Source: a virus. Taken from it: a DNA stretch of 49,982 nt. The notes below the pieces were generated by a model. That model ran no database searches. It was not told the DNA's origin and saw only the letters and a program-made list of their open reading frames with translations. Location: positions 1 through 49,982 of IMG/VR virus record IMGVR_UViG_3300012921_000001, one strand, 5' to 3'. Of the stretch, positions 1 to 49,982 are shown piece by piece. Numbering within the stretch: position 1 is the first letter of the stretch; each line of letters begins with the position of its first letter. A program made the translations under genes and the position numbers.

Positions 1-47
1 TTCAATGGCATTGAAGAGGTCACCGGTTCGACCCCGGTACGCTCCAA
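1..47 (+). tRNA. 3' portion of tRNA-Ala(GGC), partial; serves as the attL core
   Basis: Folds as follows: anticodon stem 3' strand TGAAG; loop ATGGCAT with anticodon GGC; variable AGGTC; T-arm ACCGG-TTCGACC-CCGGT; acceptor 3' strand ACGCTCC plus discriminator A. The T at position 70 would give the G3:U70 Ala identity pair. It closely resembles the E. coli alaW/X 3' half as I recall it. The 5' half would lie upstream of the window. Confidence 0.8.
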
Positions 48-114
48 AACTTACCCACTAGATATACAGGCTATTTACGAATTATGCAAGGCGCATAACG
101 CCCAGGGGGTACGA

Positions 115-414
115 ATGGCTCTAACGCTCGTGAGAAAGAATCTTCATGACCCTTCATGTAGGGAGGCCCTTTGTGAATTGATGGGCACTCTGGGTCAACT
201 GCTGGATTCGGACAAAGAAACAAAACGGTTAGACGCTCTGTGTTTCGAGATTTCCGGAATTGAGGCAAGGAAGGAAGATTACTCTCTGCCACTGAGCAAG
301 CTGCTTCTGCTCCTTTTGAGGCATCGCGAAGAGCTGGATGCAAGAACCTTTGCTGCACTTGCAAATTATGAAACGTGCATAACAAACGTCCAGGAGGTAA
401 AAGCCGATGTATAA
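115..414 (+). CDS. hypothetical small protein, first of an overlapping gene pair next to attL
   Basis: 99-aa ORF with a GGGGG Shine-Dalgarno-like run 5 nt before the ATG. Its stop overlaps the next start by 8 nt (ATGTATAA). The competing 223-aa antisense ORF has an implausible R/L/S/C-rich composition. Confidence 0.5.
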   Translation: MALTLVRKNLHDPSCREALCELMGTLGQLLDSDKETKRLDALCFEISGIEARKEDYSLPLSKLLLLLLRHREELDARTFAALANYETCITNVQEVKADV

Positions 415-679
415 GCTGCCACCCTGCCGGGATGAATTCCTGTTTTTTTTGCTGAAGCACTGCCCAAAGAGTTTTGAAACGATGAGGGAGTATGCAAGGT
501 TTGCCAATATTCCAGAGCAGACTTTGTACGGCATAGATAGAAGAGGATTCAATAGCACCGACAAAATGATTGAGTTCGCTATTGCATTCCAAATAGATAC
601 CGAGGTGGCACACAGACGCATATCGGAAGAGATATTCAAGCGCCTTTCTGAGAAACCTCACAGAAAAATTGCCTCGTGA
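407..679 (+). CDS. hypothetical protein, possible helix-turn-helix DNA-binding regulator
   Basis: 90-aa ORF translationally coupled to 115..414. The segment REYARFANIPEQTLYGIDRRG reads like helix-turn-helix. Confidence 0.5.
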   Translation: MYKLPPCRDEFLFFLLKHCPKSFETMREYARFANIPEQTLYGIDRRGFNSTDKMIEFAIAFQIDTEVAHRRISEEIFKRLSEKPHRKIAS

Positions 680-724
680 GGGGGTAGACAACCGCATTAT
701 CTCTGGTCGATAATCTCCCTCACG
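675..724 (+). promoter_or_regulatory. nested stem-loop at the stop codon of 407..679
   Basis: Outer stem CGTGAGGG (675..682) pairs with CCCTCACG (717..724). Inner stem ATTATC (696..701) pairs with GATAAT (709..714). There is no U-tract. Confidence 0.4.
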
Positions 725-813
725 CAATGAACGCGTGAGCAATCACCGTATGTGGTGACAGGTCGGAAAGACGATCAACCTGTGGAAACTATCTATACAA
801 GCCAGGTCTAGCC

Positions 814-837
814 TGCAATTGCATCCCTTCTAGGGAT
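814..837. promoter_or_regulatory. two abutting palindromes (operator-like) in the 350-nt non-coding region upstream of the early operon
   Basis: TGCAATTGCA (814..823) is a perfect 10-bp palindrome. ATCCCT-tct-AGGGAT (823..837) is a 6-bp inverted repeat. Confidence 0.35.
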
Positions 838-1032
838 TGTCTTGCATCGCATACACCTTTGCTAACCGTATTCGAAAAAAGGCGTAGACCTTTTGGGGAT
901 GCTGTTGCCTGCTCGATCTGGCGCAATCTAAATCATGCACACTGCGCTGGTGTGCAGCTTGATGCTGCTGAAGGAAGGGTGTCCTGTGGCAGTGGTACAC
1001 CGGCGCGCTGTGCGTGATTCGGAAGGATTCAA

Positions 1033-1242
1033 ATGACCAAACTTAAACACATAACGGCAAGACCACAGCCGAAACCACAGATCATGCTGAACAATCAGAC
1101 AGGAATTGATCTTGATTTCACTGTCGGTGAGCACAAGAAAATGAAGGGGGTCACCGTGATCACCCTGAAGCTGAAAGCGAAACCGGAAGACGTAGCTGGC
1201 GAGACGCAATCTTCACTAGAGCCAGCGGCAGAGACTGCGTAA
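1033..1242 (+). CDS. hypothetical protein
   Basis: 69-aa ORF with GGAAGGA Shine-Dalgarno-like sequence upstream of the ATG. First ORF after the long non-coding region. Confidence 0.5.
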   Translation: MTKLKHITARPQPKPQIMLNNQTGIDLDFTVGEHKKMKGVTVITLKLKAKPEDVAGETQSSLEPAAETA

Positions 1243-1410
1243 GCAGTCCTGACCAGTGGGACAGCGCGCCGTAAGCGTACAAAGTCTGTGACAAGTCTTA
1301 GCTGCACTCGGTAATCACGTATTTCCAATTAGGGCAATCGGAGCCCAGGAAAGAAAAGGAACACTAGCGCTGTTCCACTGCTTTGGACTGGAAATTTTTG
1401 AGGAAAGCAA

Positions 1411-1665
1411 ATGAACATCAATACCTACAACGTATCGGCGCAGGCGAGAGCCGCACGAGGAACCGCAGAAAGACTGGGACACGGCAGAGGCACACTGCTT
1501 TTTACTCTCTGTGAATTCATGGAAGTTGCAGCCGAAATAGGCATCGACGCAGATACTGCCTTCGGTGGTTTTCAGGTTCTCGCCAGTGTCAACGGTTTTC
1601 AAAAACCAGCAGATCCGACAAAGAAACCAGAAGAGCTGCCCGTTGCAGAGGCAGAGCAAGAGTAA
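1411..1665 (+). CDS. hypothetical protein
   Basis: 84-aa ORF with GAGGAAA Shine-Dalgarno 5 nt upstream of the ATG. Confidence 0.55.
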   Translation: MNINTYNVSAQARAARGTAERLGHGRGTLLFTLCEFMEVAAEIGIDADTAFGGFQVLASVNGFQKPADPTKKPEELPVAEAEQE

Positions 1666-1727
1666 GACTTAACGATAGAGCAACAGCCAGCACCATTAGT
1701 GGTGCGGCCTTGATGCGGGGGTTAAAC

Positions 1728-2066
1728 ATGTACGGAAGAAATCATTTCACTGTGTGCACGGGTGCAACAGTCATCATTAACGATGATGGAAAGCGTGTGT
1801 CTGAGCTGGTCAACCAAGTTGACTGTCTAAAAGATGACCTAGCCTGGCACAAGAGGCAATTAGACCAGGTGCGTGAAGCGAATCACCATGCAAACAACGT
1901 GGCACATGAACATGCCGAAGTTATGCGAGCTATTCGGAATTCGTTAGACCGCCTGGGTAAGAAGCCAGAAGCCTCATTGGAAGTCAATTTTATGGCGTAT
2001 CTGGATAATCTTCTTTCAGATGCTGGATTTCCAAAGGTGCAGCTGCCAGCTGTAATCACAAAGTAA
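1728..2066 (+). CDS. hypothetical coiled-coil protein
   Basis: The ORF track starts at 1710 (TTG). ATG 1728 is preferred because a GGGGG run lies 7 nt upstream. The stop overlaps the next start (TAATG). Confidence 0.55.
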   Translation: MYGRNHFTVCTGATVIINDDGKRVSELVNQVDCLKDDLAWHKRQLDQVREANHHANNVAHEHAEVMRAIRNSLDRLGKKPEASLEVNFMAYLDNLLSDAGFPKVQLPAVITK

Positions 2067-2389
2067 TGTCTACTCTGGCGCAAATGAAACAAGCCATCGA
2101 GGCAGAGGGCTACTTGATGGCGAAGGATTGGTGCGAAAAGTACAGCACCAAAGACGCCCCATTCATCAGGGAAGACGTTGACCGGTGGATACATCAAGGC
2201 TGGCTTCCCTACAAGAAATTTTTCAACAGATACAGAGCACTGAAGGCAGACATGCCGGTGCCCCCAGAGGTCAAAGAGTATTGCCGTGCCAGAGAAATTC
2301 GACGTGTGGCAAACGAAGAGGCCGTCAGAGAAGGCAAGACTCAAGTCTTTAATTGCAGAGCAAAGAGAACTAACAAGCATGAGAGCTAA
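2066..2389 (+). CDS. hypothetical protein
   Basis: 107-aa ORF with TAATG coupling to the upstream gene. Confidence 0.55.
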   Translation: MSTLAQMKQAIEAEGYLMAKDWCEKYSTKDAPFIREDVDRWIHQGWLPYKKFFNRYRALKADMPVPPEVKEYCRAREIRRVANEEAVREGKTQVFNCRAKRTNKHES

Positions 2390-2555
2390 GCCGCCACCTT
2401 TTGAGGTAGTTGGCTGGTTTGCATCGTTCTACGAGGCTGACTGCTGGGTCAGGAAGAACAAACGGTACTTAATTCAAAGACGCTACAGGCTAGTGAAAGA
2501 GAGCGATCCTGAATGGAAAGAAGCAATGGAGAAGGGACAGATCAAAGTAATCTAG
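2379..2555 (+). CDS. hypothetical small protein
   Basis: The ORF track frame is 2286..2555. ATG 2379 (MRAKPPPF…) overlaps the upstream stop by 11 nt, so the shorter form is more likely. Confidence 0.45.
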   Translation: MRAKPPPFEVVGWFASFYEADCWVRKNKRYLIQRRYRLVKESDPEWKEAMEKGQIKVI

Positions 2556-2666
2556 TCCCACTGCACACGAGCAAATTCCCGCACACCATCAGGCGGGAAA
2601 ACTGCATGGCGTGCGAACACATCATCTTAAAAAACATGCGCAGAGAGCGCGAGGAGAGAGAAAAGC

Positions 2667-4181
2667 ATGAGCGAGAAAACCGCGTTTCAAAAGGCAAAAG
2701 AGCAGGCAGCAACTGGTGGCGTAAGTTTACCAGCGCCAGCAAGCGGCTCTTCAGACGGTACATCGACAGCATTGACGGTTACACCTGCTGAAGCTGAAGT
2801 CATCATTGCAGAGAAGGATCGCTACGTCATTACGCCCGCAATCGAAGAGGCAGCGGTCCAGCAATTCGTTCTGACTCAAGACATGAGCACGCTGAGACCG
2901 GTGCAGCAGATCGCTTTTATTCAGTGGGAGAAAAACCGCCTGGGCGTAAAAGGTCATTGCATCGACCTGCTGGAGAACAAAAAGACCGGCAAGGTGGTGC
3001 CTTATTACAACGATGAATGCGCCACACAGATGAAGCACAACCGTGGCGCCTCGGTTAAGTACACAGATCGCGGCTTTGAAACACTGGGTGATACCACGCT
3101 ATTCAGAGTGGTGTGTGAAGTCACCAAGGCTGATGGCAGAACAGAGCCACGCACTGCCTATCTGGACGTCAGCGGGCTGAAGGGTCAAGAGCTGGGCAAT
3201 GCTTTGATGAAAGCCGAATCGAAGGCACACAGAAGAGCGGTGCTCAAGTCATTTGGTCTATCAGACGACTCACCGGAAGACGGTGACGGTAAGTTAGTTC
3301 AACTTGAAGGTGAAAAGGAACCGCCTTCGATACAAAGTGTATTCGGTCAGGCGGGTACCAGCTTGATCGGTGCAGTGCAGCAGGAACCGGTAGCTAGTAA
3401 TCCCTCTACTGCTGCACAGGAAACAGGGGAAAGCCCAGCCAAAGAAGAAGCGGCTGATGATGCCGAAATCGTCACCGCTTCTTCGGAGGCAGCGGCAGAA
3501 TCCCCAAAGCCGGATATGCAGTCTGTGGAATCTGCGAGCAGTTCAGATTCATCGAAGACGAAGGATTCTGCAACAAGTGCCTTAGAGAAGCAGACGAATA
3601 TAACGCAGCCCGAGGCTGAGCAGGGAAAGCCTGCAAAGGGTCGGAAGGGTGCTGCTGCGAAAGAAAGCCAGAATTCGTCGAAGGAGTCAGAAGCTGGGAG
3701 TGCTTCTACGGGTGCACCTGCCACCCAGGCTGAAGTGGGAAAGTCGAGCGATGCAGACTGTGCTTCTGGCCAGGTGAAAGAGAGTGCAAGTGCAGAGCCT
3801 GTGGAGGATGCCACATCAGCTGGGGAGGAGGCAGCTGCCCCTGAAGACGAACTAGATCTAGATTCTCTGTTCTCCGATGAGCACGAGGGCGAAGACGACG
3901 ATGCAGACGATGCCGAAGAAGTTGAAGAAGAACTTGACCCGGCTGAAGCAGCAAAGATCGTCACGAAGGAACAGATGCAGGAAATCTTTGATGTTGCCAA
4001 AGCAAATTCGTGGACGCCTGATCAGGTTGCAACTACTCTGCGAGACCACATGAAGCTGGAGCTTAAAGGAGACGTTCCGCGCTACCTCAATGTAGGCGAG
4101 CAGAGAAAAGCTCTGAAGTGGTTTGGCAACAAGGCAAACACACCGGGCACCGCATGGGCGCCGGTCGGTGAGGAGGCCTAG
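2667..4181 (+). CDS. single-strand annealing protein (Erf/Rad52/RecT-type SSAP) with a long acidic Ser/Ala/Glu-rich linker and a small C-terminal domain
   Basis: The N-terminal ~210 aa end in NALMKAESKAHRRAVLKSFGL, which I recognise as typical of phage SSAP cores. GAGGAGAG Shine-Dalgarno upstream. About 200 aa are low-complexity. Confidence 0.55.
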   Translation: MSEKTAFQKAKEQAATGGVSLPAPASGSSDGTSTALTVTPAEAEVIIAEKDRYVITPAIEEAAVQQFVLTQDMSTLRPVQQIAFIQWEKNRLGVKGHCIDLLENKKTGKVVPYYNDECATQMKHNRGASVKYTDRGFETLGDTTLFRVVCEVTKADGRTEPRTAYLDVSGLKGQELGNALMKAESKAHRRAVLKSFGLSDDSPEDGDGKLVQLEGEKEPPSIQSVFGQAGTSLIGAVQQEPVASNPSTAAQETGESPAKEEAADDAEIVTASSEAAAESPKPDMQSVESASSSDSSKTKDSATSALEKQTNITQPEAEQGKPAKGRKGAAAKESQNSSKESEAGSASTGAPATQAEVGKSSDADCASGQVKESASAEPVEDATSAGEEAAAPEDELDLDSLFSDEHEGEDDDADDAEEVEEELDPAEAAKIVTKEQMQEIFDVAKANSWTPDQVATTLRDHMKLELKGDVPRYLNVGEQRKALKWFGNKANTPGTAWAPVGEEA

Positions 4182-5449
4182 TGAGCAACCTTAATGACCT
4201 GTCTGTCTTCGGTGTGCCAGGGTACGGAGAACCGACAGAGCAGCCTCAGCAGTTATCCCTGGTGAAGCGACCGCCTAGCTATTTCGACTTTCAAGAAGTC
4301 TGGACAAAGATGCTTCAGCTGAAGTGTGTGCGGACGACTGCTGAAAACTATTTGCAAAAGCTAGGCGCCACTATCAAGCTAAACAAAGAGCCAAAATCGC
4401 CAACCATCACAGGTCTGACCTGGGAACACATCGAACAGATGAAGGCCCAGGTGGCAGAGAAGGAAGCAAAAACGCAAGAGAAGAAGGCAAAGAAGGAAAC
4501 GCCAAAAGCCACCCCGGCTCCCGTTCCGCAAACTGCCGGCACTCCTGCAGAAGTGCCACCGCCTACGCCACCAAAGGAAAAACCAAAGACAGCAGCTCAA
4601 CAGCTCAAAGAATTTGAATCAATTGTCAGGATCGCAGAGAAGAAGGGCTACGCCAGAGAAGACGTAACTCAGCACTATGCAGCACTCCAGCAAGATGAAT
4701 CAGTCTCTGAAGATGAGATCCTATGGGAGTTAACGGGGTGGGTAGCACAGCTGCATGATGTTTCATCGGCAGCACTAAAGCGCCAAAATGCGGAGAAAGA
4801 AGCACTGTCTGTGGCTCAATCTGAGAGCCACGCGATAGACCGCGTCGAAGCCATTCTAAATGCAAAATTCGTCAATCCGTTCGACAAGAAAGAGTACACA
4901 GGAAGGCAGGTAGTAAGGACACTTTCCACCATCCGGTCTCAGATGGAGACGAGAGAGAACGAATACATCGCAGACATGAATGAGCTGAGAAGCGGGGAAG
5001 AAGGCTGGAAGAACTGCTACGGAGCACAGCTGAACTATTTCCTAAAGGAAGAGTTCAAGCTTCGGCGCCGGATAAACGCCGCCGGAAAGGCCTACTATCG
5101 ACCGGCCACCATAAAGCTGGGATGGATCACAGCGAAGAGGCAGCGTGTGGAAGGCGGTCCACAATGCACAGATAAAGCGCTTTTCGTCCAGATGGTTCAG
5201 AAGTTCAAAGATCCGAAGGTCTTGGAAGAGTTTCTATCTTCTCTAACGGATAAGCAGAAACTTCTGTTTGCAAACTGCTTCAAGCTGGACATCTCCATAG
5301 ATTGGAGAGCATGTGAAATAGCTGTTGAGAATGGCATCAAGTTCGATCATTGGACAATTAAAGAAACTGATGAAATTGGTGAGCCTAAGCTCTACTTCTC
5401 AAAGCCACGTGCTGTCACAGCTGGAGTCGAAGAAGAAGAGGAGGATTAA
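4181..5449 (+). CDS. hypothetical protein with a Lys/Pro-rich linker; the C-terminal half is possibly Mu Gam-like (host nuclease inhibitor)
   Basis: GTG start preceded by AGGAGG and overlapping the upstream TAG. The C-terminal coiled coil plus ATIKLGWITAKRQRV…FKLDISIDW layout resembles Gam as I recall it. Weak. Confidence 0.35.
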   Translation: MSNLNDLSVFGVPGYGEPTEQPQQLSLVKRPPSYFDFQEVWTKMLQLKCVRTTAENYLQKLGATIKLNKEPKSPTITGLTWEHIEQMKAQVAEKEAKTQEKKAKKETPKATPAPVPQTAGTPAEVPPPTPPKEKPKTAAQQLKEFESIVRIAEKKGYAREDVTQHYAALQQDESVSEDEILWELTGWVAQLHDVSSAALKRQNAEKEALSVAQSESHAIDRVEAILNAKFVNPFDKKEYTGRQVVRTLSTIRSQMETRENEYIADMNELRSGEEGWKNCYGAQLNYFLKEEFKLRRRINAAGKAYYRPATIKLGWITAKRQRVEGGPQCTDKALFVQMVQKFKDPKVLEEFLSSLTDKQKLLFANCFKLDISIDWRACEIAVENGIKFDHWTIKETDEIGEPKLYFSKPRAVTAGVEEEEED

Positions 5450-5513
5450 GCGCCGATGTACTCAGAGCCATACATGACCGAAGCCATCCTGGAGAACAGG
5501 AAAGAGAGGAGCA

Positions 5514-5876
5514 ATGATCAAGCATGTCCTGGCGGTGCTTGCTCTGTTGGCGACTACGTTGCCCGCAAGCGCACAGCCTCAGCACTTCTTCCAGTCGCCC
5601 GCAGTGGTGCAGCCTGCACCACAACCGGTGCCTTCATCACCACCACCGAAGCCGGTAATTGCAGACAAGCACCCGCGCCTGAAAGCAATATACAGAGCGC
5701 CTTTGTTCGTGGTTATCCATCCGGTGCAGACCTTTAACCGTCTGACTTTCCCGGTGCAGCATCCGCTGAAGACCGGCAAATGGATGGAAGCCAGCGGCTT
5801 TAACGGGCTGATGGGTGGATTGGGTGCAATCGGAAACGTAGGCACCACTGCAATAGTAGGAGCGAAGAAATTCTGA
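5514..5876 (+). CDS. secreted protein (Sec signal peptide), function unknown
   Basis: MIKHVLAVLALLATTLPASA-QPQ is a canonical signal peptide, followed by a Pro-rich segment. AGGAG Shine-Dalgarno upstream. Confidence 0.7.
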   Translation: MIKHVLAVLALLATTLPASAQPQHFFQSPAVVQPAPQPVPSSPPPKPVIADKHPRLKAIYRAPLFVVIHPVQTFNRLTFPVQHPLKTGKWMEASGFNGLMGGLGAIGNVGTTAIVGAKKF

Positions 5877-6350
5877 ATGAATGTGCTGTGTGTCGATCCT
5901 GGCCCCTGGGAAACCGGATGGGCTGCCATCAATACAAAGAATGGTCTCAAGGGCGCTCCAGGCGGCAGCGGCATTGATCGCAATGAAGACTTCGCAAATT
6001 TTTTGAAGCTCTCACCATCGCTGCAAGCAGTGGTGTGTGAAATGCCCCAGGCGTATAAGACCGTAGGTCAAGACGTCATTAACACTGCCTTCTGGGCTGG
6101 AGAGTATCGACGCATCTGCAAGGATCGCGGCATTCCTTTTCACGAAATAACTAGAAACGAAGTGCGTCACATTATGTGCGGTGTCACTTCCGGTGTGAAT
6201 GATAAACACGTGAATGAGGCAGTCGCCTATCACTACGGTGTAGAGACGCGTAAGGGGCAATGGACAGGATTCTTGAAGGGTATAACCAGCCATTCCAAAG
6301 CCGCTCTAGCTGCCGGTGTGGCTTGGATGAAACACACAGGAGTGAAATAG
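5877..6350 (+). CDS. RuvC-like Holliday junction resolvase
   Basis: N-terminal VLCVDPG (catalytic Asp), VVCEMPQ (Glu), C-terminal SHSKAALAAGVAW. The size and layout fit the RuvC/RNase H fold. Confidence 0.55.
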   Translation: MNVLCVDPGPWETGWAAINTKNGLKGAPGGSGIDRNEDFANFLKLSPSLQAVVCEMPQAYKTVGQDVINTAFWAGEYRRICKDRGIPFHEITRNEVRHIMCGVTSGVNDKHVNEAVAYHYGVETRKGQWTGFLKGITSHSKAALAAGVAWMKHTGVK

Positions 6351-7100
6351 ATGCTCGGAGTAATTGAAGGTAGACAGGCTAAGAGAAAAGGTCATAGACG
6401 AGACTATGACCGACTGAAAGAAGAAATTCCAAACATTGATCTTGATGACACCGAATGGAAAAACAAACTCGGCAAGTCAAGAAAAGAGCACCAGAAAGAA
6501 TGTCAGGGCGTAGACGCAGACATCGACTGGATTAAGGCAGCGGCAAAGCTTGCAGTACGCGATGTATTCAAGCTGGAAGGCAAGACAGACCCGAGCTTCA
6601 AGGAAGTGGATGAGCGCCTGGACGCATACGGCAGAGAAGCCCGCCCGCATTTGTCGGCAGAGACACAGACAGTTCTGGACCGTGAAGCCGACAGAGCAGC
6701 CGCGCAGGAGAAAGAAGCGCAGAAAGAGCGTGACAAAGAGATCGAAGAAGACGCAGAGCGCCGACAAACTTTGATCCCCGGCACAGAAGAAGCGGTAAAG
6801 GCTAACAGGGAAGCTGCGAAGAAGTCCAAAGGCAAGAAGGCCGGAAAGCTCACAGTGACAACAGATCCCTTCTTCCAATCTGACTACCAGGAGCAAGTTG
6901 CCAGAGAAGACACCTTCATCCCACCGGCAGAAGAAGCGTTAGCAGATGTGATGGATGCCTTTAAGGATGAGCCGGAAACAGTAGAGAAGTTGCCGCCTGC
7001 CGATGGCTTCAAGCCGGAAGACAAAGAGACCGAAGGCAAGAAGCCGAAGAAGGCGAGCACCAAGAAAACGGCAGCAAAGCCGAACAAGAAGAAAAAGTAA
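6351..7100 (+). CDS. highly charged Lys/Glu-rich protein with a poly-Lys C-terminal tail
   Basis: 249-aa ORF starting directly after the upstream stop. Ends …KKPKKASTKKTAAKPNKKKK. Confidence 0.6.
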   Translation: MLGVIEGRQAKRKGHRRDYDRLKEEIPNIDLDDTEWKNKLGKSRKEHQKECQGVDADIDWIKAAAKLAVRDVFKLEGKTDPSFKEVDERLDAYGREARPHLSAETQTVLDREADRAAAQEKEAQKERDKEIEEDAERRQTLIPGTEEAVKANREAAKKSKGKKAGKLTVTTDPFFQSDYQEQVAREDTFIPPAEEALADVMDAFKDEPETVEKLPPADGFKPEDKETEGKKPKKASTKKTAAKPNKKKK

Positions 7101-7125
7101 GTTTATTTGGTGAGGGGACAGTAAG

Positions 7126-7527
7126 ATGCAAATTTGCCCAGCGTGCGGTAAGCCATATTCCAGACTGCAACGAAATTGGGGCGGTATGGAAGCCGTTTAC
7201 ATTCACGCTGGTGCAGATTGCATTGTGCCTCTCAAGTTCAATGACATGAACGAGAGAGAGCAGCGCTTACAGTTCGCGCTAGACCAAGAACGTGCATTGA
7301 GAAAGAGAAGAGAAGTCCAGCTGCAAGCGATAGCCAAGTATTGCGCTGGACAAATTTACCTTGAGGAGTATGAAGAACGTGTTGAACTTGAAATACATTC
7401 TAAAGAGTGCCCTTTGCATTGGGGTGATTGCGGCTCCTGCCTTTGCAGCGGCAATGCCAGTGCAATCGCTGAACTTAATGAAGCCTCCCGAGCTTCAGGG
7501 CTTGCCGACAAGGGAGCAACTGATTGA
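7126..7527 (+). CDS. zinc-ribbon / Cys-rich hypothetical protein
   Basis: MQICPACGKP… with GAGGGG Shine-Dalgarno upstream. The 3' ~158 nt overlap the next ORF in another frame. Confidence 0.5.
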   Translation: MQICPACGKPYSRLQRNWGGMEAVYIHAGADCIVPLKFNDMNEREQRLQFALDQERALRKRREVQLQAIAKYCAGQIYLEEYEERVELEIHSKECPLHWGDCGSCLCSGNASAIAELNEASRASGLADKGATD

Positions 7528-7672
7528 CGAACTGGGACAGAATCACCTGGTGTGCATCTGGACGCTTGACGGTCTGATGATCGTCTGGACTGGCGGAACA
7601 GTGGAAGTACCCTGGTCGGACATGCTCAGCAAGTACGGCGATGCCATCAAGATTAAGACTCGCATGCAGTAA
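7370..7672 (+). CDS. secreted small protein (signal peptide)
   Basis: MKNVLNLKYILKSALCIGVIAAPAFA-AA is signal-peptide-like. GAGGAG lies only 1 nt before the ATG. A TTG at 7361 is an alternative start. Confidence 0.5.
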   Translation: MKNVLNLKYILKSALCIGVIAAPAFAAAMPVQSLNLMKPPELQGLPTREQLIDELGQNHLVCIWTLDGLMIVWTGGTVEVPWSDMLSKYGDAIKIKTRMQ

Positions 7673-7683
7673 GGAAGTCGGAA

Positions 7684-7989
7684 GTGCTGACACCAGAAGA
7701 GATGGCGAAAGCCAACAAGACCAGGAAGAAAGAGCGCACTGCCGAAGAGGATGCAGCAAAGATCGAAAAGGATTGCGACGAGCTGTATGCAGCGTGCGAA
7801 GCGCGACTGGAAGAAAGCTGGACCGGTAAGAAAAACACAAGCGTGGCAGTTTGCTGCAAGTACCGCAAGGTAGCTGCCATTGACGAAGTGATAAAGGTCT
7901 TCAAGCTAAAGAAGTGGAAAGCCACCAAGGAATTTCTAGATCCTGGAGACGGAAAGGGAAAGCGCTATCACATCGTTTTCACAGCCTAG
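7684..7989 (+). CDS. hypothetical protein
   Basis: 101-aa ORF with a GTG start after GGAAG. ATG 7702 is an alternative start. Confidence 0.5.
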   Translation: MLTPEEMAKANKTRKKERTAEEDAAKIEKDCDELYAACEARLEESWTGKKNTSVAVCCKYRKVAAIDEVIKVFKLKKWKATKEFLDPGDGKGKRYHIVFTA

Positions 7990-7996
7990 ATGAGAC

Positions 7997-9637
7997 ATGC
8001 CGGAAACACCAAACGAACCAGAAAGACTGCCACCACACTCATGGGAGGCAGAGCAGGCAGTTATTGGCAGTGCGCTGATAGCCAATCAGACACTGCTGGA
8101 AACATCCAAAATTCTGGAGCCGTTTGATTTCTATGTGCCTCAGCATCAGATTGTCTGGAAAACAATAAGGCATCTTTGGAGCAACCTTTGCCCCGTCGAT
8201 ATGGTGACGGTCAGCGAAGAGCTGAAGAAGACAGGCGAACCAGGCAGAACCGACCTGGACAAAGTAGGCGGGCGTCAATACGTCACTGATCTGGCGCTTG
8301 CAGTAGCCACCACGGCTAATGCCACATATTACGCAAACATTGTCAAACGTCATTCCATCCGAAGACGAATCATCAAGTTAGGAATTAGGGCAAGCCGTCA
8401 GGCTTTCGAAAGTGACGACTATGAGAATGTACTCTCTAACCTCATCCGAGAATCGACACAGATTGACGAGACAGGCACCAGACGCGGTGCCCGATCGGCT
8501 GCCGAGATTCTGCCGGAAGCAAGGGCAGCCCTGGAGATTATCCGCGTGAACAAAGGCGCTGTGACCGGCATACCTACCGGCATTATCGACATTGACGAAA
8601 AGGTCTGGGGCTTCAACGGTGGAGAGTTCAACCTTCTTGCAGCACGCCCTTCGATGGGAAAGACTGCGTTCATGCTTAACGTCGCGCTGAACCAGGCGAA
8701 ACTCTATGAGCAACGCGTACTGATCATCGAACTGGAGATGTATGAAGAGCGCCTGATTAATCGCATGCTTGCCTGCATGGCGGGTCTGGACGCGAAGAAA
8801 TTTAAGACTGGCAAATTTGAAAGCTGGGATCTAGACCAGCTTGCCAAAGCAGAGAAAGAACTAGCAAAGCTGCCTATAGACATTGTTGATCAGCGTGCCG
8901 GAATTAGAACCGCCCAGGACGTTATTGCCTGCGTCGAAGATAGGCGAATCAGAGGCAAGAAGCCAGACATCGTCTGGGGAGACCACATCGGAAAACTGAA
9001 AGGCAATGCAAGCAAATACTTCAGCACAGAGCAGGAAGTATCAGACATCACCGATACATTGCAGCGCGGTGCGGCCAAGTTCGGTATTTCATTCAACTGG
9101 CTCAGTCAGCTATCCAGAGCCGTTGATCAGAGACAAGACAAGCGGCCAATGCTTTCCGATCTGAGGAATTCAGGATCGTTGGAGCAAGACGCTTCGGTGG
9201 TCATGTTCCTTTACCGGGATGAGTACTACAACCCAAAAGACAGCATTTACAAGGGAGAGTGTGAAGTCATCATCGCCAAAAACCGGGATGGTGAGACCGG
9301 CACGTGTGACCTGCTCTTCAAGAAAGAGACACAACAATTTAGCAGCAAAGACACCAGAGACAACATCAAGATGTTGCTTCCCTCGGACGGAGAGAGCCTG
9401 CCAGAGATGCTGCATGCCTACGAAGCTAAACAAGTCCTTCATGCATGGGAGAAACAAGGGGGTGATTCATATGTAGAAGAGCGGCTGCATAAGCAGCTTT
9501 CAGAACACACAGGAGATAGTCACGCCGACCAGATCGAAGTAAGAAACTGGACGGTGTTGACAGAAGAATGGGAAAAGATCAAAGGCTCCAGGATCGTTGT
9601 AAATCCTTACTCCGACTTGGATGTATTCAATACCTAA
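7997..9637 (+). CDS. dnaB: replicative DNA helicase, DnaB family, with a ~100-aa C-terminal extension
   Basis: N-terminal PPHSWEAEQAVIGSALI (classic DnaB). Walker A is ARPSMGKTAFMLNVAL. Also LSQLSRAVDQR and the RecA-like core. Confidence 0.9.
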   Translation: MPETPNEPERLPPHSWEAEQAVIGSALIANQTLLETSKILEPFDFYVPQHQIVWKTIRHLWSNLCPVDMVTVSEELKKTGEPGRTDLDKVGGRQYVTDLALAVATTANATYYANIVKRHSIRRRIIKLGIRASRQAFESDDYENVLSNLIRESTQIDETGTRRGARSAAEILPEARAALEIIRVNKGAVTGIPTGIIDIDEKVWGFNGGEFNLLAARPSMGKTAFMLNVALNQAKLYEQRVLIIELEMYEERLINRMLACMAGLDAKKFKTGKFESWDLDQLAKAEKELAKLPIDIVDQRAGIRTAQDVIACVEDRRIRGKKPDIVWGDHIGKLKGNASKYFSTEQEVSDITDTLQRGAAKFGISFNWLSQLSRAVDQRQDKRPMLSDLRNSGSLEQDASVVMFLYRDEYYNPKDSIYKGECEVIIAKNRDGETGTCDLLFKKETQQFSSKDTRDNIKMLLPSDGESLPEMLHAYEAKQVLHAWEKQGGDSYVEERLHKQLSEHTGDSHADQIEVRNWTVLTEEWEKIKGSRIVVNPYSDLDVFNT

Positions 9638-9658
9638 TTACCTTTTGGAGTTTTACAA

Positions 9659-9865
9659 ATGCCTAAGAAAGTACTGATCGCGCTGCCACCGGCGATGCTT
9701 GAGCAAGTGGATTTCATCGCACAGCACGAGCACCGGACAAGAAGCGATCTGATAAGAGAAGCATTGCGCCGCTACCTGGACAACTTCAGAAAGAACCAGG
9801 GCGCTGCACATTTGGCTATCAGTTCAATCGAAGTAAACGACCCATATAAACCGACACTCTCATGA
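9659..9865 (+). CDS. ribbon-helix-helix (CopG/Arc/MetJ) DNA-binding protein
   Basis: KKVLIALPPAMLEQVDFIAQHEHRTRSDLIREALRRYL has the canonical RHH pattern. TGGAG Shine-Dalgarno upstream. Confidence 0.75.
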   Translation: MPKKVLIALPPAMLEQVDFIAQHEHRTRSDLIREALRRYLDNFRKNQGAAHLAISSIEVNDPYKPTLS

Positions 9866-10509
9866 AGCAGCTGCCTCTGTTCGGTCCAGAAGAACTAAAA
9901 AAGCTGGAAGAACAGAAGCAGGACAAGCCAAAGAAGACCGGTAAGAAAAAGCCTCGCAAGAAAAAGAAGAAGCTTCACAGGAAGCCGGCACCCGTTGTTA
10001 TGCGGTTCTGCAAGCGCTGCCTGTGTCGCATCGACGCGGACAAAATACCGGTGTGCAATGCAGTCTGTGCTTTCTGTTTTCGAGACGATGAAGTCTCTGG
10101 CGGTTTCCTGAAGTGGTTCACGGATCACTTCCACGCGCTGGAGCCGCTAGAGAAAAGCCCTGACCCAGAAAAGCGGGGTCAGGTGAAGGAATTCGGGGAG
10201 CTGGTCTGCCAGTACCAGCAAGCCGACCGGTGCGCCCGCATCGCGATCAAGTATCTCGAAAGCGAGCACAGAGATCGAAAGCAGGCGGTGCTTGCAGCAC
10301 TAGATCGTTTGTCCTTCCCACCGCCGACTAAAAACGTATTCGCTGCATGGAGAGCACGAATTAGACCGCAAATAAAAGCTGCACGAATAAATCTTGGTGA
10401 GCCGGTCATCAACTGGCAGCAAACAAAGTACAGACCACAAGACCAGGAAGACTACAAGCTGCCGACCGTAGACACAAAAAGGAAAAGGAAAAATGCACGG
10501 AAGATGTGA
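9862..10509 (+). CDS. hypothetical protein with a poly-Lys N-terminal tract and a Cys cluster
   Basis: ATGA overlap with the RHH gene. Contains KKTGKKKPRKKKKKLHRK followed by CKRCLCRIDADKIPVCNAVCAFC. Confidence 0.6.
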   Translation: MKQLPLFGPEELKKLEEQKQDKPKKTGKKKPRKKKKKLHRKPAPVVMRFCKRCLCRIDADKIPVCNAVCAFCFRDDEVSGGFLKWFTDHFHALEPLEKSPDPEKRGQVKEFGELVCQYQQADRCARIAIKYLESEHRDRKQAVLAALDRLSFPPPTKNVFAAWRARIRPQIKAARINLGEPVINWQQTKYRPQDQEDYKLPTVDTKRKRKNARKM

Positions 10510-11074
10510 CTTTTGCAGAGAGGAGTTAAACCCGCCCCATGCTCACTATTGCGCCGATGAATACATTGCGAGGCTGGGCAACTCGCAGGACGCTGTGACT
10601 GTCTTCCTGGACGCTCACAAAGAGTTCATGAAAGACCAAACCAGTCAAGCGAACTGGGACAAGTTAGAGAAAGCAATTGCAGCATTGCCTTATTCGGGTG
10701 ACGCGCCCAGGGCGAAGATGTACATGCACAGAGCACAGCTTGCCATCAGGGTTGCAGACGCTGCCTTCTTCCACTACATGGAAGGCGATGCTACACAACT
10801 TGAGGCTGCACTTATTGAGTGGATCGAGTTTCGCTACAAGTGGGATCGGCCGGTCGGACCCGAAGAAGAACTGAGCGAAACGCTTAGACGCTGCCAGAAA
10901 TTTCTCAAGATGAAAGGGCTGTATGGCGACGTAGCGAGAATAAATCGCCCGAAGCTTGCAGGAATGCTGACGACTTGCAGAGACCTTCTGAGCAAGCTCA
11001 CAGCGTTCACCGGTGACCTAATTTCTGAGCGCTTGCAATTAGTGGAGGCGTCGAAAGATGAACAGCTGCCCTGA
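10493..11074 (+). CDS. hypothetical protein (N-terminal CxxC…HxxC)
   Basis: 193-aa ORF overlapping its upstream neighbour by 17 nt. Confidence 0.6.
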   Translation: MHGRCDFCREELNPPHAHYCADEYIARLGNSQDAVTVFLDAHKEFMKDQTSQANWDKLEKAIAALPYSGDAPRAKMYMHRAQLAIRVADAAFFHYMEGDATQLEAALIEWIEFRYKWDRPVGPEEELSETLRRCQKFLKMKGLYGDVARINRPKLAGMLTTCRDLLSKLTAFTGDLISERLQLVEASKDEQLP

Positions 11075-11357
11075 GTGCAATGCAGATCAAAAGTACAAAC
11101 AGCCTGGAGTGCTGGGCGGTACTGAGATCGGTTTCTATTGTGGTGCTGTCTGGGTGCAAAGTAGCTCCAGAACTTCATACGCTCGAAAGGGATGTGACTA
11201 CAGAGCGCCAAAAGGTGCGGTGTTCATGGGCGTTGACCTGGCGAGCGGTCCAGATCGCACAGTCGGCATCGACCCTGACACTGGTTTACCGGTAGACATG
11301 AAGCTCTTCAGCCCAGAGAAGTTGGAAGAGCTGTACAGGAGGCACGCGCTGGAATGA
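11058..11357 (+). CDS. zinc-ribbon hypothetical protein
   Basis: MNSCPECNADQ…FYCGAVW. Overlaps both neighbours. Confidence 0.55.
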   Translation: MNSCPECNADQKYKQPGVLGGTEIGFYCGAVWVQSSSRTSYARKGCDYRAPKGAVFMGVDLASGPDRTVGIDPDTGLPVDMKLFSPEKLEELYRRHALE

Positions 11358-11929
11358 GCGGCTTTGCATTCACCGACTTAGAAACTACCGGGCTCTCTGA
11401 GTCTGATGACCGGATAACGCAGATTGCAGCGATCCGGACAGACGAAAATTTCAAAATCCGAGGCGTTTTCAAAATGCACGTGTACCTGCCGGATGAGATC
11501 GAGCTGAGCGACTACGCCAGAGAAATCACCGGCATCACCAGGGAATCTCTACAGCGTGAACCGCCAGAAGAAATCGTCATTCGAGCTTATCTGGACTTCT
11601 GTTATTCAGATGACCCGCTGGTGTTCGCTGCCTATAACAAGCAGTTCGACATGAGGATGATCATTGCCGCGTGTCACCGCTATCCAGGGATGTATGAGCT
11701 GTTTAAGAAGCGCATCAAGACGCCCGCTTATTGCGTGATGAAGGCGGCAGAAGAGCACCTGCCGGATGTGCCCCGCATTTACCGTGAAGACGGCAAATAT
11801 AGCCAGTACAAACTTGAGCTGGTGGCAAAGCACCTGGGCATCAGGATAAAACCGCACGACGCGCTGGAAGACATTGCAGCGACGTTGAAGATCGCAAAAC
11901 ACATCAGGAGGATCAAAGGTGGACGGTGA
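11354..11929 (+). CDS. DnaQ-like 3'-5' exonuclease (DEDDh family)
   Basis: ExoI FTDLETTGL, ExoII AAYNKQFDMRMI, ExoIII HDALEDIAAT. Confidence 0.85.
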   Translation: MSGFAFTDLETTGLSESDDRITQIAAIRTDENFKIRGVFKMHVYLPDEIELSDYAREITGITRESLQREPPEEIVIRAYLDFCYSDDPLVFAAYNKQFDMRMIIAACHRYPGMYELFKKRIKTPAYCVMKAAEEHLPDVPRIYREDGKYSQYKLELVAKHLGIRIKPHDALEDIAATLKIAKHIRRIKGGR

Positions 11930-12629
11930 CTATCAAAACCCCCTGGACCCGAATCTAGTTGTTCTGGTTCAGCAAGAGATGGAGCGCTCTTACGAAAAGT
12001 TCGGAGAGCAAAACCATCAGCCCGAAAGATGGCTGACCATCCTGGGCGAAGAGTACGGCGAGGCGTGCCAAGCCGCTCTAAAGATGACCTTCGACGGTCA
12101 ACCCGCGCAGAACTATGTTGACGAATTGCTCCAGGTGGCTGCTGTCGCACTCAATGCGATCCAGTCGTTTGAGAGACAAGGGCGCTTCTTCACCAGGGCT
12201 GATGAAAGGGTTTTGCTGGCACGAATCGAGCAGCTAGAAACAGCGCTCAACAAGATTGCCACCTTCAATCCATCTCCGATCTGGGACAAGCAAGGCATGA
12301 TCGACATTGCAACAGAGGCGCTAGAAGAATCGCCCTGGCTTGATTATGCAATGGATCAGAAATACAACACACCTCAAGTAGTGGACCCGATGGCACACAT
12401 GCACAAGCCAATCACTAAAGAGATGTTGGAAGACGCACCAGGCTTTGAGACCTTTGTGCGGGAAGAGGTAGCAAAACGCTTTGCTGATGCAATTACTGAG
12501 CCGATGCTTTCGCACATCTCCGACTGCGAGAACTGCACGAGCAAGGATCGGAACTGGTGCTGGATGAATACACACGGAAGCATCCGAACAGATGTGACCG
12601 GAAGTTGTGGGTGCAAGTGTCATGCCTAA
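11919..12629 (+). CDS. MazG-like all-alpha NTP pyrophosphohydrolase domain protein with a Cys-rich C-terminus
   Basis: GTG start 7 nt after AGGAGG. WLTILGEEYGEACQAAL and DELLQVAAVALNAI resemble the EExGE metal-binding helices of MazG-like enzymes. The C-terminus is CENCTS…CGCKCH. Confidence 0.45.
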   Translation: MDGDYQNPLDPNLVVLVQQEMERSYEKFGEQNHQPERWLTILGEEYGEACQAALKMTFDGQPAQNYVDELLQVAAVALNAIQSFERQGRFFTRADERVLLARIEQLETALNKIATFNPSPIWDKQGMIDIATEALEESPWLDYAMDQKYNTPQVVDPMAHMHKPITKEMLEDAPGFETFVREEVAKRFADAITEPMLSHISDCENCTSKDRNWCWMNTHGSIRTDVTGSCGCKCHA

Positions 12630-12864
12630 ACAAACACAGCCGAAGATTGAAACCACGTCAACCGGGAAGCTCAAGCTCAGCTTCAAAGGTCAGATCTGGT
12701 ACATCGAAGCCGCCGAAGCAGTTGACTTTCTTTGGAATCTTCTGAAAGCAGTGGTGAAGATGAACGCGAAGTTTAGTGACTGTGAATGCGTAAGTAACTA
12801 TCACAGCACACAGGAAATTTACTGCTGCCAGAAGTGCGGCTGGCCAATGGGGGAAAGTCTATGA
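12622..12864 (+). CDS. hypothetical Cys-rich small protein
   Basis: ATG 12622 overlaps the upstream stop by 8 nt. The C-terminus is CECVSNYHSTQEIYCCQKCGWP. Confidence 0.5.
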   Translation: MPKQTQPKIETTSTGKLKLSFKGQIWYIEAAEAVDFLWNLLKAVVKMNAKFSDCECVSNYHSTQEIYCCQKCGWPMGESL

Positions 12865-13220
12865 GCAGAGAGAAAGACGTTGCACTAGTTGCAATCACTA
12901 AGACATGGAGCATCAGCGATCCTGATGGTTACATCATCGCCTTCCAAGGTCCGAAGCTTTATCCCGAAGATGCCAGAATCAAAGTCTGCGCTTTCGAGCA
13001 AGAATGCGAAGACGACGCGAGCATCAACAGAATCGGAGACACACCACTGGCGCGCCAGTTCGATGGGAAGTCTGTCGGCCTGTACATCTGGGAAGGCGAA
13101 GTGAAGTATCCAGCCCCCGAGTCTCTGGGAGAGTTCGACACTTCTGCACCAGATCTAGAAGGCGAGATCCGAGACGCCACGGTGGAAGACTTGGTTGCTT
13201 TCGGGATGCTGAAGCAATGA
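12861..13220 (+). CDS. hypothetical protein
   Basis: ATG 12861 (MSREKD…) has an ATGA overlap and GGGGGA Shine-Dalgarno upstream. Acidic. Confidence 0.55.
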   Translation: MSREKDVALVAITKTWSISDPDGYIIAFQGPKLYPEDARIKVCAFEQECEDDASINRIGDTPLARQFDGKSVGLYIWEGEVKYPAPESLGEFDTSAPDLEGEIRDATVEDLVAFGMLKQ

Positions 13221-13567
13221 ACATCGAAGAGCAAAAACAAAAGCTGCTGGAGTGCGCCCAGAAGCTTGAAGAGTACAGCGAATTGATTGAGCCGCTTTTC
13301 CAGCTCGGTAGCGAGAATCTTGCACCTGGGACAGACTGGTGGTGCTGCATTGCTGGTATGCGTCACATCAATCTGGCGAACATTCGATTTTTGAAATCTA
13401 TGTCCAATGAACTTGAGCGGCCGAAGAAAGCGCTAGGTGACAGCTACCTGGACAGGCGAATGCTCAAGCAGAGAGAAAACACAATCGCTGCTCACGAGGT
13501 TGAAAGCCCTTGCGGCAACGGCTGCCTGCTGACCTGGAAGGCACAGCAGATCATCAATGAAACATAA
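13217..13567 (+). CDS. hypothetical protein
   Basis: ATG 13217 (MNIEEQKQ…) has an ATGA overlap. The longer track ORF starting at 13004 has an Arg-rich, implausible N-terminus. Confidence 0.55.
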   Translation: MNIEEQKQKLLECAQKLEEYSELIEPLFQLGSENLAPGTDWWCCIAGMRHINLANIRFLKSMSNELERPKKALGDSYLDRRMLKQRENTIAAHEVESPCGNGCLLTWKAQQIINET

Positions 13568-13594
13568 CCAGCATTATCAGAACACAGGAGTGCT

Positions 13595-13942
13595 ATGAAC
13601 GACCCCGAAACAATACTGCTAATAGCATGGCTGGTGATCAGCGCAGTTCTACTGGTAGTAACTGCGCGAGCACTAAAAGACTCTACTGAAGTAATGCGAC
13701 TTCAGCAGGAGCACGCCATATCCATCCAAGAACTTGCACGCATTCTAGAAGCGCCACCACATAAGGTGCAGGAGCTAGCAGACGCAACAGACTGCAAGGT
13801 CTGTCACAACACGTGCTGCACCGCGCCAGACTTCGTTAGACGCATGGCATGTGGCTGCATGGAAAGCCGCTTGCACTCTGAGAGCTGTTTCTACTACGTG
13901 TGCAAAAACTGTGACACAAGTTGCAAGTGTGAACCCGAATGA
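13595..13942 (+). CDS. membrane-anchored Cys-rich protein
   Basis: N-terminal TM helix ILLIAWLVISAVLLVV. The C-terminus carries 11 Cys (CKVCHNTCC…CKNCDTSCKC). AGGAG Shine-Dalgarno upstream. Confidence 0.6.
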   Translation: MNDPETILLIAWLVISAVLLVVTARALKDSTEVMRLQQEHAISIQELARILEAPPHKVQELADATDCKVCHNTCCTAPDFVRRMACGCMESRLHSESCFYYVCKNCDTSCKCEPE

Positions 13943-14106
13943 ATGAAGACAAAAACAAATGCACCACATGTGATGCAGAGTGCGACATGAAGCAGTGCAC
14001 AAACTGCTGGGAGGTAGAGCGTCGACTGGAAGATTATCTGAAATCACCAAAGGGCTTTGTCTTCGTGATGAAGGCCACAGCAAAAGAGGCGAAAAGACCA
14101 AAATGA
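13939..14106 (+). CDS. Cys-rich microprotein (55 aa), below the ORF-track cutoff
   Basis: My own translation: MNEDKNKCTTCDAECDMKQCTNCWEVERRLEDYLKSPKGFVFVMKATAKEAKRPK. ATGA overlaps at both ends. Confidence 0.5.
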   Translation: MNEDKNKCTTCDAECDMKQCTNCWEVERRLEDYLKSPKGFVFVMKATAKEAKRPK

Positions 14107-14297
14107 CACCAGAACAGAAAGCCGCCTATGTGGTGGCACAGGCAGCGCTGCTCAACGCGCGGATATCCGCCATGAAAGCTGAAAATGACTGCTATCCAGA
14201 TGCAATTCCATACGGAGAGAAGGCATTTGATGACGTGATAGAACAGTTCGACGGAATTCTGGGACACAACGCACTAATGGAGCTTTTCAAAGACTAA
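14103..14297 (+). CDS. hypothetical small protein
   Basis: ATG 14103 (MTPEQKAAYVV…) overlaps the upstream TGA. It lies in the frame of track ORF 13980..14297. Confidence 0.5.
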   Translation: MTPEQKAAYVVAQAALLNARISAMKAENDCYPDAIPYGEKAFDDVIEQFDGILGHNALMELFKD

Positions 14298-14461
14298 TGG
14301 AACTTTGTACTGACTGTGGAAAGTGTGCGGACCACTGCGTCTGCGATCACTTCGGTGAGGTCGGAGACTGCGAAGATTGCACTGAAGCTGAAGAAGAAGA
14401 GGAAGAAGACTGGGGAGAACCGAACCCTAACAGAAACGAGAAGGAGAGACCGAAGCAATGA
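14297..14461 (+). CDS. Cys-rich acidic microprotein (54 aa), below the ORF-track cutoff
   Basis: My own translation: MELCTDCGKCADHCVCDHFGEVGDCEDCTEAEEEEEEDWGEPNPNRNEKERPKQ. TAATG and ATGA overlaps with neighbours. Confidence 0.5.
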   Translation: MELCTDCGKCADHCVCDHFGEVGDCEDCTEAEEEEEEDWGEPNPNRNEKERPKQ

Positions 14462-14625
14462 AATACGCGCTCACACTGCAAATAGTTTTCGGAGTCATGG
14501 GAGTGATCGCGGATCAGTCCGGCTGTAGAGTCTCCAGCGTATTGTTTGATCTTTCAATGACCTGCTTCGGCTGGATATTGGGTTATTCACATTGCACAAG
14601 CGAGAACAAAAAGAACGATGGTTGA
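14458..14625 (+). CDS. hydrophobic microprotein (55 aa), below the ORF-track cutoff
   Basis: My own translation: MKYALTLQIVFGVMGVIADQSGCRVSSVLFDLSMTCFGWILGYSHCTSENKKNDG. Overlaps both neighbours. Confidence 0.4.
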   Translation: MKYALTLQIVFGVMGVIADQSGCRVSSVLFDLSMTCFGWILGYSHCTSENKKNDG

Positions 14626-14851
14626 GAAGTTCCCCGAAGGTCACACGCTGCCCTGCATCTGTGACGATGAAGACACTGTCTATCTGCACTTCCACCACGA
14701 CCTGGACGCGTCACTAAGACTAGACAGAGCAGTGAGCAGGCTCCTGGTGGAGATGTACCGGGGCGACTTGCGGAAGCTTGAAGAAGAGCTAGCAGGGCAA
14801 GACGGAATGACTCTGGGCAGGTGCCCGAAAAAGATAAAGGAGAGACGATGA
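14618..14851 (+). CDS. hypothetical protein
   Basis: 77-aa ORF coupled to both neighbours by overlaps. Confidence 0.55.
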   Translation: MVEKFPEGHTLPCICDDEDTVYLHFHHDLDASLRLDRAVSRLLVEMYRGDLRKLEEELAGQDGMTLGRCPKKIKERR

Positions 14852-15114
14852 ACGAAGAGCAACAGAGAAGAATACTTGCCGGTGACTATGCAAGCGTCGG
14901 CAGAGATATAAAAGAGCAAGCGAAAGAAACTGCTATCAAAGCCGACAAGCTGGCAAAGCACATTTACGAAAACCTGATCCCGAATCTCTGCATAGTGTTG
15001 AAGGGACAAAACGGCAAGCGCTGCAAGTGGGAAGAATGCCCTGAGCCTCTCAAGTTTGCCTACCAGATGACAGCTGTTTCTCTGGTCACATTTCACGGAG
15101 TTTCAATCGACTGA
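14848..15114 (+). CDS. hypothetical protein
   Basis: ATG 14848 (MNEEQQRR…) has an ATGA overlap and GGAGAG upstream. Confidence 0.55.
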   Translation: MNEEQQRRILAGDYASVGRDIKEQAKETAIKADKLAKHIYENLIPNLCIVLKGQNGKRCKWEECPEPLKFAYQMTAVSLVTFHGVSID

Positions 15115-15374
15115 TGGACAAACTGACCGCTAACGACCTGGACATCATCAACATCAGTCTTCGGCATGGCTACTTAATTCCACATAGCAACATTCGAAAA
15201 CTGGTAGCGGAAAACGAAAGACTTTCAAACCGGCTTCGACTTGCTGAACATGCGCTTGGAGCCGCCAACCCTAACACGGTGGAAGACCCAGGCTTCAGGC
15301 TTAAGTGTCTCTGCATTGAGCCGGAAAAATTTTGGCCCTGGTATGAGCAAGTATTGAAAGAGGATGGAGCATGA
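15114..15374 (+). CDS. hypothetical protein
   Basis: 86-aa ORF whose start overlaps the upstream stop by 1 nt. Confidence 0.55.
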   Translation: MDKLTANDLDIINISLRHGYLIPHSNIRKLVAENERLSNRLRLAEHALGAANPNTVEDPGFRLKCLCIEPEKFWPWYEQVLKEDGA

Positions 15375-15598
15375 GAAGCCCAGGCGCGAAAGTCTTTCGC
15401 TATGACGCCTACCTCAAGCCGATTGAAGAGAAGAAGCCGCTGGTGTTCAAACCGATTCAAGAGAGCTGGGCAGACAAGCGCAGACGATGGCGGAAAGAAG
15501 ATGAACAGCGCTTTTTGCAAGCCGTAAAAGAGGGGCACTACGAATTTCCAGGAATCAAAACAACAGATGCCAAAGAAGAAAAAGGAAAGACTGTTTAG
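15371..15598 (+). CDS. hypothetical protein
   Basis: 75-aa ORF with an ATGA overlap. Confidence 0.5.
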   Translation: MRSPGAKVFRYDAYLKPIEEKKPLVFKPIQESWADKRRRWRKEDEQRFLQAVKEGHYEFPGIKTTDAKEEKGKTV

Positions 15599-15920
15599 CC
15601 GCCTTGCCGAAGAGGTCGTGCACGTTGTTAACGTGCTGATTGGATTGGCTCAAGAAGGCAAATACAACACGCCGAAGTTTAACGAGGAGTACAAAAAGTT
15701 TGATCGCATGAGCAAGCTGATTGTGTTGCCCGAGTGTGACTGTGCAGAAATCGGAGAGCGCCTGGTCCTTGCAGAAGACATCTGCGAAAGGGCTTGTGAG
15801 CTGGCTTTCGTGAAGATGCCGGAAGCGCCCAGGGCGAATCTCAAGAAAGAGTTTAGTGACGCGTTGAAGGAATGGAGGAGCAAAGAGAGTGAAAACAGAC
15901 TTACAGAAGAAGATGGATGA
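15567..15920 (+). CDS. hypothetical protein
   Basis: 117-aa ORF overlapping its upstream neighbour by 32 nt. Confidence 0.5.
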   Translation: MPKKKKERLFSRLAEEVVHVVNVLIGLAQEGKYNTPKFNEEYKKFDRMSKLIVLPECDCAEIGERLVLAEDICERACELAFVKMPEAPRANLKKEFSDALKEWRSKESENRLTEEDG

Positions 15921-16182
15921 ATTGAGCCACGACTTAAGAAGCCAGTCATCAGTGGTTAATAAGAAGCTGGACCTGATTGAGCTAATCAGAACCTTGCCGG
16001 AAGAAGCACCAGATACTTTGACTCTGATGTATCAGCGTGGACCTGGTGGAAACATAGAGCACATTTTTGGAAGAAGGCACTCAAGTATTCCAGCCGAAGC
16101 ACGAGACATCATGAAGAAGGCGGCTACAAATGCCTTCAACGAAATCAGAGAGATGCTGGTGAAGAGACTAGAAGAGCTATGA
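15889..16182 (+). CDS. hypothetical protein
   Basis: GTG start 8 nt after GGAGGAG. 97 aa. Confidence 0.5.
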   Translation: MKTDLQKKMDELSHDLRSQSSVVNKKLDLIELIRTLPEEAPDTLTLMYQRGPGGNIEHIFGRRHSSIPAEARDIMKKAATNAFNEIREMLVKRLEEL

Positions 16183-16511
16183 GTTGCGGCAATCCAGAAG
16201 ATGCAGAAGGCGAGTGGATCGGCGGCAAGTTTGTGTTTACTGTTGAGTATGCTTTGCTGGGCTTCGATCACTACAGTCCCGAATCAGAAAGAAAGTTTGA
16301 AGATAGTTTCTTTCGTTGTCGCAGATGGTGCCTGCTTGCTGCCGACATTCAGCGCCGACTTGATCACGGAGTCTGGGACATCTTCAAGCCGCTTCTGCTT
16401 CGCCAGCAGCGAGCGTTAGCAACCGGCATAAAGGGTGTGGACATTGAGATTAGACACGCCGTCTGGTCCACATTACCGCCAGATTCTGATGGCTTCGTTT
16501 ACTTTGAATAG
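16179..16511 (+). CDS. hypothetical protein
   Basis: 110-aa ORF with an ATGA overlap. It is followed by a 56-nt gap with a weak hairpin and a T-rich stretch. Confidence 0.55.
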   Translation: MSCGNPEDAEGEWIGGKFVFTVEYALLGFDHYSPESERKFEDSFFRCRRWCLLAADIQRRLDHGVWDIFKPLLLRQQRALATGIKGVDIEIRHAVWSTLPPDSDGFVYFE

Positions 16512-16567
16512 AACACACCGCCGCGTCATCGTATTTGGTGGCGTGGCTTTTTATTGGAGCCAGTTAG

Positions 16568-16768
16568 ATGGATGAGGAGAAGCTCATAGCCATTGCTAAG
16601 AAATACGGCATGGATCGCTACCAGCTCAATTCACTGCTGCTTCCACTGAACTTCACAAAGCAGATTGAGCAGTTTCAGAATGCAATGCTGTTTGAAAAGC
16701 AAGAGCGAGAAAGGCGGCTGTACTGGGTGTTTAGATACCGAATCAACAGGAAGAAGGAACCGGAATGA
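16568..16768 (+). CDS. hypothetical protein
   Basis: 66-aa ORF with TGGAG Shine-Dalgarno 8 nt upstream. Confidence 0.5.
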   Translation: MDEEKLIAIAKKYGMDRYQLNSLLLPLNFTKQIEQFQNAMLFEKQERERRLYWVFRYRINRKKEPE

Positions 16769-17394
16769 GCAACACGAACCGAGGCAAAGCCCGCAACCCC
16801 GAAGACTTCTACCCCACAGAGCACTGGGTCACTCATGCTGCGCTGAAAGCTTTGCCTCAGCTTGCTCAGTATTCAGATGGCGTCTGGTGCGAACCGGCAG
16901 CAGGAGAAGGGCACATTGTGCAAGCCGTGGAGAGCTTCGGCTACCATCCAACCTGGCACCTCCTGGACCTTAGACCGGAATGCAAGAAACCGCTTCAGAA
17001 GCTCAACGTAGACCGCTCTCGTTTGTTTATCTCAACAGGTGAGATGTTTCAGTTCTGGGCTTACCCCAAAGCAGTGGACGTGCTCATCACGAATCCGCCT
17101 TACACATTTGCAGAAGACTTCATCAGAAGATCGCTGCTGTTTGCAAAGGTCGTTATCATGCTGCTTCGCTTGAACTACATCGGCAGCGAAGAGCGTGAGG
17201 ATTTATTCGACAAGTACCCGCCCGATCTCTATCCGGTGCATCCAAGACCTTTTCCCGATGCCACAGAATATGCCTGGTTCACCTGGGGCCTTTCGGAAGG
17301 TCACCACTGGCAAAGAATAAAAGGCTTCCGCCCCGAGAAAGAGCGAAAGCCTAAGAAGATTAGCGAAGGTCAGCTGCTATTTGATCTCCATTAA
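16765..17394 (+). CDS. DNA N6-adenine methyltransferase (orphan)
   Basis: AdoMet motif CEPAAGEGHIV and catalytic motif ITNPPY. ATGA overlap with the upstream gene. No endonuclease partner was seen. Confidence 0.85.
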   Translation: MSNTNRGKARNPEDFYPTEHWVTHAALKALPQLAQYSDGVWCEPAAGEGHIVQAVESFGYHPTWHLLDLRPECKKPLQKLNVDRSRLFISTGEMFQFWAYPKAVDVLITNPPYTFAEDFIRRSLLFAKVVIMLLRLNYIGSEEREDLFDKYPPDLYPVHPRPFPDATEYAWFTWGLSEGHHWQRIKGFRPEKERKPKKISEGQLLFDLH

Positions 17395-17961
17395 GAGCTT
17401 CAGCAGACAAGCCGCGCCGACTTGTTGTGATACCAGATTCGGATCGTACTTTCCATCACTGGCGTACTTGCCCTTCTTGTAGTGGTTTGTGAAACTCCAC
17501 AAATAGGGCGACTTCACATCAGGGTGATAGAGCCGGTATCCATACCCGTTGTAACCTTCCAGTTCCCAGAGCATCCTTGCAGTGCTCCAGTTCGTTACCT
17601 TGTCCAGCTTCCTGAGCTTCAGCGCATCTAGTGCCGACTCTTCCCAGGTGTAAGCAGAGCCTTTGCCAGCAGCCGGATCTGCTACCGGTCTGCCTTTTGG
17701 CACGTGCGTTGTTTTGCCAGTGAGCGGGTCACCATTGTGCAGGTGCTTCTTAAAGTTCAGCCCTGCTTCCATTGAGTGCACCACGGCAATGAATCGCCAC
17801 GGGATGCCCAGCTGGCTTCCAATCGCTTCATAGCGCTTGCGATAGGCAATGATTGCATTCACACGAGTCTTCACGTGGTGCATCAATTCCGGCTTGATGA
17901 CCATAGTGTTAAAGAGATTCGTGTACTCAGCAGTCAGAGCTGTGTTCAATTCCAGGCTCAT
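17377..17961 (-). CDS. endolysin, lysozyme-family protein (COG5526-type)
   Basis: GIPWRFIAVVHSME, NGDPLTGKTTHVPKGRP, ELEGYNGYGYR and SPYLWSFTNHYKKGKYASDG match my memory of this family. It is the last gene of the late operon, after holin-like genes. Confidence 0.75.
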   Translation of the reverse strand: MSLELNTALTAEYTNLFNTMVIKPELMHHVKTRVNAIIAYRKRYEAIGSQLGIPWRFIAVVHSMEAGLNFKKHLHNGDPLTGKTTHVPKGRPVADPAAGKGSAYTWEESALDALKLRKLDKVTNWSTARMLWELEGYNGYGYRLYHPDVKSPYLWSFTNHYKKGKYASDGKYDPNLVSQQVGAACLLKLLMEIK

Positions 17962-17964
17962 ACG

Positions 17965-18282
17965 TCACTTCCTTTTTGGGAATGCCCAGAGAATGACGCC
18001 AGCAATTGCACCGACACATACAGTGAGCACATAGTTGATATTGATCCCGATGCCGGCCTTCCCGCTGTATAGCGCCCATGAGTGCAACGAGAAGGCACCA
18101 AAAACGATGGCAATGAACGCGTTACCAGCAAGAAACAAAATCCACGCCTTAACGTAGGCGATGAGCTTCTTCTCTAGTCCGTGAATGCAGTCGATAAAGA
18201 ACGTGCAGCCACAGTCTGGACACTCGTGCTCTATTTCGTTTCCTTCGGGTTGCAGTGCTTCACTAGCTTCGTTGCCATCCAT
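17965..18282 (-). CDS. holin candidate (two TM helices) with an N-terminal CxxC motif
   Basis: 105 aa. TM helices WILFLAGNAFIAIVFGAF and VLTVCVGAIAGVILWAF. It sits immediately upstream of the endolysin. Confidence 0.6.
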   Translation of the reverse strand: MDGNEASEALQPEGNEIEHECPDCGCTFFIDCIHGLEKKLIAYVKAWILFLAGNAFIAIVFGAFSLHSWALYSGKAGIGININYVLTVCVGAIAGVILWAFPKRK

Positions 18283-18374
18283 CCCGCACAGTCTCCACGC
18301 ATAGCGATCACGACCGGCACCAGAACGATTGCCAGAATGATCGTGCCATTTACCACATACTCATGAGGGCTCAT
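18231..18374 (-). CDS. small single-TM protein (47 aa), below the ORF-track cutoff; possible second holin/antiholin
   Basis: My own translation: MSPHEYVVNGTIILAIVLVPVVIAMRGDCAGWMATKLVKHCNPKETK. TAATG coupling to the upstream gene. It overlaps the 105-aa ORF start by 52 nt. Confidence 0.35.
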   Translation of the reverse strand: MSPHEYVVNGTIILAIVLVPVVIAMRGDCAGWMATKLVKHCNPKETK

Positions 18375-18823
18375 TACGCCACCGCTTTACCTTCTGCTGC
18401 ATCATTCGGATTGAGCAGCAATGCCTTCGTGAAACCAGTCACCAGGGCGAAGAGCACTAAGCCTTCTACCTGGTAGAAGCGGGCTTCTTCCGTCCACTCA
18501 TCACGAGTCTTTGCGATGAGCTTGGCAGTGGTCTTCTCTTCTGCCAAAAGCTTTTCACGAGCTGCTTTCTGCTCTGGAGTTTCGCCCGGCACAGGATGCT
18601 TCAATGCAGCATCGCCAAAAGCGCGGTGAGCAATCTTGCCGCCCTGCTCTTTGATGTTTTGCACTTGCGTCTTCCCGTCGCCGTCCAGGTCGGCGTTGAT
18701 TAGATCAACCTTCGCCTTCACGGTTGCAGCGGTCGAAGCGGCAGTCTGCACGCCTTCGCTGATCTTGGCACCAATAGCCAGCGGACCTTTGATGCCATCT
18801 TTGAACTTGTCGAAAAATCCCAT
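18374..18823 (-). CDS. hypothetical protein with a C-terminal TM anchor
   Basis: ATG 18823 (MGFFDKFKDG…) lies 3 nt after GGAGGAG. The track start at 18973 would overlap the fibre gene. The C-terminal helix is VEGLVLFALVTGFTKALLL. Confidence 0.6.
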   Translation of the reverse strand: MGFFDKFKDGIKGPLAIGAKISEGVQTAASTAATVKAKVDLINADLDGDGKTQVQNIKEQGGKIAHRAFGDAALKHPVPGETPEQKAAREKLLAEEKTTAKLIAKTRDEWTEEARFYQVEGLVLFALVTGFTKALLLNPNDAAEGKAVA

Positions 18824-18845
18824 ACTCTCCTCCCTTTGCGTTGAA

Positions 18846-20651
18846 TTAACCGAACCTTCTGCAAACACCTGTTGCAGTCTTCGTATCGGTGATACCTGTA
18901 GAACCTGCCGCTGCTGCCTGAGTTGCTGAGCCGCCAGTACCTGCTGCACCGCCGGTAACAGTGATAGAGCCATTATTCGTGAACGTACCTTCTGACCACA
19001 TGCCGCCTATGCCGCCACCGCCACCTGCACCATTGCCGCCACTACCATTGCCGTTGCCGCCGACACCGCCATTAGCTCCGACCGTCTTAGTAGCATTGAT
19101 TGTTACGTCACCCTTACTCCTAAGATCAATGACACCACCACTGCCAGCGCCGCCACCGCCACCACCACTAGCGCCAGCAGCCACTCCTGCCCCGCCGTGA
19201 GCGGAAATGTTTCCATTAATAACCACGGTGCTAGCAACTTCGAAGTATACGAAACCACCAGCAGCACCACCTGTACCCGAGGCCGCAGTTGCTCCACCGC
19301 CACCACCAGAAGATCCTCCAGACGCCTGATCTAATGTCGTCCAAGCACCTCCACCAAAAGCGCGAATATTTGCAGTGTTGCTTCCACCAGCACCACCAGC
19401 ACCACCACAGCCACCGCCGCCACCACCGCACCGGTCGGAAGTCGAAATACCGCCTTGCCCTGCGTTAGGACCATTCCCGTTCTGACCCGGTGCACCGTTC
19501 ACAGCACCACCAGCACCACCAGCCTGGGCAGTAGAAATGACCATGTCGTGATTCAGCGTCATTGTGCCGCTAATAAAGATACGAGTCCCGCTTGCTACAG
19601 TCAGAGTGCCGGTTGAAGTCCAGTTACCCGCGTGCATGTAGGTTCCGGATATAGATCCGCTAGTAGGCAGAGCGCGTGAACCATCGCCACCAAAAGGAAT
19701 ACCGCCAGCACCGCCAGAGAACGCTTCTATCCCGTTACCAGCTGCATTGACTCTGAATTGTTGCAAGGCTGTGCCTGTTACCTGCACGACCTTGGAACCG
19801 TCGCCTGCAAGAATTCCGTTGTTCGCGACACCGAGCGAAGCATTATTAGTGCCACCGTCACCTATCTTCTTTGTGAAACCAAAGCGGGCAATTTCATAGG
19901 CGTCAACACCACGACGCTCTAAAAGCAGGTACTGGGTTTTCGAATTCATGGTGAGATCGACATTGTCACGCAAGTAGATCTTCCCAGCACCGCCAGTAGA
20001 GTGCTTCCACACTACCGTCTCAGAAGCATCTTTCATTGTGAACAAGGCGAGCGTCAAACCAGGATAAGACCAGTTGATCGTCTGACAATTATCTGGACCT
20101 GTACCACCTTCCGGATCAACGTAGTTAAGAAACTGTGTAGGAGTGAGTTCGTCGCTGACAATAGAAAGATTCACACCCTGCTGATTGCCAGGCAAGCGTC
20201 TAAGTCTGAAAAGACTACTGCGCATCACCTCTGTCAAAGTGCCAGAAGAAGCCGAAGAGTAGTACATCAAGATCCAATCGTTCGGACCTTCTAGCAAGAA
20301 ATTCACGCCATCTGCAAGTATGAATTTGTTTGATGCACCTTGGTTGTTTCGAAAAGTCACAGCACGAGCAGAATTCGCACCGCAAAAGGCATACAGCCCA
20401 CCATCCCGCATGTTTGTGCTTACGAAATTATCCAGATTCTGCGCCGAAGCGGCCAGGTAAGTGTCAAGGGCATAAACAGAGCATTCATTTACAGGGGTGA
20501 TCTGACCGCTTGCATTAAGCGTCAGCGTCTGTTTCGGACCGACTCCGATCACTTCTTTCAAAATGGAAAGAATATTCTCGTCAAAGGTTTTCATCGCGCC
20601 TTGAGTAATGGCGGAATTAGACGGATAGCCCGCAGGAGGTACAGCAGTCAT
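18846..20651 (-). CDS. tail fibre / receptor-binding protein with a glycine-rich C-terminal repeat domain
   Basis: 601 aa, located downstream of the J-like gene. The C-terminal ~260 aa alternate poly-Gly/Ala/Ser blocks with strands such as VVINGNISAHGG, VTINATKTVGANGG and FTNNGSITVTGG. Confidence 0.7.
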   Translation of the reverse strand: MTAVPPAGYPSNSAITQGAMKTFDENILSILKEVIGVGPKQTLTLNASGQITPVNECSVYALDTYLAASAQNLDNFVSTNMRDGGLYAFCGANSARAVTFRNNQGASNKFILADGVNFLLEGPNDWILMYYSSASSGTLTEVMRSSLFRLRRLPGNQQGVNLSIVSDELTPTQFLNYVDPEGGTGPDNCQTINWSYPGLTLALFTMKDASETVVWKHSTGGAGKIYLRDNVDLTMNSKTQYLLLERRGVDAYEIARFGFTKKIGDGGTNNASLGVANNGILAGDGSKVVQVTGTALQQFRVNAAGNGIEAFSGGAGGIPFGGDGSRALPTSGSISGTYMHAGNWTSTGTLTVASGTRIFISGTMTLNHDMVISTAQAGGAGGAVNGAPGQNGNGPNAGQGGISTSDRCGGGGGGCGGAGGAGGSNTANIRAFGGGAWTTLDQASGGSSGGGGGATAASGTGGAAGGFVYFEVASTVVINGNISAHGGAGVAAGASGGGGGGAGSGGVIDLRSKGDVTINATKTVGANGGVGGNGNGSGGNGAGGGGGIGGMWSEGTFTNNGSITVTGGAAGTGGSATQAAAAGSTGITDTKTATGVCRRFG

Positions 20652-20664
20652 GTTGAAACCCTGA

Positions 20665-23600
20665 TTAGTAGCCGTGTATTACGAGGTCCACTATACCGTC
20701 ACAAGGTACACCACTAGAATCAAGTACATAGATCAATACGCCTACATCCGCATCCTTACCCGCACAAACAGCGCTGGCACCGTTTGGATAGGTAACGTTC
20801 ACAACAGGGGTGGCACTTACGTGTTCGATGTGCACGAAGTCGCTATCAGGTACTACTTCAAGGCCAGCAGCAGGGATGAAGACATTTGCAATTCGCTCTT
20901 CGATGTCTTGCATATCGGTAACAACGCTGACCTGTTCAATGAAAGAAGGATGTGTAGCGCTTTCGTAGCAAGTGACACGAAAACGCATCTCACCAGGTGA
21001 GCCATCAAGTGAGCCGGTCCAGGGCAGCCACACTCCGCTGCCCGCCCACCATTGATCAGAATCGCTAGCCTTATCCCAATACAGATCGCTGTCATCTGAC
21101 CAGAAGGGGGCACTGGAGACGGGCTGATATTCAACGAAGTAAACGGCAGCATCAACTACAAGCTCAATGTCATTGCGCATCACAACCTTGTAATTTTTGC
21201 CAGCAAGCGAAGGATCAGGCGTAAAGTAAAACTCATAGGTAAGACGCGCCGTGCCATCACTCCAGAACAGATCAGAATCGGCTTTATTCCAACGCTTCGA
21301 ACTGTCATCGCCAGCCCAGTAAGCGCCCGCCGTCGAAGCGGCCTCGATCATTCCGCCGTTTACGCTGCCACCATCAATGACACCAGGAAAAGTGGGATGG
21401 TAGTCCTGTTGCAAGTACAGGTTTTTGATTTCCCAGTGCTGAAGATCAAAGACGATCCAGGCAGTATCAGAGCTTTCATTGCCTGCACTATCTACTGTGC
21501 GGCAGCCAACAGTGATCAAGCCGGTCGGCAATTGCGTGGTGTCGAGCTCCGGAGACTTCTGGATGTTAACCAGAGTCGGCAGAAGATCCCACTGGCGGCA
21601 GTCTCCTACTGCGCCTTTCCATCGGGTGCCCTGGTAGTCCAGGGGCATTGGGCCAAGTAACGCCCGAATTACATTCCTGTCGGTGATTGCGGTCAGTGCA
21701 AGCGGTGTAGGTGGCGGTGTCTGCTTCCCAATAACGGTAGTCGGCTCCAGCGGTAGCCATGCAGAGTGAGCGCTAGGAGGGATGACATTTCTGACTTCAA
21801 TGTCATAGGTGACACCATCTTCAACGCCAGAAATCGTGAGAAAGCCTTGACCTATCCCAGCCCATTGAACCGGTCCAAAGTCAATTTCGTCAGTACGCTT
21901 CCAATGGAATTCCCAGCCGGTCACACGATAGTCAGAAGGCGGTTCCATCTGCACAATGATCTGCGACAAACAAGAATCATCAGGCAGCTTCAGCAGCGCA
22001 TCTTCATTGGTGACTACACCTCGCACCTTCGGCTCTGGGACAAAAAACCGGAAGGGATTTCTTTCTGTGGTCAAAGGCTCATAGGGCGGCACAGCTTCTG
22101 ACTCAGCCGTGTAAATTGCTGGCGAGTAGTCCAGCATTGTGATTCGTGCGCCCAAGTCCTTTTGATGACTAATCGAAACAACTATCATCTCAGCAGAGTC
22201 ATTGTCATAGAGACCGCACATGAAGAGGTCATCTACAGCGGGCTTCGGTGAAGTTGCTGCCGGAATCGGAACAGTGAAAGTCAGCGTGTTATGAGTGCCT
22301 GCAACAGTGTTGATCTGCCTGAAGTGGCTGCTGCCATCGGCACACCGGACCCGCACACCATAGATTTTTCCAGTCTCTAACACCACCGCCTGGTCAACGG
22401 TGATTGAAACAATGTCACCGTTGCCATTGGTATTGACTGCTTTGATTAGCCCTTCGCCAATACCCGCGCGGGCCACATCATGAGTCAGTCGAACCAGGTC
22501 ACCAACGTTGCAGCAGATCTGCTGAATGTCTGTGGTGATCTCGTGCGTCACCGGTCGCAGTCGCATTGTGCGCAGCAGCCAGCGTCCAAACTTATAAACC
22601 ATACTCGGGTCAACAATGCCCGGCAGGCTCATGTCTTCGATGTAGCACTGAGTAGATGCAGCGCTGAAGCCGTCTGCATAGACAATGCGCTCATCTTCTT
22701 CATACTTAAGATTCTTGTTTGCAAACTTGATCCGGAGCGCTTCCGCTTTTTTCGGCCACGCCCTGGACATCGTGTAATCCCAGGAGTTTGCAGGCGTGAA
22801 ATGCTGAGCAATCACGGTCAGCGGCCTATCGACAACAGGCGTATATTTGCCGTCACGAATCACATAAGATGCACGTCCAGCAGCTGCCACCATCTTTAGT
22901 GCATCGCTCAGCTGTGTTGGCTGGTCGAAAATGTAATTGAACTGATACCCCATCGCATCGCAATAGTCAGCCCATTCTTTGAAGGCATCGGCATCAAGCT
23001 CAGACTTCAGCACCCTGCTGTTAAAGAAAGGACCGGTCAGCATGTCCACAAAGATCCATGCCGGGTTAGAGCTTTCGACAGGCGCACCCCAAGTGGTGCC
23101 ATTCCATTTGGACACCTGGTGAGAGACCATCACACTGTAGTCATCCAGGTTGCCGTTGAGCTTGTCGCTTGCCTTTATACGCATCCCAACTTGCATGGCA
23201 GGCACAACCACACCCTGGGAGTCATAAAACGTCCTTACAGGCGACTCAAACCGCGTCGCGCGAAGGAAATACCAGTTGAAGTCATTGACGACATTTGGAT
23301 CGGTCGAGTCGGCAGACTGCCTGGTAACTTTGACTTCATAAAGAGCAGTGCGTGAAATGGTTGGAGAGACATAGTGAAAGAAATAACGCTTGCCTCTGCT
23401 GTTCGTGTAGATAGCACCTTCAAACAGAGTCAACCAGCCACCGCCAGCAGTGTTGCGATATTCAACCTTCACATTGACTGACGCCTGAGAATAATTAGTA
23501 ACCAGCTGCCCCTGGGCATTGGTCGTGGTGCTGGCTGTATAGAGCCCATTATCAAAGCTCAGAAGAATGGTGAACTGGTCAGCAAGCTGTGGTGCAAGCT

Positions 23601-24366
23601 TAGTGAGCGGTGTGCTGTTAATAACCGGCTCACCGATCAGCAGCTCATCTTCATCATTCGGAAAGAAAGTAATCGACTGAGCCACTTCGATCTTAGTGAC
23701 TTCAGGCATCGTGCTGACAAGCTTGTCGCCTATCTTGTGCTCTGTGTAAACATTCGGACCCAGTCCAACATCAAAGGCGAGATTTATGAACTGATCCTGA
23801 CCATTCACATTGGTCCAGGGCACTGCCGAATGTGACGGGCGCATTAGGTACTTGCCCGCGATGTACGGAATCTTGGAACCGCGATCAAGCCGGTTTGCGA
23901 TGCCGGTTATAAGCGGCAGCACAGGAATAGAATCAGGCGGCGCCACATAACCACTGACACCAGATGCATTCCGCTTCGCGTCACTATCGGCGGTGCGCTG
24001 ACCACTGAAGCGAGAAAGCAAATAAGATGCAGACATCCCCGCGATGCCTACACCGATACCAAGCACCGACCTGCCGATGTTCTTAGGTGGCGGCTGAGGA
24101 GGCGGCAGTTGTGGATATGGTGCAACACCGTATCCGCCACCGGTTGTGTAATTCGGCATCCCAGGAACAGCAGTGACGTTTAGAAGGTCATGCTCTTGCA
24201 GCTCGTAGTTAAACGGCGCGGGAACACCGTTGACGTAGCAGAGCGTATGAAAAACGCTGTGAATACCAAGCAGTTTTACAGCGTCGATCACTTTCGTGCC
24301 AGCTGCAACTGTCAGCTCAGTAAGCTGTTCTTTGAAGGGGTTTTTCCGTGCGACTACTCGTGACAC
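20665..24366 (-). CDS. host-specificity / central tail fibre protein (lambda gpJ-like) with an N-terminal gpI-like module fused
   Basis: NPAWIFVDMLTGPFF…WADYCDAMGY parallels lambda J NMAWCLWDMLTHP…YVIGQYCD. An FN3-like segment is present. The N-terminal ~120 aa hold a ubiquitin-like segment ending VTAVPG plus the hydrophobic segment VLGIGVGIAGMSASYLL, as in lambda gpI. Confidence 0.85.
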   Translation of the reverse strand: MSRVVARKNPFKEQLTELTVAAGTKVIDAVKLLGIHSVFHTLCYVNGVPAPFNYELQEHDLLNVTAVPGMPNYTTGGGYGVAPYPQLPPPQPPPKNIGRSVLGIGVGIAGMSASYLLSRFSGQRTADSDAKRNASGVSGYVAPPDSIPVLPLITGIANRLDRGSKIPYIAGKYLMRPSHSAVPWTNVNGQDQFINLAFDVGLGPNVYTEHKIGDKLVSTMPEVTKIEVAQSITFFPNDEDELLIGEPVINSTPLTKLAPQLADQFTILLSFDNGLYTASTTTNAQGQLVTNYSQASVNVKVEYRNTAGGGWLTLFEGAIYTNSRGKRYFFHYVSPTISRTALYEVKVTRQSADSTDPNVVNDFNWYFLRATRFESPVRTFYDSQGVVVPAMQVGMRIKASDKLNGNLDDYSVMVSHQVSKWNGTTWGAPVESSNPAWIFVDMLTGPFFNSRVLKSELDADAFKEWADYCDAMGYQFNYIFDQPTQLSDALKMVAAAGRASYVIRDGKYTPVVDRPLTVIAQHFTPANSWDYTMSRAWPKKAEALRIKFANKNLKYEEDERIVYADGFSAASTQCYIEDMSLPGIVDPSMVYKFGRWLLRTMRLRPVTHEITTDIQQICCNVGDLVRLTHDVARAGIGEGLIKAVNTNGNGDIVSITVDQAVVLETGKIYGVRVRCADGSSHFRQINTVAGTHNTLTFTVPIPAATSPKPAVDDLFMCGLYDNDSAEMIVVSISHQKDLGARITMLDYSPAIYTAESEAVPPYEPLTTERNPFRFFVPEPKVRGVVTNEDALLKLPDDSCLSQIIVQMEPPSDYRVTGWEFHWKRTDEIDFGPVQWAGIGQGFLTISGVEDGVTYDIEVRNVIPPSAHSAWLPLEPTTVIGKQTPPPTPLALTAITDRNVIRALLGPMPLDYQGTRWKGAVGDCRQWDLLPTLVNIQKSPELDTTQLPTGLITVGCRTVDSAGNESSDTAWIVFDLQHWEIKNLYLQQDYHPTFPGVIDGGSVNGGMIEAASTAGAYWAGDDSSKRWNKADSDLFWSDGTARLTYEFYFTPDPSLAGKNYKVVMRNDIELVVDAAVYFVEYQPVSSAPFWSDDSDLYWDKASDSDQWWAGSGVWLPWTGSLDGSPGEMRFRVTCYESATHPSFIEQVSVVTDMQDIEERIANVFIPAAGLEVVPDSDFVHIEHVSATPVVNVTYPNGASAVCAGKDADVGVLIYVLDSSGVPCDGIVDLVIHGY

Positions 24367-24755
24367 TTGCTCTTATGCCTCCAAACAGAGTCTAAGAGGT
24401 TGATCCACATAGGTGATTTCCATGACTCTATGCAGGCGTTCTTCATCGGCTCTGTGTGCAGGAAATAGCTCTTTATCCCTATTGCGACAGCAACATGATT
24501 GGGCTGTGCCATCGTTTTGAAGATGAGAATGTCACCCTCCTGGGCGTTCTCTACTTCCACGAAAGAATGACGCAGGCTGAGGAATTCACGAGTCAGCGCC
24601 CGTGGCGATCGGGCACCATCTGTGGTGAGCAACGGCATGCTGATGTGAAACTCTTCAGCCATCACGTGACGGATCAAACCGTAGCAATCAAGCCCGCTGG
24701 CATCGCGCCCTAGAATCACATAGGGAATGCCTATGTACTTATTAGCCCAGGTCAT
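24354..24755 (-). CDS. NlpC/P60-family tail protein (lambda gpK position)
   Basis: GLDCYGLIRHV (catalytic Cys), GDILIF…NHVAVAI (His), FLHTEP. Confidence 0.8.
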   Translation of the reverse strand: MTWANKYIGIPYVILGRDASGLDCYGLIRHVMAEEFHISMPLLTTDGARSPRALTREFLSLRHSFVEVENAQEGDILIFKTMAQPNHVAVAIGIKSYFLHTEPMKNACIESWKSPMWINLLDSVWRHKSKCHE

Positions 24756-25240
24756 CGGTTTGCCCAGAGTCCTGGGTGAGTGCTGGGAGTCTTGCCCCAG
24801 ACCGGCACTTCTTCTGTCTCAAGCGAGCGAAGACCTAAATCAAAGGTTGCCTCACTCGCCTTGGCAGTAGCCTTCTTTGTGCTCAGGGGAGGATCAAGCT
24901 TCCACTGCACATAGTCCCAATCATCTTCCACCACGAACTTAGCGCCGACAGTGCCCGGAACATCATTGACCTTCTGCACCAGATCCAGTATCGAAGAGTC
25001 AACCCAACCCAGCACTAGCTTGCTGCCGGTAAGCTCATTCTGCTCTTCATCCATCAGATCGAGTTCAAACGGAAAGGCAGTGTAGACGCGTCCGTCATGC
25101 GTCACGTCCGTCACGTCATTGCACAGGTAAAGAGTCTCGAGACTCGGGTGTGCAATCTCAATCAGAGTGATGAAAGCCTTATTGCAGTTCGGACTGTTAA
25201 TAAGTGCTTTCGCTGCCGCATTGATAGTGGCGCGTGACAT
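24752..25240 (-). CDS. minor tail protein (lambda gpL position; DUF1833-like by recall)
   Basis: FITLIEIAHPSLETLYLCNDVTDVTHDGRVYTAFPFELDL pattern. Synteny between the M-like and K-like genes. Confidence 0.55.
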   Translation of the reverse strand: MSRATINAAAKALINSPNCNKAFITLIEIAHPSLETLYLCNDVTDVTHDGRVYTAFPFELDLMDEEQNELTGSKLVLGWVDSSILDLVQKVNDVPGTVGAKFVVEDDWDYVQWKLDPPLSTKKATAKASEATFDLGLRSLETEEVPVWGKTPSTHPGLWANR

Positions 25241-25590
25241 TACGGCAATTTCTCCAGCCTAAAGCTGACCGTCCAAAGCTTGCCCCGGCTGTGTGCCTCA
25301 GTGGGTTCATCAGGGCCGCTGAACTGCACGAGCATCGAACCATAGACAGGGTGCGTCCAGGTGAAAGCATCGACGCCACCGCTCAACTGGTCATAGAAAT
25401 TCCAGAAGGTCGGCAGAAGATCTTTTGTGATCTTGATCGAGCAATCAAAATACTGGACCTGACCGCTAAAGCGAACACGGCGCCTGGGTCTCCCCATCTC
25501 TGGTTCAGAGACGATCTTGTTAGGTTGCCGCGTGCCGCTCAGGCTACCCTGCAACGGAGCGGGCAGAGTAGAAGGCCACGATAATGGCAC
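25240..25590 (-). CDS. minor/distal tail protein (lambda gpM-like)
   Basis: GTG start. RRRVRFSGQVQYFDCSIKIT…FWNFYDQLSGGVDAFTWTHP parallels lambda M RKVRFGDGYSQR…FLEEHGGWKSFLWTPP. Confidence 0.6.
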   Translation of the reverse strand: MPLSWPSTLPAPLQGSLSGTRQPNKIVSEPEMGRPRRRVRFSGQVQYFDCSIKITKDLLPTFWNFYDQLSGGVDAFTWTHPVYGSMLVQFSGPDEPTEAHSRGKLWTVSFRLEKLP

Positions 25591-25593
25591 TGC

Positions 25594-28500
25594 CTAATGT
25601 CCTCTTGCCACTTCTCTCACAGTTCTTCCAATAGGATGACTTGGATCTCTCATCATGTTTGGAATTGCATTGAGCATAAGCGCGATACTGCCGTCAGGCA
25701 TTGTGGTCTGGGTTGCAGTCGCTTTTACGCCAGTGTTATTGATCACATTGATCTTCACTTGCGTTGCTAGCGCTTCCTTCACTTGCCGATTAGGAACAAC
25801 GCTGCCAGGTCCATCAGGCAAAATCCACTCTTCCCCGCGTTCTCCAACTTTCATGGGGCGGTCGCCCTTAAATCTGCCACCGCTCTTGTATCCGAAAAGG
25901 CGCATTGCAGCGGGCATCTGCATCATAGACATGCTTTTGTTTGCCCAGGGCTGAGACATGATTGATTGCATTGCACCAATCATATTGCCATCGCCTTTCC
26001 ACATCGGGCGGCTTGCCAGAACATCACCAAGAATGTTCATGCCCTGCGCTTGGAGCACGCCGGAAGGTGTGAAGTTAGAAGGATTGCCAGCATTGACAAT
26101 CTTGTAACCGTCATAAGCATTCCGAAGTATCTGCTCTACCTGTGGTGGCAGCGTAATATCGGCAAGGTCACCAAAGAGCGGAAAGGCTGCTTGTTGAGTT
26201 GCGCCACCAAACTTGTAGCCGGGAAAAGCAGGATCGTACTTACTGGCCCAGTCGTTTGCAGGATTGAAAATCGACCCATCAGAACGAACAACCGAACCAG
26301 ACGGAAGGCGTGAAATGTCCTGCCAATTTCTTGACTGATCGCCACTAAACGCGCTAGGCGTACCAAGTGGAATAGAGCCACCGCTGATCCTTGCGACGGC
26401 AGAATGATCGCCCATACCTCCACGCAACAAAGGCAACAGATAGCTTCCTAATTGGGATGCTGAGCGAAGGTCACCACCATTGAAAGAGTTGCTAAAAGCG
26501 CTTGCACGATTAGCATCTAACGGGGCTGTGTTGGACACATTACGGTCATAAGTACCGGCGCCCAAAATCAGATCGCCACCGCCCATGCCACTACTTACAA
26601 GCCCGAAAGACTGAGCGCTCATACGCTGGCTTGGATCGTATTCGCCCCATAGCGCAGAGTTTAGATAACGTCTCGGGTCGTTTCTTTGACCGCCCCACAT
26701 GTAGGAAGCTTCATTAGCTTCTGCCCAGGCAGATTGTGCTTCGAATTGCTGGCGACTGAACAGCTGACCGGTGAAGCCGTTATTTGCGACTATGTCCCGG
26801 TGGCGATTCGCGTGATATTCCAGCTCACGCAACGTATACCAGCTGGGCGCATTCTGATCGCCCCTCTGGAATGCTTGAACGCCGGAATCATACTTGTCTC
26901 GATAGAGACCGCTCAGCATCTGGGAATTGTCGAGCTGGGAGATCATCCCACCGCCCGAATAGCCACCGCGCCCGCCAGAGTAAACGTCACGCTGAGTCCA
27001 GGGAATCTGTGACGGTCCAGAGGCACCCGTCATCATTGCCGGTGGCATTCCAAGTCCACTACCCATGCCACCGCCGAAGCCACCACCTAACAGACTTTGC
27101 AGAAGCATGTACATCTGCGAAATCTGACTGTTCATGATGTAGCCATCTACACCAGGAAAGAACAGTTCAGTGCCCCGTTCTCCGACTTTTCGGGGGCCCA
27201 TACCAGTGTTGTAGTTGCCGCCCTGGGCAAAGCCGAGTATGCCAGCCAAGCCTCTCATTAGAATGCCGTCCAGCATTCCATTGGCTACGCCGGATGCTCT
27301 TCCCATGATGTAGCTACCGAAGCCACCAATAGAGACACCACCGGCACCGCCAGCCTGACCACCAGTGCCAGCCGCTTGCACTGTCGCATTCTTGAAAGTT
27401 GCACCATCAAGAATTGGTTTCTTAAAGCTGGAAGTGTCGAACCATGAAGTCTTGAAGAAACCGCGACTGCCTACGATGCTTCTAAATTCTGCGTCAAAGA
27501 AAAGCGAGTCAAAGAAATCATCTTTCTTGTGGCGTGAATTCTCAAAGTAGGCAGATGGAAGCAGAGACTCATAGAATGTGGCAATCGGCAGACGTGCACC
27601 ACGGAACATAGGCAGCGTGAAATCTGCCTTGTCGATTTCCGGACGGTTTAACGTGACTTGTTTTACACTCGCTGGGTCTGCCAACATAAGCGGCAAATTT
27701 GCAACAGGAAGCGAAACGCCAGAAGGTGCACCGGCTGCCACATTCGAAGCGCCGGCAGCCGCTGCAGAAGCAGCACCAGAGCCGGTGGCTAATCCTTTGG
27801 AGATACCAGACAGGGCGCCACCAAGCAAGCCACCAGCAGCACCGGCAACAGTAGAGCCTGAACCGCCACCGAAGATGCCACCAGCGATGTTATCGAAGAG
27901 CCTGGCGATCATCTTCTCCAGCGGCGCCAGCACGAAACGCTTCGCTGCTAGATTGCCCAGGTCAATACCAAGCTGACGGAAGCTCTGACCCAGGGTCTGA
28001 CTTCCCCTAAACATGTTGCTAAACGCGCCGGTGACAGAGCTTGCAAAACTCCTGGCGCTGGCTGAACCATCTTTACTGGATGTGCGGATCTTTCTCAGAG
28101 CATCGTCATATTGCTCTGCTGTGATTTTTCCATCGGCAAGAGCTTCAGAAAGCTCCTGTACTTTCTCTTTGTACTTGTGCGTAGAACCAGTGATCTCATC
28201 AATGAGATCTTTCTGGTCGGAGAGAGCCTGCTTCGCTTCCTTTGTCTTTTGCTGCTCTTCATCCACCTGCTTGAGAAGGGCAACGCGCTTCTCAATGGTT
28301 GTATTTATGTCGGCTTCAATCTGCCGCTTCTTCTCCAGCGCACCAGCATTGGCGGCGTCACGTTCAAGCAGCTGATTAACTGACTCAAGAGCTTCACGCT
28401 GAGCGTCCAGGTGCTTGGCAGTGCGCTCCTCAATGTCGCTCCTGGCATTCAGGAAGGGAGCTAACTCCTGCTGACCCTTGAGCTGGCGCTCCAGATCTTC

Positions 28501-30369
28501 CCGGTGCTGCTTCAAACCCGCAACGCCGTCACCAACCGACTGGTTATAGGCGGTTGTTTTCTCGGTCAGGTCTTTGTAGATCTCAGCAGCGTCTTGAGCG
28601 ATAGCATTCTTCTTCGCTTGCTCAACCAGATCCAGCGCCTGCTCGTGCTTGCCTGCAACTTCGGTACTTCCTTTGTTGCCTTTGGCTATAAGCTGCTTCA
28701 GCTCATGCTCAAGCTTCAGCGCCTGGTTTAAGTTTGTCCGGCCTTTTACTTCTTCACTGACCAGAGCCAGCTGATCTTTTGTCTTCTTAATGAATTCATC
28801 AATGTGCAGATTGGCTTCTTTCTGCTCTTTACGCTCTTTTTCGAAGCCTTGCTGCTTTCTGATTTCCGCATATGCAAGAGAAAGATCTTTCAGTGCAGCT
28901 TTCTTCTGCGTGGCACTGAGTGTGGTGGCTTCAATTTCCCGCTTCTCACGGTCGTACTGGCGCGCCAGCTCATCCATTCCCTGGGTGACTTGTCGAAGCT
29001 CCAGGGCTTCTTCTTTGCGCTTCGCAACAAGCAGCTCAACGTGTTTCAGATCACTTTCGTAATCTTTCTGAGCTTTAGACTTTTTCTCTTTGTCGTCCTT
29101 ACCGGTGAAATTGTAAGGATCTACACGCTTTGGAAATCCCTGAGAAGCCATATCTGCCGCACTTGGCAGATAGTCTGGGTCCCAGCCAAGCCGCTTCATG
29201 TGAGCAGCCCGGTTCTTCCTCAGTTCTTCCTGATAGAGACGCTCATTCTTGCCGCTGTCCTTGTAGTGGACAGTTCCGTATTTATCACGGGTTTCAACCA
29301 GGTTGCCTGGGTCGAAGATTCGATCAGCCTTGTGCCAGCCCGCTCTAAGGTCATCGTTAAACCTAGCTGCATCAGCAAAGAATTTGCCAGTTGCAGTCAG
29401 TGGTGAGCCGTCAGAACGCTTCTGCCCAGTGGCAGTGTTATTCCACTTAACGAATTCCTCACCGGCTCTGGTGATAGACTTCGCCAGATTCTCAAACTCG
29501 TGTGCAAGCTTATTGGTGAGACCAATGCTCTTATCAATCTTTCCGACTGTGACGGTCAGAGAGTTGGTAATTTGCTGGAAGGCACCAGCCATGGTGCTGC
29601 CGACAGCTTGATATTTCTTGTTGACGTCATCCGCCGACTTCATCAACAGGTCATAGAGATCCTTTGATGCAACCTTGCCGTCTTTAACCAGCTTCCTAAG
29701 CTGACCTAGACTGATACCGGCAGCAGCAGCGATCTGGTTTGCGAGGCCGGGAAGGTTATCGGAAATCTGCCGGAATTCATCCGCCTGGACGTTGCCGGAG
29801 GCAAGAGCCTGAGTCAAACCTCTCAAGCCGTTTGCCATGTCCATTGGACCGGCGCCGCTGATTTTGCCCAGCTTCTGGACAATGTCCGTCATCTTGAGCA
29901 GGTCATTAGTAGTGGCGCCCAGGTCTTTGCCAACCGCTGTTAAATTCTGGAAGGCCGTGACCGAATCTTCAAACGAAGCTTTGTTTTTCTGACTGATTTC
30001 ATACAGACCATTAAAGACCCGATTGAATTCAGCCTGTGAATTGGTGGCTACTTTGATCTTTGCGTCGATGCCCGAGAAAGCATCAGAAAGCTTTGAAGCC
30101 TCCCCAATCGCGCGGGTTGCAGTAACACCCGCAAAAAGAGTCGCGAGAGAGCCGCCAAGAACTTTGGCAGCTCTCCCCATTTTGTCGAAGTGCCCAATAA
30201 CTTGGTTATGGGTACGCTCTGTAGATTTTGCAACGCCTTCAAGGTGGCGCTGCATCTCTTTGGCTGTAGAACGAAGTGTACTCTCACCGCGCTTAATCTC
30301 TGAGCTGAACTGAGCCAACTCAGCCTTCAGCTCAAGGACCGCACCGCCAACAGTTTCATTCCTCGCCAT
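25594..30369 (-). CDS. tail tape measure protein (1591 aa)
   Basis: It follows the G/GT chaperones. It has a long coiled-coil N-terminal half and Gly-rich segments. Two copies of the lambda-TMP-type motif are present: KVGERGTELFFPGVDGYIMN and KVGERGEEWILPDGPGSVVPN. Confidence 0.9.
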   Translation of the reverse strand: MARNETVGGAVLELKAELAQFSSEIKRGESTLRSTAKEMQRHLEGVAKSTERTHNQVIGHFDKMGRAAKVLGGSLATLFAGVTATRAIGEASKLSDAFSGIDAKIKVATNSQAEFNRVFNGLYEISQKNKASFEDSVTAFQNLTAVGKDLGATTNDLLKMTDIVQKLGKISGAGPMDMANGLRGLTQALASGNVQADEFRQISDNLPGLANQIAAAAGISLGQLRKLVKDGKVASKDLYDLLMKSADDVNKKYQAVGSTMAGAFQQITNSLTVTVGKIDKSIGLTNKLAHEFENLAKSITRAGEEFVKWNNTATGQKRSDGSPLTATGKFFADAARFNDDLRAGWHKADRIFDPGNLVETRDKYGTVHYKDSGKNERLYQEELRKNRAAHMKRLGWDPDYLPSAADMASQGFPKRVDPYNFTGKDDKEKKSKAQKDYESDLKHVELLVAKRKEEALELRQVTQGMDELARQYDREKREIEATTLSATQKKAALKDLSLAYAEIRKQQGFEKERKEQKEANLHIDEFIKKTKDQLALVSEEVKGRTNLNQALKLEHELKQLIAKGNKGSTEVAGKHEQALDLVEQAKKNAIAQDAAEIYKDLTEKTTAYNQSVGDGVAGLKQHREDLERQLKGQQELAPFLNARSDIEERTAKHLDAQREALESVNQLLERDAANAGALEKKRQIEADINTTIEKRVALLKQVDEEQQKTKEAKQALSDQKDLIDEITGSTHKYKEKVQELSEALADGKITAEQYDDALRKIRTSSKDGSASARSFASSVTGAFSNMFRGSQTLGQSFRQLGIDLGNLAAKRFVLAPLEKMIARLFDNIAGGIFGGGSGSTVAGAAGGLLGGALSGISKGLATGSGAASAAAAGASNVAAGAPSGVSLPVANLPLMLADPASVKQVTLNRPEIDKADFTLPMFRGARLPIATFYESLLPSAYFENSRHKKDDFFDSLFFDAEFRSIVGSRGFFKTSWFDTSSFKKPILDGATFKNATVQAAGTGGQAGGAGGVSIGGFGSYIMGRASGVANGMLDGILMRGLAGILGFAQGGNYNTGMGPRKVGERGTELFFPGVDGYIMNSQISQMYMLLQSLLGGGFGGGMGSGLGMPPAMMTGASGPSQIPWTQRDVYSGGRGGYSGGGMISQLDNSQMLSGLYRDKYDSGVQAFQRGDQNAPSWYTLRELEYHANRHRDIVANNGFTGQLFSRQQFEAQSAWAEANEASYMWGGQRNDPRRYLNSALWGEYDPSQRMSAQSFGLVSSGMGGGDLILGAGTYDRNVSNTAPLDANRASAFSNSFNGGDLRSASQLGSYLLPLLRGGMGDHSAVARISGGSIPLGTPSAFSGDQSRNWQDISRLPSGSVVRSDGSIFNPANDWASKYDPAFPGYKFGGATQQAAFPLFGDLADITLPPQVEQILRNAYDGYKIVNAGNPSNFTPSGVLQAQGMNILGDVLASRPMWKGDGNMIGAMQSIMSQPWANKSMSMMQMPAAMRLFGYKSGGRFKGDRPMKVGERGEEWILPDGPGSVVPNRQVKEALATQVKINVINNTGVKATATQTTMPDGSIALMLNAIPNMMRDPSHPIGRTVREVARGH

Positions 30370-31179
30370 CGTCTACTTCCGCCTTTTGGGCTTTTTGCAA
30401 AGCCGCGTTAGCGATCAAGTCATTAAAGTCATCGACCGCATCGCGAAGCCTCACAGCTGCTTCGTCCTTCCCGAAGTACTTCTTGAAGCGCTGTATTTGC
30501 TGCTTCACAGACTCCCACCTAAGACCAAATGGCGAGGCGGTATAGAAGTGCCACGGACGAACCGGGTCAGGATCAGCCATCACTCTTTCAACGGTCTCGC
30601 AGATTGTGCCTGCCATCTCACGCTGAAAGTCTTGACCAGTGCCGATCAGTTTCTCTACCGCCCGCCATTCAAACCAGAGTTTGACTGAAGGTATCTCTTT
30701 GATTAGCTGATCGGGGTCAGCTCTTCCAAGCCTTCTGGCGAGGATGAAGAGATCGAGTCTGGGGGAGTCTCGGAGTTTTTTGCAATCTCCTCAATGACTT
30801 CTTCAGCATCACCTTCAACATCTGGCGGCAGTTCATGCAGCTCTCTTGCTGCTCTTACCAGCGCCTTATTTGCAGAGATGCTCAAGTTACCGAGCCGCTC
30901 ATATCCACGCTGCATACTTGCTTTCGGATAGATACGATCACCGTCACCATCCACGAGCATTGCAACCAACATGGAAATTTCATAGCTATATGGCGGTTCA
31001 CGAAGCTCTTCAGCTTTTCTGTTTTGCTCTGCGCACCACTCTTCAGCCTCGAAAGCTTCGGCTGAAGTCAGATTCTGCAATCTGACATGACCGGGTCCGA
31101 TGTTCACCAGCTTGAACTTACGATCATCGAGTGCTTCCAGCTCTTCAAAAGTCATAGGTGTTGGTTCTTGCTTACTCAC
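30356..31179 (-). CDS. tail assembly chaperone frameshift product (gpGT analogue), made by -1 slippage at 30775..30781
   Basis: I translated the -1 frame from the slippery site. It is open with no stops and runs in-frame into track ORF 30356..30616 (…AKKLRDSPRLDLFILARRLGRADPDQLIKEIPSVKLWFEWRAVEKLIGTGQDFQREMAGTICE…). Confidence 0.7.
30703..31179 (-). CDS. tail assembly chaperone (gpG analogue)
   Basis: It lies between the major tail and tape measure genes. GTG 31179 lies 4 nt after GGGGGAG (the track start is 31206). Acidic C-terminus. Confidence 0.7.
   Translation of the reverse strand: MSKQEPTPMTFEELEALDDRKFKLVNIGPGHVRLQNLTSAEAFEAEEWCAEQNRKAEELREPPYSYEISMLVAMLVDGDGDRIYPKASMQRGYERLGNLSISANKALVRAARELHELPPDVEGDAEEVIEEIAKNSETPPDSISSSSPEGLEELTPIS
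30775..30781 (-). promoter_or_regulatory. -1 programmed ribosomal frameshift heptamer A AAA AAC
   Basis: On the minus strand the zero-frame reads GCA AAA AAC, which fits X XXY YYZ. Confidence 0.65.
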
Positions 31180-31237
31180 GATACTCCCCCTTTCTAGGCT
31201 GCCCATGCAGCAATTACTTCAGTACAAACAGTTAGAC

Positions 31238-31672
31238 TTAAGCAGCAGTTGCGTAAGTCAATGCACCGCGCGGTGTGATGGTTACACGAGTCATGATCAA
31301 GCCCTTCGCTTGAACAGCTTCGCCAATCTGAGTGACCTTGCCTTCAAACTGGCGTGCTTTGCCAGTTCTTAGTTGCACTTGCCAGAAGCGAAGAGTGTCA
31401 TTTGCGAAATCGTTGAGAATACCCGTGATTTCATCGTGCGTTGCGTTGCCCGGCTCAAAGTACAGATCGAATGTGACCGGCTGGATCGTTCTCACAGTGG
31501 TCTCATTGGTTGTCCAGTCGCCCGGCAAATCGAGATCAGAAGTGTCTTCTGTCTCCCATTGAATATCGAATTGAATATTTTTCGCCTTTGTGATCTGGGT
31601 GTAAGCGCCAGATCCATTGGACGCGTAAACGTCCTGTCTCTTGAGCTTTGCGCCCGTTGCTTTAGTAGCCAT
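31238..31672 (-). CDS. major tail (tube) protein
   Basis: 144 aa, immediately upstream of the chaperones. QWETEDTSDLDLPGDW…FEGKVTQIGE…VTITPRG fits the pattern of small siphovirus tube proteins. Confidence 0.7.
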   Translation of the reverse strand: MATKATGAKLKRQDVYASNGSGAYTQITKAKNIQFDIQWETEDTSDLDLPGDWTTNETTVRTIQPVTFDLYFEPGNATHDEITGILNDFANDTLRFWQVQLRTGKARQFEGKVTQIGEAVQAKGLIMTRVTITPRGALTYATAA

Positions 31673-31746
31673 GTGTCAAACTCCTCTTCAATGCGGCTGC
31701 CAAACTGACACCGCCAGTAGTGATACGCGTTTTGTTTTACGAGTCG

Positions 31747-32196
31747 CTAGGGTGTGTTCGGATTGGTCGGACGAATAAAGAGAACTTTCACAGCAGCGTT
31801 ACTGCCGGTGTAATAAAGCTTTCCATCATTCTGCCGCCAGCCCTTCAAGGTCACAGGACCAATCAAGGCGAATTCGCCAGCTCCGAGCGTGTAAGTAATG
31901 TCACCAGTTCTGCCCAGGTCGTCTGCAACAGAAGTGAAGGTGACGGTGTAGTTAGAACCGCCCGAGTTCTGGATTAAAGCGCACATCCCGGCTTCGAGAG
32001 TGACACTGTTGTTATTTACGGTATCGACCGCCGTAAGAGTTACGTCAGCAGAATCAGCGGCAATAGTGCCTTGATTCATGTTCTTCGGTAAAACGGAAGC
32101 CACATCTGTTCTAACAGCCAAAGCGCTTTGCGCACCAAATGTGATGGCACACAAAGCCGCCAACAGACCGGCGCTCAAGTGCTTACTGTTTCTCAT
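31747..32196 (-). CDS. secreted beta-rich protein embedded in the tail module (moron-like)
   Basis: MRNSKHLSAGLLAALCAITFGAQSALA-VRTD is a canonical Sec signal peptide. A strong GGAGG Shine-Dalgarno lies 4 nt before the ATG. The gene has its own flanking gaps (9 and 74 nt). Confidence 0.65.
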   Translation of the reverse strand: MRNSKHLSAGLLAALCAITFGAQSALAVRTDVASVLPKNMNQGTIAADSADVTLTAVDTVNNNSVTLEAGMCALIQNSGGSNYTVTFTSVADDLGRTGDITYTLGAGEFALIGPVTLKGWRQNDGKLYYTGSNAAVKVLFIRPTNPNTP

Positions 32197-32204
32197 AGAC
32201 CCTC

Positions 32205-32627
32205 CTAATTTGCGTCAGCTCTTTTGAAACTGATCAACAAAGTAAGTATCCGGTGATAGAGGTCTATAGTTTCTTCTGGCTCTTCTTCCGTGTCTGAAAT
32301 AAAGCTACACTCGGTGATTTCAACGTTTGCGACTGTTCCCGTGTGACCAATCAAACGATTGCAAATGGCAGCGCTGATCGCAATTCCTTCATCATCGTTT
32401 TGAGCAACGATGTTGAATCTAACTTCTGCTTCCCAGTCTCCAGTGTGACCATCCAGGTCATACTCACCGTCGTTAACTTCGATGAAATACACTACAGATG
32501 GTGGCTGCACATCTTGCTCATCGCGCCCTTTGTAAATGCGATCACCGACCAGGTCAATAATCTGCTGGTCTACGCAAAGGTGCATGTATAGGTGAGGTCC
32601 AAGGTTTGGCGGCACGCGTTTAGACAT
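32205..32627 (-). CDS. tail completion/terminator-type protein (DUF3168-like)
   Basis: LCVDQQIIDLVGDRIYKGRDEQDVQPPSVVYF pattern, plus synteny after the gp10-like gene. Confidence 0.55.
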   Translation of the reverse strand: MSKRVPPNLGPHLYMHLCVDQQIIDLVGDRIYKGRDEQDVQPPSVVYFIEVNDGEYDLDGHTGDWEAEVRFNIVAQNDDEGIAISAAICNRLIGHTGTVANVEITECSFISDTEEEPEETIDLYHRILTLLISFKRADAN

Positions 32628-33187
32628 TATGCAAACCTTCTCCTGTATTGAAATTTAGAACGCGCTTCCTGCATGATTTCTGGCAGCTTGTCTCTGATGT
32701 ACTGACAGAAGACAGTGACAATGATCTCTTTCGTCACTTCCAGCGCCCTGGACATGAAGTGTTCACCCTTGATCAACTTCGTGCCGTTCTTGGTTCTGTG
32801 CATCCAGTCACGCTCCAGAATGCCACCATAGAAAGCAGTCACGGCACCTAGCTTCTTCAGTTGTGCAATCGTTGCGGCTTTCGACTTTCTTGCAGCTTTG
32901 CCGAAGATTCTCTTACCTTTCGCCATGCGACGAATGCCGACCAGCACACAGGCTTCAAAGTCTCTATTTCGGACTTTGCCAGCCGCCACTTTGATCGAGC
33001 GCTTCAGGTTGCCTGTCTTCACCAGTCCCATTGTCACCAGGTTTTGAATCACCTGGGCTTTAACGACACCAGCGCACTTGCTCAAAGCGTAGTAAACAAT
33101 ACGCTGCCGATAGAGCTTAGGAGGCTTCAGAAGAGCCTCTGACAGCTCTCTCATGCCGTGCATTTTGACTGTGGAGCTAATTGCCAT
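32627..33187 (-). CDS. HK97 gp10-family head-tail joining protein
   Basis: KTGNLKRSIKV motif, plus position. Confidence 0.6.
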   Translation of the reverse strand: MAISSTVKMHGMRELSEALLKPPKLYRQRIVYYALSKCAGVVKAQVIQNLVTMGLVKTGNLKRSIKVAAGKVRNRDFEACVLVGIRRMAKGKRIFGKAARKSKAATIAQLKKLGAVTAFYGGILERDWMHRTKNGTKLIKGEHFMSRALEVTKEIIVTVFCQYIRDKLPEIMQEARSKFQYRRRFA

Positions 33188-33533
33188 TTTTAGGCACTCT
33201 CCGCTTTGCGGTAATCTCCAGCAGTTCGTTTCTGCACCCTACATCAGAAAAACCGAGGTCTGAATAAATGGCGCCTTTGTACTCGATTTCATCAGACTCT
33301 TTAAGGTCGGTTCTGTACCGAATCGTGAAAACAGACACGCCCGAAGAGATGACCTTTCCACTTTCACGATCCACCTGGGCCTTCAGATCTTTGACGTGCG
33401 CCCAGGCGGTCAGAGTTTTTACAGGCTCTTTGATTGGCGCACCGCCAGCGGTTTTCGACCTTGCCATAAAGCGAAGCACGATCCGCTTATCGCGTGCGCC
33501 AGGATCGATCATCTTTCGTGGAGTAGTCGCCAT
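33177..33533 (-). CDS. head closure / head-tail adaptor protein
   Basis: DKRIVLRF…TLTAWAHVKDL…VFTIRYRTDLKESDEIEYKGAIY pattern typical of the SPP1 gp16/HK97 gp9-type family. Confidence 0.6.
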   Translation of the reverse strand: MATTPRKMIDPGARDKRIVLRFMARSKTAGGAPIKEPVKTLTAWAHVKDLKAQVDRESGKVISSGVSVFTIRYRTDLKESDEIEYKGAIYSDLGFSDVGCRNELLEITAKRRVPKNGN

Positions 33534-34135
33534 TAGCCACCTATCCGAAGATTCATCACCATGTTTTCGAAGCCACCAGGTGAGCCCATCGGCACCACAT
33601 CATCGGGCGAGACAGGCACACGAAGCTCATACCAGAAGGCGACAAGCAACCGCACAAGCCCTTCCACTTCTGGGTCAGGGTGTTTGGTTTTGAAAACTAT
33701 CTTGACGTTATTGAGACCGCCGGTCATAGTTTCAGGCCAGGTCTCACCAGGAGCTGGTTTTATTTCCGCAATGCCCTTGTAAGGGTCAAATTGGAAAGAA
33801 GTGAGCGGCACCACTTCAGAATCAGAACTGACGTATGTGATCGTTGGTGGAGCTTCTTCGGTGTCAATACAACCGCCAACCGGAAGAAATATGGTGCCAT
33901 CACGGGTGACGCCATCCTCTCCCAGCGGGAAGTCTGCATACCGAGCAGTCCATTCCTGCTCAGCAATCGTACTATTCGTCATCCCGTTGACGCGGTTCTC
34001 AGCTTCTTTGATGTATTGCTCTACCAGAGCCTTTTCATCATCGCCATCAATTCTGGAGTGAGCCTGCATATCTTGCCACGTAACGACGGCAGCAGGCGGT
34101 GCACCGGTCTTCACACACGATCTATGTTGTGCCAT
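33533..34135 (-). CDS. gp6-like head-tail connector protein
   Basis: VTWQDMQAHSRIDGDDEKALVEQYIKEAENRVNGMT pattern, plus position after the capsid region. Confidence 0.6.
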   Translation of the reverse strand: MAQHRSCVKTGAPPAAVVTWQDMQAHSRIDGDDEKALVEQYIKEAENRVNGMTNSTIAEQEWTARYADFPLGEDGVTRDGTIFLPVGGCIDTEEAPPTITYVSSDSEVVPLTSFQFDPYKGIAEIKPAPGETWPETMTGGLNNVKIVFKTKHPDPEVEGLVRLLVAFWYELRVPVSPDDVVPMGSPGGFENMVMNLRIGG

Positions 34136-34156
34136 GTTGTTTTACTCCAGGATGCA

Positions 34157-34172
34157 GGGGGCCGAAGCCCCC
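34157..34172 (-). other. GC-rich hairpin with a UUCG tetraloop in the mRNA sense
   Basis: On the minus strand it reads GGGGGC-UUCG-GCCCCC, located between 34216..34674 and the connector gene. No U-tract. Confidence 0.5.
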
Positions 34173-34215
34173 CTTATCCCTGTGCGTTGTGATGCTTCCC
34201 GAGAGGGAAAGCGCT

Positions 34216-34674
34216 TTATGCCAGCAAGCTGGGCTTGTCGGACACTTGCGGATTGAAGCCAAGAACAATCATGCTGCCCTTGATCGGTTCATCCGCAACT
34301 TCCGTGCCGTTGACGAAAACGAAAGGTTTATCATCCGGGCACTGACGCTGTCTGACTTCGATAATCACCAGGCCGGTTGTATTCGGCGCGGTGGTGACAC
34401 CATTCGCTGCAACGGCTTCGGCAATCGCGCTCTCAACTTCAGCCAGTTTAGTGAAGTAGTGAAACTTGATATTTACCGGGTTGTCTTTAGCGACGTTGTC
34501 GGCAGCTTTCACCAGCAACTTACCTGAGCCGACTGTGCCGGTCTTGGTGTAGTTGAAGACGAACACGAGCTTTTCGTAGTTTGCGATATTGAAGCCCGCG
34601 GTATTGAAGCCACCATTGAACACATCCACAGCAGGCACAAGTGCCTCTAACGGTGTGACTCTTTCAAATTCCAT
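34216..34674 (-). CDS. hypothetical structural protein downstream of the capsid gene (decoration/accessory?)
   Basis: 152-aa ORF with AGGAGA Shine-Dalgarno upstream. Called by position only. Confidence 0.55.
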   Translation of the reverse strand: MEFERVTPLEALVPAVDVFNGGFNTAGFNIANYEKLVFVFNYTKTGTVGSGKLLVKAADNVAKDNPVNIKFHYFTKLAEVESAIAEAVAANGVTTAPNTTGLVIIEVRQRQCPDDKPFVFVNGTEVADEPIKGSMIVLGFNPQVSDKPSLLA

Positions 34675-34726
34675 GGTTTTATCTCCTATGAGAAGTAATG
34701 CTGTTGCGATGTCTAATTCAGAAGAA

Positions 34727-36112
34727 TTAGCGACCGCCGGCCAGCACTACATATGGTGACAACTGGTGTCCGCCATTCTCGAGAGTGAGCTTGGAAGACC
34801 AGGACGGCTTACCGTTGATTCTCAGGCGGAATCTGATGACAGTCTTTCCGTTCAAGAAATAAACGTGAATGGACATATCAACCTTCATCTCACCCTTTTT
34901 GATCATCGTGTATTCCGAAGGTGCAATGAGTGCAAAGTCACCCTCAGTACCCAACGCCTTAGCGGCCGGGTGGTAGATGATCGGAACACCGCCCAGAGTA
35001 GGTCTGAGACGCTTGCCATCAGCTCCAGCCATCGGTCCCTGGTAGTAGACGTTCAGAGTTCCAGCGGCATTGTTCAATGTCGGCAGAACTTCCTTAGCCT
35101 TAGGCTGGATTACCCAAACCGCGCTATCCATGCACTCTTCAGGGAAGGCAGCCAACATCTTATCGACGTTTTCGGTACAGAGTTTAGGCTGAGAACTTTC
35201 CTTGGCGATCAAGATACGTGCCTTGTTGTTTGCATGGCACATACCCGCCGGTGAGCCAAGACCTGGACCATACAACGCCTTTTTATCAAGTTCGTATGCC
35301 AGAGACTTGTCTACCAATCGACGTGCCTGGGTTTCAAAAGCAGGCGCATCTTCAAGCATGTTGTCTGTCGCAAGGATGTAGCAACCTACTTCCTTCAAGT
35401 TCAATGTCTTTTCCGTGAGCTTGAATGCGGTTTCAGACAGCGTTTCACCTTCGTCATACCAAACGACCTGGACGCCAGACGCAACCTTACCGGCAGACAG
35501 ATCTTTGTCATCTGCTTCCAAATAATGAAGCGAATTGCCGACCGTGATCGGTGTAGTAGGAATCAACGATGTGATCTGGCCCACTTTCCATGCTGTTTCA
35601 AGAATGTCGGTGGACTGTGGACGCGGAATTAAGAAAGCACCATCTTTGAGCAATCTGGTGTCACCACCGGCTTTATTCTGCTCATTCGTATACATCTCAT
35701 TGAGCGCGATTAAGCGAGGATCAATGATTCTTGATTGAGCCGACTTAGCAGCTGTACAAATGAAGTCACCAAGGCTGGCAAAGCCAAACATGGGATCTTC
35801 TTTCTTGGTTTCGATGCGCGGCGTTTTACTGCCAGCGGTCTCGGGATTCGGCGGATCGATTGCTCTGTTTACCGGCTTGCTATCCGCTTCTTCTTGTGCA
35901 GCAGCAGCGGCTTCTTCAGCAGCTGCTTCAGCAGCAGCTGCTTGCAAATCATCAATAGCCGCTGTGTCATCGGCAATCCTTGTCTTCAGTGAGTCACGCT
36001 CCGCACGCTGTTCATCAGTCCAGCCTTCTTTTTGAGCTGATGCAGTTTCGATCAGCTTTTTGAGGGCAGCACGATTGGCAGCACGCTGAGCGATCAGCTT
36101 TTGCAAATTCAT
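34727..36112 (-). CDS. major capsid protein, HK97 family, with an N-terminal delta/scaffold-like coiled coil
   Basis: 461 aa. It has an Ala/Glu-rich helical N-terminus followed by an HK97-like body, and it follows the protease. Confidence 0.85.
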   Translation of the reverse strand: MNLQKLIAQRAANRAALKKLIETASAQKEGWTDEQRAERDSLKTRIADDTAAIDDLQAAAAEAAAEEAAAAAQEEADSKPVNRAIDPPNPETAGSKTPRIETKKEDPMFGFASLGDFICTAAKSAQSRIIDPRLIALNEMYTNEQNKAGGDTRLLKDGAFLIPRPQSTDILETAWKVGQITSLIPTTPITVGNSLHYLEADDKDLSAGKVASGVQVVWYDEGETLSETAFKLTEKTLNLKEVGCYILATDNMLEDAPAFETQARRLVDKSLAYELDKKALYGPGLGSPAGMCHANNKARILIAKESSQPKLCTENVDKMLAAFPEECMDSAVWVIQPKAKEVLPTLNNAAGTLNVYYQGPMAGADGKRLRPTLGGVPIIYHPAAKALGTEGDFALIAPSEYTMIKKGEMKVDMSIHVYFLNGKTVIRFRLRINGKPSWSSKLTLENGGHQLSPYVVLAGGR

Positions 36113-36117
36113 AGTTT

Positions 36118-36277
36118 CTACCTCTTAAGGTTGTGGGATCGCTGCAACGCAATGCAGACAGCTCACCCGGTGTGAAAAACTGTCGCGTCAACCTGACCGC
36201 GCCCTAATTGCTAAAATCCAATTCGGCAGCCGTGCCACCGCCACTGGTATCTAGCCAATATTAGTTTTAAGAGGTAG
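36118..36277 (-). repeat. 11-bp perfect inverted repeat pair flanking the protease-capsid intergenic region; the downstream arm contains the capsid Shine-Dalgarno
   Basis: The plus strand reads CTACCTCTTAA at 36118..36128 and TTAAGAGGTAG at 36267..36277. In the mRNA sense this is 5' CUACCUCUUAA … UUAAGAGGUAG-aaacu-AUG. Confidence 0.6.
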
Positions 36278-36289
36278 TTATTCTGTTTT

Positions 36290-37051
36290 TTACTCGTCCA
36301 GGGCGATAAGGTTATCTCGCCAGATCTGTGTCTCTATCTCGTGTTTCGAGGCTGAGATTATTGGCGAAGCGTTCACGCCGTGACGCTCCAATTGCGCCAA
36401 CAGATGTGGTGTCAAAACAGGTTCCATCTCAGACCTGTGAGCGCGAAGCAATTCACGGTCATCATTGTCAATCCAAGACAAGTCACGAGAAGCACGATTC
36501 AAAGCGCGCATCAGAGCAGCCTTTTCTTCGGTCGCCAGCGGCAACGATGAAGCAATGCCTACCAGACCTTCAGTCGAAGTGAAGCGCGGCAAAGTCACTG
36601 GGCTCGTTTCCCTCAGAGAACACTTAATCAGGTGCTGAATGTCATAGCCATCTTCCAGCGAATAATCATCGGTAAGGATGAAGAAGCCGACAGAGCCGCC
36701 ATCAATATCACCGCGTGCAAGGTCTTCCATCAAGCCCTGCACCATCGGCTTCTTCATGTTTGGCTTCGCTGTCGCCCAGAGTCCTTTTTCGTCAGATCCA
36801 AAGCTTGCAGTGCCTTTGCTCTTTCTTCCCAGCACCTGTTCCCAATCATGCTGGTTTAGCATGTATATTTCATCTTCGCTTGCCAAAGACTCATCAAAGC
36901 AACCGGCTTCCCACTTCCAGCGCTTGTATCCGTAGATAAGCTCAGAAGTGGTGCCATAAAGAGCGAAGTGACCACTGATCTGGTTTTCTTTCTTTGCCGC
37001 TGCTTTGTCCAGCGAATGCTCAAAACTGCATACGTTAAATGCATGTGTCAC
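36290..37051 (-). CDS. prohead protease, HK97 (S78) family
   Basis: Contains YMLNQHDWEQVLG and GDIDGGSVGF. GTGA overlap with the portal stop. Confidence 0.85.
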   Translation of the reverse strand: MTHAFNVCSFEHSLDKAAAKKENQISGHFALYGTTSELIYGYKRWKWEAGCFDESLASEDEIYMLNQHDWEQVLGRKSKGTASFGSDEKGLWATAKPNMKKPMVQGLMEDLARGDIDGGSVGFFILTDDYSLEDGYDIQHLIKCSLRETSPVTLPRFTSTEGLVGIASSLPLATEEKAALMRALNRASRDLSWIDNDDRELLRAHRSEMEPVLTPHLLAQLERHGVNASPIISASKHEIETQIWRDNLIALDE

Positions 37052-38814
37052 GATACAACCCCCGCTATTTTGAAAAGCTCATCAAGCTCAGTGCGTGCGA
37101 CCAATTCCGATGATTTCAGAAGCATTGTTTCTTTGAAATCATTGGCGGCAATTTTGTGCAGGTCTTCTAAACTCTTTTCGACCATGCGATTAGCAAGCTG
37201 AATCAGAAAGAGTTCTTGATCAATCTTCGGACCTGCAAGCATGAGCTTCGCACACGTGGATACAGGCACTCTGAAGGCGTTTCTGATGGCTTCCAGGTGT
37301 CCTTTATAGAAGGTCTTCATGTAAGTCCAACCTTCGGCAGCGGGCTTGCCGCTATGCACGCGTTTCATGGTTGACTCAAAGGCTTCTATTTCACGGCTAT
37401 GGCATCGTGAAGCAGCATCCTCAAAGGCAGGCAACATCAAGGCTTTCAACTCAATCAGAGACTCCTCTGAAGCTGCTGCAAAAATGCCATCCGCGACAGC
37501 AGCCGCATCCTTCTTATCCACAGGCTTCTTCTCCTCTTTCTTCGGCTTCTCATCAGCTTCCGGTTCCGGCGCTGCAATGATCTTGCCGTTAGGTGCGTGA
37601 GATGTAGGAATTAACAGGGCATTGCCAATCTCGTCTTCATGCGGCTTCAGGTTACGCTCTGCTCTTGCTTCGTTCGGAGCAAGGATGCCAGCGGTAACAT
37701 CAGCGCGTTGTGACTCGTGTTTCTTGGCTTGGTTAGCCCATTCCAGTTGATCAACGTCATACTCAACAATGAAGTACTTACGCTCAGGGCGCTTCAAGAA
37801 ATCGCGCTCTTTCGCTTGCTGAAAGATGGTCAGAATAGGCGAAGCTGTATCCTCACGGTATTCATCGCCCTGGGTTTCAATGTTGTTATTTGTGCTTCGG
37901 TCGAGCAGCCCTACTTTGTGCTCCTGGACCCCGAAGTATCGGCAGATAGTAGATTCATTGCGCCTTCTCTGCGCATCCATCTCTGCGTCTTTGTTCGTCA
38001 TCAAGTTCATCAAGAAAGGCTTCAATCCCATATCGAGAATGCCGCCAGCGCGATGCTTGTTTTTCAGCCCGCCATTTTTCTTGACGATGTCTTCATAGAT
38101 CTCGTCTTTCTTCTTGATGTCCACCGCTTTATCGGTGATGAAGTAATAGGGCGGCGTTGCATCATTGTGCAAATATCGCTCTGTGAATTCGTCGAAGTCA
38201 CGGCAGAGCTGGATCGCTCTCTGTGCAACCGCACACGTGGAGATACCTACAATTCCTTCCGTCGAAGGTGCAGCGATGTGGTGTACTTCCCACTTCTCAA
38301 GTTCATGCGGTTCGCCACTTCGATCCGTGTACTTGTAAATGAGCCTATCGTCAGCCTTATGTCTGGTGACTTCCATCCTGGACGGATGCAGCGGATTAAG
38401 TGCCACCACGTCACCACGCCTGTTGACCAATTTCTGGTCATAGCTATTGCCGTACATGAAGTATCTGAGCACGCGCATGTAGTCATACTGCGCCCAGGTC
38501 TGTTCATCGTTCGGAGCAACCGAGATGACGTAATAGTTAGGGTGGTTAACTGCCTTCTCGTATCCACCATTCGGCAGACTTCGATACAGGAAGCGCGGCA
38601 AGCTGCTCACAGTGCCTCCTACAAGAATCATGCACCGCCATGCAATTGAGCAGTAATAGACATCTTCTTCCGTCAACTGCTTGCCGGTGATTGGGTTCTT
38701 CTCCCAACCTATGCGCATCATCCCCGGTGGCATCCATGCGCCCGGCTCATTCCAGAGATCCTTCAGCGCGTCAGCCGTAAATGGGTTTAAGTTGTTAATT
38801 GCTCTAGTCAGCAT
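37048..38814 (-). CDS. portal protein, HK97 family, with a Lys/Glu-rich C-terminal extension
   Basis: 588 aa, located between the terminase and protease. The portal-like core contains YDYMRVLRYFMYGNSY. Confidence 0.85.
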   Translation of the reverse strand: MLTRAINNLNPFTADALKDLWNEPGAWMPPGMMRIGWEKNPITGKQLTEEDVYYCSIAWRCMILVGGTVSSLPRFLYRSLPNGGYEKAVNHPNYYVISVAPNDEQTWAQYDYMRVLRYFMYGNSYDQKLVNRRGDVVALNPLHPSRMEVTRHKADDRLIYKYTDRSGEPHELEKWEVHHIAAPSTEGIVGISTCAVAQRAIQLCRDFDEFTERYLHNDATPPYYFITDKAVDIKKKDEIYEDIVKKNGGLKNKHRAGGILDMGLKPFLMNLMTNKDAEMDAQRRRNESTICRYFGVQEHKVGLLDRSTNNNIETQGDEYREDTASPILTIFQQAKERDFLKRPERKYFIVEYDVDQLEWANQAKKHESQRADVTAGILAPNEARAERNLKPHEDEIGNALLIPTSHAPNGKIIAAPEPEADEKPKKEEKKPVDKKDAAAVADGIFAAASEESLIELKALMLPAFEDAASRCHSREIEAFESTMKRVHSGKPAAEGWTYMKTFYKGHLEAIRNAFRVPVSTCAKLMLAGPKIDQELFLIQLANRMVEKSLEDLHKIAANDFKETMLLKSSELVARTELDELFKIAGVVS

Positions 38815-38940
38815 CGTTCAGATACTCTCTGTCGATCAGCAGCGCTACAAAAATCAATGTTAAGCCGCTCAGGGCGACAGCCACCCAAAGAGACTTCATA
38901 CTGATCCCGATCAGTAAAAGAAATATGCCGAAAAGCAGCA
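38804..38940 (-). CDS. possible two-TM microprotein between terminase and portal
   Basis: MLLFGIFLLLIGISMKSLWVAVALSGLTLIFVALLIDREYLNDAD. No clear Shine-Dalgarno. The longer track form overlaps TerL. Confidence 0.3.
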
Positions 38941-38981
38941 TGAGCTGGGCGCTTAGATTTACGAGGAATTTAAAGCAGCGT

Positions 38982-40571
38982 TCAAGAGTCGGGGAAAAAC
39001 GTTGGGTTAAGTTCCTCCTCTTTTCCGCCAGTAAGCTCAGAGATCGCACCTCTTGTCGCCAAAGCCATTGCCACCATTCCGTCAATTTTTTTGTGACTAA
39101 GTTTCTTGTCAAACATCTTGCCATGCTTGTTTTCATTGGTCCTCGCATTCATTGCATTCCAAGTCAAAACCGCGTTGTGTGGGTGGATAAGCCGCCCTTC
39201 AGTAATTCTCAGGAGCACTTCTGATGTGCAGGCGTTCATTGGTCCACATGCTTGAGTCGCTTCTACAAGCTCAATTCCGAGCGCTTCCAGTGATTCGACC
39301 AGGTAGTAGCTGTGGTGCTTGTCGTAGTGGCAGACTTTGATTGGGTTGGTTTTCGCAACGTCTGCAACTTTTTCCGCCAGCACTTTGTAATCGGTCCTTA
39401 TCCCAGGAATTGGGGTAAAGTCACCGGCTTCTGCCCATTCGTCATACGGCACATTGTGCTCATACATGTTTTTCTCAATGCACTTCTCTGGCCCGTAGAA
39501 AAACGGGAAGTACATCGGTATGCCGTCATCATTGATAAGCATGAAACAAAGACAAGTAAGATCGTCTTGATCTGCCAAGTCGATACCCAGATAAAGCGGC
39601 TTGCCAGGGAAGTCTTCAAGCTTGTAGTCGTTTCTGCCACATGCTTCCCACTGAACTTCATCAATAGCTGCGTCAATGTCCTGCACCCACTGATTGCAAT
39701 GAAATTGCCTGAGCTTCCGAAGCCAAGTCTTTTTGCGCCGCGCTTTTATCGCAATTTCTTCAATCGACTGATGGCTAGGTGCAAATGGATAACCGGGGTT
39801 AGCAGCTTTCCACGCTTCGACCGAGAAAGGATCTGCCTTTCGATCAGCTTCAGCAATAAACGAAAAGTAAGTAGGGTGGTGCACATCGCCCTTCAGCACC
39901 ATCTTTGCATACTGATATTCTTCATAAGCACTACTGTGAATGTCATCACCGGCGGTGCCTTGCATAATCAGGAGCGGCTGAGAGCGCGCCCCGAAACCTG
40001 TTTGTAGTGCAGCTTGAAGATCGTCTGTCTTTTGCTCCTGGAATTCGTCCATAACGACGATATGGGGAGAACCGCCCAGCTGCGAGACGGCTTCACTAGA
40101 AACGGGCTGAATAAATCCGTGATTCTTCCGGTGCTCGATGATGCAGGAGCCAGGATAGGCAATCAATCTTTCGGTCAGCCACGGGCTAGCCTGAACCATG
40201 CGCACGCAGATCCGTGTAAGTTTCTTCGCTTTTGCTTCGGTTTGAGCAGAAACATAGTTCTCTGCCTCGTGTTCATTGTCACGAATAAGCGAATACAACA
40301 GCAATGCAGCTGTTGCAGTGGTTTTGGCGTTTTTTCTCGCCATTGTGATGAAGGCAGATCGGAAGCGGCGCAGATTGTCTGCACGCTGCTTCCAGCTCAG
40401 AATCGGTCCATAGATGTTCTCGCGCTGCCACTTCTGAAGAATGAATTGCTTTCCAGCCCATTGACCTTCAATTAGCTTGATGTGGGCCGCACAGAAATCA
40501 ACGAAGCGCTGTTCTTCTTCCGAATCGTACCAGTACAGCTCATCTATTTCCTGGCTTCGGTCCACCCTCAT
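38982..40571 (-). CDS. terL: terminase large subunit
   Basis: WQRENIYGPIL…FITMARKNAKTTATAALLLY (Walker A-like), VVMDEF (Walker B), and a C-terminal nuclease domain. Confidence 0.9.
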   Translation of the reverse strand: MRVDRSQEIDELYWYDSEEEQRFVDFCAAHIKLIEGQWAGKQFILQKWQRENIYGPILSWKQRADNLRRFRSAFITMARKNAKTTATAALLLYSLIRDNEHEAENYVSAQTEAKAKKLTRICVRMVQASPWLTERLIAYPGSCIIEHRKNHGFIQPVSSEAVSQLGGSPHIVVMDEFQEQKTDDLQAALQTGFGARSQPLLIMQGTAGDDIHSSAYEEYQYAKMVLKGDVHHPTYFSFIAEADRKADPFSVEAWKAANPGYPFAPSHQSIEEIAIKARRKKTWLRKLRQFHCNQWVQDIDAAIDEVQWEACGRNDYKLEDFPGKPLYLGIDLADQDDLTCLCFMLINDDGIPMYFPFFYGPEKCIEKNMYEHNVPYDEWAEAGDFTPIPGIRTDYKVLAEKVADVAKTNPIKVCHYDKHHSYYLVESLEALGIELVEATQACGPMNACTSEVLLRITEGRLIHPHNAVLTWNAMNARTNENKHGKMFDKKLSHKKIDGMVAMALATRGAISELTGGKEEELNPTFFPDS

Positions 40572-41067
40572 AATAGTTGTCCCATTGATCTTTAGATGAA
40601 GTCACCGGCTGACCTGGTGGTGGCGGGCTTTCTCCACTTCCAGGCGGTTTCTCTTTCACTAAAGCAGTGATACCAAGTTTGGTGGCTAGATCAGATGCAG
40701 CTTTCCACTCTTTTTGAGCAGCAGAAATCTCAGCAGCCTTCTTAAATACACGGTTAGACATGCGCGTGCCTTTTCCGTTCTTGTTGATTTCCCGTTCAAA
40801 CTCAATCGCTCTGCCCGAATGCGAGCAATAAGCGGCAAAAAGTTGAAGCTTTCCAGGATGAAGGTCTAAAAGGGGTAATTCCCGGTTCCACACCTTAACA
40901 GCCTCAGACGCAAGCCAGTCGGGCGGTTCAGGGGTCTTGTCCGTCTGGGGTGGTGGCGTAGTTGGTGCAGGGTTTTCGGGGGGTTCCGTTTTTTTGTGAT
41001 TGCCTTTCTTTGAAATGCGGTCGTGAAAGACCACCGCCGAATCTTCGGCTTTTTTCTGTCTTGGCAT
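40540..41067 (-). CDS. terS: terminase small subunit (P27-family-like)
   Basis: PDWLASEAVKVWNRELPLLD…LQLFAAYCSHSGRAIEFEREI pattern. AGGAAGGA Shine-Dalgarno upstream. Overlaps terL. Confidence 0.7.
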   Translation of the reverse strand: MPRQKKAEDSAVVFHDRISKKGNHKKTEPPENPAPTTPPPQTDKTPEPPDWLASEAVKVWNRELPLLDLHPGKLQLFAAYCSHSGRAIEFEREINKNGKGTRMSNRVFKKAAEISAAQKEWKAASDLATKLGITALVKEKPPGSGESPPPPGQPVTSSKDQWDNYYEGGPKPGNR

Positions 41068-41266
41068 ATTCCTTCCTAGTTGAAACCGCTGCTGGTGTCA
41101 CTCCCCGTAGATTAAGCCCCGAAACGCGCATCTACGCGGGGGGCTGCGACGCGGGGTCGTTTGCGAAAAGTCCTGAAGGATTTTACCCACCCCCCTGGGG
41201 TGGCAACAGAGAACCGCATTAGAAGCCGCTCTAAGCCTTTCTATTGCCACCAGGGATAGAGGCGCG

Positions 41267-41620
41267 TTATTTACCCTTCTTTGTCTTATTCTCGTCTACA
41301 GGGACAGGAGAAGGGCTTGTGATAGCCGATTCCACAGGTACTACCTCAGTAGTAGTGAAGCCTTGTCCATCATCCTTCTTGAGTAGCATCTGTCCTTCAC
41401 CTGCTTCTACTGCACTGCTATTGGGTTCGTGCTCAGCAGGGCCTGCGAGTAGGAGCACAGGCCTGGTGATGTGCTTCTCTTTGACTACGTAGTCTGAATC
41501 GGGCTTCTCATAGGCTTCTGCTATGGTCTGCTCTATGGGGTCGGATGGGTTCACATCCAGAGTGATGATCTCGACATAGGTGCGAGTGCGTTGAAATAGG
41601 CGCCTTTCTAATGTAGCCAT
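41267..41620 (-). CDS. hypothetical protein
   Basis: 117-aa ORF between the HNH gene and the terminase. Confidence 0.5.
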   Translation of the reverse strand: MATLERRLFQRTRTYVEIITLDVNPSDPIEQTIAEAYEKPDSDYVVKEKHITRPVLLLAGPAEHEPNSSAVEAGEGQMLLKKDDGQGFTTTEVVPVESAITSPSPVPVDENKTKKGK

Positions 41621-41672
41621 GGTGTGCTAAGTCCTTGTGTGTATGTGCACCTATTGTGGTGCAGTGGTGTAA

Positions 41673-42089
41673 TTACTCTTGGTCTAGTGCTTCTGCACTA
41701 GCGGCTTCTGCTGCGTCATGGGCTATGAGTTCAGCCTCTGCTGCACGCTCTGCTTCTGCCTCTGCTATGGCTTCTGCTACATGGTCAACCTCTATGGGTT
41801 CTGAGGCAGCTTCCTGTGATAAAGCTTGGCTGTCTTCTTGCTTTGGGGCTTCTTCTGCCGCCACCTCCACTGGTGCAGCAGCAGGCTCTTCAGCAGGGGT
41901 AAACCCTGGTGCTGCCTGTGGTCTACTCATACTGATGAGATGTGCCGACTGTGGGTAGCGTGCCACTTCACTAACGCCTTCACCTGATGCTGCATTGGCT
42001 AGGGCTAGGGCTTCTTCTTCGCTGTAATCGCCTTTGATTACAACCTGTTCTTTAATGGTGCTTTCTCTGGAATAAATTCGTTCAATCAT
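41673..42089 (-). CDS. acidic Ala/Glu-rich hypothetical protein
   Basis: The start overlaps the HNH gene stop by 8 nt. The antisense 107-aa Ala/Ser ORF is judged a mirror artefact. Confidence 0.55.
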   Translation of the reverse strand: MIERIYSRESTIKEQVVIKGDYSEEEALALANAASGEGVSEVARYPQSAHLISMSRPQAAPGFTPAEEPAAAPVEVAAEEAPKQEDSQALSQEAASEPIEVDHVAEAIAEAEAERAAEAELIAHDAAEAASAEALDQE

Positions 42090-42936
42090 GGATGACGTTA
42101 TCCTCTCTGGATGGTTCGTAGTGTTGCCACCAGTCTTCTACTAGGTAGGACCAATCGAAGGATTGATCACGTTTTTCGTCCTGCCTAATTCGCTCCATGC
42201 AGAGTGCGGCAGGTGTTTCTAGTACGAAGACCTTGGCACCATACCTAGCCCTGAATTCATCACGTGTGGCTTTCTTGGTGCCTGTGATAATGATCCATGC
42301 AGTAAGAGTACTTTCTTCTTTATCCAATGCTGCATAAATCGCGTCTCTGGCTTCCCAGCCGTATTTCAGGAGTTCGCGCGGTTTACGGTGAGTTTCAATT
42401 CCACAGAGTGCAGACATCAAAGCGTCGAAGTCCAAAACCAAATGATGTGGCTTTCGATTGTTTTTAACGAAGGTGGATTTACCGGAACCAGGGGGACCAC
42501 ATACGAGGAAGACAGTTCTGCCTGGTTTGCTACCTGTCCAGCCGTCTTCTTTCCTGGTCTTCGATGTGTGGCAGTCGTGGCAGAGAGATTGAATATTCTT
42601 GCCGTCTCTTCCATCGCTACCGCCGAAGCTCATCGGGATCATGTGGTCTACTTCGTTTGCAATTCGGCCACAGGGGTTTTGTTTTTGGTGGTGAAGGCAG
42701 GACTTCTCACACTGGCAGAAAGGGCTTGCGTTAGGGAATGCTTCGGATGGAGTGCTGAGTTGTCCAGGTCGAATTACGTCACGCCACACTTTTGAGTTAT
42801 AGAGTTTTTTGCTTTCCGGATCTCTTTCGCGTTTATCGCGTCGTTTGTTGTCGGTTTTTTTGCAGCGGTCACAGTAGCGTTTGCCAAGTTCGATGACCGC
42901 ATAGCAACCAGGTCCATTGCATTGTTTTTTTGGCAT
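42082..42936 (-). CDS. HNH endonuclease fused to a P-loop NTPase/kinase-like domain
   Basis: The N-terminal half has a CxxC zinc ribbon, VDHMIPMSFGG and NIQSLCHDCHTSKT. The C-terminal half has Walker A VCGPPGSGKST, LVLDFD, and a kinase-like lid with Arg residues. Confidence 0.8.
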   Translation of the reverse strand: MPKKQCNGPGCYAVIELGKRYCDRCKKTDNKRRDKRERDPESKKLYNSKVWRDVIRPGQLSTPSEAFPNASPFCQCEKSCLHHQKQNPCGRIANEVDHMIPMSFGGSDGRDGKNIQSLCHDCHTSKTRKEDGWTGSKPGRTVFLVCGPPGSGKSTFVKNNRKPHHLVLDFDALMSALCGIETHRKPRELLKYGWEARDAIYAALDKEESTLTAWIIITGTKKATRDEFRARYGAKVFVLETPAALCMERIRQDEKRDQSFDWSYLVEDWWQHYEPSREDNVIHD

Positions 42937-43016
42937 GGGTTATCCTGTTGGATATATAAATGTATGAGTTTTGGATTAGACAGCTGGCACCGTCTGTGAT
43001 GCTTCTAAAAATGATT

Positions 43017-43050
43017 GCCAGGTGTGATTAGACCTGGCTAGCTATTTTTT
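43017..43050. terminator. hairpin with flanking A and T runs (weak bidirectional terminator candidate)
   Basis: GCCAGGT-8 nt-ACCTGGC, then TAGCTATTTTTT on the plus strand and AATCATTTTT on the minus strand. The U-tracts are offset 5-6 nt from the stem. Confidence 0.35.
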
Positions 43051-43144
43051 AAGCTCAGGGCGGCTGTGAGAGGCTGGAAAAGTGGAGCCGCGGGTTAGCC
43101 GCGGGCGGCACTTCTTTCTCACTGAGCTGACTGCATAAATCAAT

Positions 43145-43237
43145 AGACTATTAGATCTTAGTCAGTCAGTCTCAGTCTTAAGACTAGTCTGTCTTAGACT
43201 AAGACTACGTCTTAGACTAAGACTAGACTGGGAGTCT
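43145..43237. promoter_or_regulatory. dense AGACT/AGTCT pentamer array with overlapping palindromes (operator/activator-site candidate)
   Basis: I count 11 pentamers in 93 bp. Palindromes: AGTCTTAAGACT (43174..43185), AGACTAGTCT (43181..43190), and GTCTTAG-A-CTAAGAC twice (43191..43205 and 43209..43223). Confidence 0.6.
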
Positions 43238-43308
43238 GAGGGGTCAAGTGGAAATCTGAATTGTGTGGTATCGTTCCCGGTGATTGGTCCGCACAACTTG
43301 GAGCCCGT

Positions 43309-43950
43309 ATGACTGATGTATATCGGTTCAATATTGGCATAGCGAAACGCACACTGACGTGTTGGCTGTGCCCAATGAAGTGTTCTTCTGGCAGTGAAGT
43401 GGCCTGGGATGAAGAGTCGAAGAAAAAGCATGACTCCATTCGCATTGCTTGCCTTCCATGTGCCAAGAAACAAGTAGCCGCTGGTAAAGGTGAGTTCAGG
43501 CCAAAAACAGAAACGCCCGCACGGAGTGCAGGCGCTTCAGGATTGGTCGCATCCACTGGAGGCAACAATGAAATTATATCTCTACTTACTGAGATCAGAG
43601 ATCTTCACAAGTCAAACAATGCGATGTTGAAAAAGTTGATGCTCGAGCGTGGACTAGAAATCGAAGAGCAAAGTGATTTTAGTCCACCTGAACAATTTCC
43701 CGATCTAGCGGTCTTTGGAGATACGAAACCGACACATGAGTACTCCACGTACTTAGATTGGGTAAATGAGAACCATGAAGAACTGGCAAGGTTTCTTGGT
43801 GAGCACTGCAAGTCATTCAGCTATGAAGACAGCACTGCAAACATCGGCATCACTTCTCAATTCGTTTCATATGCAGAGAAGAACAGAAAGCTGCTCAGCT
43901 CCTACTTTCCTGCAAAGACACAAGTGAACTTCGTACCTGTTAACCGTTGA
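43309..43950 (+). CDS. zinc-ribbon protein of unknown function, the only plus-strand gene in the right arm
   Basis: ATG 43309 lies 5 nt after GGAG (the track start 43261 is TTG). The N-terminus is CWLCPMKC…CLPCAKK. Its 3' end overlaps the convergent gene by 11 nt. Confidence 0.6.
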   Translation: MTDVYRFNIGIAKRTLTCWLCPMKCSSGSEVAWDEESKKKHDSIRIACLPCAKKQVAAGKGEFRPKTETPARSAGASGLVASTGGNNEIISLLTEIRDLHKSNNAMLKKLMLERGLEIEEQSDFSPPEQFPDLAVFGDTKPTHEYSTYLDWVNENHEELARFLGEHCKSFSYEDSTANIGITSQFVSYAEKNRKLLSSYFPAKTQVNFVPVNR

Positions 43951-44113
43951 GAAACGAGCAAAACAAGGCAAAGCCGGCTCCACCGCATATGGTGGCAACT
44001 GTCAGGCCAAAAATGCTGCCCAGAATAAAGCCTTTCATAAGTGCACTCTGGGCTGCTTTGCGGTCGAAGTAGAGCTTATCCTCTGCTGCAATCAGGTCGG
44101 CTATCTCAGTCAT
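43940..44113 (-). CDS. small protein with a C-terminal TM helix (57 aa)
   Basis: ATG 44113 (MTEIADLI…) has an ATGACTGA overlap with the upstream stop and GAGGAAAG Shine-Dalgarno. TM helix GFILGSIFGLTVATICGGAGFALF. Confidence 0.5.
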   Translation of the reverse strand: MTEIADLIAAEDKLYFDRKAAQSALMKGFILGSIFGLTVATICGGAGFALFCSFLNG

Positions 44114-44441
44114 CACTTCTTTCCTCATCAAGATCGGGCAGTGGAACAGTTTTGCCTGCCAGTTCGTGAGTGCAATCGCCACAGAACTGGATCATGCCAT
44201 CAGTTACAAACAGGTGACAGATCTCTGGCCCACCGTCCTCAGCTCTAAATGGAGTTGTATGCAGCAGACTTGCCTGGAAGGTTGGCTTTTCCATGTTGCC
44301 GTTAAACGTCCAGCGTGGACCAGGATAAGAGCATTTGATTGTGTAGACATGCCCGTGTTTACAGGCTGGGCAGAAGAATAGATAGCCTTCATGGTCATGG
44401 CAGTCACCGTGCTGATGTGACTGAGGCAATAGGGTTCTCAT
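44106..44441 (-). CDS. His/Cys-rich zinc-binding protein (DUF6527-like by recall)
   Basis: FFCPACKHGH…RWTFNGNMEKPTFQASL…CHLFVTDGMIQFCGDCTHELAGKTVPL is a pattern I associate with this phage-borne family. Confidence 0.6.
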   Translation of the reverse strand: MRTLLPQSHQHGDCHDHEGYLFFCPACKHGHVYTIKCSYPGPRWTFNGNMEKPTFQASLLHTTPFRAEDGGPEICHLFVTDGMIQFCGDCTHELAGKTVPLPDLDEERSDD

Positions 44442-44662
44442 TCTTGATCCTCCAGCCTTCCATACCTAGCGAATTCACGCTGCCACTCGGGGACAGTCTC
44501 ACCTCTTAAGTCTGCAAGCTTGCACTGATACCAGGCACACATCCTAGTTTTTCTCCAGGCTTCTCTCTCCCAGCGCTTCATGTGTCGATAAAACGCCTGA
44601 GCCAAGCCAATGAGAAAGCTGTTGATTAAGCAAACAAAGAAGAAAGCCCATTCAAGTGTCAT
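44438..44662 (-). CDS. small N-terminal-TM protein (74 aa)
   Basis: ATG 44662 (MTLEWAFFFVCLINSFLIGLAQAF…) has an ATGA overlap with the upstream microprotein. Confidence 0.5.
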   Translation of the reverse strand: MTLEWAFFFVCLINSFLIGLAQAFYRHMKRWEREAWRKTRMCAWYQCKLADLRGETVPEWQREFARYGRLEDQE

Positions 44663-44790
44663 CGCTTGTTTTGCTCCTCTACAGCCATCTCCTGCCACTT
44701 CTTAGCCTCGTCGTGCATTTCCTGGTTGTATTTCCAGAGAATGCAGACAAGGATGAAGAGTGACAGCTCTAAAAGGTGATGACCGGTCAT
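44659..44790 (-). CDS. single-TM microprotein (43 aa), below the ORF-track cutoff
   Basis: My own translation: MTGHHLLELSLFILVCILWKYNQEMHDEAKKWQEMAVEEQNKR. ATGA overlaps at both ends. Confidence 0.4.
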   Translation of the reverse strand: MTGHHLLELSLFILVCILWKYNQEMHDEAKKWQEMAVEEQNKR

Positions 44791-44975
44791 GAGTATTGGA
44801 TTTCTCCCTTTGTGGTTAAGACAGAAGCTCTATCAAGGACGGTAACCCTCCACCGCCCTGGCTCCACTTCATTCAGCGCAGTCAGAGCAGCTTCTAGTTT
44901 GTCCATAGCTTCGGCTTCTGCCTTCAGATACTCGGGTGTGTGCCTGGCGGCATATTGGTCAACAAATTTGCTCAT
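44787..44975 (-). CDS. hypothetical small protein
   Basis: 62-aa ORF with an ATGA overlap. Confidence 0.5.
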   Translation of the reverse strand: MSKFVDQYAARHTPEYLKAEAEAMDKLEAALTALNEVEPGRWRVTVLDRASVLTTKGEIQYS

Positions 44976-45253
44976 TTGGTGGCATCCTTCACAGCTTCCT
45001 TCTGTTCTGTCGGCTTGACTGTGTTGAGCTTGAGCTTCTGAATGACCTTCAGCCCTTGCTCTCTGCCCTTGTAATAGGCTCTCCAGCCAAGCACGCCTAG
45101 GACAGGACCGGCAACGAGACCGACACCGACATAGACCGGGAATGTGGCGATCTTTTCCACCTTGAGCTTAAATGCAGCCTTGTCGAAGGCGTGAGCCTCC
45201 TGGGCGTTCAAGAATGCCAACAGTATTGCCACAGCGGTTAGACGCTTGATCAT
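44972..45253 (-). CDS. signal-peptide plus TM small protein (93 aa)
   Basis: ATG 45253 follows GAAGGTG. Signal peptide MIKRLTAVAILLAFLNAQEAHA-FD, then TM helix FPVYVGVGLVAGPVLGVLGW. It is the first gene after the 45362..45390 terminator. Confidence 0.55.
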   Translation of the reverse strand: MIKRLTAVAILLAFLNAQEAHAFDKAAFKLKVEKIATFPVYVGVGLVAGPVLGVLGWRAYYKGREQGLKVIQKLKLNTVKPTEQKEAVKDATK

Positions 45254-45361
45254 TTTGCACCTTCTTTCGGGCACCGGATACGCCACCAATAATAAGAGAG
45301 CAGAGAAGGTGGATATGATCTGCAGTCGGTTTAATGCCACCAGATAGAGTGCCTGTAAGGG

Positions 45362-45390
45362 CAAAAAAAAACCGCCCCGTTAGAGGCGGT
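45362..45390 (-). terminator. rho-independent terminator
   Basis: On the minus strand: ACCGCC-8 nt loop-GGCGGT followed by 8 T. It lies 12 nt after the stop of 45403..45666. Confidence 0.8.
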
Positions 45391-45402
45391 TTCTTCGGTT
45401 TC

Positions 45403-45666
45403 TCAAGGTGATTGCCTGAAATGCAATCGAGCGGAAATCAGACCATGTATCTGTTGTGCAATTGGTTCAAGCAGGGTGAAGTAGCACTTTTCATGAGTTT
45501 TATCATCGTATTGCACCACGTGTGGAAAGTTGGCTGATATGGCATTGAACAGCTCTGTAAACTGCTCTTGAGTTACCAAAACTTCCGTTAGTAGCTCACC
45601 CCGCTTAGGCTCTGCACTCAGAAGCCGCACATCAGGACACCCTGACACTTTCAATAAGCGATTCAC
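45403..45666 (-). CDS. hypothetical protein
   Basis: 87 aa, with a GTGA overlap to the upstream gene. Confidence 0.5.
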   Translation of the reverse strand: MNRLLKVSGCPDVRLLSAEPKRGELLTEVLVTQEQFTELFNAISANFPHVVQYDDKTHEKCYFTLLEPIAQQIHGLISARLHFRQSP

Positions 45667-46055
45667 GGTTTCTTCACCTCCACAGCTTCACCGTTAACGA
45701 CTTTCAAACCATGACCGACAAACATAGAATGCCTGACCTTTGCAGTGTTGAAAATACACTCCATCCGGTGGCAGTCGATGCCTTCATACACTGCGAACTG
45801 CTGTCCAGGGTCATTAATACCCCAGCGGTATGTCTCATCATCTGCTTCCAGAATCGGATCAAATTTGCTTTCGTTGACGTTCGCTGGAGACGGCAGCAGA
45901 TCGCGAAAGATGAAATCATCTCGATAGCCACCACGCCCAACGAAGACATACAGACCAGTTGCAGCAGCAGGCACCCATTTGCTGAAGATGGTGCCTTCAG
46001 TCATGTTCATTAGTTCTTCTCGTGTCACTAACTTCACGGTTTCGCTTGCCTCCAA
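45663..46055 (-). CDS. hypothetical protein
   Basis: 130-aa track ORF. The start is uncertain (TTG 46055, GTG 46037, or an internal ATG). Confidence 0.5.
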   Translation of the reverse strand: MEASETVKLVTREELMNMTEGTIFSKWVPAAATGLYVFVGRGGYRDDFIFRDLLPSPANVNESKFDPILEADDETYRWGINDPGQQFAVYEGIDCHRMECIFNTAKVRHSMFVGHGLKVVNGEAVEVKKP

Positions 46056-46555
46056 AACTCAGGATCGTAAGGGTCACCAGCACCTATGACTTCGACAAAC
46101 TTACAAGCAGGATTCTCTGTCGGCTCAGAGCCCATCCAATCTGCCCATTGTTTCACGGCTTTCCGATCAATCTCTGGGCACGTGCTCATAACGATGCTGT
46201 ACTTGCTTTTGGTGCCCATCGGCACAGGCTCTTCATGGAAGCCCAGACCAATGCTGTGAGCAAGATTCAGCAGACTGTTTACGAAGTTGAGATAAAAGCT
46301 GTGCTTCTTCTCTTCAGATAGTGCTTCTTCATACTCAAGCGGAAAAGTCTGCCGCCACTGTCGCTGAAGCTCCAGCAAAAGAGCTGTGTGATTGTGACGC
46401 CTGGGCGGATAGTGCACCCAGAAGATTTTGCCCGCTTTGCGAGCTGCAATCATCTCTTTGATCATTTGCTCCTGCCATGGAAACAGCTTGAACAGCACCG
46501 GATCGTCATCCTTCAGCGTGAGGTAGTTCTCTATAAATTTCTGGTCGATGTTCAC
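46034..46555 (-). CDS. hypothetical protein
   Basis: GTG 46555 lies 7 nt after AAGGGGG and overlaps the upstream TGA. The track start is 46585. Confidence 0.55.
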   Translation of the reverse strand: MNIDQKFIENYLTLKDDDPVLFKLFPWQEQMIKEMIAARKAGKIFWVHYPPRRHNHTALLLELQRQWRQTFPLEYEEALSEEKKHSFYLNFVNSLLNLAHSIGLGFHEEPVPMGTKSKYSIVMSTCPEIDRKAVKQWADWMGSEPTENPACKFVEVIGAGDPYDPEFWRQAKP

Positions 46556-46998
46556 GCCCGCACCCCCTTGAGTCGATCTGCACACTTCCTAATCTCAGTG
46601 CAAATGTCTTCGCGTTGTGTTTTGTTGTAGTCATGACAGTCAGGTCGCCACCCCATAACGAAGTGACAGAGCCTTTCTATGTCATCTGCATCATCAATCT
46701 TGTAGAAGCTATTTGCCACACCGTAGATGCCCTGGTGTCTTGATTGCCAGGAATGCAGATCGGTTGCTTCATCACAGGCGCCGCATGAATCATTTGAGAA
46801 TTCTGCATAGATGATTTCTTTATCGACTTCATCAAAGAGAACCAGCAGAAGCTCTGCATAGGCAACGTAGCTTAGATAGACAGACCCCAGATGCACCATG
46901 CCGAACTTCTCAGGCTCACTAGCAAAGTTGCTCGTGTACTTGTTGGCTTCACTCACGTCACGATCTGAAAGCGTTGCAAAATATCTGTGTGCGCTCAC
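46552..46998 (-). CDS. hypothetical protein
   Basis: GTG start 7 nt after GGAGG, with a GTGA overlap. Confidence 0.55.
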   Translation of the reverse strand: MSAHRYFATLSDRDVSEANKYTSNFASEPEKFGMVHLGSVYLSYVAYAELLLVLFDEVDKEIIYAEFSNDSCGACDEATDLHSWQSRHQGIYGVANSFYKIDDADDIERLCHFVMGWRPDCHDYNKTQREDICTEIRKCADRLKGVRA

Positions 46999-47333
46999 CT
47001 TCTCACCTCCAGGAGCTGTGTAATTCTCTCTTCTTCTTCGGCCGGTACTTCCCTGATGTATTCAGACTTCACGGCTAAACTCGGGAACACTTCCGGCTTC
47101 TTGTACGGGCGTTTTGGTTCCGCCTTCTTGCAGCTGCTGAAGTGATTGGCATACTTGCCCCTGGGATCACCGTCACCAAGTTCAACTTCAGAAGCGGTCA
47201 CGGCGTACCAGGTCTTTCGAGCAAGCCGGAACCAGATGATCGGCACGCCACAAGACTTGCAGTTAACTGGCTTTCTTCTAGCGTTTCTCTCCATCCCTCC
47301 TGGTGAAAGTTCACTCAATTCCCTCCCTCCCAC
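46995..47333 (-). CDS. zinc-ribbon hypothetical protein
   Basis: CKSCGVPIIWF…HFSSCKK. The start is uncertain (47333 GTG, 47318 TTG, or 47294 ATG) within a GGGAGGGAGGG run. Confidence 0.5.
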   Translation of the reverse strand: MGGRELSELSPGGMERNARRKPVNCKSCGVPIIWFRLARKTWYAVTASEVELGDGDPRGKYANHFSSCKKAEPKRPYKKPEVFPSLAVKSEYIREVPAEEEERITQLLEVRR

Positions 47334-47605
47334 TTGATTGCACTGGTGAGATAGAGACTAATCTCGTTCTTCTCTATGCGCCCCGTCATCGCTTCAAAGG
47401 TTGCGATGCGAACGTTTGTTTTGTTGGTTAGGATACCGATCTTGGTAGCTTTACCCTTATTCGCATCTTTGACAAGTCTTTGCAAAAATGGCACAGCATC
47501 CTGCTGCGGAAAGCGAACGATAAGATCCTCCAACCCTTTCGACTTTCTGACAGTGCAGTCTATAAATGCACTACTCCGATCAACTCTCAATCTGCATTTG
47601 ATCAC
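47315..47605 (-). CDS. hypothetical protein
   Basis: 96-aa ORF with an ATGA overlap. Confidence 0.5.
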   Translation of the reverse strand: MIKCRLRVDRSSAFIDCTVRKSKGLEDLIVRFPQQDAVPFLQRLVKDANKGKATKIGILTNKTNVRIATFEAMTGRIEKNEISLYLTSAIKWEGGN

Positions 47606-47853
47606 GATGCCACCGCCTTCGCTGGGCGGATTTTCGCCATCAACTTAGAAACGTCAGAATCATTTACACCATAGGTTTTTATCGCATAACTGTGATGCTT
47701 TCCACGCGCTTGTGCGCAAAGCTTGCCACCACCAGGAAGTAACCACAGCTCATGTAATGAGTTCTTATGCAGTGCTGTTGCGTCTCTGAGAGCCTTCTCT
47801 AAATTGCGATTGCCAATCAATCTTTCGGCTTCTTTTCGTGTGATTGGGATCAT
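47602..47853 (-). CDS. hypothetical protein
   Basis: 83-aa ORF with an ATGA overlap. Confidence 0.5.
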   Translation of the reverse strand: MIPITRKEAERLIGNRNLEKALRDATALHKNSLHELWLLPGGGKLCAQARGKHHSYAIKTYGVNDSDVSKLMAKIRPAKAVAS

Positions 47854-48284
47854 GACGCTTGCCCTCTCCGCTCATCGTCACCAGCGCACCACTCGCAGTG
47901 CTCACCATCTGCCTGATCTCCCCACCACAAAGGCACTGATCTCGTTTCAATTGGAGTCACGCTGACAGTACCAGGATCGTTCTCCCAAGCAACTTTATGT
48001 CGTTTGCAAAGTTCAATCTCTTGCGTGTTGCCGCTTTTTTCCACAGTGCGATAGAGAGAAGTCTTTGTGCTTGTCTCACTGTAGACACCCTGAATTACAA
48101 GATTGCCGCGGACGATGTTGAAGCCGATCACTTCGTACAAAGGCAATTCACTTTTAACGTCTGTTGATCTCAACTCTTTTTCAATAGCGCATTCAATCGG
48201 CAATATCTCATCATCTGGATACCGCACGCCAATTGCGCCCATAGCGTCAAGATGCTCCAGGCAGCTAAGTAGCTTTTCCTTCAT
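47850..48284 (-). CDS. hypothetical protein
   Basis: 144-aa ORF with AGGGGGA Shine-Dalgarno 5 nt upstream. Confidence 0.55.
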   Translation of the reverse strand: MKEKLLSCLEHLDAMGAIGVRYPDDEILPIECAIEKELRSTDVKSELPLYEVIGFNIVRGNLVIQGVYSETSTKTSLYRTVEKSGNTQEIELCKRHKVAWENDPGTVSVTPIETRSVPLWWGDQADGEHCEWCAGDDERRGQAS

Positions 48285-48332
48285 GGCTTTCCCCCTTTAT
48301 GTGTTATGTTTCTACAGCGGGCTTTCCCCCGC

Positions 48333-48368
48333 CCTGCCAGTGTCATCAGCGCTGGCAGGTTTTTTTTT
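48333..48368 (+). terminator. terminator-shaped hairpin whose U-tract is on the plus strand, antisense to both flanking genes
   Basis: CCTGCCAG-11 nt-CTGGCAGG followed by 9 T on the plus strand. A second hairpin, GCGGG…CCCGC, lies at 48317..48332. Confidence 0.55.
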
Positions 48369-48786
48369 ACTTCAGAGAATCCTTTGCTTTCTTCTCTATC
48401 TGTCTCTTGGTTGCCTTGATGCCTTTCACGTCCAGACCGGCGCTCACCTGGTTTGCCACATCATCAGTCACAGCGCCTTTCAGTTTTTCTGAGGCATCCG
48501 TAAGACCTAAGGCAGCTTTCACATTGCGACCGACTTGCTGAGCAAATGCATCTGGTTCGGGTGCGAGCACTTTCTCAATCAAGTTGATCCTGTGCTCGTG
48601 GTTATTAAGCCGCTCAAGAAGAAGCTGGCTAAGCTTGTTGGTTTTCACCTCTTCTTCCTGCTTTATGTCAGCTTCGATGAGTCCGACAATGTAAGCGGTC
48701 TTATTTCGCTGCTGGTTCAAGTGCTCATGCACTGCATCCGGCACTTCAATAGTCACGGTCTTAAATGGTCTGTTTTTTGGTGCCAT
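48367..48786 (-). CDS. possible ribbon-helix-helix regulator/excisionase-like protein
   Basis: ATG 48786 lies 3 nt after GGAGGG. KTVTIEVPDAVHEHLNQQRNKTAYIVGLIEADI reads as strand-helix-helix. The gene lies next to int. Confidence 0.45.
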   Translation of the reverse strand: MAPKNRPFKTVTIEVPDAVHEHLNQQRNKTAYIVGLIEADIKQEEEVKTNKLSQLLLERLNNHEHRINLIEKVLAPEPDAFAQQVGRNVKAALGLTDASEKLKGAVTDDVANQVSAGLDVKGIKATKRQIEKKAKDSLK

Positions 48787-48820
48787 GTACCCTCCACAAA
48801 ATTCCAAGTACTTTCCATGT

Positions 48821-48848
48821 ATTCTACCAGGATTTTTGAAAGTGCAAA
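48821..48848 (-). promoter_or_regulatory. sigma70-like promoter candidate for 48367..48786
   Basis: On the minus strand: TTTGCA/TTGCAC, 15-16 nt spacer, TAGAAT. The -10 element is about 35 nt upstream of the ATG. Confidence 0.3.
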
Positions 48849-48871
48849 CAAGAAAGGCGCCTTTCGGCGCC
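48845..48871 (-). terminator. rho-independent terminator after the integrase gene
   Basis: On the minus strand: GGCGCC-GAAA-GGCGCC followed by TTTCTTGTTTG. It begins 9 nt after the int stop. Confidence 0.7.
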
Positions 48872-48879
48872 AGACCTGT

Positions 48880-49782
48880 TTACCCTGTGGAGTAAAGTTT
48901 GTGCCCCTGTCCTGGAGCTGGGCTAATTATACGATGGGGGTACTCACTTTTACTCCCCAGTAAAATCTCTTCAACCCCTTCCATGGCGCCCCGCACCGGT
49001 TCTAGGTCTAGCCGCGCATAGACTGCCGTTGAGCGCTGATCGCGGTGCCCAAGCGCCTTGCCGATGACATAAGGTGAAGCACCTTTTATCGCAAGGTAGC
49101 TGCCGACCGTGCGGCGAAGGTCGTGAATGCGTAAGTTCTCGATACCTGCACGGCTCAAGACTCGTGCCCATGCACGCTTAGGCTCTCTCAGGTGTCCACC
49201 GTACCTGCCGGGAAAGACGTACTGGCTGGTGCTCAGAGCCTTTCTCGCGAAAAGAATCTGAGCAGCAGACTTGCAGAGTGGCAGTGTGTGGAGGTCGTCA
49301 TTCTTCGCATCGAAACGCCATATCAGCAGGTCCAGGTCTATTTCCTTCCATTGCATCGCCAGGACGTTGCCGCGCCGGGCCCCTGTTAAAAGGCATATAA
49401 GGAAAAAGTCTCTCAAGGTCGGTTCTTCTTTCATCAGAGAATCAAAGAAAGCCGCCAGCTCACCAGGCATCAGAAACCGTTCACGGGGCTTGATACTGAA
49501 CCGCTCCACACCAATACAGGGGTTGCTGTCGATATAGCCGCGCTTGATGCCCCAGCCGAAGATTGCCGCCAGCTGGTTGACCGCCCTGGTGGCTGAAGAC
49601 TTGCTGGCTGCGGCCAGGTCGTCTACCCAGTCCTGAACTTCCCGCTTTGTGATGTTGGCAATGTCCTTGCCGGTCCACTGATGGCTGTGGGCCGACCAAA
49701 AGTAGTGGACATTTTCAGGGCAGCGTGTTCTGACCATGGCGTGCTTCGTGTAATAGAGCTGATAGAGCTGATCTACTTGCAT
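48880..49782 (-). CDS. int: tyrosine recombinase / phage integrase
   Basis: LTGARRG (Arg I), RIHDLRRT (His-x-x-Arg), LGHRD (His), TAVYARL (Tyr nucleophile). Adjacent to attR. Confidence 0.92.
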   Translation of the reverse strand: MQVDQLYQLYYTKHAMVRTRCPENVHYFWSAHSHQWTGKDIANITKREVQDWVDDLAAASKSSATRAVNQLAAIFGWGIKRGYIDSNPCIGVERFSIKPRERFLMPGELAAFFDSLMKEEPTLRDFFLICLLTGARRGNVLAMQWKEIDLDLLIWRFDAKNDDLHTLPLCKSAAQILFARKALSTSQYVFPGRYGGHLREPKRAWARVLSRAGIENLRIHDLRRTVGSYLAIKGASPYVIGKALGHRDQRSTAVYARLDLEPVRGAMEGVEEILLGSKSEYPHRIISPAPGQGHKLYSTG

Positions 49783-49888
49783 GTGTAAGCCTCCGTAGAA
49801 TCCGGTGTGTACCGCGTTAGCGGCAATTGTTGCCTTGCAAACACTCCGGCGTCACTGTGGAATTCACCAGCACCAGCTGGTAATCAAA

Positions 49889-49924
49889 CGAAAGTGTGAC
49901 CCCAGATCACGCGAAAGCGTGACC
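49889..49924 (+). repeat. two direct 13-bp repeats CGAAAG(T/C)GTGACC spaced 23 bp apart, next to the att core (arm-type site candidates)
   Basis: Copies at 49889..49901 and 49912..49924. GGTCAC, the reverse complement of GTGACC, also occurs inside the 47-bp core. The palindrome TCACGC-GAAA-GCGTGA lies at 49907..49922. Confidence 0.45.
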
Positions 49925-49935
49925 AGGCGGGGCTT

Positions 49936-49982
49936 TTCAATGGCATTGAAGAGGTCACCGGTTCGACCCCGGTACGCTCCAA
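49936..49982 (+). repeat. attR: second perfect copy of the 47-bp tRNA-Ala 3' segment
   Basis: Identical to 1..47. The sequence upstream (…gcgtgaccaggcggggctt) cannot form a tRNA 5' half, so this copy is an att duplicate rather than a gene. Confidence 0.85.

Follow-up and report, generated by a model that had tools for sequence, protein, structure and literature searches.

A dense AGACT/AGTCT repeat array beside a zinc-ribbon gene in a temperate Melainabacteria phage: a candidate cognate operator within an exchangeable cassette

Introduction

The phage genome analysed here (hereafter the window, a whole contig of 49,982 bp) contains a 93-bp stretch, in the gap between two groups of genes, in which the pentamer AGACT or its complement AGTCT is repeated many times in both orientations. 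What is such an array for, which protein, if any, reads it, and why is it found at this point of the genome? I approached these questions by asking how exceptional the array is, what surrounds it, and what changes with it in related phages.

Results

The array and its chance level

AGACT starts at seven positions of the array (43145, 43181, 43196, 43202, 43214, 43220 and 43225) and AGTCT at four (43168, 43174, 43186 and 43233). This is the count that the sequence-only reading of this DNA had reported, 11 copies in 93 bp against an expectation of about 0.2. Over the 49,982 bp of the window there are 118 copies, a mean of 0.22 per 93 bp, and the next-densest 93-bp stretch has three. As a chance model, 300 first-order Markov simulations of the window were generated; the maximum per 93 bp was 2 in 76 runs, 3 in 205 and 4 in 19, while the Poisson probability of at least 11 copies in 93 bp is ∼3e-16. 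A motif count over the whole window found no second cluster. A motif equally common in host DNA would argue against a dedicated role, as the sequence-only reading had pointed out; in a 33-kb sample of host-side DNA, AGACT/AGTCT occurs 1.1 times per kb and at most twice per 93 bp. The same reading had drawn attention to a related pair at 1283–1301, which loses its interest here: its three copies per 93 bp equal the modal chance maximum of the simulations.

When the shorter 4-mer cores (AGAC/GTCT) are counted, there are 13 in the array, spaced 4–9 bp apart and in mixed orientation (the core-to-core spacings listed are 6, 6, 6, 4, 5, 6, 7, 5, 6 and 5 bp). All four palindromes reported earlier, including the tandem pair, were located, and a further one was found (Table 1).

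Arrays with some resemblance to this one are present in two unrelated uncultivated phages of IMG/VR, L002 (4317–4402) and L007 (5100–5200), as GTCT/AGTCT-rich stretches around a GC hairpin, with 6–7 copies per 93 bp. They were reached through a chance 15-mer match (an exact 15-mer scan of IMG/VR gave nine loci, judged to be chance matches), and the ORFs that adjoin them have no Pfam matches.

The phage, its host and the gene order

The window begins and ends with a 47-bp direct repeat (1–47 and 49936–49982), which corresponds to the 3′ portion of tRNA-Ala(GGC). In 11 Obscuribacterales/Melainabacteria MAGs this att core is found beside a DUF547 gene, and a near-identical phage (L020) is integrated at that tRNA-Ala/DUF547 site. 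Together, these observations identify a temperate Melainabacteria phage that integrates at tRNA-Ala and, since the window is a whole contig bounded by the att core, a complete one. Nearly all of the ∼50 phage proteins compared to Pfam and PHROGs are orphans. A distant blastn search of INPHARED found no relatives among GenBank phages, and a literature search found no characterised phage regulatory elements for Obscuribacterales/Melainabacteria.

Table 1. Position and strand of the features of the window discussed in the text.
Feature	Position	Strand	Remarks
DnaB-like helicase and exonuclease module	7997–11929		
RHH_1 (CopG-type) gene	9659–9865		E = 1.5e-8
terL	38982–40571	-	
terS	40540–41067	-	
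HNH endonuclease-AAA_33 P-loop fusion gene	42082–42936	-	Opens the packaging/structural operon
Inverted repeat GGCACC-N6-GATGCT	42986–43003		Constant region just outside the cassette; read from the sequences
Exchangeable cassette	43012–44054		1,043 bp; array and zinc-ribbon gene inside; diverged homologous allele in L021 and L020
Hairpin resembling a bidirectional intrinsic terminator	43017–43038		7-bp stem; A5 at 43007–43011, T6 at 43045–43050
G-rich box GGGCGG...GGCTGGAAAAGTGG and CCGCGG hairpin	43058–43109		Hairpin at 43088–43104
AT-rich conserved left flank (CTGCATAAATCAATAGACTATTAGATCTTAGTC)	43121–43163	.	
Further palindrome AATAGACTATT	43142–43152		
AGACT/AGTCT array	43145–43237	.	11 pentamers, 13 AGAC/GTCT cores, mixed orientation; mostly 5–6 bp spacing; overlapping palindromes of 10–15 bp
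Palindrome AGTCTTAAGACT	43174–43185		
Palindrome AGACTAGTCT	43181–43190		
Palindrome GTCTTAGACTAAGAC, two copies	43191–43205 and 43209–43223		Exact 17-nt direct repeat, 18 bp apart
Conserved right flank	43229–43308	+	Holds GGGTCAAG, TGgTATCGT and SD
Extended -10-like TGgTATCGT	43266–43274	+	TG at 43266–43267, hexamer at 43269–43274
SD GGAG	43300–43303	+	Before ATG 43309
Zinc-ribbon gene	43309–43950	+	213 aa; lone plus-strand gene of the region
BubE/DUF6527 gene	44106–44441	-	Just beyond the cassette
Integrase gene	48880–49782	-	
tRNA-Ala(GGC)	49914–49981		

On one side of the array lies the minus-strand operon for packaging and structure, in which the HNH-AAA_33 fusion gene is followed by two orphan genes, terS, terL, the portal gene and the remaining structural genes. 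On the integrase side are small orphan genes, including the BubE/DUF6527 gene, all on the minus strand. The gene map confirms that the array is placed between the HNH/terminase operon and the lone plus-strand gene, as had been read from the sequence, in a gap of 372 bp between the HNH gene and the plus-strand gene at 43309.

Of 5.8 billion protein clusters, a word-indexed search retrieved only ∼10 for the HNH-AAA_33 protein, whose AAA_33 part is kinase-like. The PHROG that it matches best is labelled ‘terminase small subunit’; a separate Terminase_4 terS gene follows it in the operon.

An exchangeable cassette with three array types

Related phages were reached via the HNH-AAA protein and an alignment of the zinc-ribbon protein. 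A genome collection scanned with the HNH protein gave no match, and IMG/VR, when scanned with the HNH and zinc-ribbon proteins, with a pattern of the constant region and with the right flank that is conserved, returned at most one truncated locus. The comparisons below cover parts of the related genomes, which in the case of L021 amount to ∼14 kb.

In L021, the terS, terL and integrase proteins are 100% identical to those of the window, BubE is 99% and HNH 98% identical, and the DNA is 96.5% identical over window positions 37575–43011 and 44055–45398. Between these two blocks lies the cassette, for which both L021 and L020, 96–100% identical to the window outside it, have another allele in common. 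In L021, the zinc-ribbon protein encoded there is only 30% identical to that of the window, and the array, at the same position, consists of GGATC/CGATC/GGATGG. A third allele is found in L035, with an array of TTGCAA/TGCGCC/CGCGCG and a distinct N-terminal zinc ribbon. Homology of L035 with the window returns at the right boundary, at 44055, and the same left boundary is a branch point. L035 and L011 were assembled from one sample, and L035 overlaps the end of L011 by a 30-nt k-mer. The contigs L011 and L014 both end at the left boundary of the cassette, 58–60 bp upstream of the HNH gene. Since these ends coincide with the cassette boundary, and given the 30-nt overlap with L035, they are explained by a branch in the assembly graph rather than by a physical end of the DNA.

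The latter point bears on the possibility that the array is a packaging recognition site of the cosB or pac kind, bound by the terminase, or by the zinc-ribbon protein as an accessory specificity factor. It would then be comparable to the R sites of lambda cosB or the hexamer clusters of P1 pac; the array is directly upstream of the HNH-terS-terL operon, and a GGGCGG-rich box near it has a superficial likeness to the lambda cohesive end. A cos/terminase site was at first favoured because of where L011 and L014 end, and was dropped once L021 and L035 showed these ends to be a cassette boundary. A site of this kind would be expected to co-vary with terS, whereas L021 combines the terminase proteins of the window with an unrelated array, and L020 and L021 have one array in common while their terS proteins are just 64% identical (terL, 74%). 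I regard a packaging site as quite improbable.

On the basis of their motifs, the arrays can be assigned to three types, labeled A (AGACT; the window, L013 and L018/L017), B (GGAT-type; L021 and L020) and C (TTGCAA/TGCGCC; L035). The HNH proteins of L013 and L018/L017 are 62–70% identical to that of the window, and their arrays are nonetheless of the AGACT type. Among the type-A arrays of the window, L013 and L018 the motif is kept, but copy number, order and length (74–85 bp) differ. Each motif set is enriched only in its own array, with 11 (A), 10–11 (B) and 13 (C) copies per 100 bp, and reaches at most five elsewhere.

Comparing the zinc-ribbon proteins domain by domain, the identity of the N-terminal domain sorts with array type (A-A 61–70%, B-B 66%, A-B 32–39%, and 20–28% for C against the others). 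That of the C-terminal domain does not: it is 44% between L018 (A) and L020 (B) and 51% between L020 (B) and L035 (C), but 14% between the window and L018, both of type A. In the sequences compared, array type tracks the N-terminal domain of the zinc-ribbon protein, and not its C-terminal domain, the terminase, the HNH protein or the integrase. This co-inheritance could be due to physical linkage alone, as the array and the N-terminal domain are adjacent.

Other genes do not follow the array. L020 and L021 have the BubE/DUF6527 gene at 99% conservation; in L035 a 150-aa gene takes its place, and the sequenced part of L018 lacks it. The 45403–45666 gene is present both in L035, of type C, and in the window, of type A, and the accessory genes specific to the window are absent from the 4.6 kb beside the type-A cassette of L034; none accompanies type A in L018/L034. 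Exact-sequence look-ups of the BubE and terS proteins of the window yielded no new cassette alleles. The array motif changes with the zinc-ribbon gene, alone among the genes tested, in near-identical as well as related phages, which supports the earlier view of the array as a multi-site binding platform for a protein. The narrower role that the sequence-only reading gave it, as the genetic switch or late-gene control of this phage, is a candidate role, and no late promoter was identified in a consensus scan. The RHH proteins and the HTH-like product of 407–679, which had been put forward as possible binders, receive little support; the 407–679 product is 97% identical in L021 despite its different array.

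The array might still be bound by a factor acting in trans from a distant gene, with the zinc-ribbon gene as a linked passenger. The CopG-type RHH protein of this phage would be a candidate. Proteins of this class typically bind repeats that are short and contiguous. RHH proteins such as omega of pSM19035 bind arrays of short repeats in mixed orientation (PMC9499535), and the locus of the RHH gene is outside the ∼14 kb of L021 that were compared. Across the three cassette types, however, it is only the adjacent gene, in its N-terminal domain, that always changes with the array, and a distant factor would need to be swapped in step every time; the conservation of the 407–679 product illustrates the same difficulty. 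This makes a distant factor unlikely.

The adjacent gene encodes a zinc-ribbon protein with few relatives

The alignment of homologues places the conserved start of the gene at ATG 43309 (MTD.YRFN). The public gene call (P0001, 191 aa) starts at an internal ATG, 43375, and lacks the first CxxC knuckle. The product begins with a 4-Cys zinc ribbon, followed by a disordered linker and then a long helix; next come the invariant GL...DFSP motif and a C-terminal domain that is alpha/beta and variable. Residues C18, C21, C48 and C51, which form two CxxC knuckles, are invariant in 6/6 homologues, including the divergent type C; the label ‘zinc ribbon’ given to this gene from the sequence therefore holds, and metal binding is predicted.

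Sequence searches place the protein in a very small family. There is no Pfam or PHROG match at E ≤ 0.01, and none below E = 0.7 in a profile search of the PDB. Among 1.84 billion representatives, an exhaustive search with a profile identified only five family members or clusters, and one weak match (E = 1e-7) to part of a 5,532-aa protein, while a word-indexed protein search with the single sequence found only itself. An AlphaFold model, obtained with a three-sequence alignment, is of moderate confidence (mean pLDDT 67) and, apart from disordered linkers, consists of a small N-terminal domain rich in beta structure, a helix of 27 residues and a C-terminal domain of alpha/beta type; the beta-strands around the cysteines are modeled at pLDDT 71–84. 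Foldseek found no match to this model in the PDB below E = 0.05, and no recognisable DNA-binding family emerged from Pfam, PHROG, PDB profile or Foldseek searches. The N-terminal domain is net positive in types A and B (in the window, 12 K+R vs 7 D+E), but not net basic in type C (8 K+R vs 10 D+E).

The C-terminal domain of the model has a weak likeness to DnaA domain I (Foldseek E = 0.07–0.12, probability 0.97), and this raises the question of whether the array is a replication origin with iterons, the zinc-ribbon protein its initiator, and the two exchanged as a replicon-specificity module. Initiator-iteron pairs co-vary, as the array and the zinc-ribbon gene do, and origins of this type combine an adjacent initiator gene and an AT-rich unwinding element with direct repeats of ∼17–22 bp that are in helical phase. 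An AT-rich box (∼25 bp) does flank the array directly, and the type-B array is GATC-rich. The repeats themselves, however, are of 5–6 bp, irregularly spaced by 4–9 bp and in mixed orientation; the array lies where the packaging operon begins, a long way from the DnaB-like helicase/exonuclease module; and the DnaA-like matches are not significant, being equalled by ribosomal KH-like proteins. An origin is thus distinctly unlikely.

The array is framed by conserved flanks

The last 79 bp of the right flank (43230–43308) are kept at exactly this length and are 90–95% identical among three type-A cassettes, and the left flank has a core in which these three do not differ at all (100% identity). 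At its third codon positions, the adjacent gene reaches only 53% identity, which implies strong purifying selection on the flanks of the array. A ATAGATAA-like box is found at the matching position in types B and C. The AT-rich box matches the IHF consensus only in part, and no IHF site is proposed here.

These flanks also bear on another account of the array, namely that it is low-complexity DNA with no function, produced by replication slippage at a hot spot of recombination. The arrangement of copies does turn over quickly between relatives, and the region is a recurrent recombination boundary. Yet in every relative an array is found at the same position, built from the motif specific to its cassette type, and the flanks that frame it are more conserved than the neighbouring coding sequence. 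I consider this account very improbable.

Within the right flank, TGnTAnnnT is kept in 5/5 type-A and type-B sequences, ∼35 bp upstream of the start codon. The only positions of TGgTATCGT that are invariant across the two types are the TG, T-12, A-11 and T-7, which are those of an extended -10 element; type C has no equivalent at the same distance. I infer from this pattern that TGgTATCGT is the extended -10 promoter of the zinc-ribbon gene, and if this is correct the array spans about -45 to -135. A consensus scan identified no full sigma-70-type promoter, and no leftward or late promoter. A sigma-54 promoter around TGGCAC (42985–42990) was also considered and rejected, as the GG-N10-GC spacing is absent and the orientation is wrong.

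On the other side of the array, the terminator-like hairpin is located just inside the left edge of the cassette and precedes the HNH start codon by ∼70–100 bp. In every relative, an inverted repeat between an A-run and a T-run is found there, with differing sequence. Between this hairpin and the array, each of the three cassette types has a GGGCGG...GGCGGAA(A)TT box (L012, L013, L018, L020 and L035); its likeness to the cohesive-end sequence of lambda is superficial only. In the part of the constant region that borders the cassette, the two arms of the inverted repeat at 42986–43003 change together in the relatives (GGCATC/GATGCC in L021, GCACC/GGTGC in L012, TTGCA/TGCAA in L014). This suggests a conserved hairpin or a dimer-binding site, GGCAYC-N6-GRTGCC, in the leader of the late operon. 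The constant region on the HNH side of the cassette also contains a conserved TTTTGGATT.

As a further possibility, the array could act as a structured leader or antisense RNA, in which complementary repeats set the specificity; immunity is RNA-based in phages P4 (CI RNA/seqA-C) and P1/P7 (c4). For both strands of the array, folding is much more favourable than in shuffled controls (z = -4.7 and -7.1), each relative is able to form long hairpins from its own motif, and the terminator-like hairpin is 100–200 nt to the left. Good folding is however the automatic result of inverted copies of one motif, and type-A arrays conserve that motif but not the positions of the pairs, several of the palindromes having loops of just 0–1 nt. 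For the conserved flank, the covariation term of RNAalifold was positive, which is unfavourable, and pairs were broken, and in Rfam 15 no family reached its gathering score (mir-4427 scored 24 bits against a threshold of 86, RmaA 22 against 57). An RNA element of this kind seems to me a clearly unlikely explanation. An RNA hairpin in the conserved right flank was also considered and discarded, as it shows no covariation and substitutions in L018 break its pairs.

Discussion

A proposed cognate operator cassette

The cassette has the integrase-side accessory operon on one side and the HNH-terminase-structural operon on the other. The explanation that I favour, judging from the sequence comparisons and at a probability of about 0.5, is that the array is a cognate multi-site operator, that is, an array of binding sites for the protein encoded by the adjacent zinc-ribbon gene, and that the two form a self-contained specificity cassette of 1 kb. 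The basic N-terminal zinc-ribbon domain would read AGAC/GTCT half-sites of 4–5 bp, and the long helix and C-terminal domain would serve for oligomerisation. Many subunits could then coat the ∼90 bp cooperatively, at about -45 to -135 of the putative extended -10 promoter of their own gene. Such coating may autoregulate the zinc-ribbon gene, and may gate transcription across the gap between the integrase-side and late operons. Two forms of gating can be envisaged: an immunity-like block that reinforces the adjacent terminator-like hairpin, or activation of a putative leftward promoter. In the allelic cassettes, the N-terminal domain and the array motif have changed together, which would give rise to versions in different phage lineages that do not cross-react. 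An immunity-like role would account for the presence of several alleles in one sample, and hence for the break in the assembly graph at this point.

It is tempting to go further, and to see here a new immunity-like module of hetero-specificity, in which a family of zinc-ribbon proteins polymerises on arrays of 5–6 bp repeats and acts as gatekeeper of the packaging/structural operon, with diversifying selection maintaining at least three motif ‘languages’ within single Melainabacteria phage populations. I offer this extended version only tentatively, and consider it rather doubtful.

Comparison with known systems

By analogy, the array would work most like the heptad arrays (parS/operators) bound by omega, the ParB-type RHH repressor of pSM19035, which binds contiguous 7-bp heptads cooperatively, with one dimer per repeat (PMC9499535). 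At least four contiguous heptads are needed there, and sites differ from one another in the number and orientation of their copies (PMC9499535). The likeness lies in the many copies of a very short motif, head-to-tail and head-to-head, upstream of promoters. The unit of the present array is however 5–6 bp, with a spacing of 4–9 bp and not of contiguous 7-bp repeats, and the linked protein is a zinc ribbon in the model, with no RHH match in Pfam. Pfam and PHROG scans found no ParA partner, and this phage integrates.

There is also a likeness to the specificity modules of lambdoid phages, namely cI and its operators, Q-qut-tR′, and the Nu1-cosB pair as it differs between lambda and phage 21. In those modules, as here, a protein and its cis sites are exchanged as a mosaic unit between near-identical phages, giving alleles that do not cross-react, although DNA binding and the lack of cross-reaction are predictions in the present case. 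In the Q module, the regulator gene is immediately upstream of the late promoter and co-oriented with it, and a terminator separates that promoter from the late genes. The cassette resembles this Q-pR′-tR′ arrangement in that a terminator-like hairpin marks its end, immediately ahead of the late genes, but differs in that the zinc-ribbon gene is divergent from the late operon and that no leftward promoter was found in the consensus scan. Nor was a pause site or an early operon identified beside the gene. Lambdoid operators, moreover, number two or three and are 17 bp long, against ∼13 short cores here, and the protein family is unrelated. On this comparison, the array belongs to neither the omega nor the lambdoid group.

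Two further systems share features with it. The met-boxes of MetJ are tandem 8-bp AGACGTCT repeats; their AGAC/GTCT half-sites are those of the array and are likewise repeated in tandem, and the cooperative reading established for MetJ is what is proposed here. The array nevertheless contains no AGACGTCT octamer, the closest being AGACTACGTCT, its spacing is irregular, and the linked zinc-ribbon protein has no MetJ-like or RHH domain. The late activators Ogr, Delta and B of P2-like phages bind a single TGT-N12-ACA per promoter. Like them, the zinc-ribbon protein is a phage protein with four cysteines, predicted to bind zinc, and is encoded beside late genes that it may control. It is on the other hand three times larger, with extra domains, its putative target is an array and not a single site, and it has no Pfam or PHROG match at E ≤ 0.01 that would place it in the Ogr_Delta family. 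No sequence relationship to Ogr/Delta, Q or cI was found.

A cognate regulator with a repeat operator in a swappable cassette is thus known in kind; what is new is the protein family, in a host lineage whose phages are essentially unstudied. On present evidence, the locus represents a candidate operator-regulator pair, which as such is unsurprising. If confirmed, it would add a new family of DNA-binding proteins together with its recognition code, and would give a first view of gene regulation in temperate Obscuribacterales/Melainabacteria phages. The three natural alleles (AGACT, GGAT-type and TTGCAA/GCGC-type), in otherwise isogenic backgrounds, amount to a ready-made specificity-swap experiment. 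In addition, since the cassette breaks metagenome assemblies at a fixed point, it provides a practical marker for strain-level phage diversity.

Further variable segments and a related prophage

The cassette is not the only segment in which the window differs from L021 and L020. Others are 45398–46464, 46568–46993 and 47129–48282, which hold integrase-side accessory genes, and 100–384; the first early gene (115–414) encodes a product that is 36% identical in L021. The existence of several such segments indicates that this phage group is mosaic at several hot spots. Lastly, in another Melainabacteria MAG (JAVLKG010000003.1, ∼997–1000 kb; L025), an integrase 68% identical to that of the window is encoded at the same tRNA-Ala site. 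This locus is probably a further related prophage, and possibly carries a fourth allele of the cassette.

What the first reader, a model, noticed from the sequence alone, without database searches (positions are those of the whole stretch)
43309..45253. Accessory module preceded by a terminator, wedged between the early-left operon and the late operon
A strong intrinsic terminator (45362..45390) ends the upstream minus-strand operon. After it come six tiny, translationally coupled genes linked by ATGA overlaps:
- a signal-peptide plus TM protein;
- a 62-aa soluble protein;
- a 43-aa TM peptide;
- a 74-aa TM protein;
- a His/Cys zinc protein (DUF6527-like by recall);
- a 57-aa protein with a C-terminal TM helix.

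These converge on, and overlap by 11 nt, the only plus-strand gene of the right arm, a 213-aa zinc-ribbon protein that has its own operator-like array. None of these genes has a recognisable role in the virion, replication or lysis. The position, just upstream of the late operon, is where lambdoid phages carry morons and lysogenic-conversion cargo. This is my best candidate for an undescribed superinfection-exclusion, defence or membrane-acting system.
Basis: partly seen in the sequence, partly recalled or inferred. Interest (0 to 1): 0.7.

Follow-up and report, generated by a model that had tools for sequence, protein, structure and literature searches.

The report
Conserved phage membrane-protein operon with BubE-like enzyme
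A temperate phage carries, just upstream of its DNA-packaging genes, a conserved operon for four tiny inner-membrane proteins plus a zinc-binding BubE-like (DUF6527) hydrolase; it is a fixed part of this phage lineage rather than swappable cargo, and elsewhere the same enzyme family usually sits inside phage lysis cassettes.

Summary
The terminator, six small overlapping minus-strand genes, the convergent 213-aa zinc-ribbon gene and its repeat array are all present. Five of the small ORFs that could be compared codon by codon are under purifying selection (dN/dS 0.08-0.22).

The "accessory cargo/defence" reading is only partly supported:
- The block recurs at the same place in four other diverged phage lineages.
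- Its GC content is normal.
- It matches no known defence family.

The conserved core is four bitopic inner-membrane proteins (gpA, gpC, gpD, gpF). gpB and gpE sit in variable slots.

gpE is a confirmed DUF6527/BubE-family protein. Ser, His and Cys residues are invariant in its family, and no E1, E2 or ubiquitin-like partner is present. In 80 bacterial genomes, about half of its homologues' same-strand upstream neighbours are endolysins of at least eight unrelated families. Many downstream neighbours are Rz/Rz1 spanins.

Two conserved terminators insulate the operon. The second lies antisense inside gpG. gpG is restricted to this lineage, evolves fast, and its repeat array changes with it, so it is probably a regulator at the head of the late operon.

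Best guess, at low confidence: a lytic-cycle operon that controls the envelope or lysis step.

The parts
45362..45391 (-). Intrinsic terminator T1, which ends the int-side operon upstream of the module
   Evidence: The sequence is a GC-rich hairpin followed by T9. Folding energy is -20 kcal/mol, z = -4.6. The 29-nt hairpin is identical in L006 and 96.6% identical in L008, although L008 coding DNA is only about 65-70% identical.
45254..45306 (-). Conserved leader containing TTATTATTGGTGGCGTATCCGGTGCCCGAAAGAAGGTGCAAA, just before the gpA start; it holds the ribosome-binding site and possibly an activator-dependent promoter
   Evidence: It is 94-95% identical in L008 and L093, where the gpA protein is only 37-38% identical. 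Its 5' 22 nt occur only once in the window. The sigma-70 scan found no minus-strand promoter here.
44972..45253 (-). gpA, 93 aa: signal peptide with an A-x-A cleavage motif, one TM segment, and a basic cytoplasmic tail (+6)
   Evidence: Hydropathy is. The A-x-A motif is kept in all five lineages: AHA in the window, L006 and L099; AEA in L008 and L093. Identity is 91% (L006), 38% (L008), 37% (L093) and 45% (L099). dN/dS is 0.22. No family hit.
44787..44975 (-). gpB, 62 aa, soluble; sits in a variable slot
   Evidence: It is found only in L006/L007, at 82% identity. L008 has an unrelated Cys-rich 95-aa protein in this slot, and L099 has no gpB homologue. dN/dS is 0.21.
44659..44790 (-). gpC, 43 aa: N-terminal TM segment and an acidic cytoplasmic tail
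   Evidence: TM prediction is. It is conserved in L006 (91%), L093 (47%), L099 (53%), and in L008 as the C-terminal 42 aa of a called 78-aa ORF. dN/dS is 0.08.
44438..44662 (-). gpD, 74 aa: N-terminal TM segment and an Arg/Trp-rich cytoplasmic domain ending in YGRLEDQ
   Evidence: One search gives the TM prediction; one search gives the alignment. Identity is 90% (L006), 65% (L008) and 29% (L099). L093 has no tblastn match but carries a TM protein in the same slot. All relatives keep the C-terminal YG(R/K)LEDQ, which overlaps the gpE ribosome-binding site. dN/dS is 0.14.
44106..44441 (-). gpE, 111 aa: phage-type DUF6527/BubE-family zinc-binding protein with a putative Ser-His active site
   Evidence: - Pfam PF20137: E = 1.8e-8, above the cut-off. 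phrog_3362: E = 2.4e-32.
- C24, C27, S58, C75, H76, D89 and H92 are invariant in 49 homologues.
- The AlphaFold2 model is all-beta, pLDDT 83.5, with no PDB fold match.
- In L099 two unrelated small genes take its place.
43940..44113 (-). gpF, 57 aa, tail-anchored: conserved cytoplasmic motif AAEDKLYFDRKA followed by a C-terminal TM segment
   Evidence: TM prediction is. Homologues are in L006, L008, L093 and L099 at 54-64% identity. The starts of the L008 and L093 homologues confirm the 57-aa start.
43309..43950 (+). gpG, 213 aa: N-terminal CxxC...CxxC zinc ribbon, a linker, and a variable C-terminal domain with a DFSPP motif; a candidate sequence-specific regulator
   Evidence: Only four representatives exist among 1.84 billion proteins, all from this phage lineage. 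It is only 30% identical between the window and L006, whose flanking genes are 82-97% identical. It has no Pfam, PHROG, NCBIfam or PADLOC hit.
43500..43538 (-). Terminator T2 on the module strand, embedded antisense in the gpG linker (TETPA..AGAS)
   Evidence: - It is a 13-bp stem followed by UUUCUGUUUUU.
- Folding energy on the module strand is -26.2 kcal/mol (z = -5.2), against -20.5 on the gpG sense strand.
- L006 gives -22.7 against -12.9, and L008 gives -21.9 against -13.1.
- 3 of 13 pairs show compensatory changes.
- The hairpin is at the same place in L006 and L008.
43145..43237 (.). Repeat/operator array between gpG and the late operon: two perfect 15-bp palindromes plus AGACT/AGTCT pentamers
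   Evidence: Described. L006 and L008 have arrays at the same place built from different motifs: GGATCGAC/ATCCATCC in L006 and ATCCATCC/GGATTGGA in L008. The motifs change along with gpG.
43242..43247 (-). TTGACC, a -35-like hexamer facing the late operon, just upstream of the array
   Evidence: TTGACCC is kept in the window, L006 and L008 inside an otherwise unalignable region. That it belongs to a promoter is an inference.
43017..43038 (-). Terminator-like hairpin T3 in the leader of the HNH/terminase operon
   Evidence: Found. It lies at the right-hand boundary of the segment swapped between the window and L006; DNA identity resumes at 43012.

Best explanation
The block is a conserved, lineage-specific operon of the lytic cycle, not cargo.

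**Composition.**
- It encodes four small bitopic inner-membrane proteins whose soluble parts face the cytoplasm.
  - gpA is type I, formed after signal-peptide cleavage.
  - gpC and gpD are N-out/C-in.
  - gpF is tail-anchored.
- These four are the conserved core and probably form one membrane complex, because their genes are translationally coupled.
- Soluble passengers sit in two variable slots: gpB, and gpE.
- gpE is a stand-alone phage version of the BubE/DUF6527 zinc-stabilised Ser-His hydrolase.

**Transcription.**
- Terminator T1 stops transcription from the int side.
- The operon starts from the strongly conserved leader.
- It ends at T2, a hairpin hidden antisense inside gpG. Module transcripts therefore cannot read into the late-operon control region, and module and gpG transcripts are mutually antisense.

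**gpG.** It is a fast-evolving zinc-ribbon protein. It most likely binds the co-varying repeat array next to a conserved TTGACC and controls the promoter of the HNH-terminase-head-tail-lysis operon.

**Function.** I infer a role in controlling or assisting the envelope/lysis step. One version is holin/antiholin-like timing at the inner membrane. Another is recruitment of the gpE hydrolase.
- gpE's family is built into lysis cassettes elsewhere.
- The block occupies the classical lysis-cassette position next to the packaging genes.
- This genome has a holin-endolysin pair but no recognisable spanin.

**Shown versus inferred.**
- Shown: anatomy, conservation, purifying selection, family membership of gpE, and the terminators.
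- Inferred: the membrane complex, the timing of expression, gpG binding to the array, and the lysis link.
For: **Real genes, conserved as a unit**
- dN/dS is 0.08-0.22 for gpA to gpE.
- The same order recurs next to gpG homologues in L006/L007, L008, L093 and L099.
- In L006 and L008 the HNH-terminase operon follows directly.

**Core versus passengers**
- L099 keeps gpA, gpC, gpD and gpF but has 38-aa and 60-aa genes in place of gpE.
- L008 lacks gpB.
- L006 has an extra 96-aa gene.

**Topology.**. The A-x-A signal-peptidase motif of gpA is kept in all five lineages.

**gpE**
- It scores above the Pfam cut-off.
- Ser, His and Cys residues are invariant in its family.
- The predicted fold is confident, all-beta, and has no PDB relative, as reported for BubE.

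**Link to lysis**
- Of 51 same-strand upstream neighbours of DUF6527 genes in 80 genomes, about 24 carry peptidoglycan-hydrolase domains.
  - The families are Phage_lysozyme 10, GH108 4, GH19 4, Amidase_2 2, Amidase_3 1, Glucosaminidase 1, M15_3 1 and M15_4 1.
  - That is at least eight unrelated families.
- Of 48 downstream neighbours, between 8 and 21 match Rz-like spanin PHROGs.
- Rz1-like lipobox ORFs lie downstream in 12 of 66 loci, against 1 of 66 upstream.
- Isolated phages show the same picture: Haddon, RHph_TM3_3_3, phi3LM21 and the L009 phage.
- The window has a candidate holin-endolysin set at 17377-18374.
- It has no lipobox/spanin candidate anywhere.

**Insulation.** T1 and the leader are nearly identical across relatives. 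T2 is strand-asymmetric, conserved, and shows compensatory changes.

**gpG as regulator**
- The family is confined to this lineage.
- gpG is 30% identical between the window and L006, against 82-97% for its neighbours.
- DNA similarity breaks sharply at 43013-44053.
- The array motif differs from phage to phage.
Against: - The block contains no endolysin, holin family member or spanin.
- A separate holin-endolysin cluster already exists at the far end of the late operon.
- gpA has a cleavable signal peptide, which is unusual for holins.
- All soluble domains are cytoplasmic, so the proteins cannot span the periplasm as spanins do.
- gpE sits in a replaceable slot (L099). Its lysis association therefore need not transfer to the four membrane proteins.
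- In L099 the module follows upstream genes with no terminator, and in L008 it lies next to int. Both fit an early or lysogenic operon equally well.
- DUF6527 genes also occur beside portal/MuF genes and, in Ackermannviridae, near nucleotide-metabolism genes. The family may simply be late-expressed rather than lysis-specific.
- No promoter was identified.
- There are no expression data.
Confidence: 0.33

Rival explanations
1. The four membrane proteins form a superinfection-exclusion or other lysogen-expressed membrane system. It would be made from its own promoter in the prophage and would block DNA entry or alter the envelope. gpB and gpE would be add-ons.
For: - The proteins are small inner-membrane proteins, typical of Sie functions.
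- The block is bracketed by terminators, like a self-contained expression unit.
- It lies on the int side of the genome and directly next to int in L008.
- The strongly conserved leader could be a constitutive promoter.
- It matches no lytic-function family.
Against: - The block is conserved in five diverged lineages rather than patchily distributed.
- GC content is normal.
- No sigma-70 promoter was detected.
- PADLOC gave no hit.
- The proteins expose almost nothing to the periplasm.
- gpE's family is found in virulent phages and in late/lysis contexts.
- Expression in a lysogen would run antisense into gpG.
Confidence: 0.24
2. The block is an early host-takeover module and timer. It would be the distal part of the int-side early operon, reached by read-through or antitermination at T1. 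Its membrane proteins would act on host inner-membrane processes such as division, proteolysis or transport, in the manner of lambda Kil or cIII. Its transcript, antisense to gpG, would delay gpG and therefore late-gene expression.
For: - The block is on the same strand as the int-side genes and immediately downstream of them.
- In L099 no terminator separates them.
- The module transcript would cover about 430 nt of gpG in antisense before T2.
- This convergent arrangement is conserved in every lineage member where that side of the locus was seen: L006, L008, L093 and L099.
Against: - T1 is a strong terminator with nine U residues, and it is conserved.
- No antiterminator was identified.
- gpE homologues are mostly in late contexts.
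- Nothing resembles known Kil or cIII proteins.
Confidence: 0.2
3. gpE is a counter-defence enzyme. As a BubE-like isopeptidase, it would strip host ubiquitin-like tags (Bil or Bub systems) from phage virion proteins during assembly. The neighbouring membrane proteins would be unrelated, or would localise it.
For: - BubE cleaves peptide and isopeptide bonds at the C-terminus of the ubiquitin-like protein.
- Bil systems tag phage tail proteins.
- Phage homologues keep invariant Ser, His and Cys residues and occur without E1, E2 or ubiquitin-like genes.
- Their late-gene contexts, beside lysis and portal/MuF genes, match the time when virion proteins are made.
Against: - Nothing was found in the literature library on phage DUF6527 proteins; the only papers that mention DUF6527 are the Bub papers.
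- BubE activity in vitro is very weak and specific to its own ubiquitin-like protein.
- This idea does not explain the specific, translationally coupled position between endolysin and Rz.
- It also does not explain the four conserved membrane proteins, which persist without gpE in L099.
Confidence: 0.1

Closest known systems
BubE (DUF6527, Pfam PF20137), the serine protease of bacterial Bub (6E) ubiquitination-like operons (bioRxiv 10.1101/2024.11.21.623953)
   Same: - gpE scores above the Pfam cut-off.
- It is a small all-beta protein with conserved Cys residues for a structural zinc.
- It has invariant Ser and His residues.
- It has no structural relatives in the PDB.
   Different: - It stands alone. 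There is no E1, E2, ubiquitin-like or JAB gene in the window, and none among the neighbours of 80 homologues.
- The Cys pattern is CxxC...C(H), not CxCxC...C.
- It has an extra invariant C-terminal motif, D-C-T-H-E-L-A-G-K-T-V-P, outside the Pfam model.
- It has no hydrophobic extension.
- Its genomic context is phage late and lysis genes.
Lambda-type lysis cassette (tR' terminator, then S, R, Rz/Rz1, then cos and terminase)
   Same: - It lies after a terminator and immediately upstream of the packaging genes.
- It is a run of small membrane proteins with charged cytoplasmic tails.
- It contains a gene family (DUF6527) that elsewhere lies between endolysin and Rz.
   Different: - It has no endolysin, no known holin family member and no lipoprotein spanin.
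- A convergent gene and two further terminators separate it from the packaging genes.
- The phage's likely holin-endolysin pair is about 26 kb away, at 17377-18374.
Phage superinfection-exclusion membrane proteins and morons (T4 Imm/Sp, P22 SieA, HK97 gp15); named from general knowledge, not compared here
   Same: The proteins are small inner-membrane proteins, and the unit is bounded by terminators.
   Different: The block is conserved as a syntenic core in diverged relatives, has normal composition and no detectable promoter. It shows no homology to any Sie family in PHROGs or PADLOC.
Zinc-finger late-gene regulators (P2 Ogr/P4 Delta; lambda Q with its cognate qut site); named from general knowledge
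   Same: - gpG has a CxxC...CxxC zinc ribbon.
- It sits at the head of the late operon next to a promoter-like element, a repeat array and a leader terminator.
- The gene and its array are exchanged together between related phages, as Q and qut are.
   Different: - It has no sequence similarity to the Ogr_Delta family or any other family.
- It is transcribed divergently from the late operon.
- DNA binding has not been tested.

Membership tests
Pfam PF20137 DUF6527/BubE | Profile HMM score above the curated gathering threshold | tested here: met
   34.6 bits against a cut-off of 23.6, E = 1.8e-8, covering residues 20-87. phrog_3362 gives E = 2.4e-32. All 140 homologues carry PF20137.
Pfam PF20137 DUF6527/BubE | Conserved Ser-His catalytic dyad (S92/H102 in Citrobacter BubE) | tested here: inconclusive
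   S58, H76 and H92 are invariant in 49 phage-type homologues. Their spacing within the Pfam match fits S58 = S92 and H76 = H102. No BubE sequence from a Bub operon could be obtained for a direct alignment.
Pfam PF20137 DUF6527/BubE | Four-ligand structural zinc site (C57/C59/C61/C99 in BubE) | tested here: inconclusive
   C24, C27 and C75 are invariant and H31 is about 90% conserved. The pattern is CxxC, not CxCxC. Metal binding cannot be tested here.
Pfam PF20137 DUF6527/BubE | Compact beta-sandwich fold without close structural homologues | tested here: met
   The AlphaFold2 model is all-beta, with pLDDT 83.5 and pTM 0.74. The best PDB match has E = 1. Only viral DUF6527 models match.
Bub (6E) ubiquitination-like operon | Adjacent E1, E2 and ubiquitin-like genes | tested here: not met
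   None was found among nearly all ORFs of the window. None appears among the families most often hit by the immediate neighbours of DUF6527 genes in 80 genomes.
Canonical lysis cassette | Contains a peptidoglycan hydrolase (endolysin) | tested here: not met
   No module protein has a hydrolase domain other than DUF6527. The candidate endolysin is at 17377-17961.
Canonical lysis cassette | Holin: a small protein with one or more TM segments and a charged C-terminus, belonging to a holin family | tested here: inconclusive
   gpA, gpC and gpD have this general architecture. They match no holin family, and gpA has a cleavable signal peptide.
Canonical lysis cassette | Spanin: a lipobox lipoprotein (o- or u-spanin), or an i-spanin with a periplasmic domain | tested here: not met
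   A scan of the whole window found no plausible lipobox ORF. The soluble domains of gpC, gpD and gpF are predicted to be cytoplasmic.
Moron / lysogenic-conversion cargo | Patchy presence among close relatives and deviant base composition | tested here: not met
   The core is present in all five lineages found. GC is 0.495 against about 0.50 for the genome.
Moron / lysogenic-conversion cargo | Own promoter and terminator | tested here: inconclusive
   Terminators lie on both sides. No sigma-70-like promoter was found, but the leader is strongly conserved.
Known anti-phage defence systems (PADLOC-DB v2) | Match to any defence-protein model | tested here: not met
   The only hit is a chance-level KwaA match for gpA (E = 0.026, 12.5 bits). 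The other six proteins hit nothing.
Known late-gene regulators (Ogr/Delta, Q) for gpG | Sequence membership in the family | tested here: not met
   No Pfam, PHROG or NCBIfam hit. An exhaustive HMMER search found only four lineage-specific relatives.

The most novel reading that the evidence does not exclude
Phage-type DUF6527/BubE proteins may be an unrecognised, widespread enzymatic component of phage lysis.

- They would be zinc-stabilised Ser-His (iso)peptidases expressed with endolysin and spanins.
- They would cut an envelope linkage that glycosidase endolysins cannot. Candidates are the Lpp-peptidoglycan bond or cross-link isopeptide bonds.
- In this spanin-less phage lineage the enzyme would have been moved into a new four-protein inner-membrane complex (gpA, gpC, gpD, gpF).
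- That complex would govern the last steps of envelope disruption.
Probability: 0.15. Interest if true: 0.8.

Novelty: new variant of a known kind. Interest (0 to 1): 0.55.

Why it matters
**If the lysis link holds.**
- DUF6527 would move from "a protease of an enigmatic bacterial ubiquitin-like pathway" to "a common phage lysis-cassette enzyme".
- That gives a testable role to a family found in hundreds of sequenced phages, including Ackermannviridae, 9NA and RcapMu.
- It could also add a further enzyme to the holin-endolysin-spanin model of lysis.

**The four-membrane-protein core.** This is a set of conserved phage proteins with no known relatives. It may show how a phage without spanins completes lysis, or how it modifies the host inner membrane.

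**The regulatory layout.**
- A terminator is hidden antisense in the linker of a regulator gene.
- That gene and its binding array are swapped together between phages.
- This is a compact, testable example of insulation and convergent-transcription control.

**If instead the block is a superinfection-exclusion system.** It would be an unusually conserved one.

Tried and rejected
**Searches that found nothing**
- Megablast of 42900-45700 against phage records and E. coli genomes gave no match.
- The gpE and P0001 sequences of the window are not in the contig index.
- A concatenated query of gpA, gpB, gpC, gpD and gpF found nothing in the 5.8-billion-protein search. Relatives do exist in Logan and ENA assemblies, so that database appears to lack these tiny proteins; this is not evidence of absence.
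- Scans of viral contigs with HNH, gpG and gpD, and of metagenome contigs with gpD, found only one truncated relative.
- NCBIfam, PADLOC, Rfam and PDB sequence and profile searches were all negative.

**Attempts that failed**
- I tried to get a true BubE sequence for a residue-level alignment. Neither plasmid tblastn nor the paper's supplements provided one.
- PHROG annotation of the genes upstream of the module in L099 was uninformative.
- No promoter motif is shared between the module leader, the late leader and the lysis region.

**Ideas rejected**
- *gpA as a u-spanin, or gpC/gpD as o-/i-spanins.* There is no lipobox and the domains are cytoplasmic.
- *gpG as the main immunity repressor.* This is less likely because an HTH gene and a palindrome lie in the int/early-right divergent region.
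- *The block as a Bub-like ubiquitination system.* No partner genes are present.

Full report
**1. What the window is.**

The first 47 nt repeat at the end of the window, so it is a complete circular phage genome of about 49.9 kb. The phage is temperate and only distantly related to sequenced phages.
- TerL is about 30% identical to its best phage hits.
- An integrase lies at 48880-49782 on the minus strand.

Genome layout:
- The plus strand from about 115 to 17394 carries an HTH gene, DnaB, an RHH protein, an exonuclease and a methylase.
- Nearly all remaining genes are on the minus strand.
- In order they are: int, nine small unknown genes, the block under study, then an HNH-AAA_33 fusion, TerS, TerL, portal, protease, capsid and tail genes.
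- At the far end are a 47-aa TM peptide, a 105-aa multi-TM protein and a 194-aa protein.
- The 194-aa protein is 38% identical (E = 4e-22) to the N-terminal part of a "peptidoglycan-binding protein" that follows the tail genes of Bradyrhizobium phage ppBjS10J-1.
- That set is the likely holin-endolysin pair.
- A lipobox scan of the whole genome found no spanin candidate.

**2. Checking the observation.**

- The terminator is at 45362-45391 (-20 kcal/mol, z = -4.6).
- gpA to gpF are 93, 62, 43, 74, 111 and 57 aa.
- Four junctions are ATGA overlaps and the gpE/gpF junction overlaps by 8 nt.
- gpG (213 aa, plus strand) overlaps gpF tail to tail by 11 nt.
- gpE is DUF6527, above the Pfam cut-off.
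- The array holds two perfect 15-bp palindromes and an approximately 50-fold excess of AGACT/AGTCT pentamers.
- gpA to gpE have dN/dS of 0.08-0.22 against relative L006, similar to the neighbouring HNH gene. Even the 43-aa ORF is therefore a real gene.

**3. Relatives.**

Close homologues of gpE and gpG led to contigs from four other diverged lineages of the same phage group.

| Relative | Marker identity | gpA | gpB | gpC | gpD | gpE | gpF | gpG |
|---|---|---|---|---|---|---|---|---|
| L006/L007 | HNH 97% | 91% | 82% | 91% | 90% | 90% | 64% | 30% |
| L008 | HNH 55%, int 68% | 38% | absent | present | 65% | 61% | 54% | 34% |
| L093 | not available | 37% | not seen | 47% | gpD-like | 71% | 64% | weak |
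| L099 | gpG 51% | 45% | absent | 53% | 29% (gpD-like) | replaced | 61% | 51% |

- L006 also has an extra 96-aa Cys-rich gene.
- In L008 an unrelated 95-aa protein occupies the gpB slot.
- In L099 a 38-aa TM peptide and a 60-aa protein take the place of gpE.

Two conclusions follow.
- The invariant core is the four membrane proteins next to gpG.
- gpB and gpE occupy variable slots.

This is the opposite of what patchy cargo would show. GC content is also ordinary, and PADLOC finds nothing.

**4. The four membrane proteins.**

- *gpA.* It has a signal peptide whose A-x-A cleavage motif is kept in all five lineages. One TM segment follows, then a basic cytoplasmic tail of about 36 aa.
- *gpC and gpD.* Each has an N-terminal TM segment. 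Positive charges follow it, which places the C-terminal domains in the cytoplasm.
- *gpF.* It has a conserved cytoplasmic motif (AAEDKLYFDRKA) and a C-terminal anchor.

None exposes more than a few residues to the periplasm, so they cannot be spanins. They match no holin, Sie or other family.

**5. gpE.**

What is known about the family:
- DUF6527 is now BubE, a protease of bacterial Bub (6E) ubiquitination-like operons.
- It has a Ser-His dyad and a four-Cys zinc site, and it cleaves conjugates of the ubiquitin-like protein.
- It has no structural homologue.

What gpE shows:
- In 49 homologues of gpE, the residues C24, C27, W44, N47, P53, F55, S58, C75, H76, G82, D89, H92 and G96 are invariant.
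- The AlphaFold2 model is a confident all-beta fold (pLDDT 83.5) with no PDB match.
- Family membership is therefore met.
- Residue-level equivalence of the dyad is inferred from spacing only, because I could not obtain a BubE sequence.
- Membership of a Bub operon is not met, since no E1, E2 or ubiquitin-like gene is present.

**6. Where phage DUF6527 genes live.**

tblastn finds the family in 303 phage records, none with a meaningful functional annotation. A scan of one genome per species returned 80 loci across many phyla. I called genes around each locus and scanned the immediate neighbours.

*Upstream neighbours.* Of 51 same-strand upstream neighbours, about 24 carry peptidoglycan-hydrolase domains from at least eight unrelated families.
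- Phage_lysozyme 10
- GH108 4
- GH19 4
- Amidase_2 2
- Amidase_3 1
- Glucosaminidase 1
- Peptidase_M15_3 1
- Peptidase_M15_4 1

*Downstream neighbours.*
- Of 48 downstream neighbours, between 8 and 21 match Rz-like spanin PHROGs.
- A strict lipobox scan finds Rz1-like ORFs downstream in 12 of 66 loci. It finds them in 1 of 66 upstream and 2 of 66 on the other strand.

*Other observations.*
- Gaps between these genes are mostly -4 to +7 nt.
- Isolated phages show the same arrangement: Haddon, RHph_TM3_3_3, phi3LM21 and the L009 phage.
- Endolysins are roughly one gene in fifty in a prophage (my estimate). Recurrence next to non-homologous endolysins therefore points to a functional link or shared timing, not descent.
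- A second recurrent context is beside portal/MuF genes: 9NA, RcapMu, and the two Portal_Mu hits and one Phage_Mu_F hit.
- In Ackermannviridae the gene lies near nucleotide-metabolism genes.
- In the library searched, the only papers that mention DUF6527 are the Bub papers, and they say nothing about phage-encoded copies.

**7. Regulatory anatomy.**

- *T1 and the leader.* T1 and the leader before gpA (about 53 nt, with gpA's first codons) are 94-100% identical in relatives whose coding DNA is only 65-70% identical. They are conserved control elements. The sigma-70 scan found no promoter on the module strand.
- *T2.* A second hairpin lies inside gpG on the module strand.
  - It is much more stable on that strand: -26.2, -22.7 and -21.9 kcal/mol, against -20.5, -12.9 and -13.1 on the gpG strand.
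  - It is conserved in position.
  - It shows 3 compensatory pairs out of 13.
  - A U-rich tract follows it.
  - It would stop module transcripts about 430 nt into gpG, before they reach the array and the late-operon leader.
- *gpG.*
  - It has only four representatives among 1.84 billion proteins.
  - It is 30% identical between the window and L006.
  - Together with its array, it forms a sharply bounded replaced segment (43013-44053) between flanks that are 86-94% identical.
  - The arrays of L006 and L008 use different motifs, while an adjacent TTGACCC is kept.
  - This pattern fits a sequence-specific regulator and its sites at the head of the late operon.
  - Binding has not been tested, and only three phages could be compared.

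**8. Interpretation.**

I rank four readings.

1. **A lytic-cycle inner-membrane operon linked to the envelope/lysis step, with gpE as a passenger hydrolase (0.33).**
   - The lysis link rests on the context of gpE's family, the position next to the packaging genes, and the missing spanin.
   - It is weakened because gpE sits in a replaceable slot and a holin-endolysin pair exists elsewhere in the genome.
2. **A lysogen-expressed Sie or other membrane system (0.24).**
3. **An early host-takeover module whose transcript acts as an antisense timer on gpG (0.20).**
4. **gpE as a counter-defence enzyme that removes ubiquitin-like tags (0.10).**

No explanation accounts for everything.

**9. Novelty.**

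- gpE is a new, stand-alone phage variant of a known family.
- The four-protein membrane core and gpG have no known relatives.
- The recurrent endolysin-DUF6527-Rz arrangement seems to be undescribed.
- It is the most interesting lead to come out of this finding.

Noticed in passing
L013-L092 (80 genome loci), plus phage loci L003, L009, L097 and L098: DUF6527/BubE-like genes sit again and again directly between an endolysin and the Rz/Rz1 spanin genes, usually translationally coupled. The endolysins belong to at least eight unrelated families. I found no description of this in the literature library.
   Followed up: partly
window 1-47 and 49936-49982: A 47-nt terminal direct repeat shows that the contig is a complete circular (or circularly permuted) phage genome of about 49,935 bp.
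   Followed up: yes
window 49914-49981 (+): ARAGORN calls a tRNA-Ala(GGC)-like sequence just upstream of the integrase start. It is a likely attP/tRNA integration site. It has no match in E. coli genomes, so the host is not E. coli.
   Followed up: partly
window 17377-18374 (-): This is the probable holin-endolysin set: a 47-aa TM peptide, a 105-aa protein with an acidic Cys/His-rich N-terminus and 2-3 TM segments, and a 194-aa protein. The 194-aa protein has no Pfam, PHROG, NCBIfam or PDB match but resembles the N-terminal domain of a Bradyrhizobium phage 'peptidoglycan-binding protein'. It may represent an unclassified endolysin catalytic domain.
   Followed up: partly
whole window: No lipobox-containing o-spanin or u-spanin candidate exists in any frame near either lysis-related region. 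The phage appears to lack canonical spanins.
   Followed up: partly
window 42082-42936 (-): The first gene of the packaging operon is a fusion of an HNH endonuclease and an AAA_33 P-loop kinase-like domain. It matches phrog_4581, which is annotated 'terminase small subunit'. A separate TerS (phrog_83; Terminase_4 in L006) lies further downstream.
   Followed up: no
window 43013-44053 against L006 3250-4612: This is a sharply bounded mosaic replacement. The C-terminus of gpF, gpG and the repeat array share no DNA similarity with L006, while both flanks are 86-94% identical. L006 also has an extra 81-aa gene here.
   Followed up: yes
window 1-15 (repeated at 49936-49950): A near-perfect 15-bp palindrome, TTCAATGGCATTGAA, lies in the divergent region between int and the first plus-strand genes, one of which (407-679) has an HTH-like sequence. 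This may be the main lysis-lysogeny switch.
   Followed up: no
window 43086-43108: A GC-rich hairpin (GCCGCGGGTTAGCCGCGGGCGGC, with a direct repeat of AGCCGCGGG) lies in the late-operon leader, between the repeat array and the T3 hairpin. Its function is unknown; it could be related to cos/pac or to antitermination.
   Followed up: no
L099 1018-1317 and L006 2329-2619: The variable slots of the module hold other tiny genes in relatives. L099 has a 38-aa TM peptide and a 60-aa acidic protein in place of gpE. L006 has an extra 96-aa Cys-rich zinc-ribbon-like protein between gpC and gpD. L008 has a 95-aa Cys-rich protein in place of gpB.
   Followed up: partly
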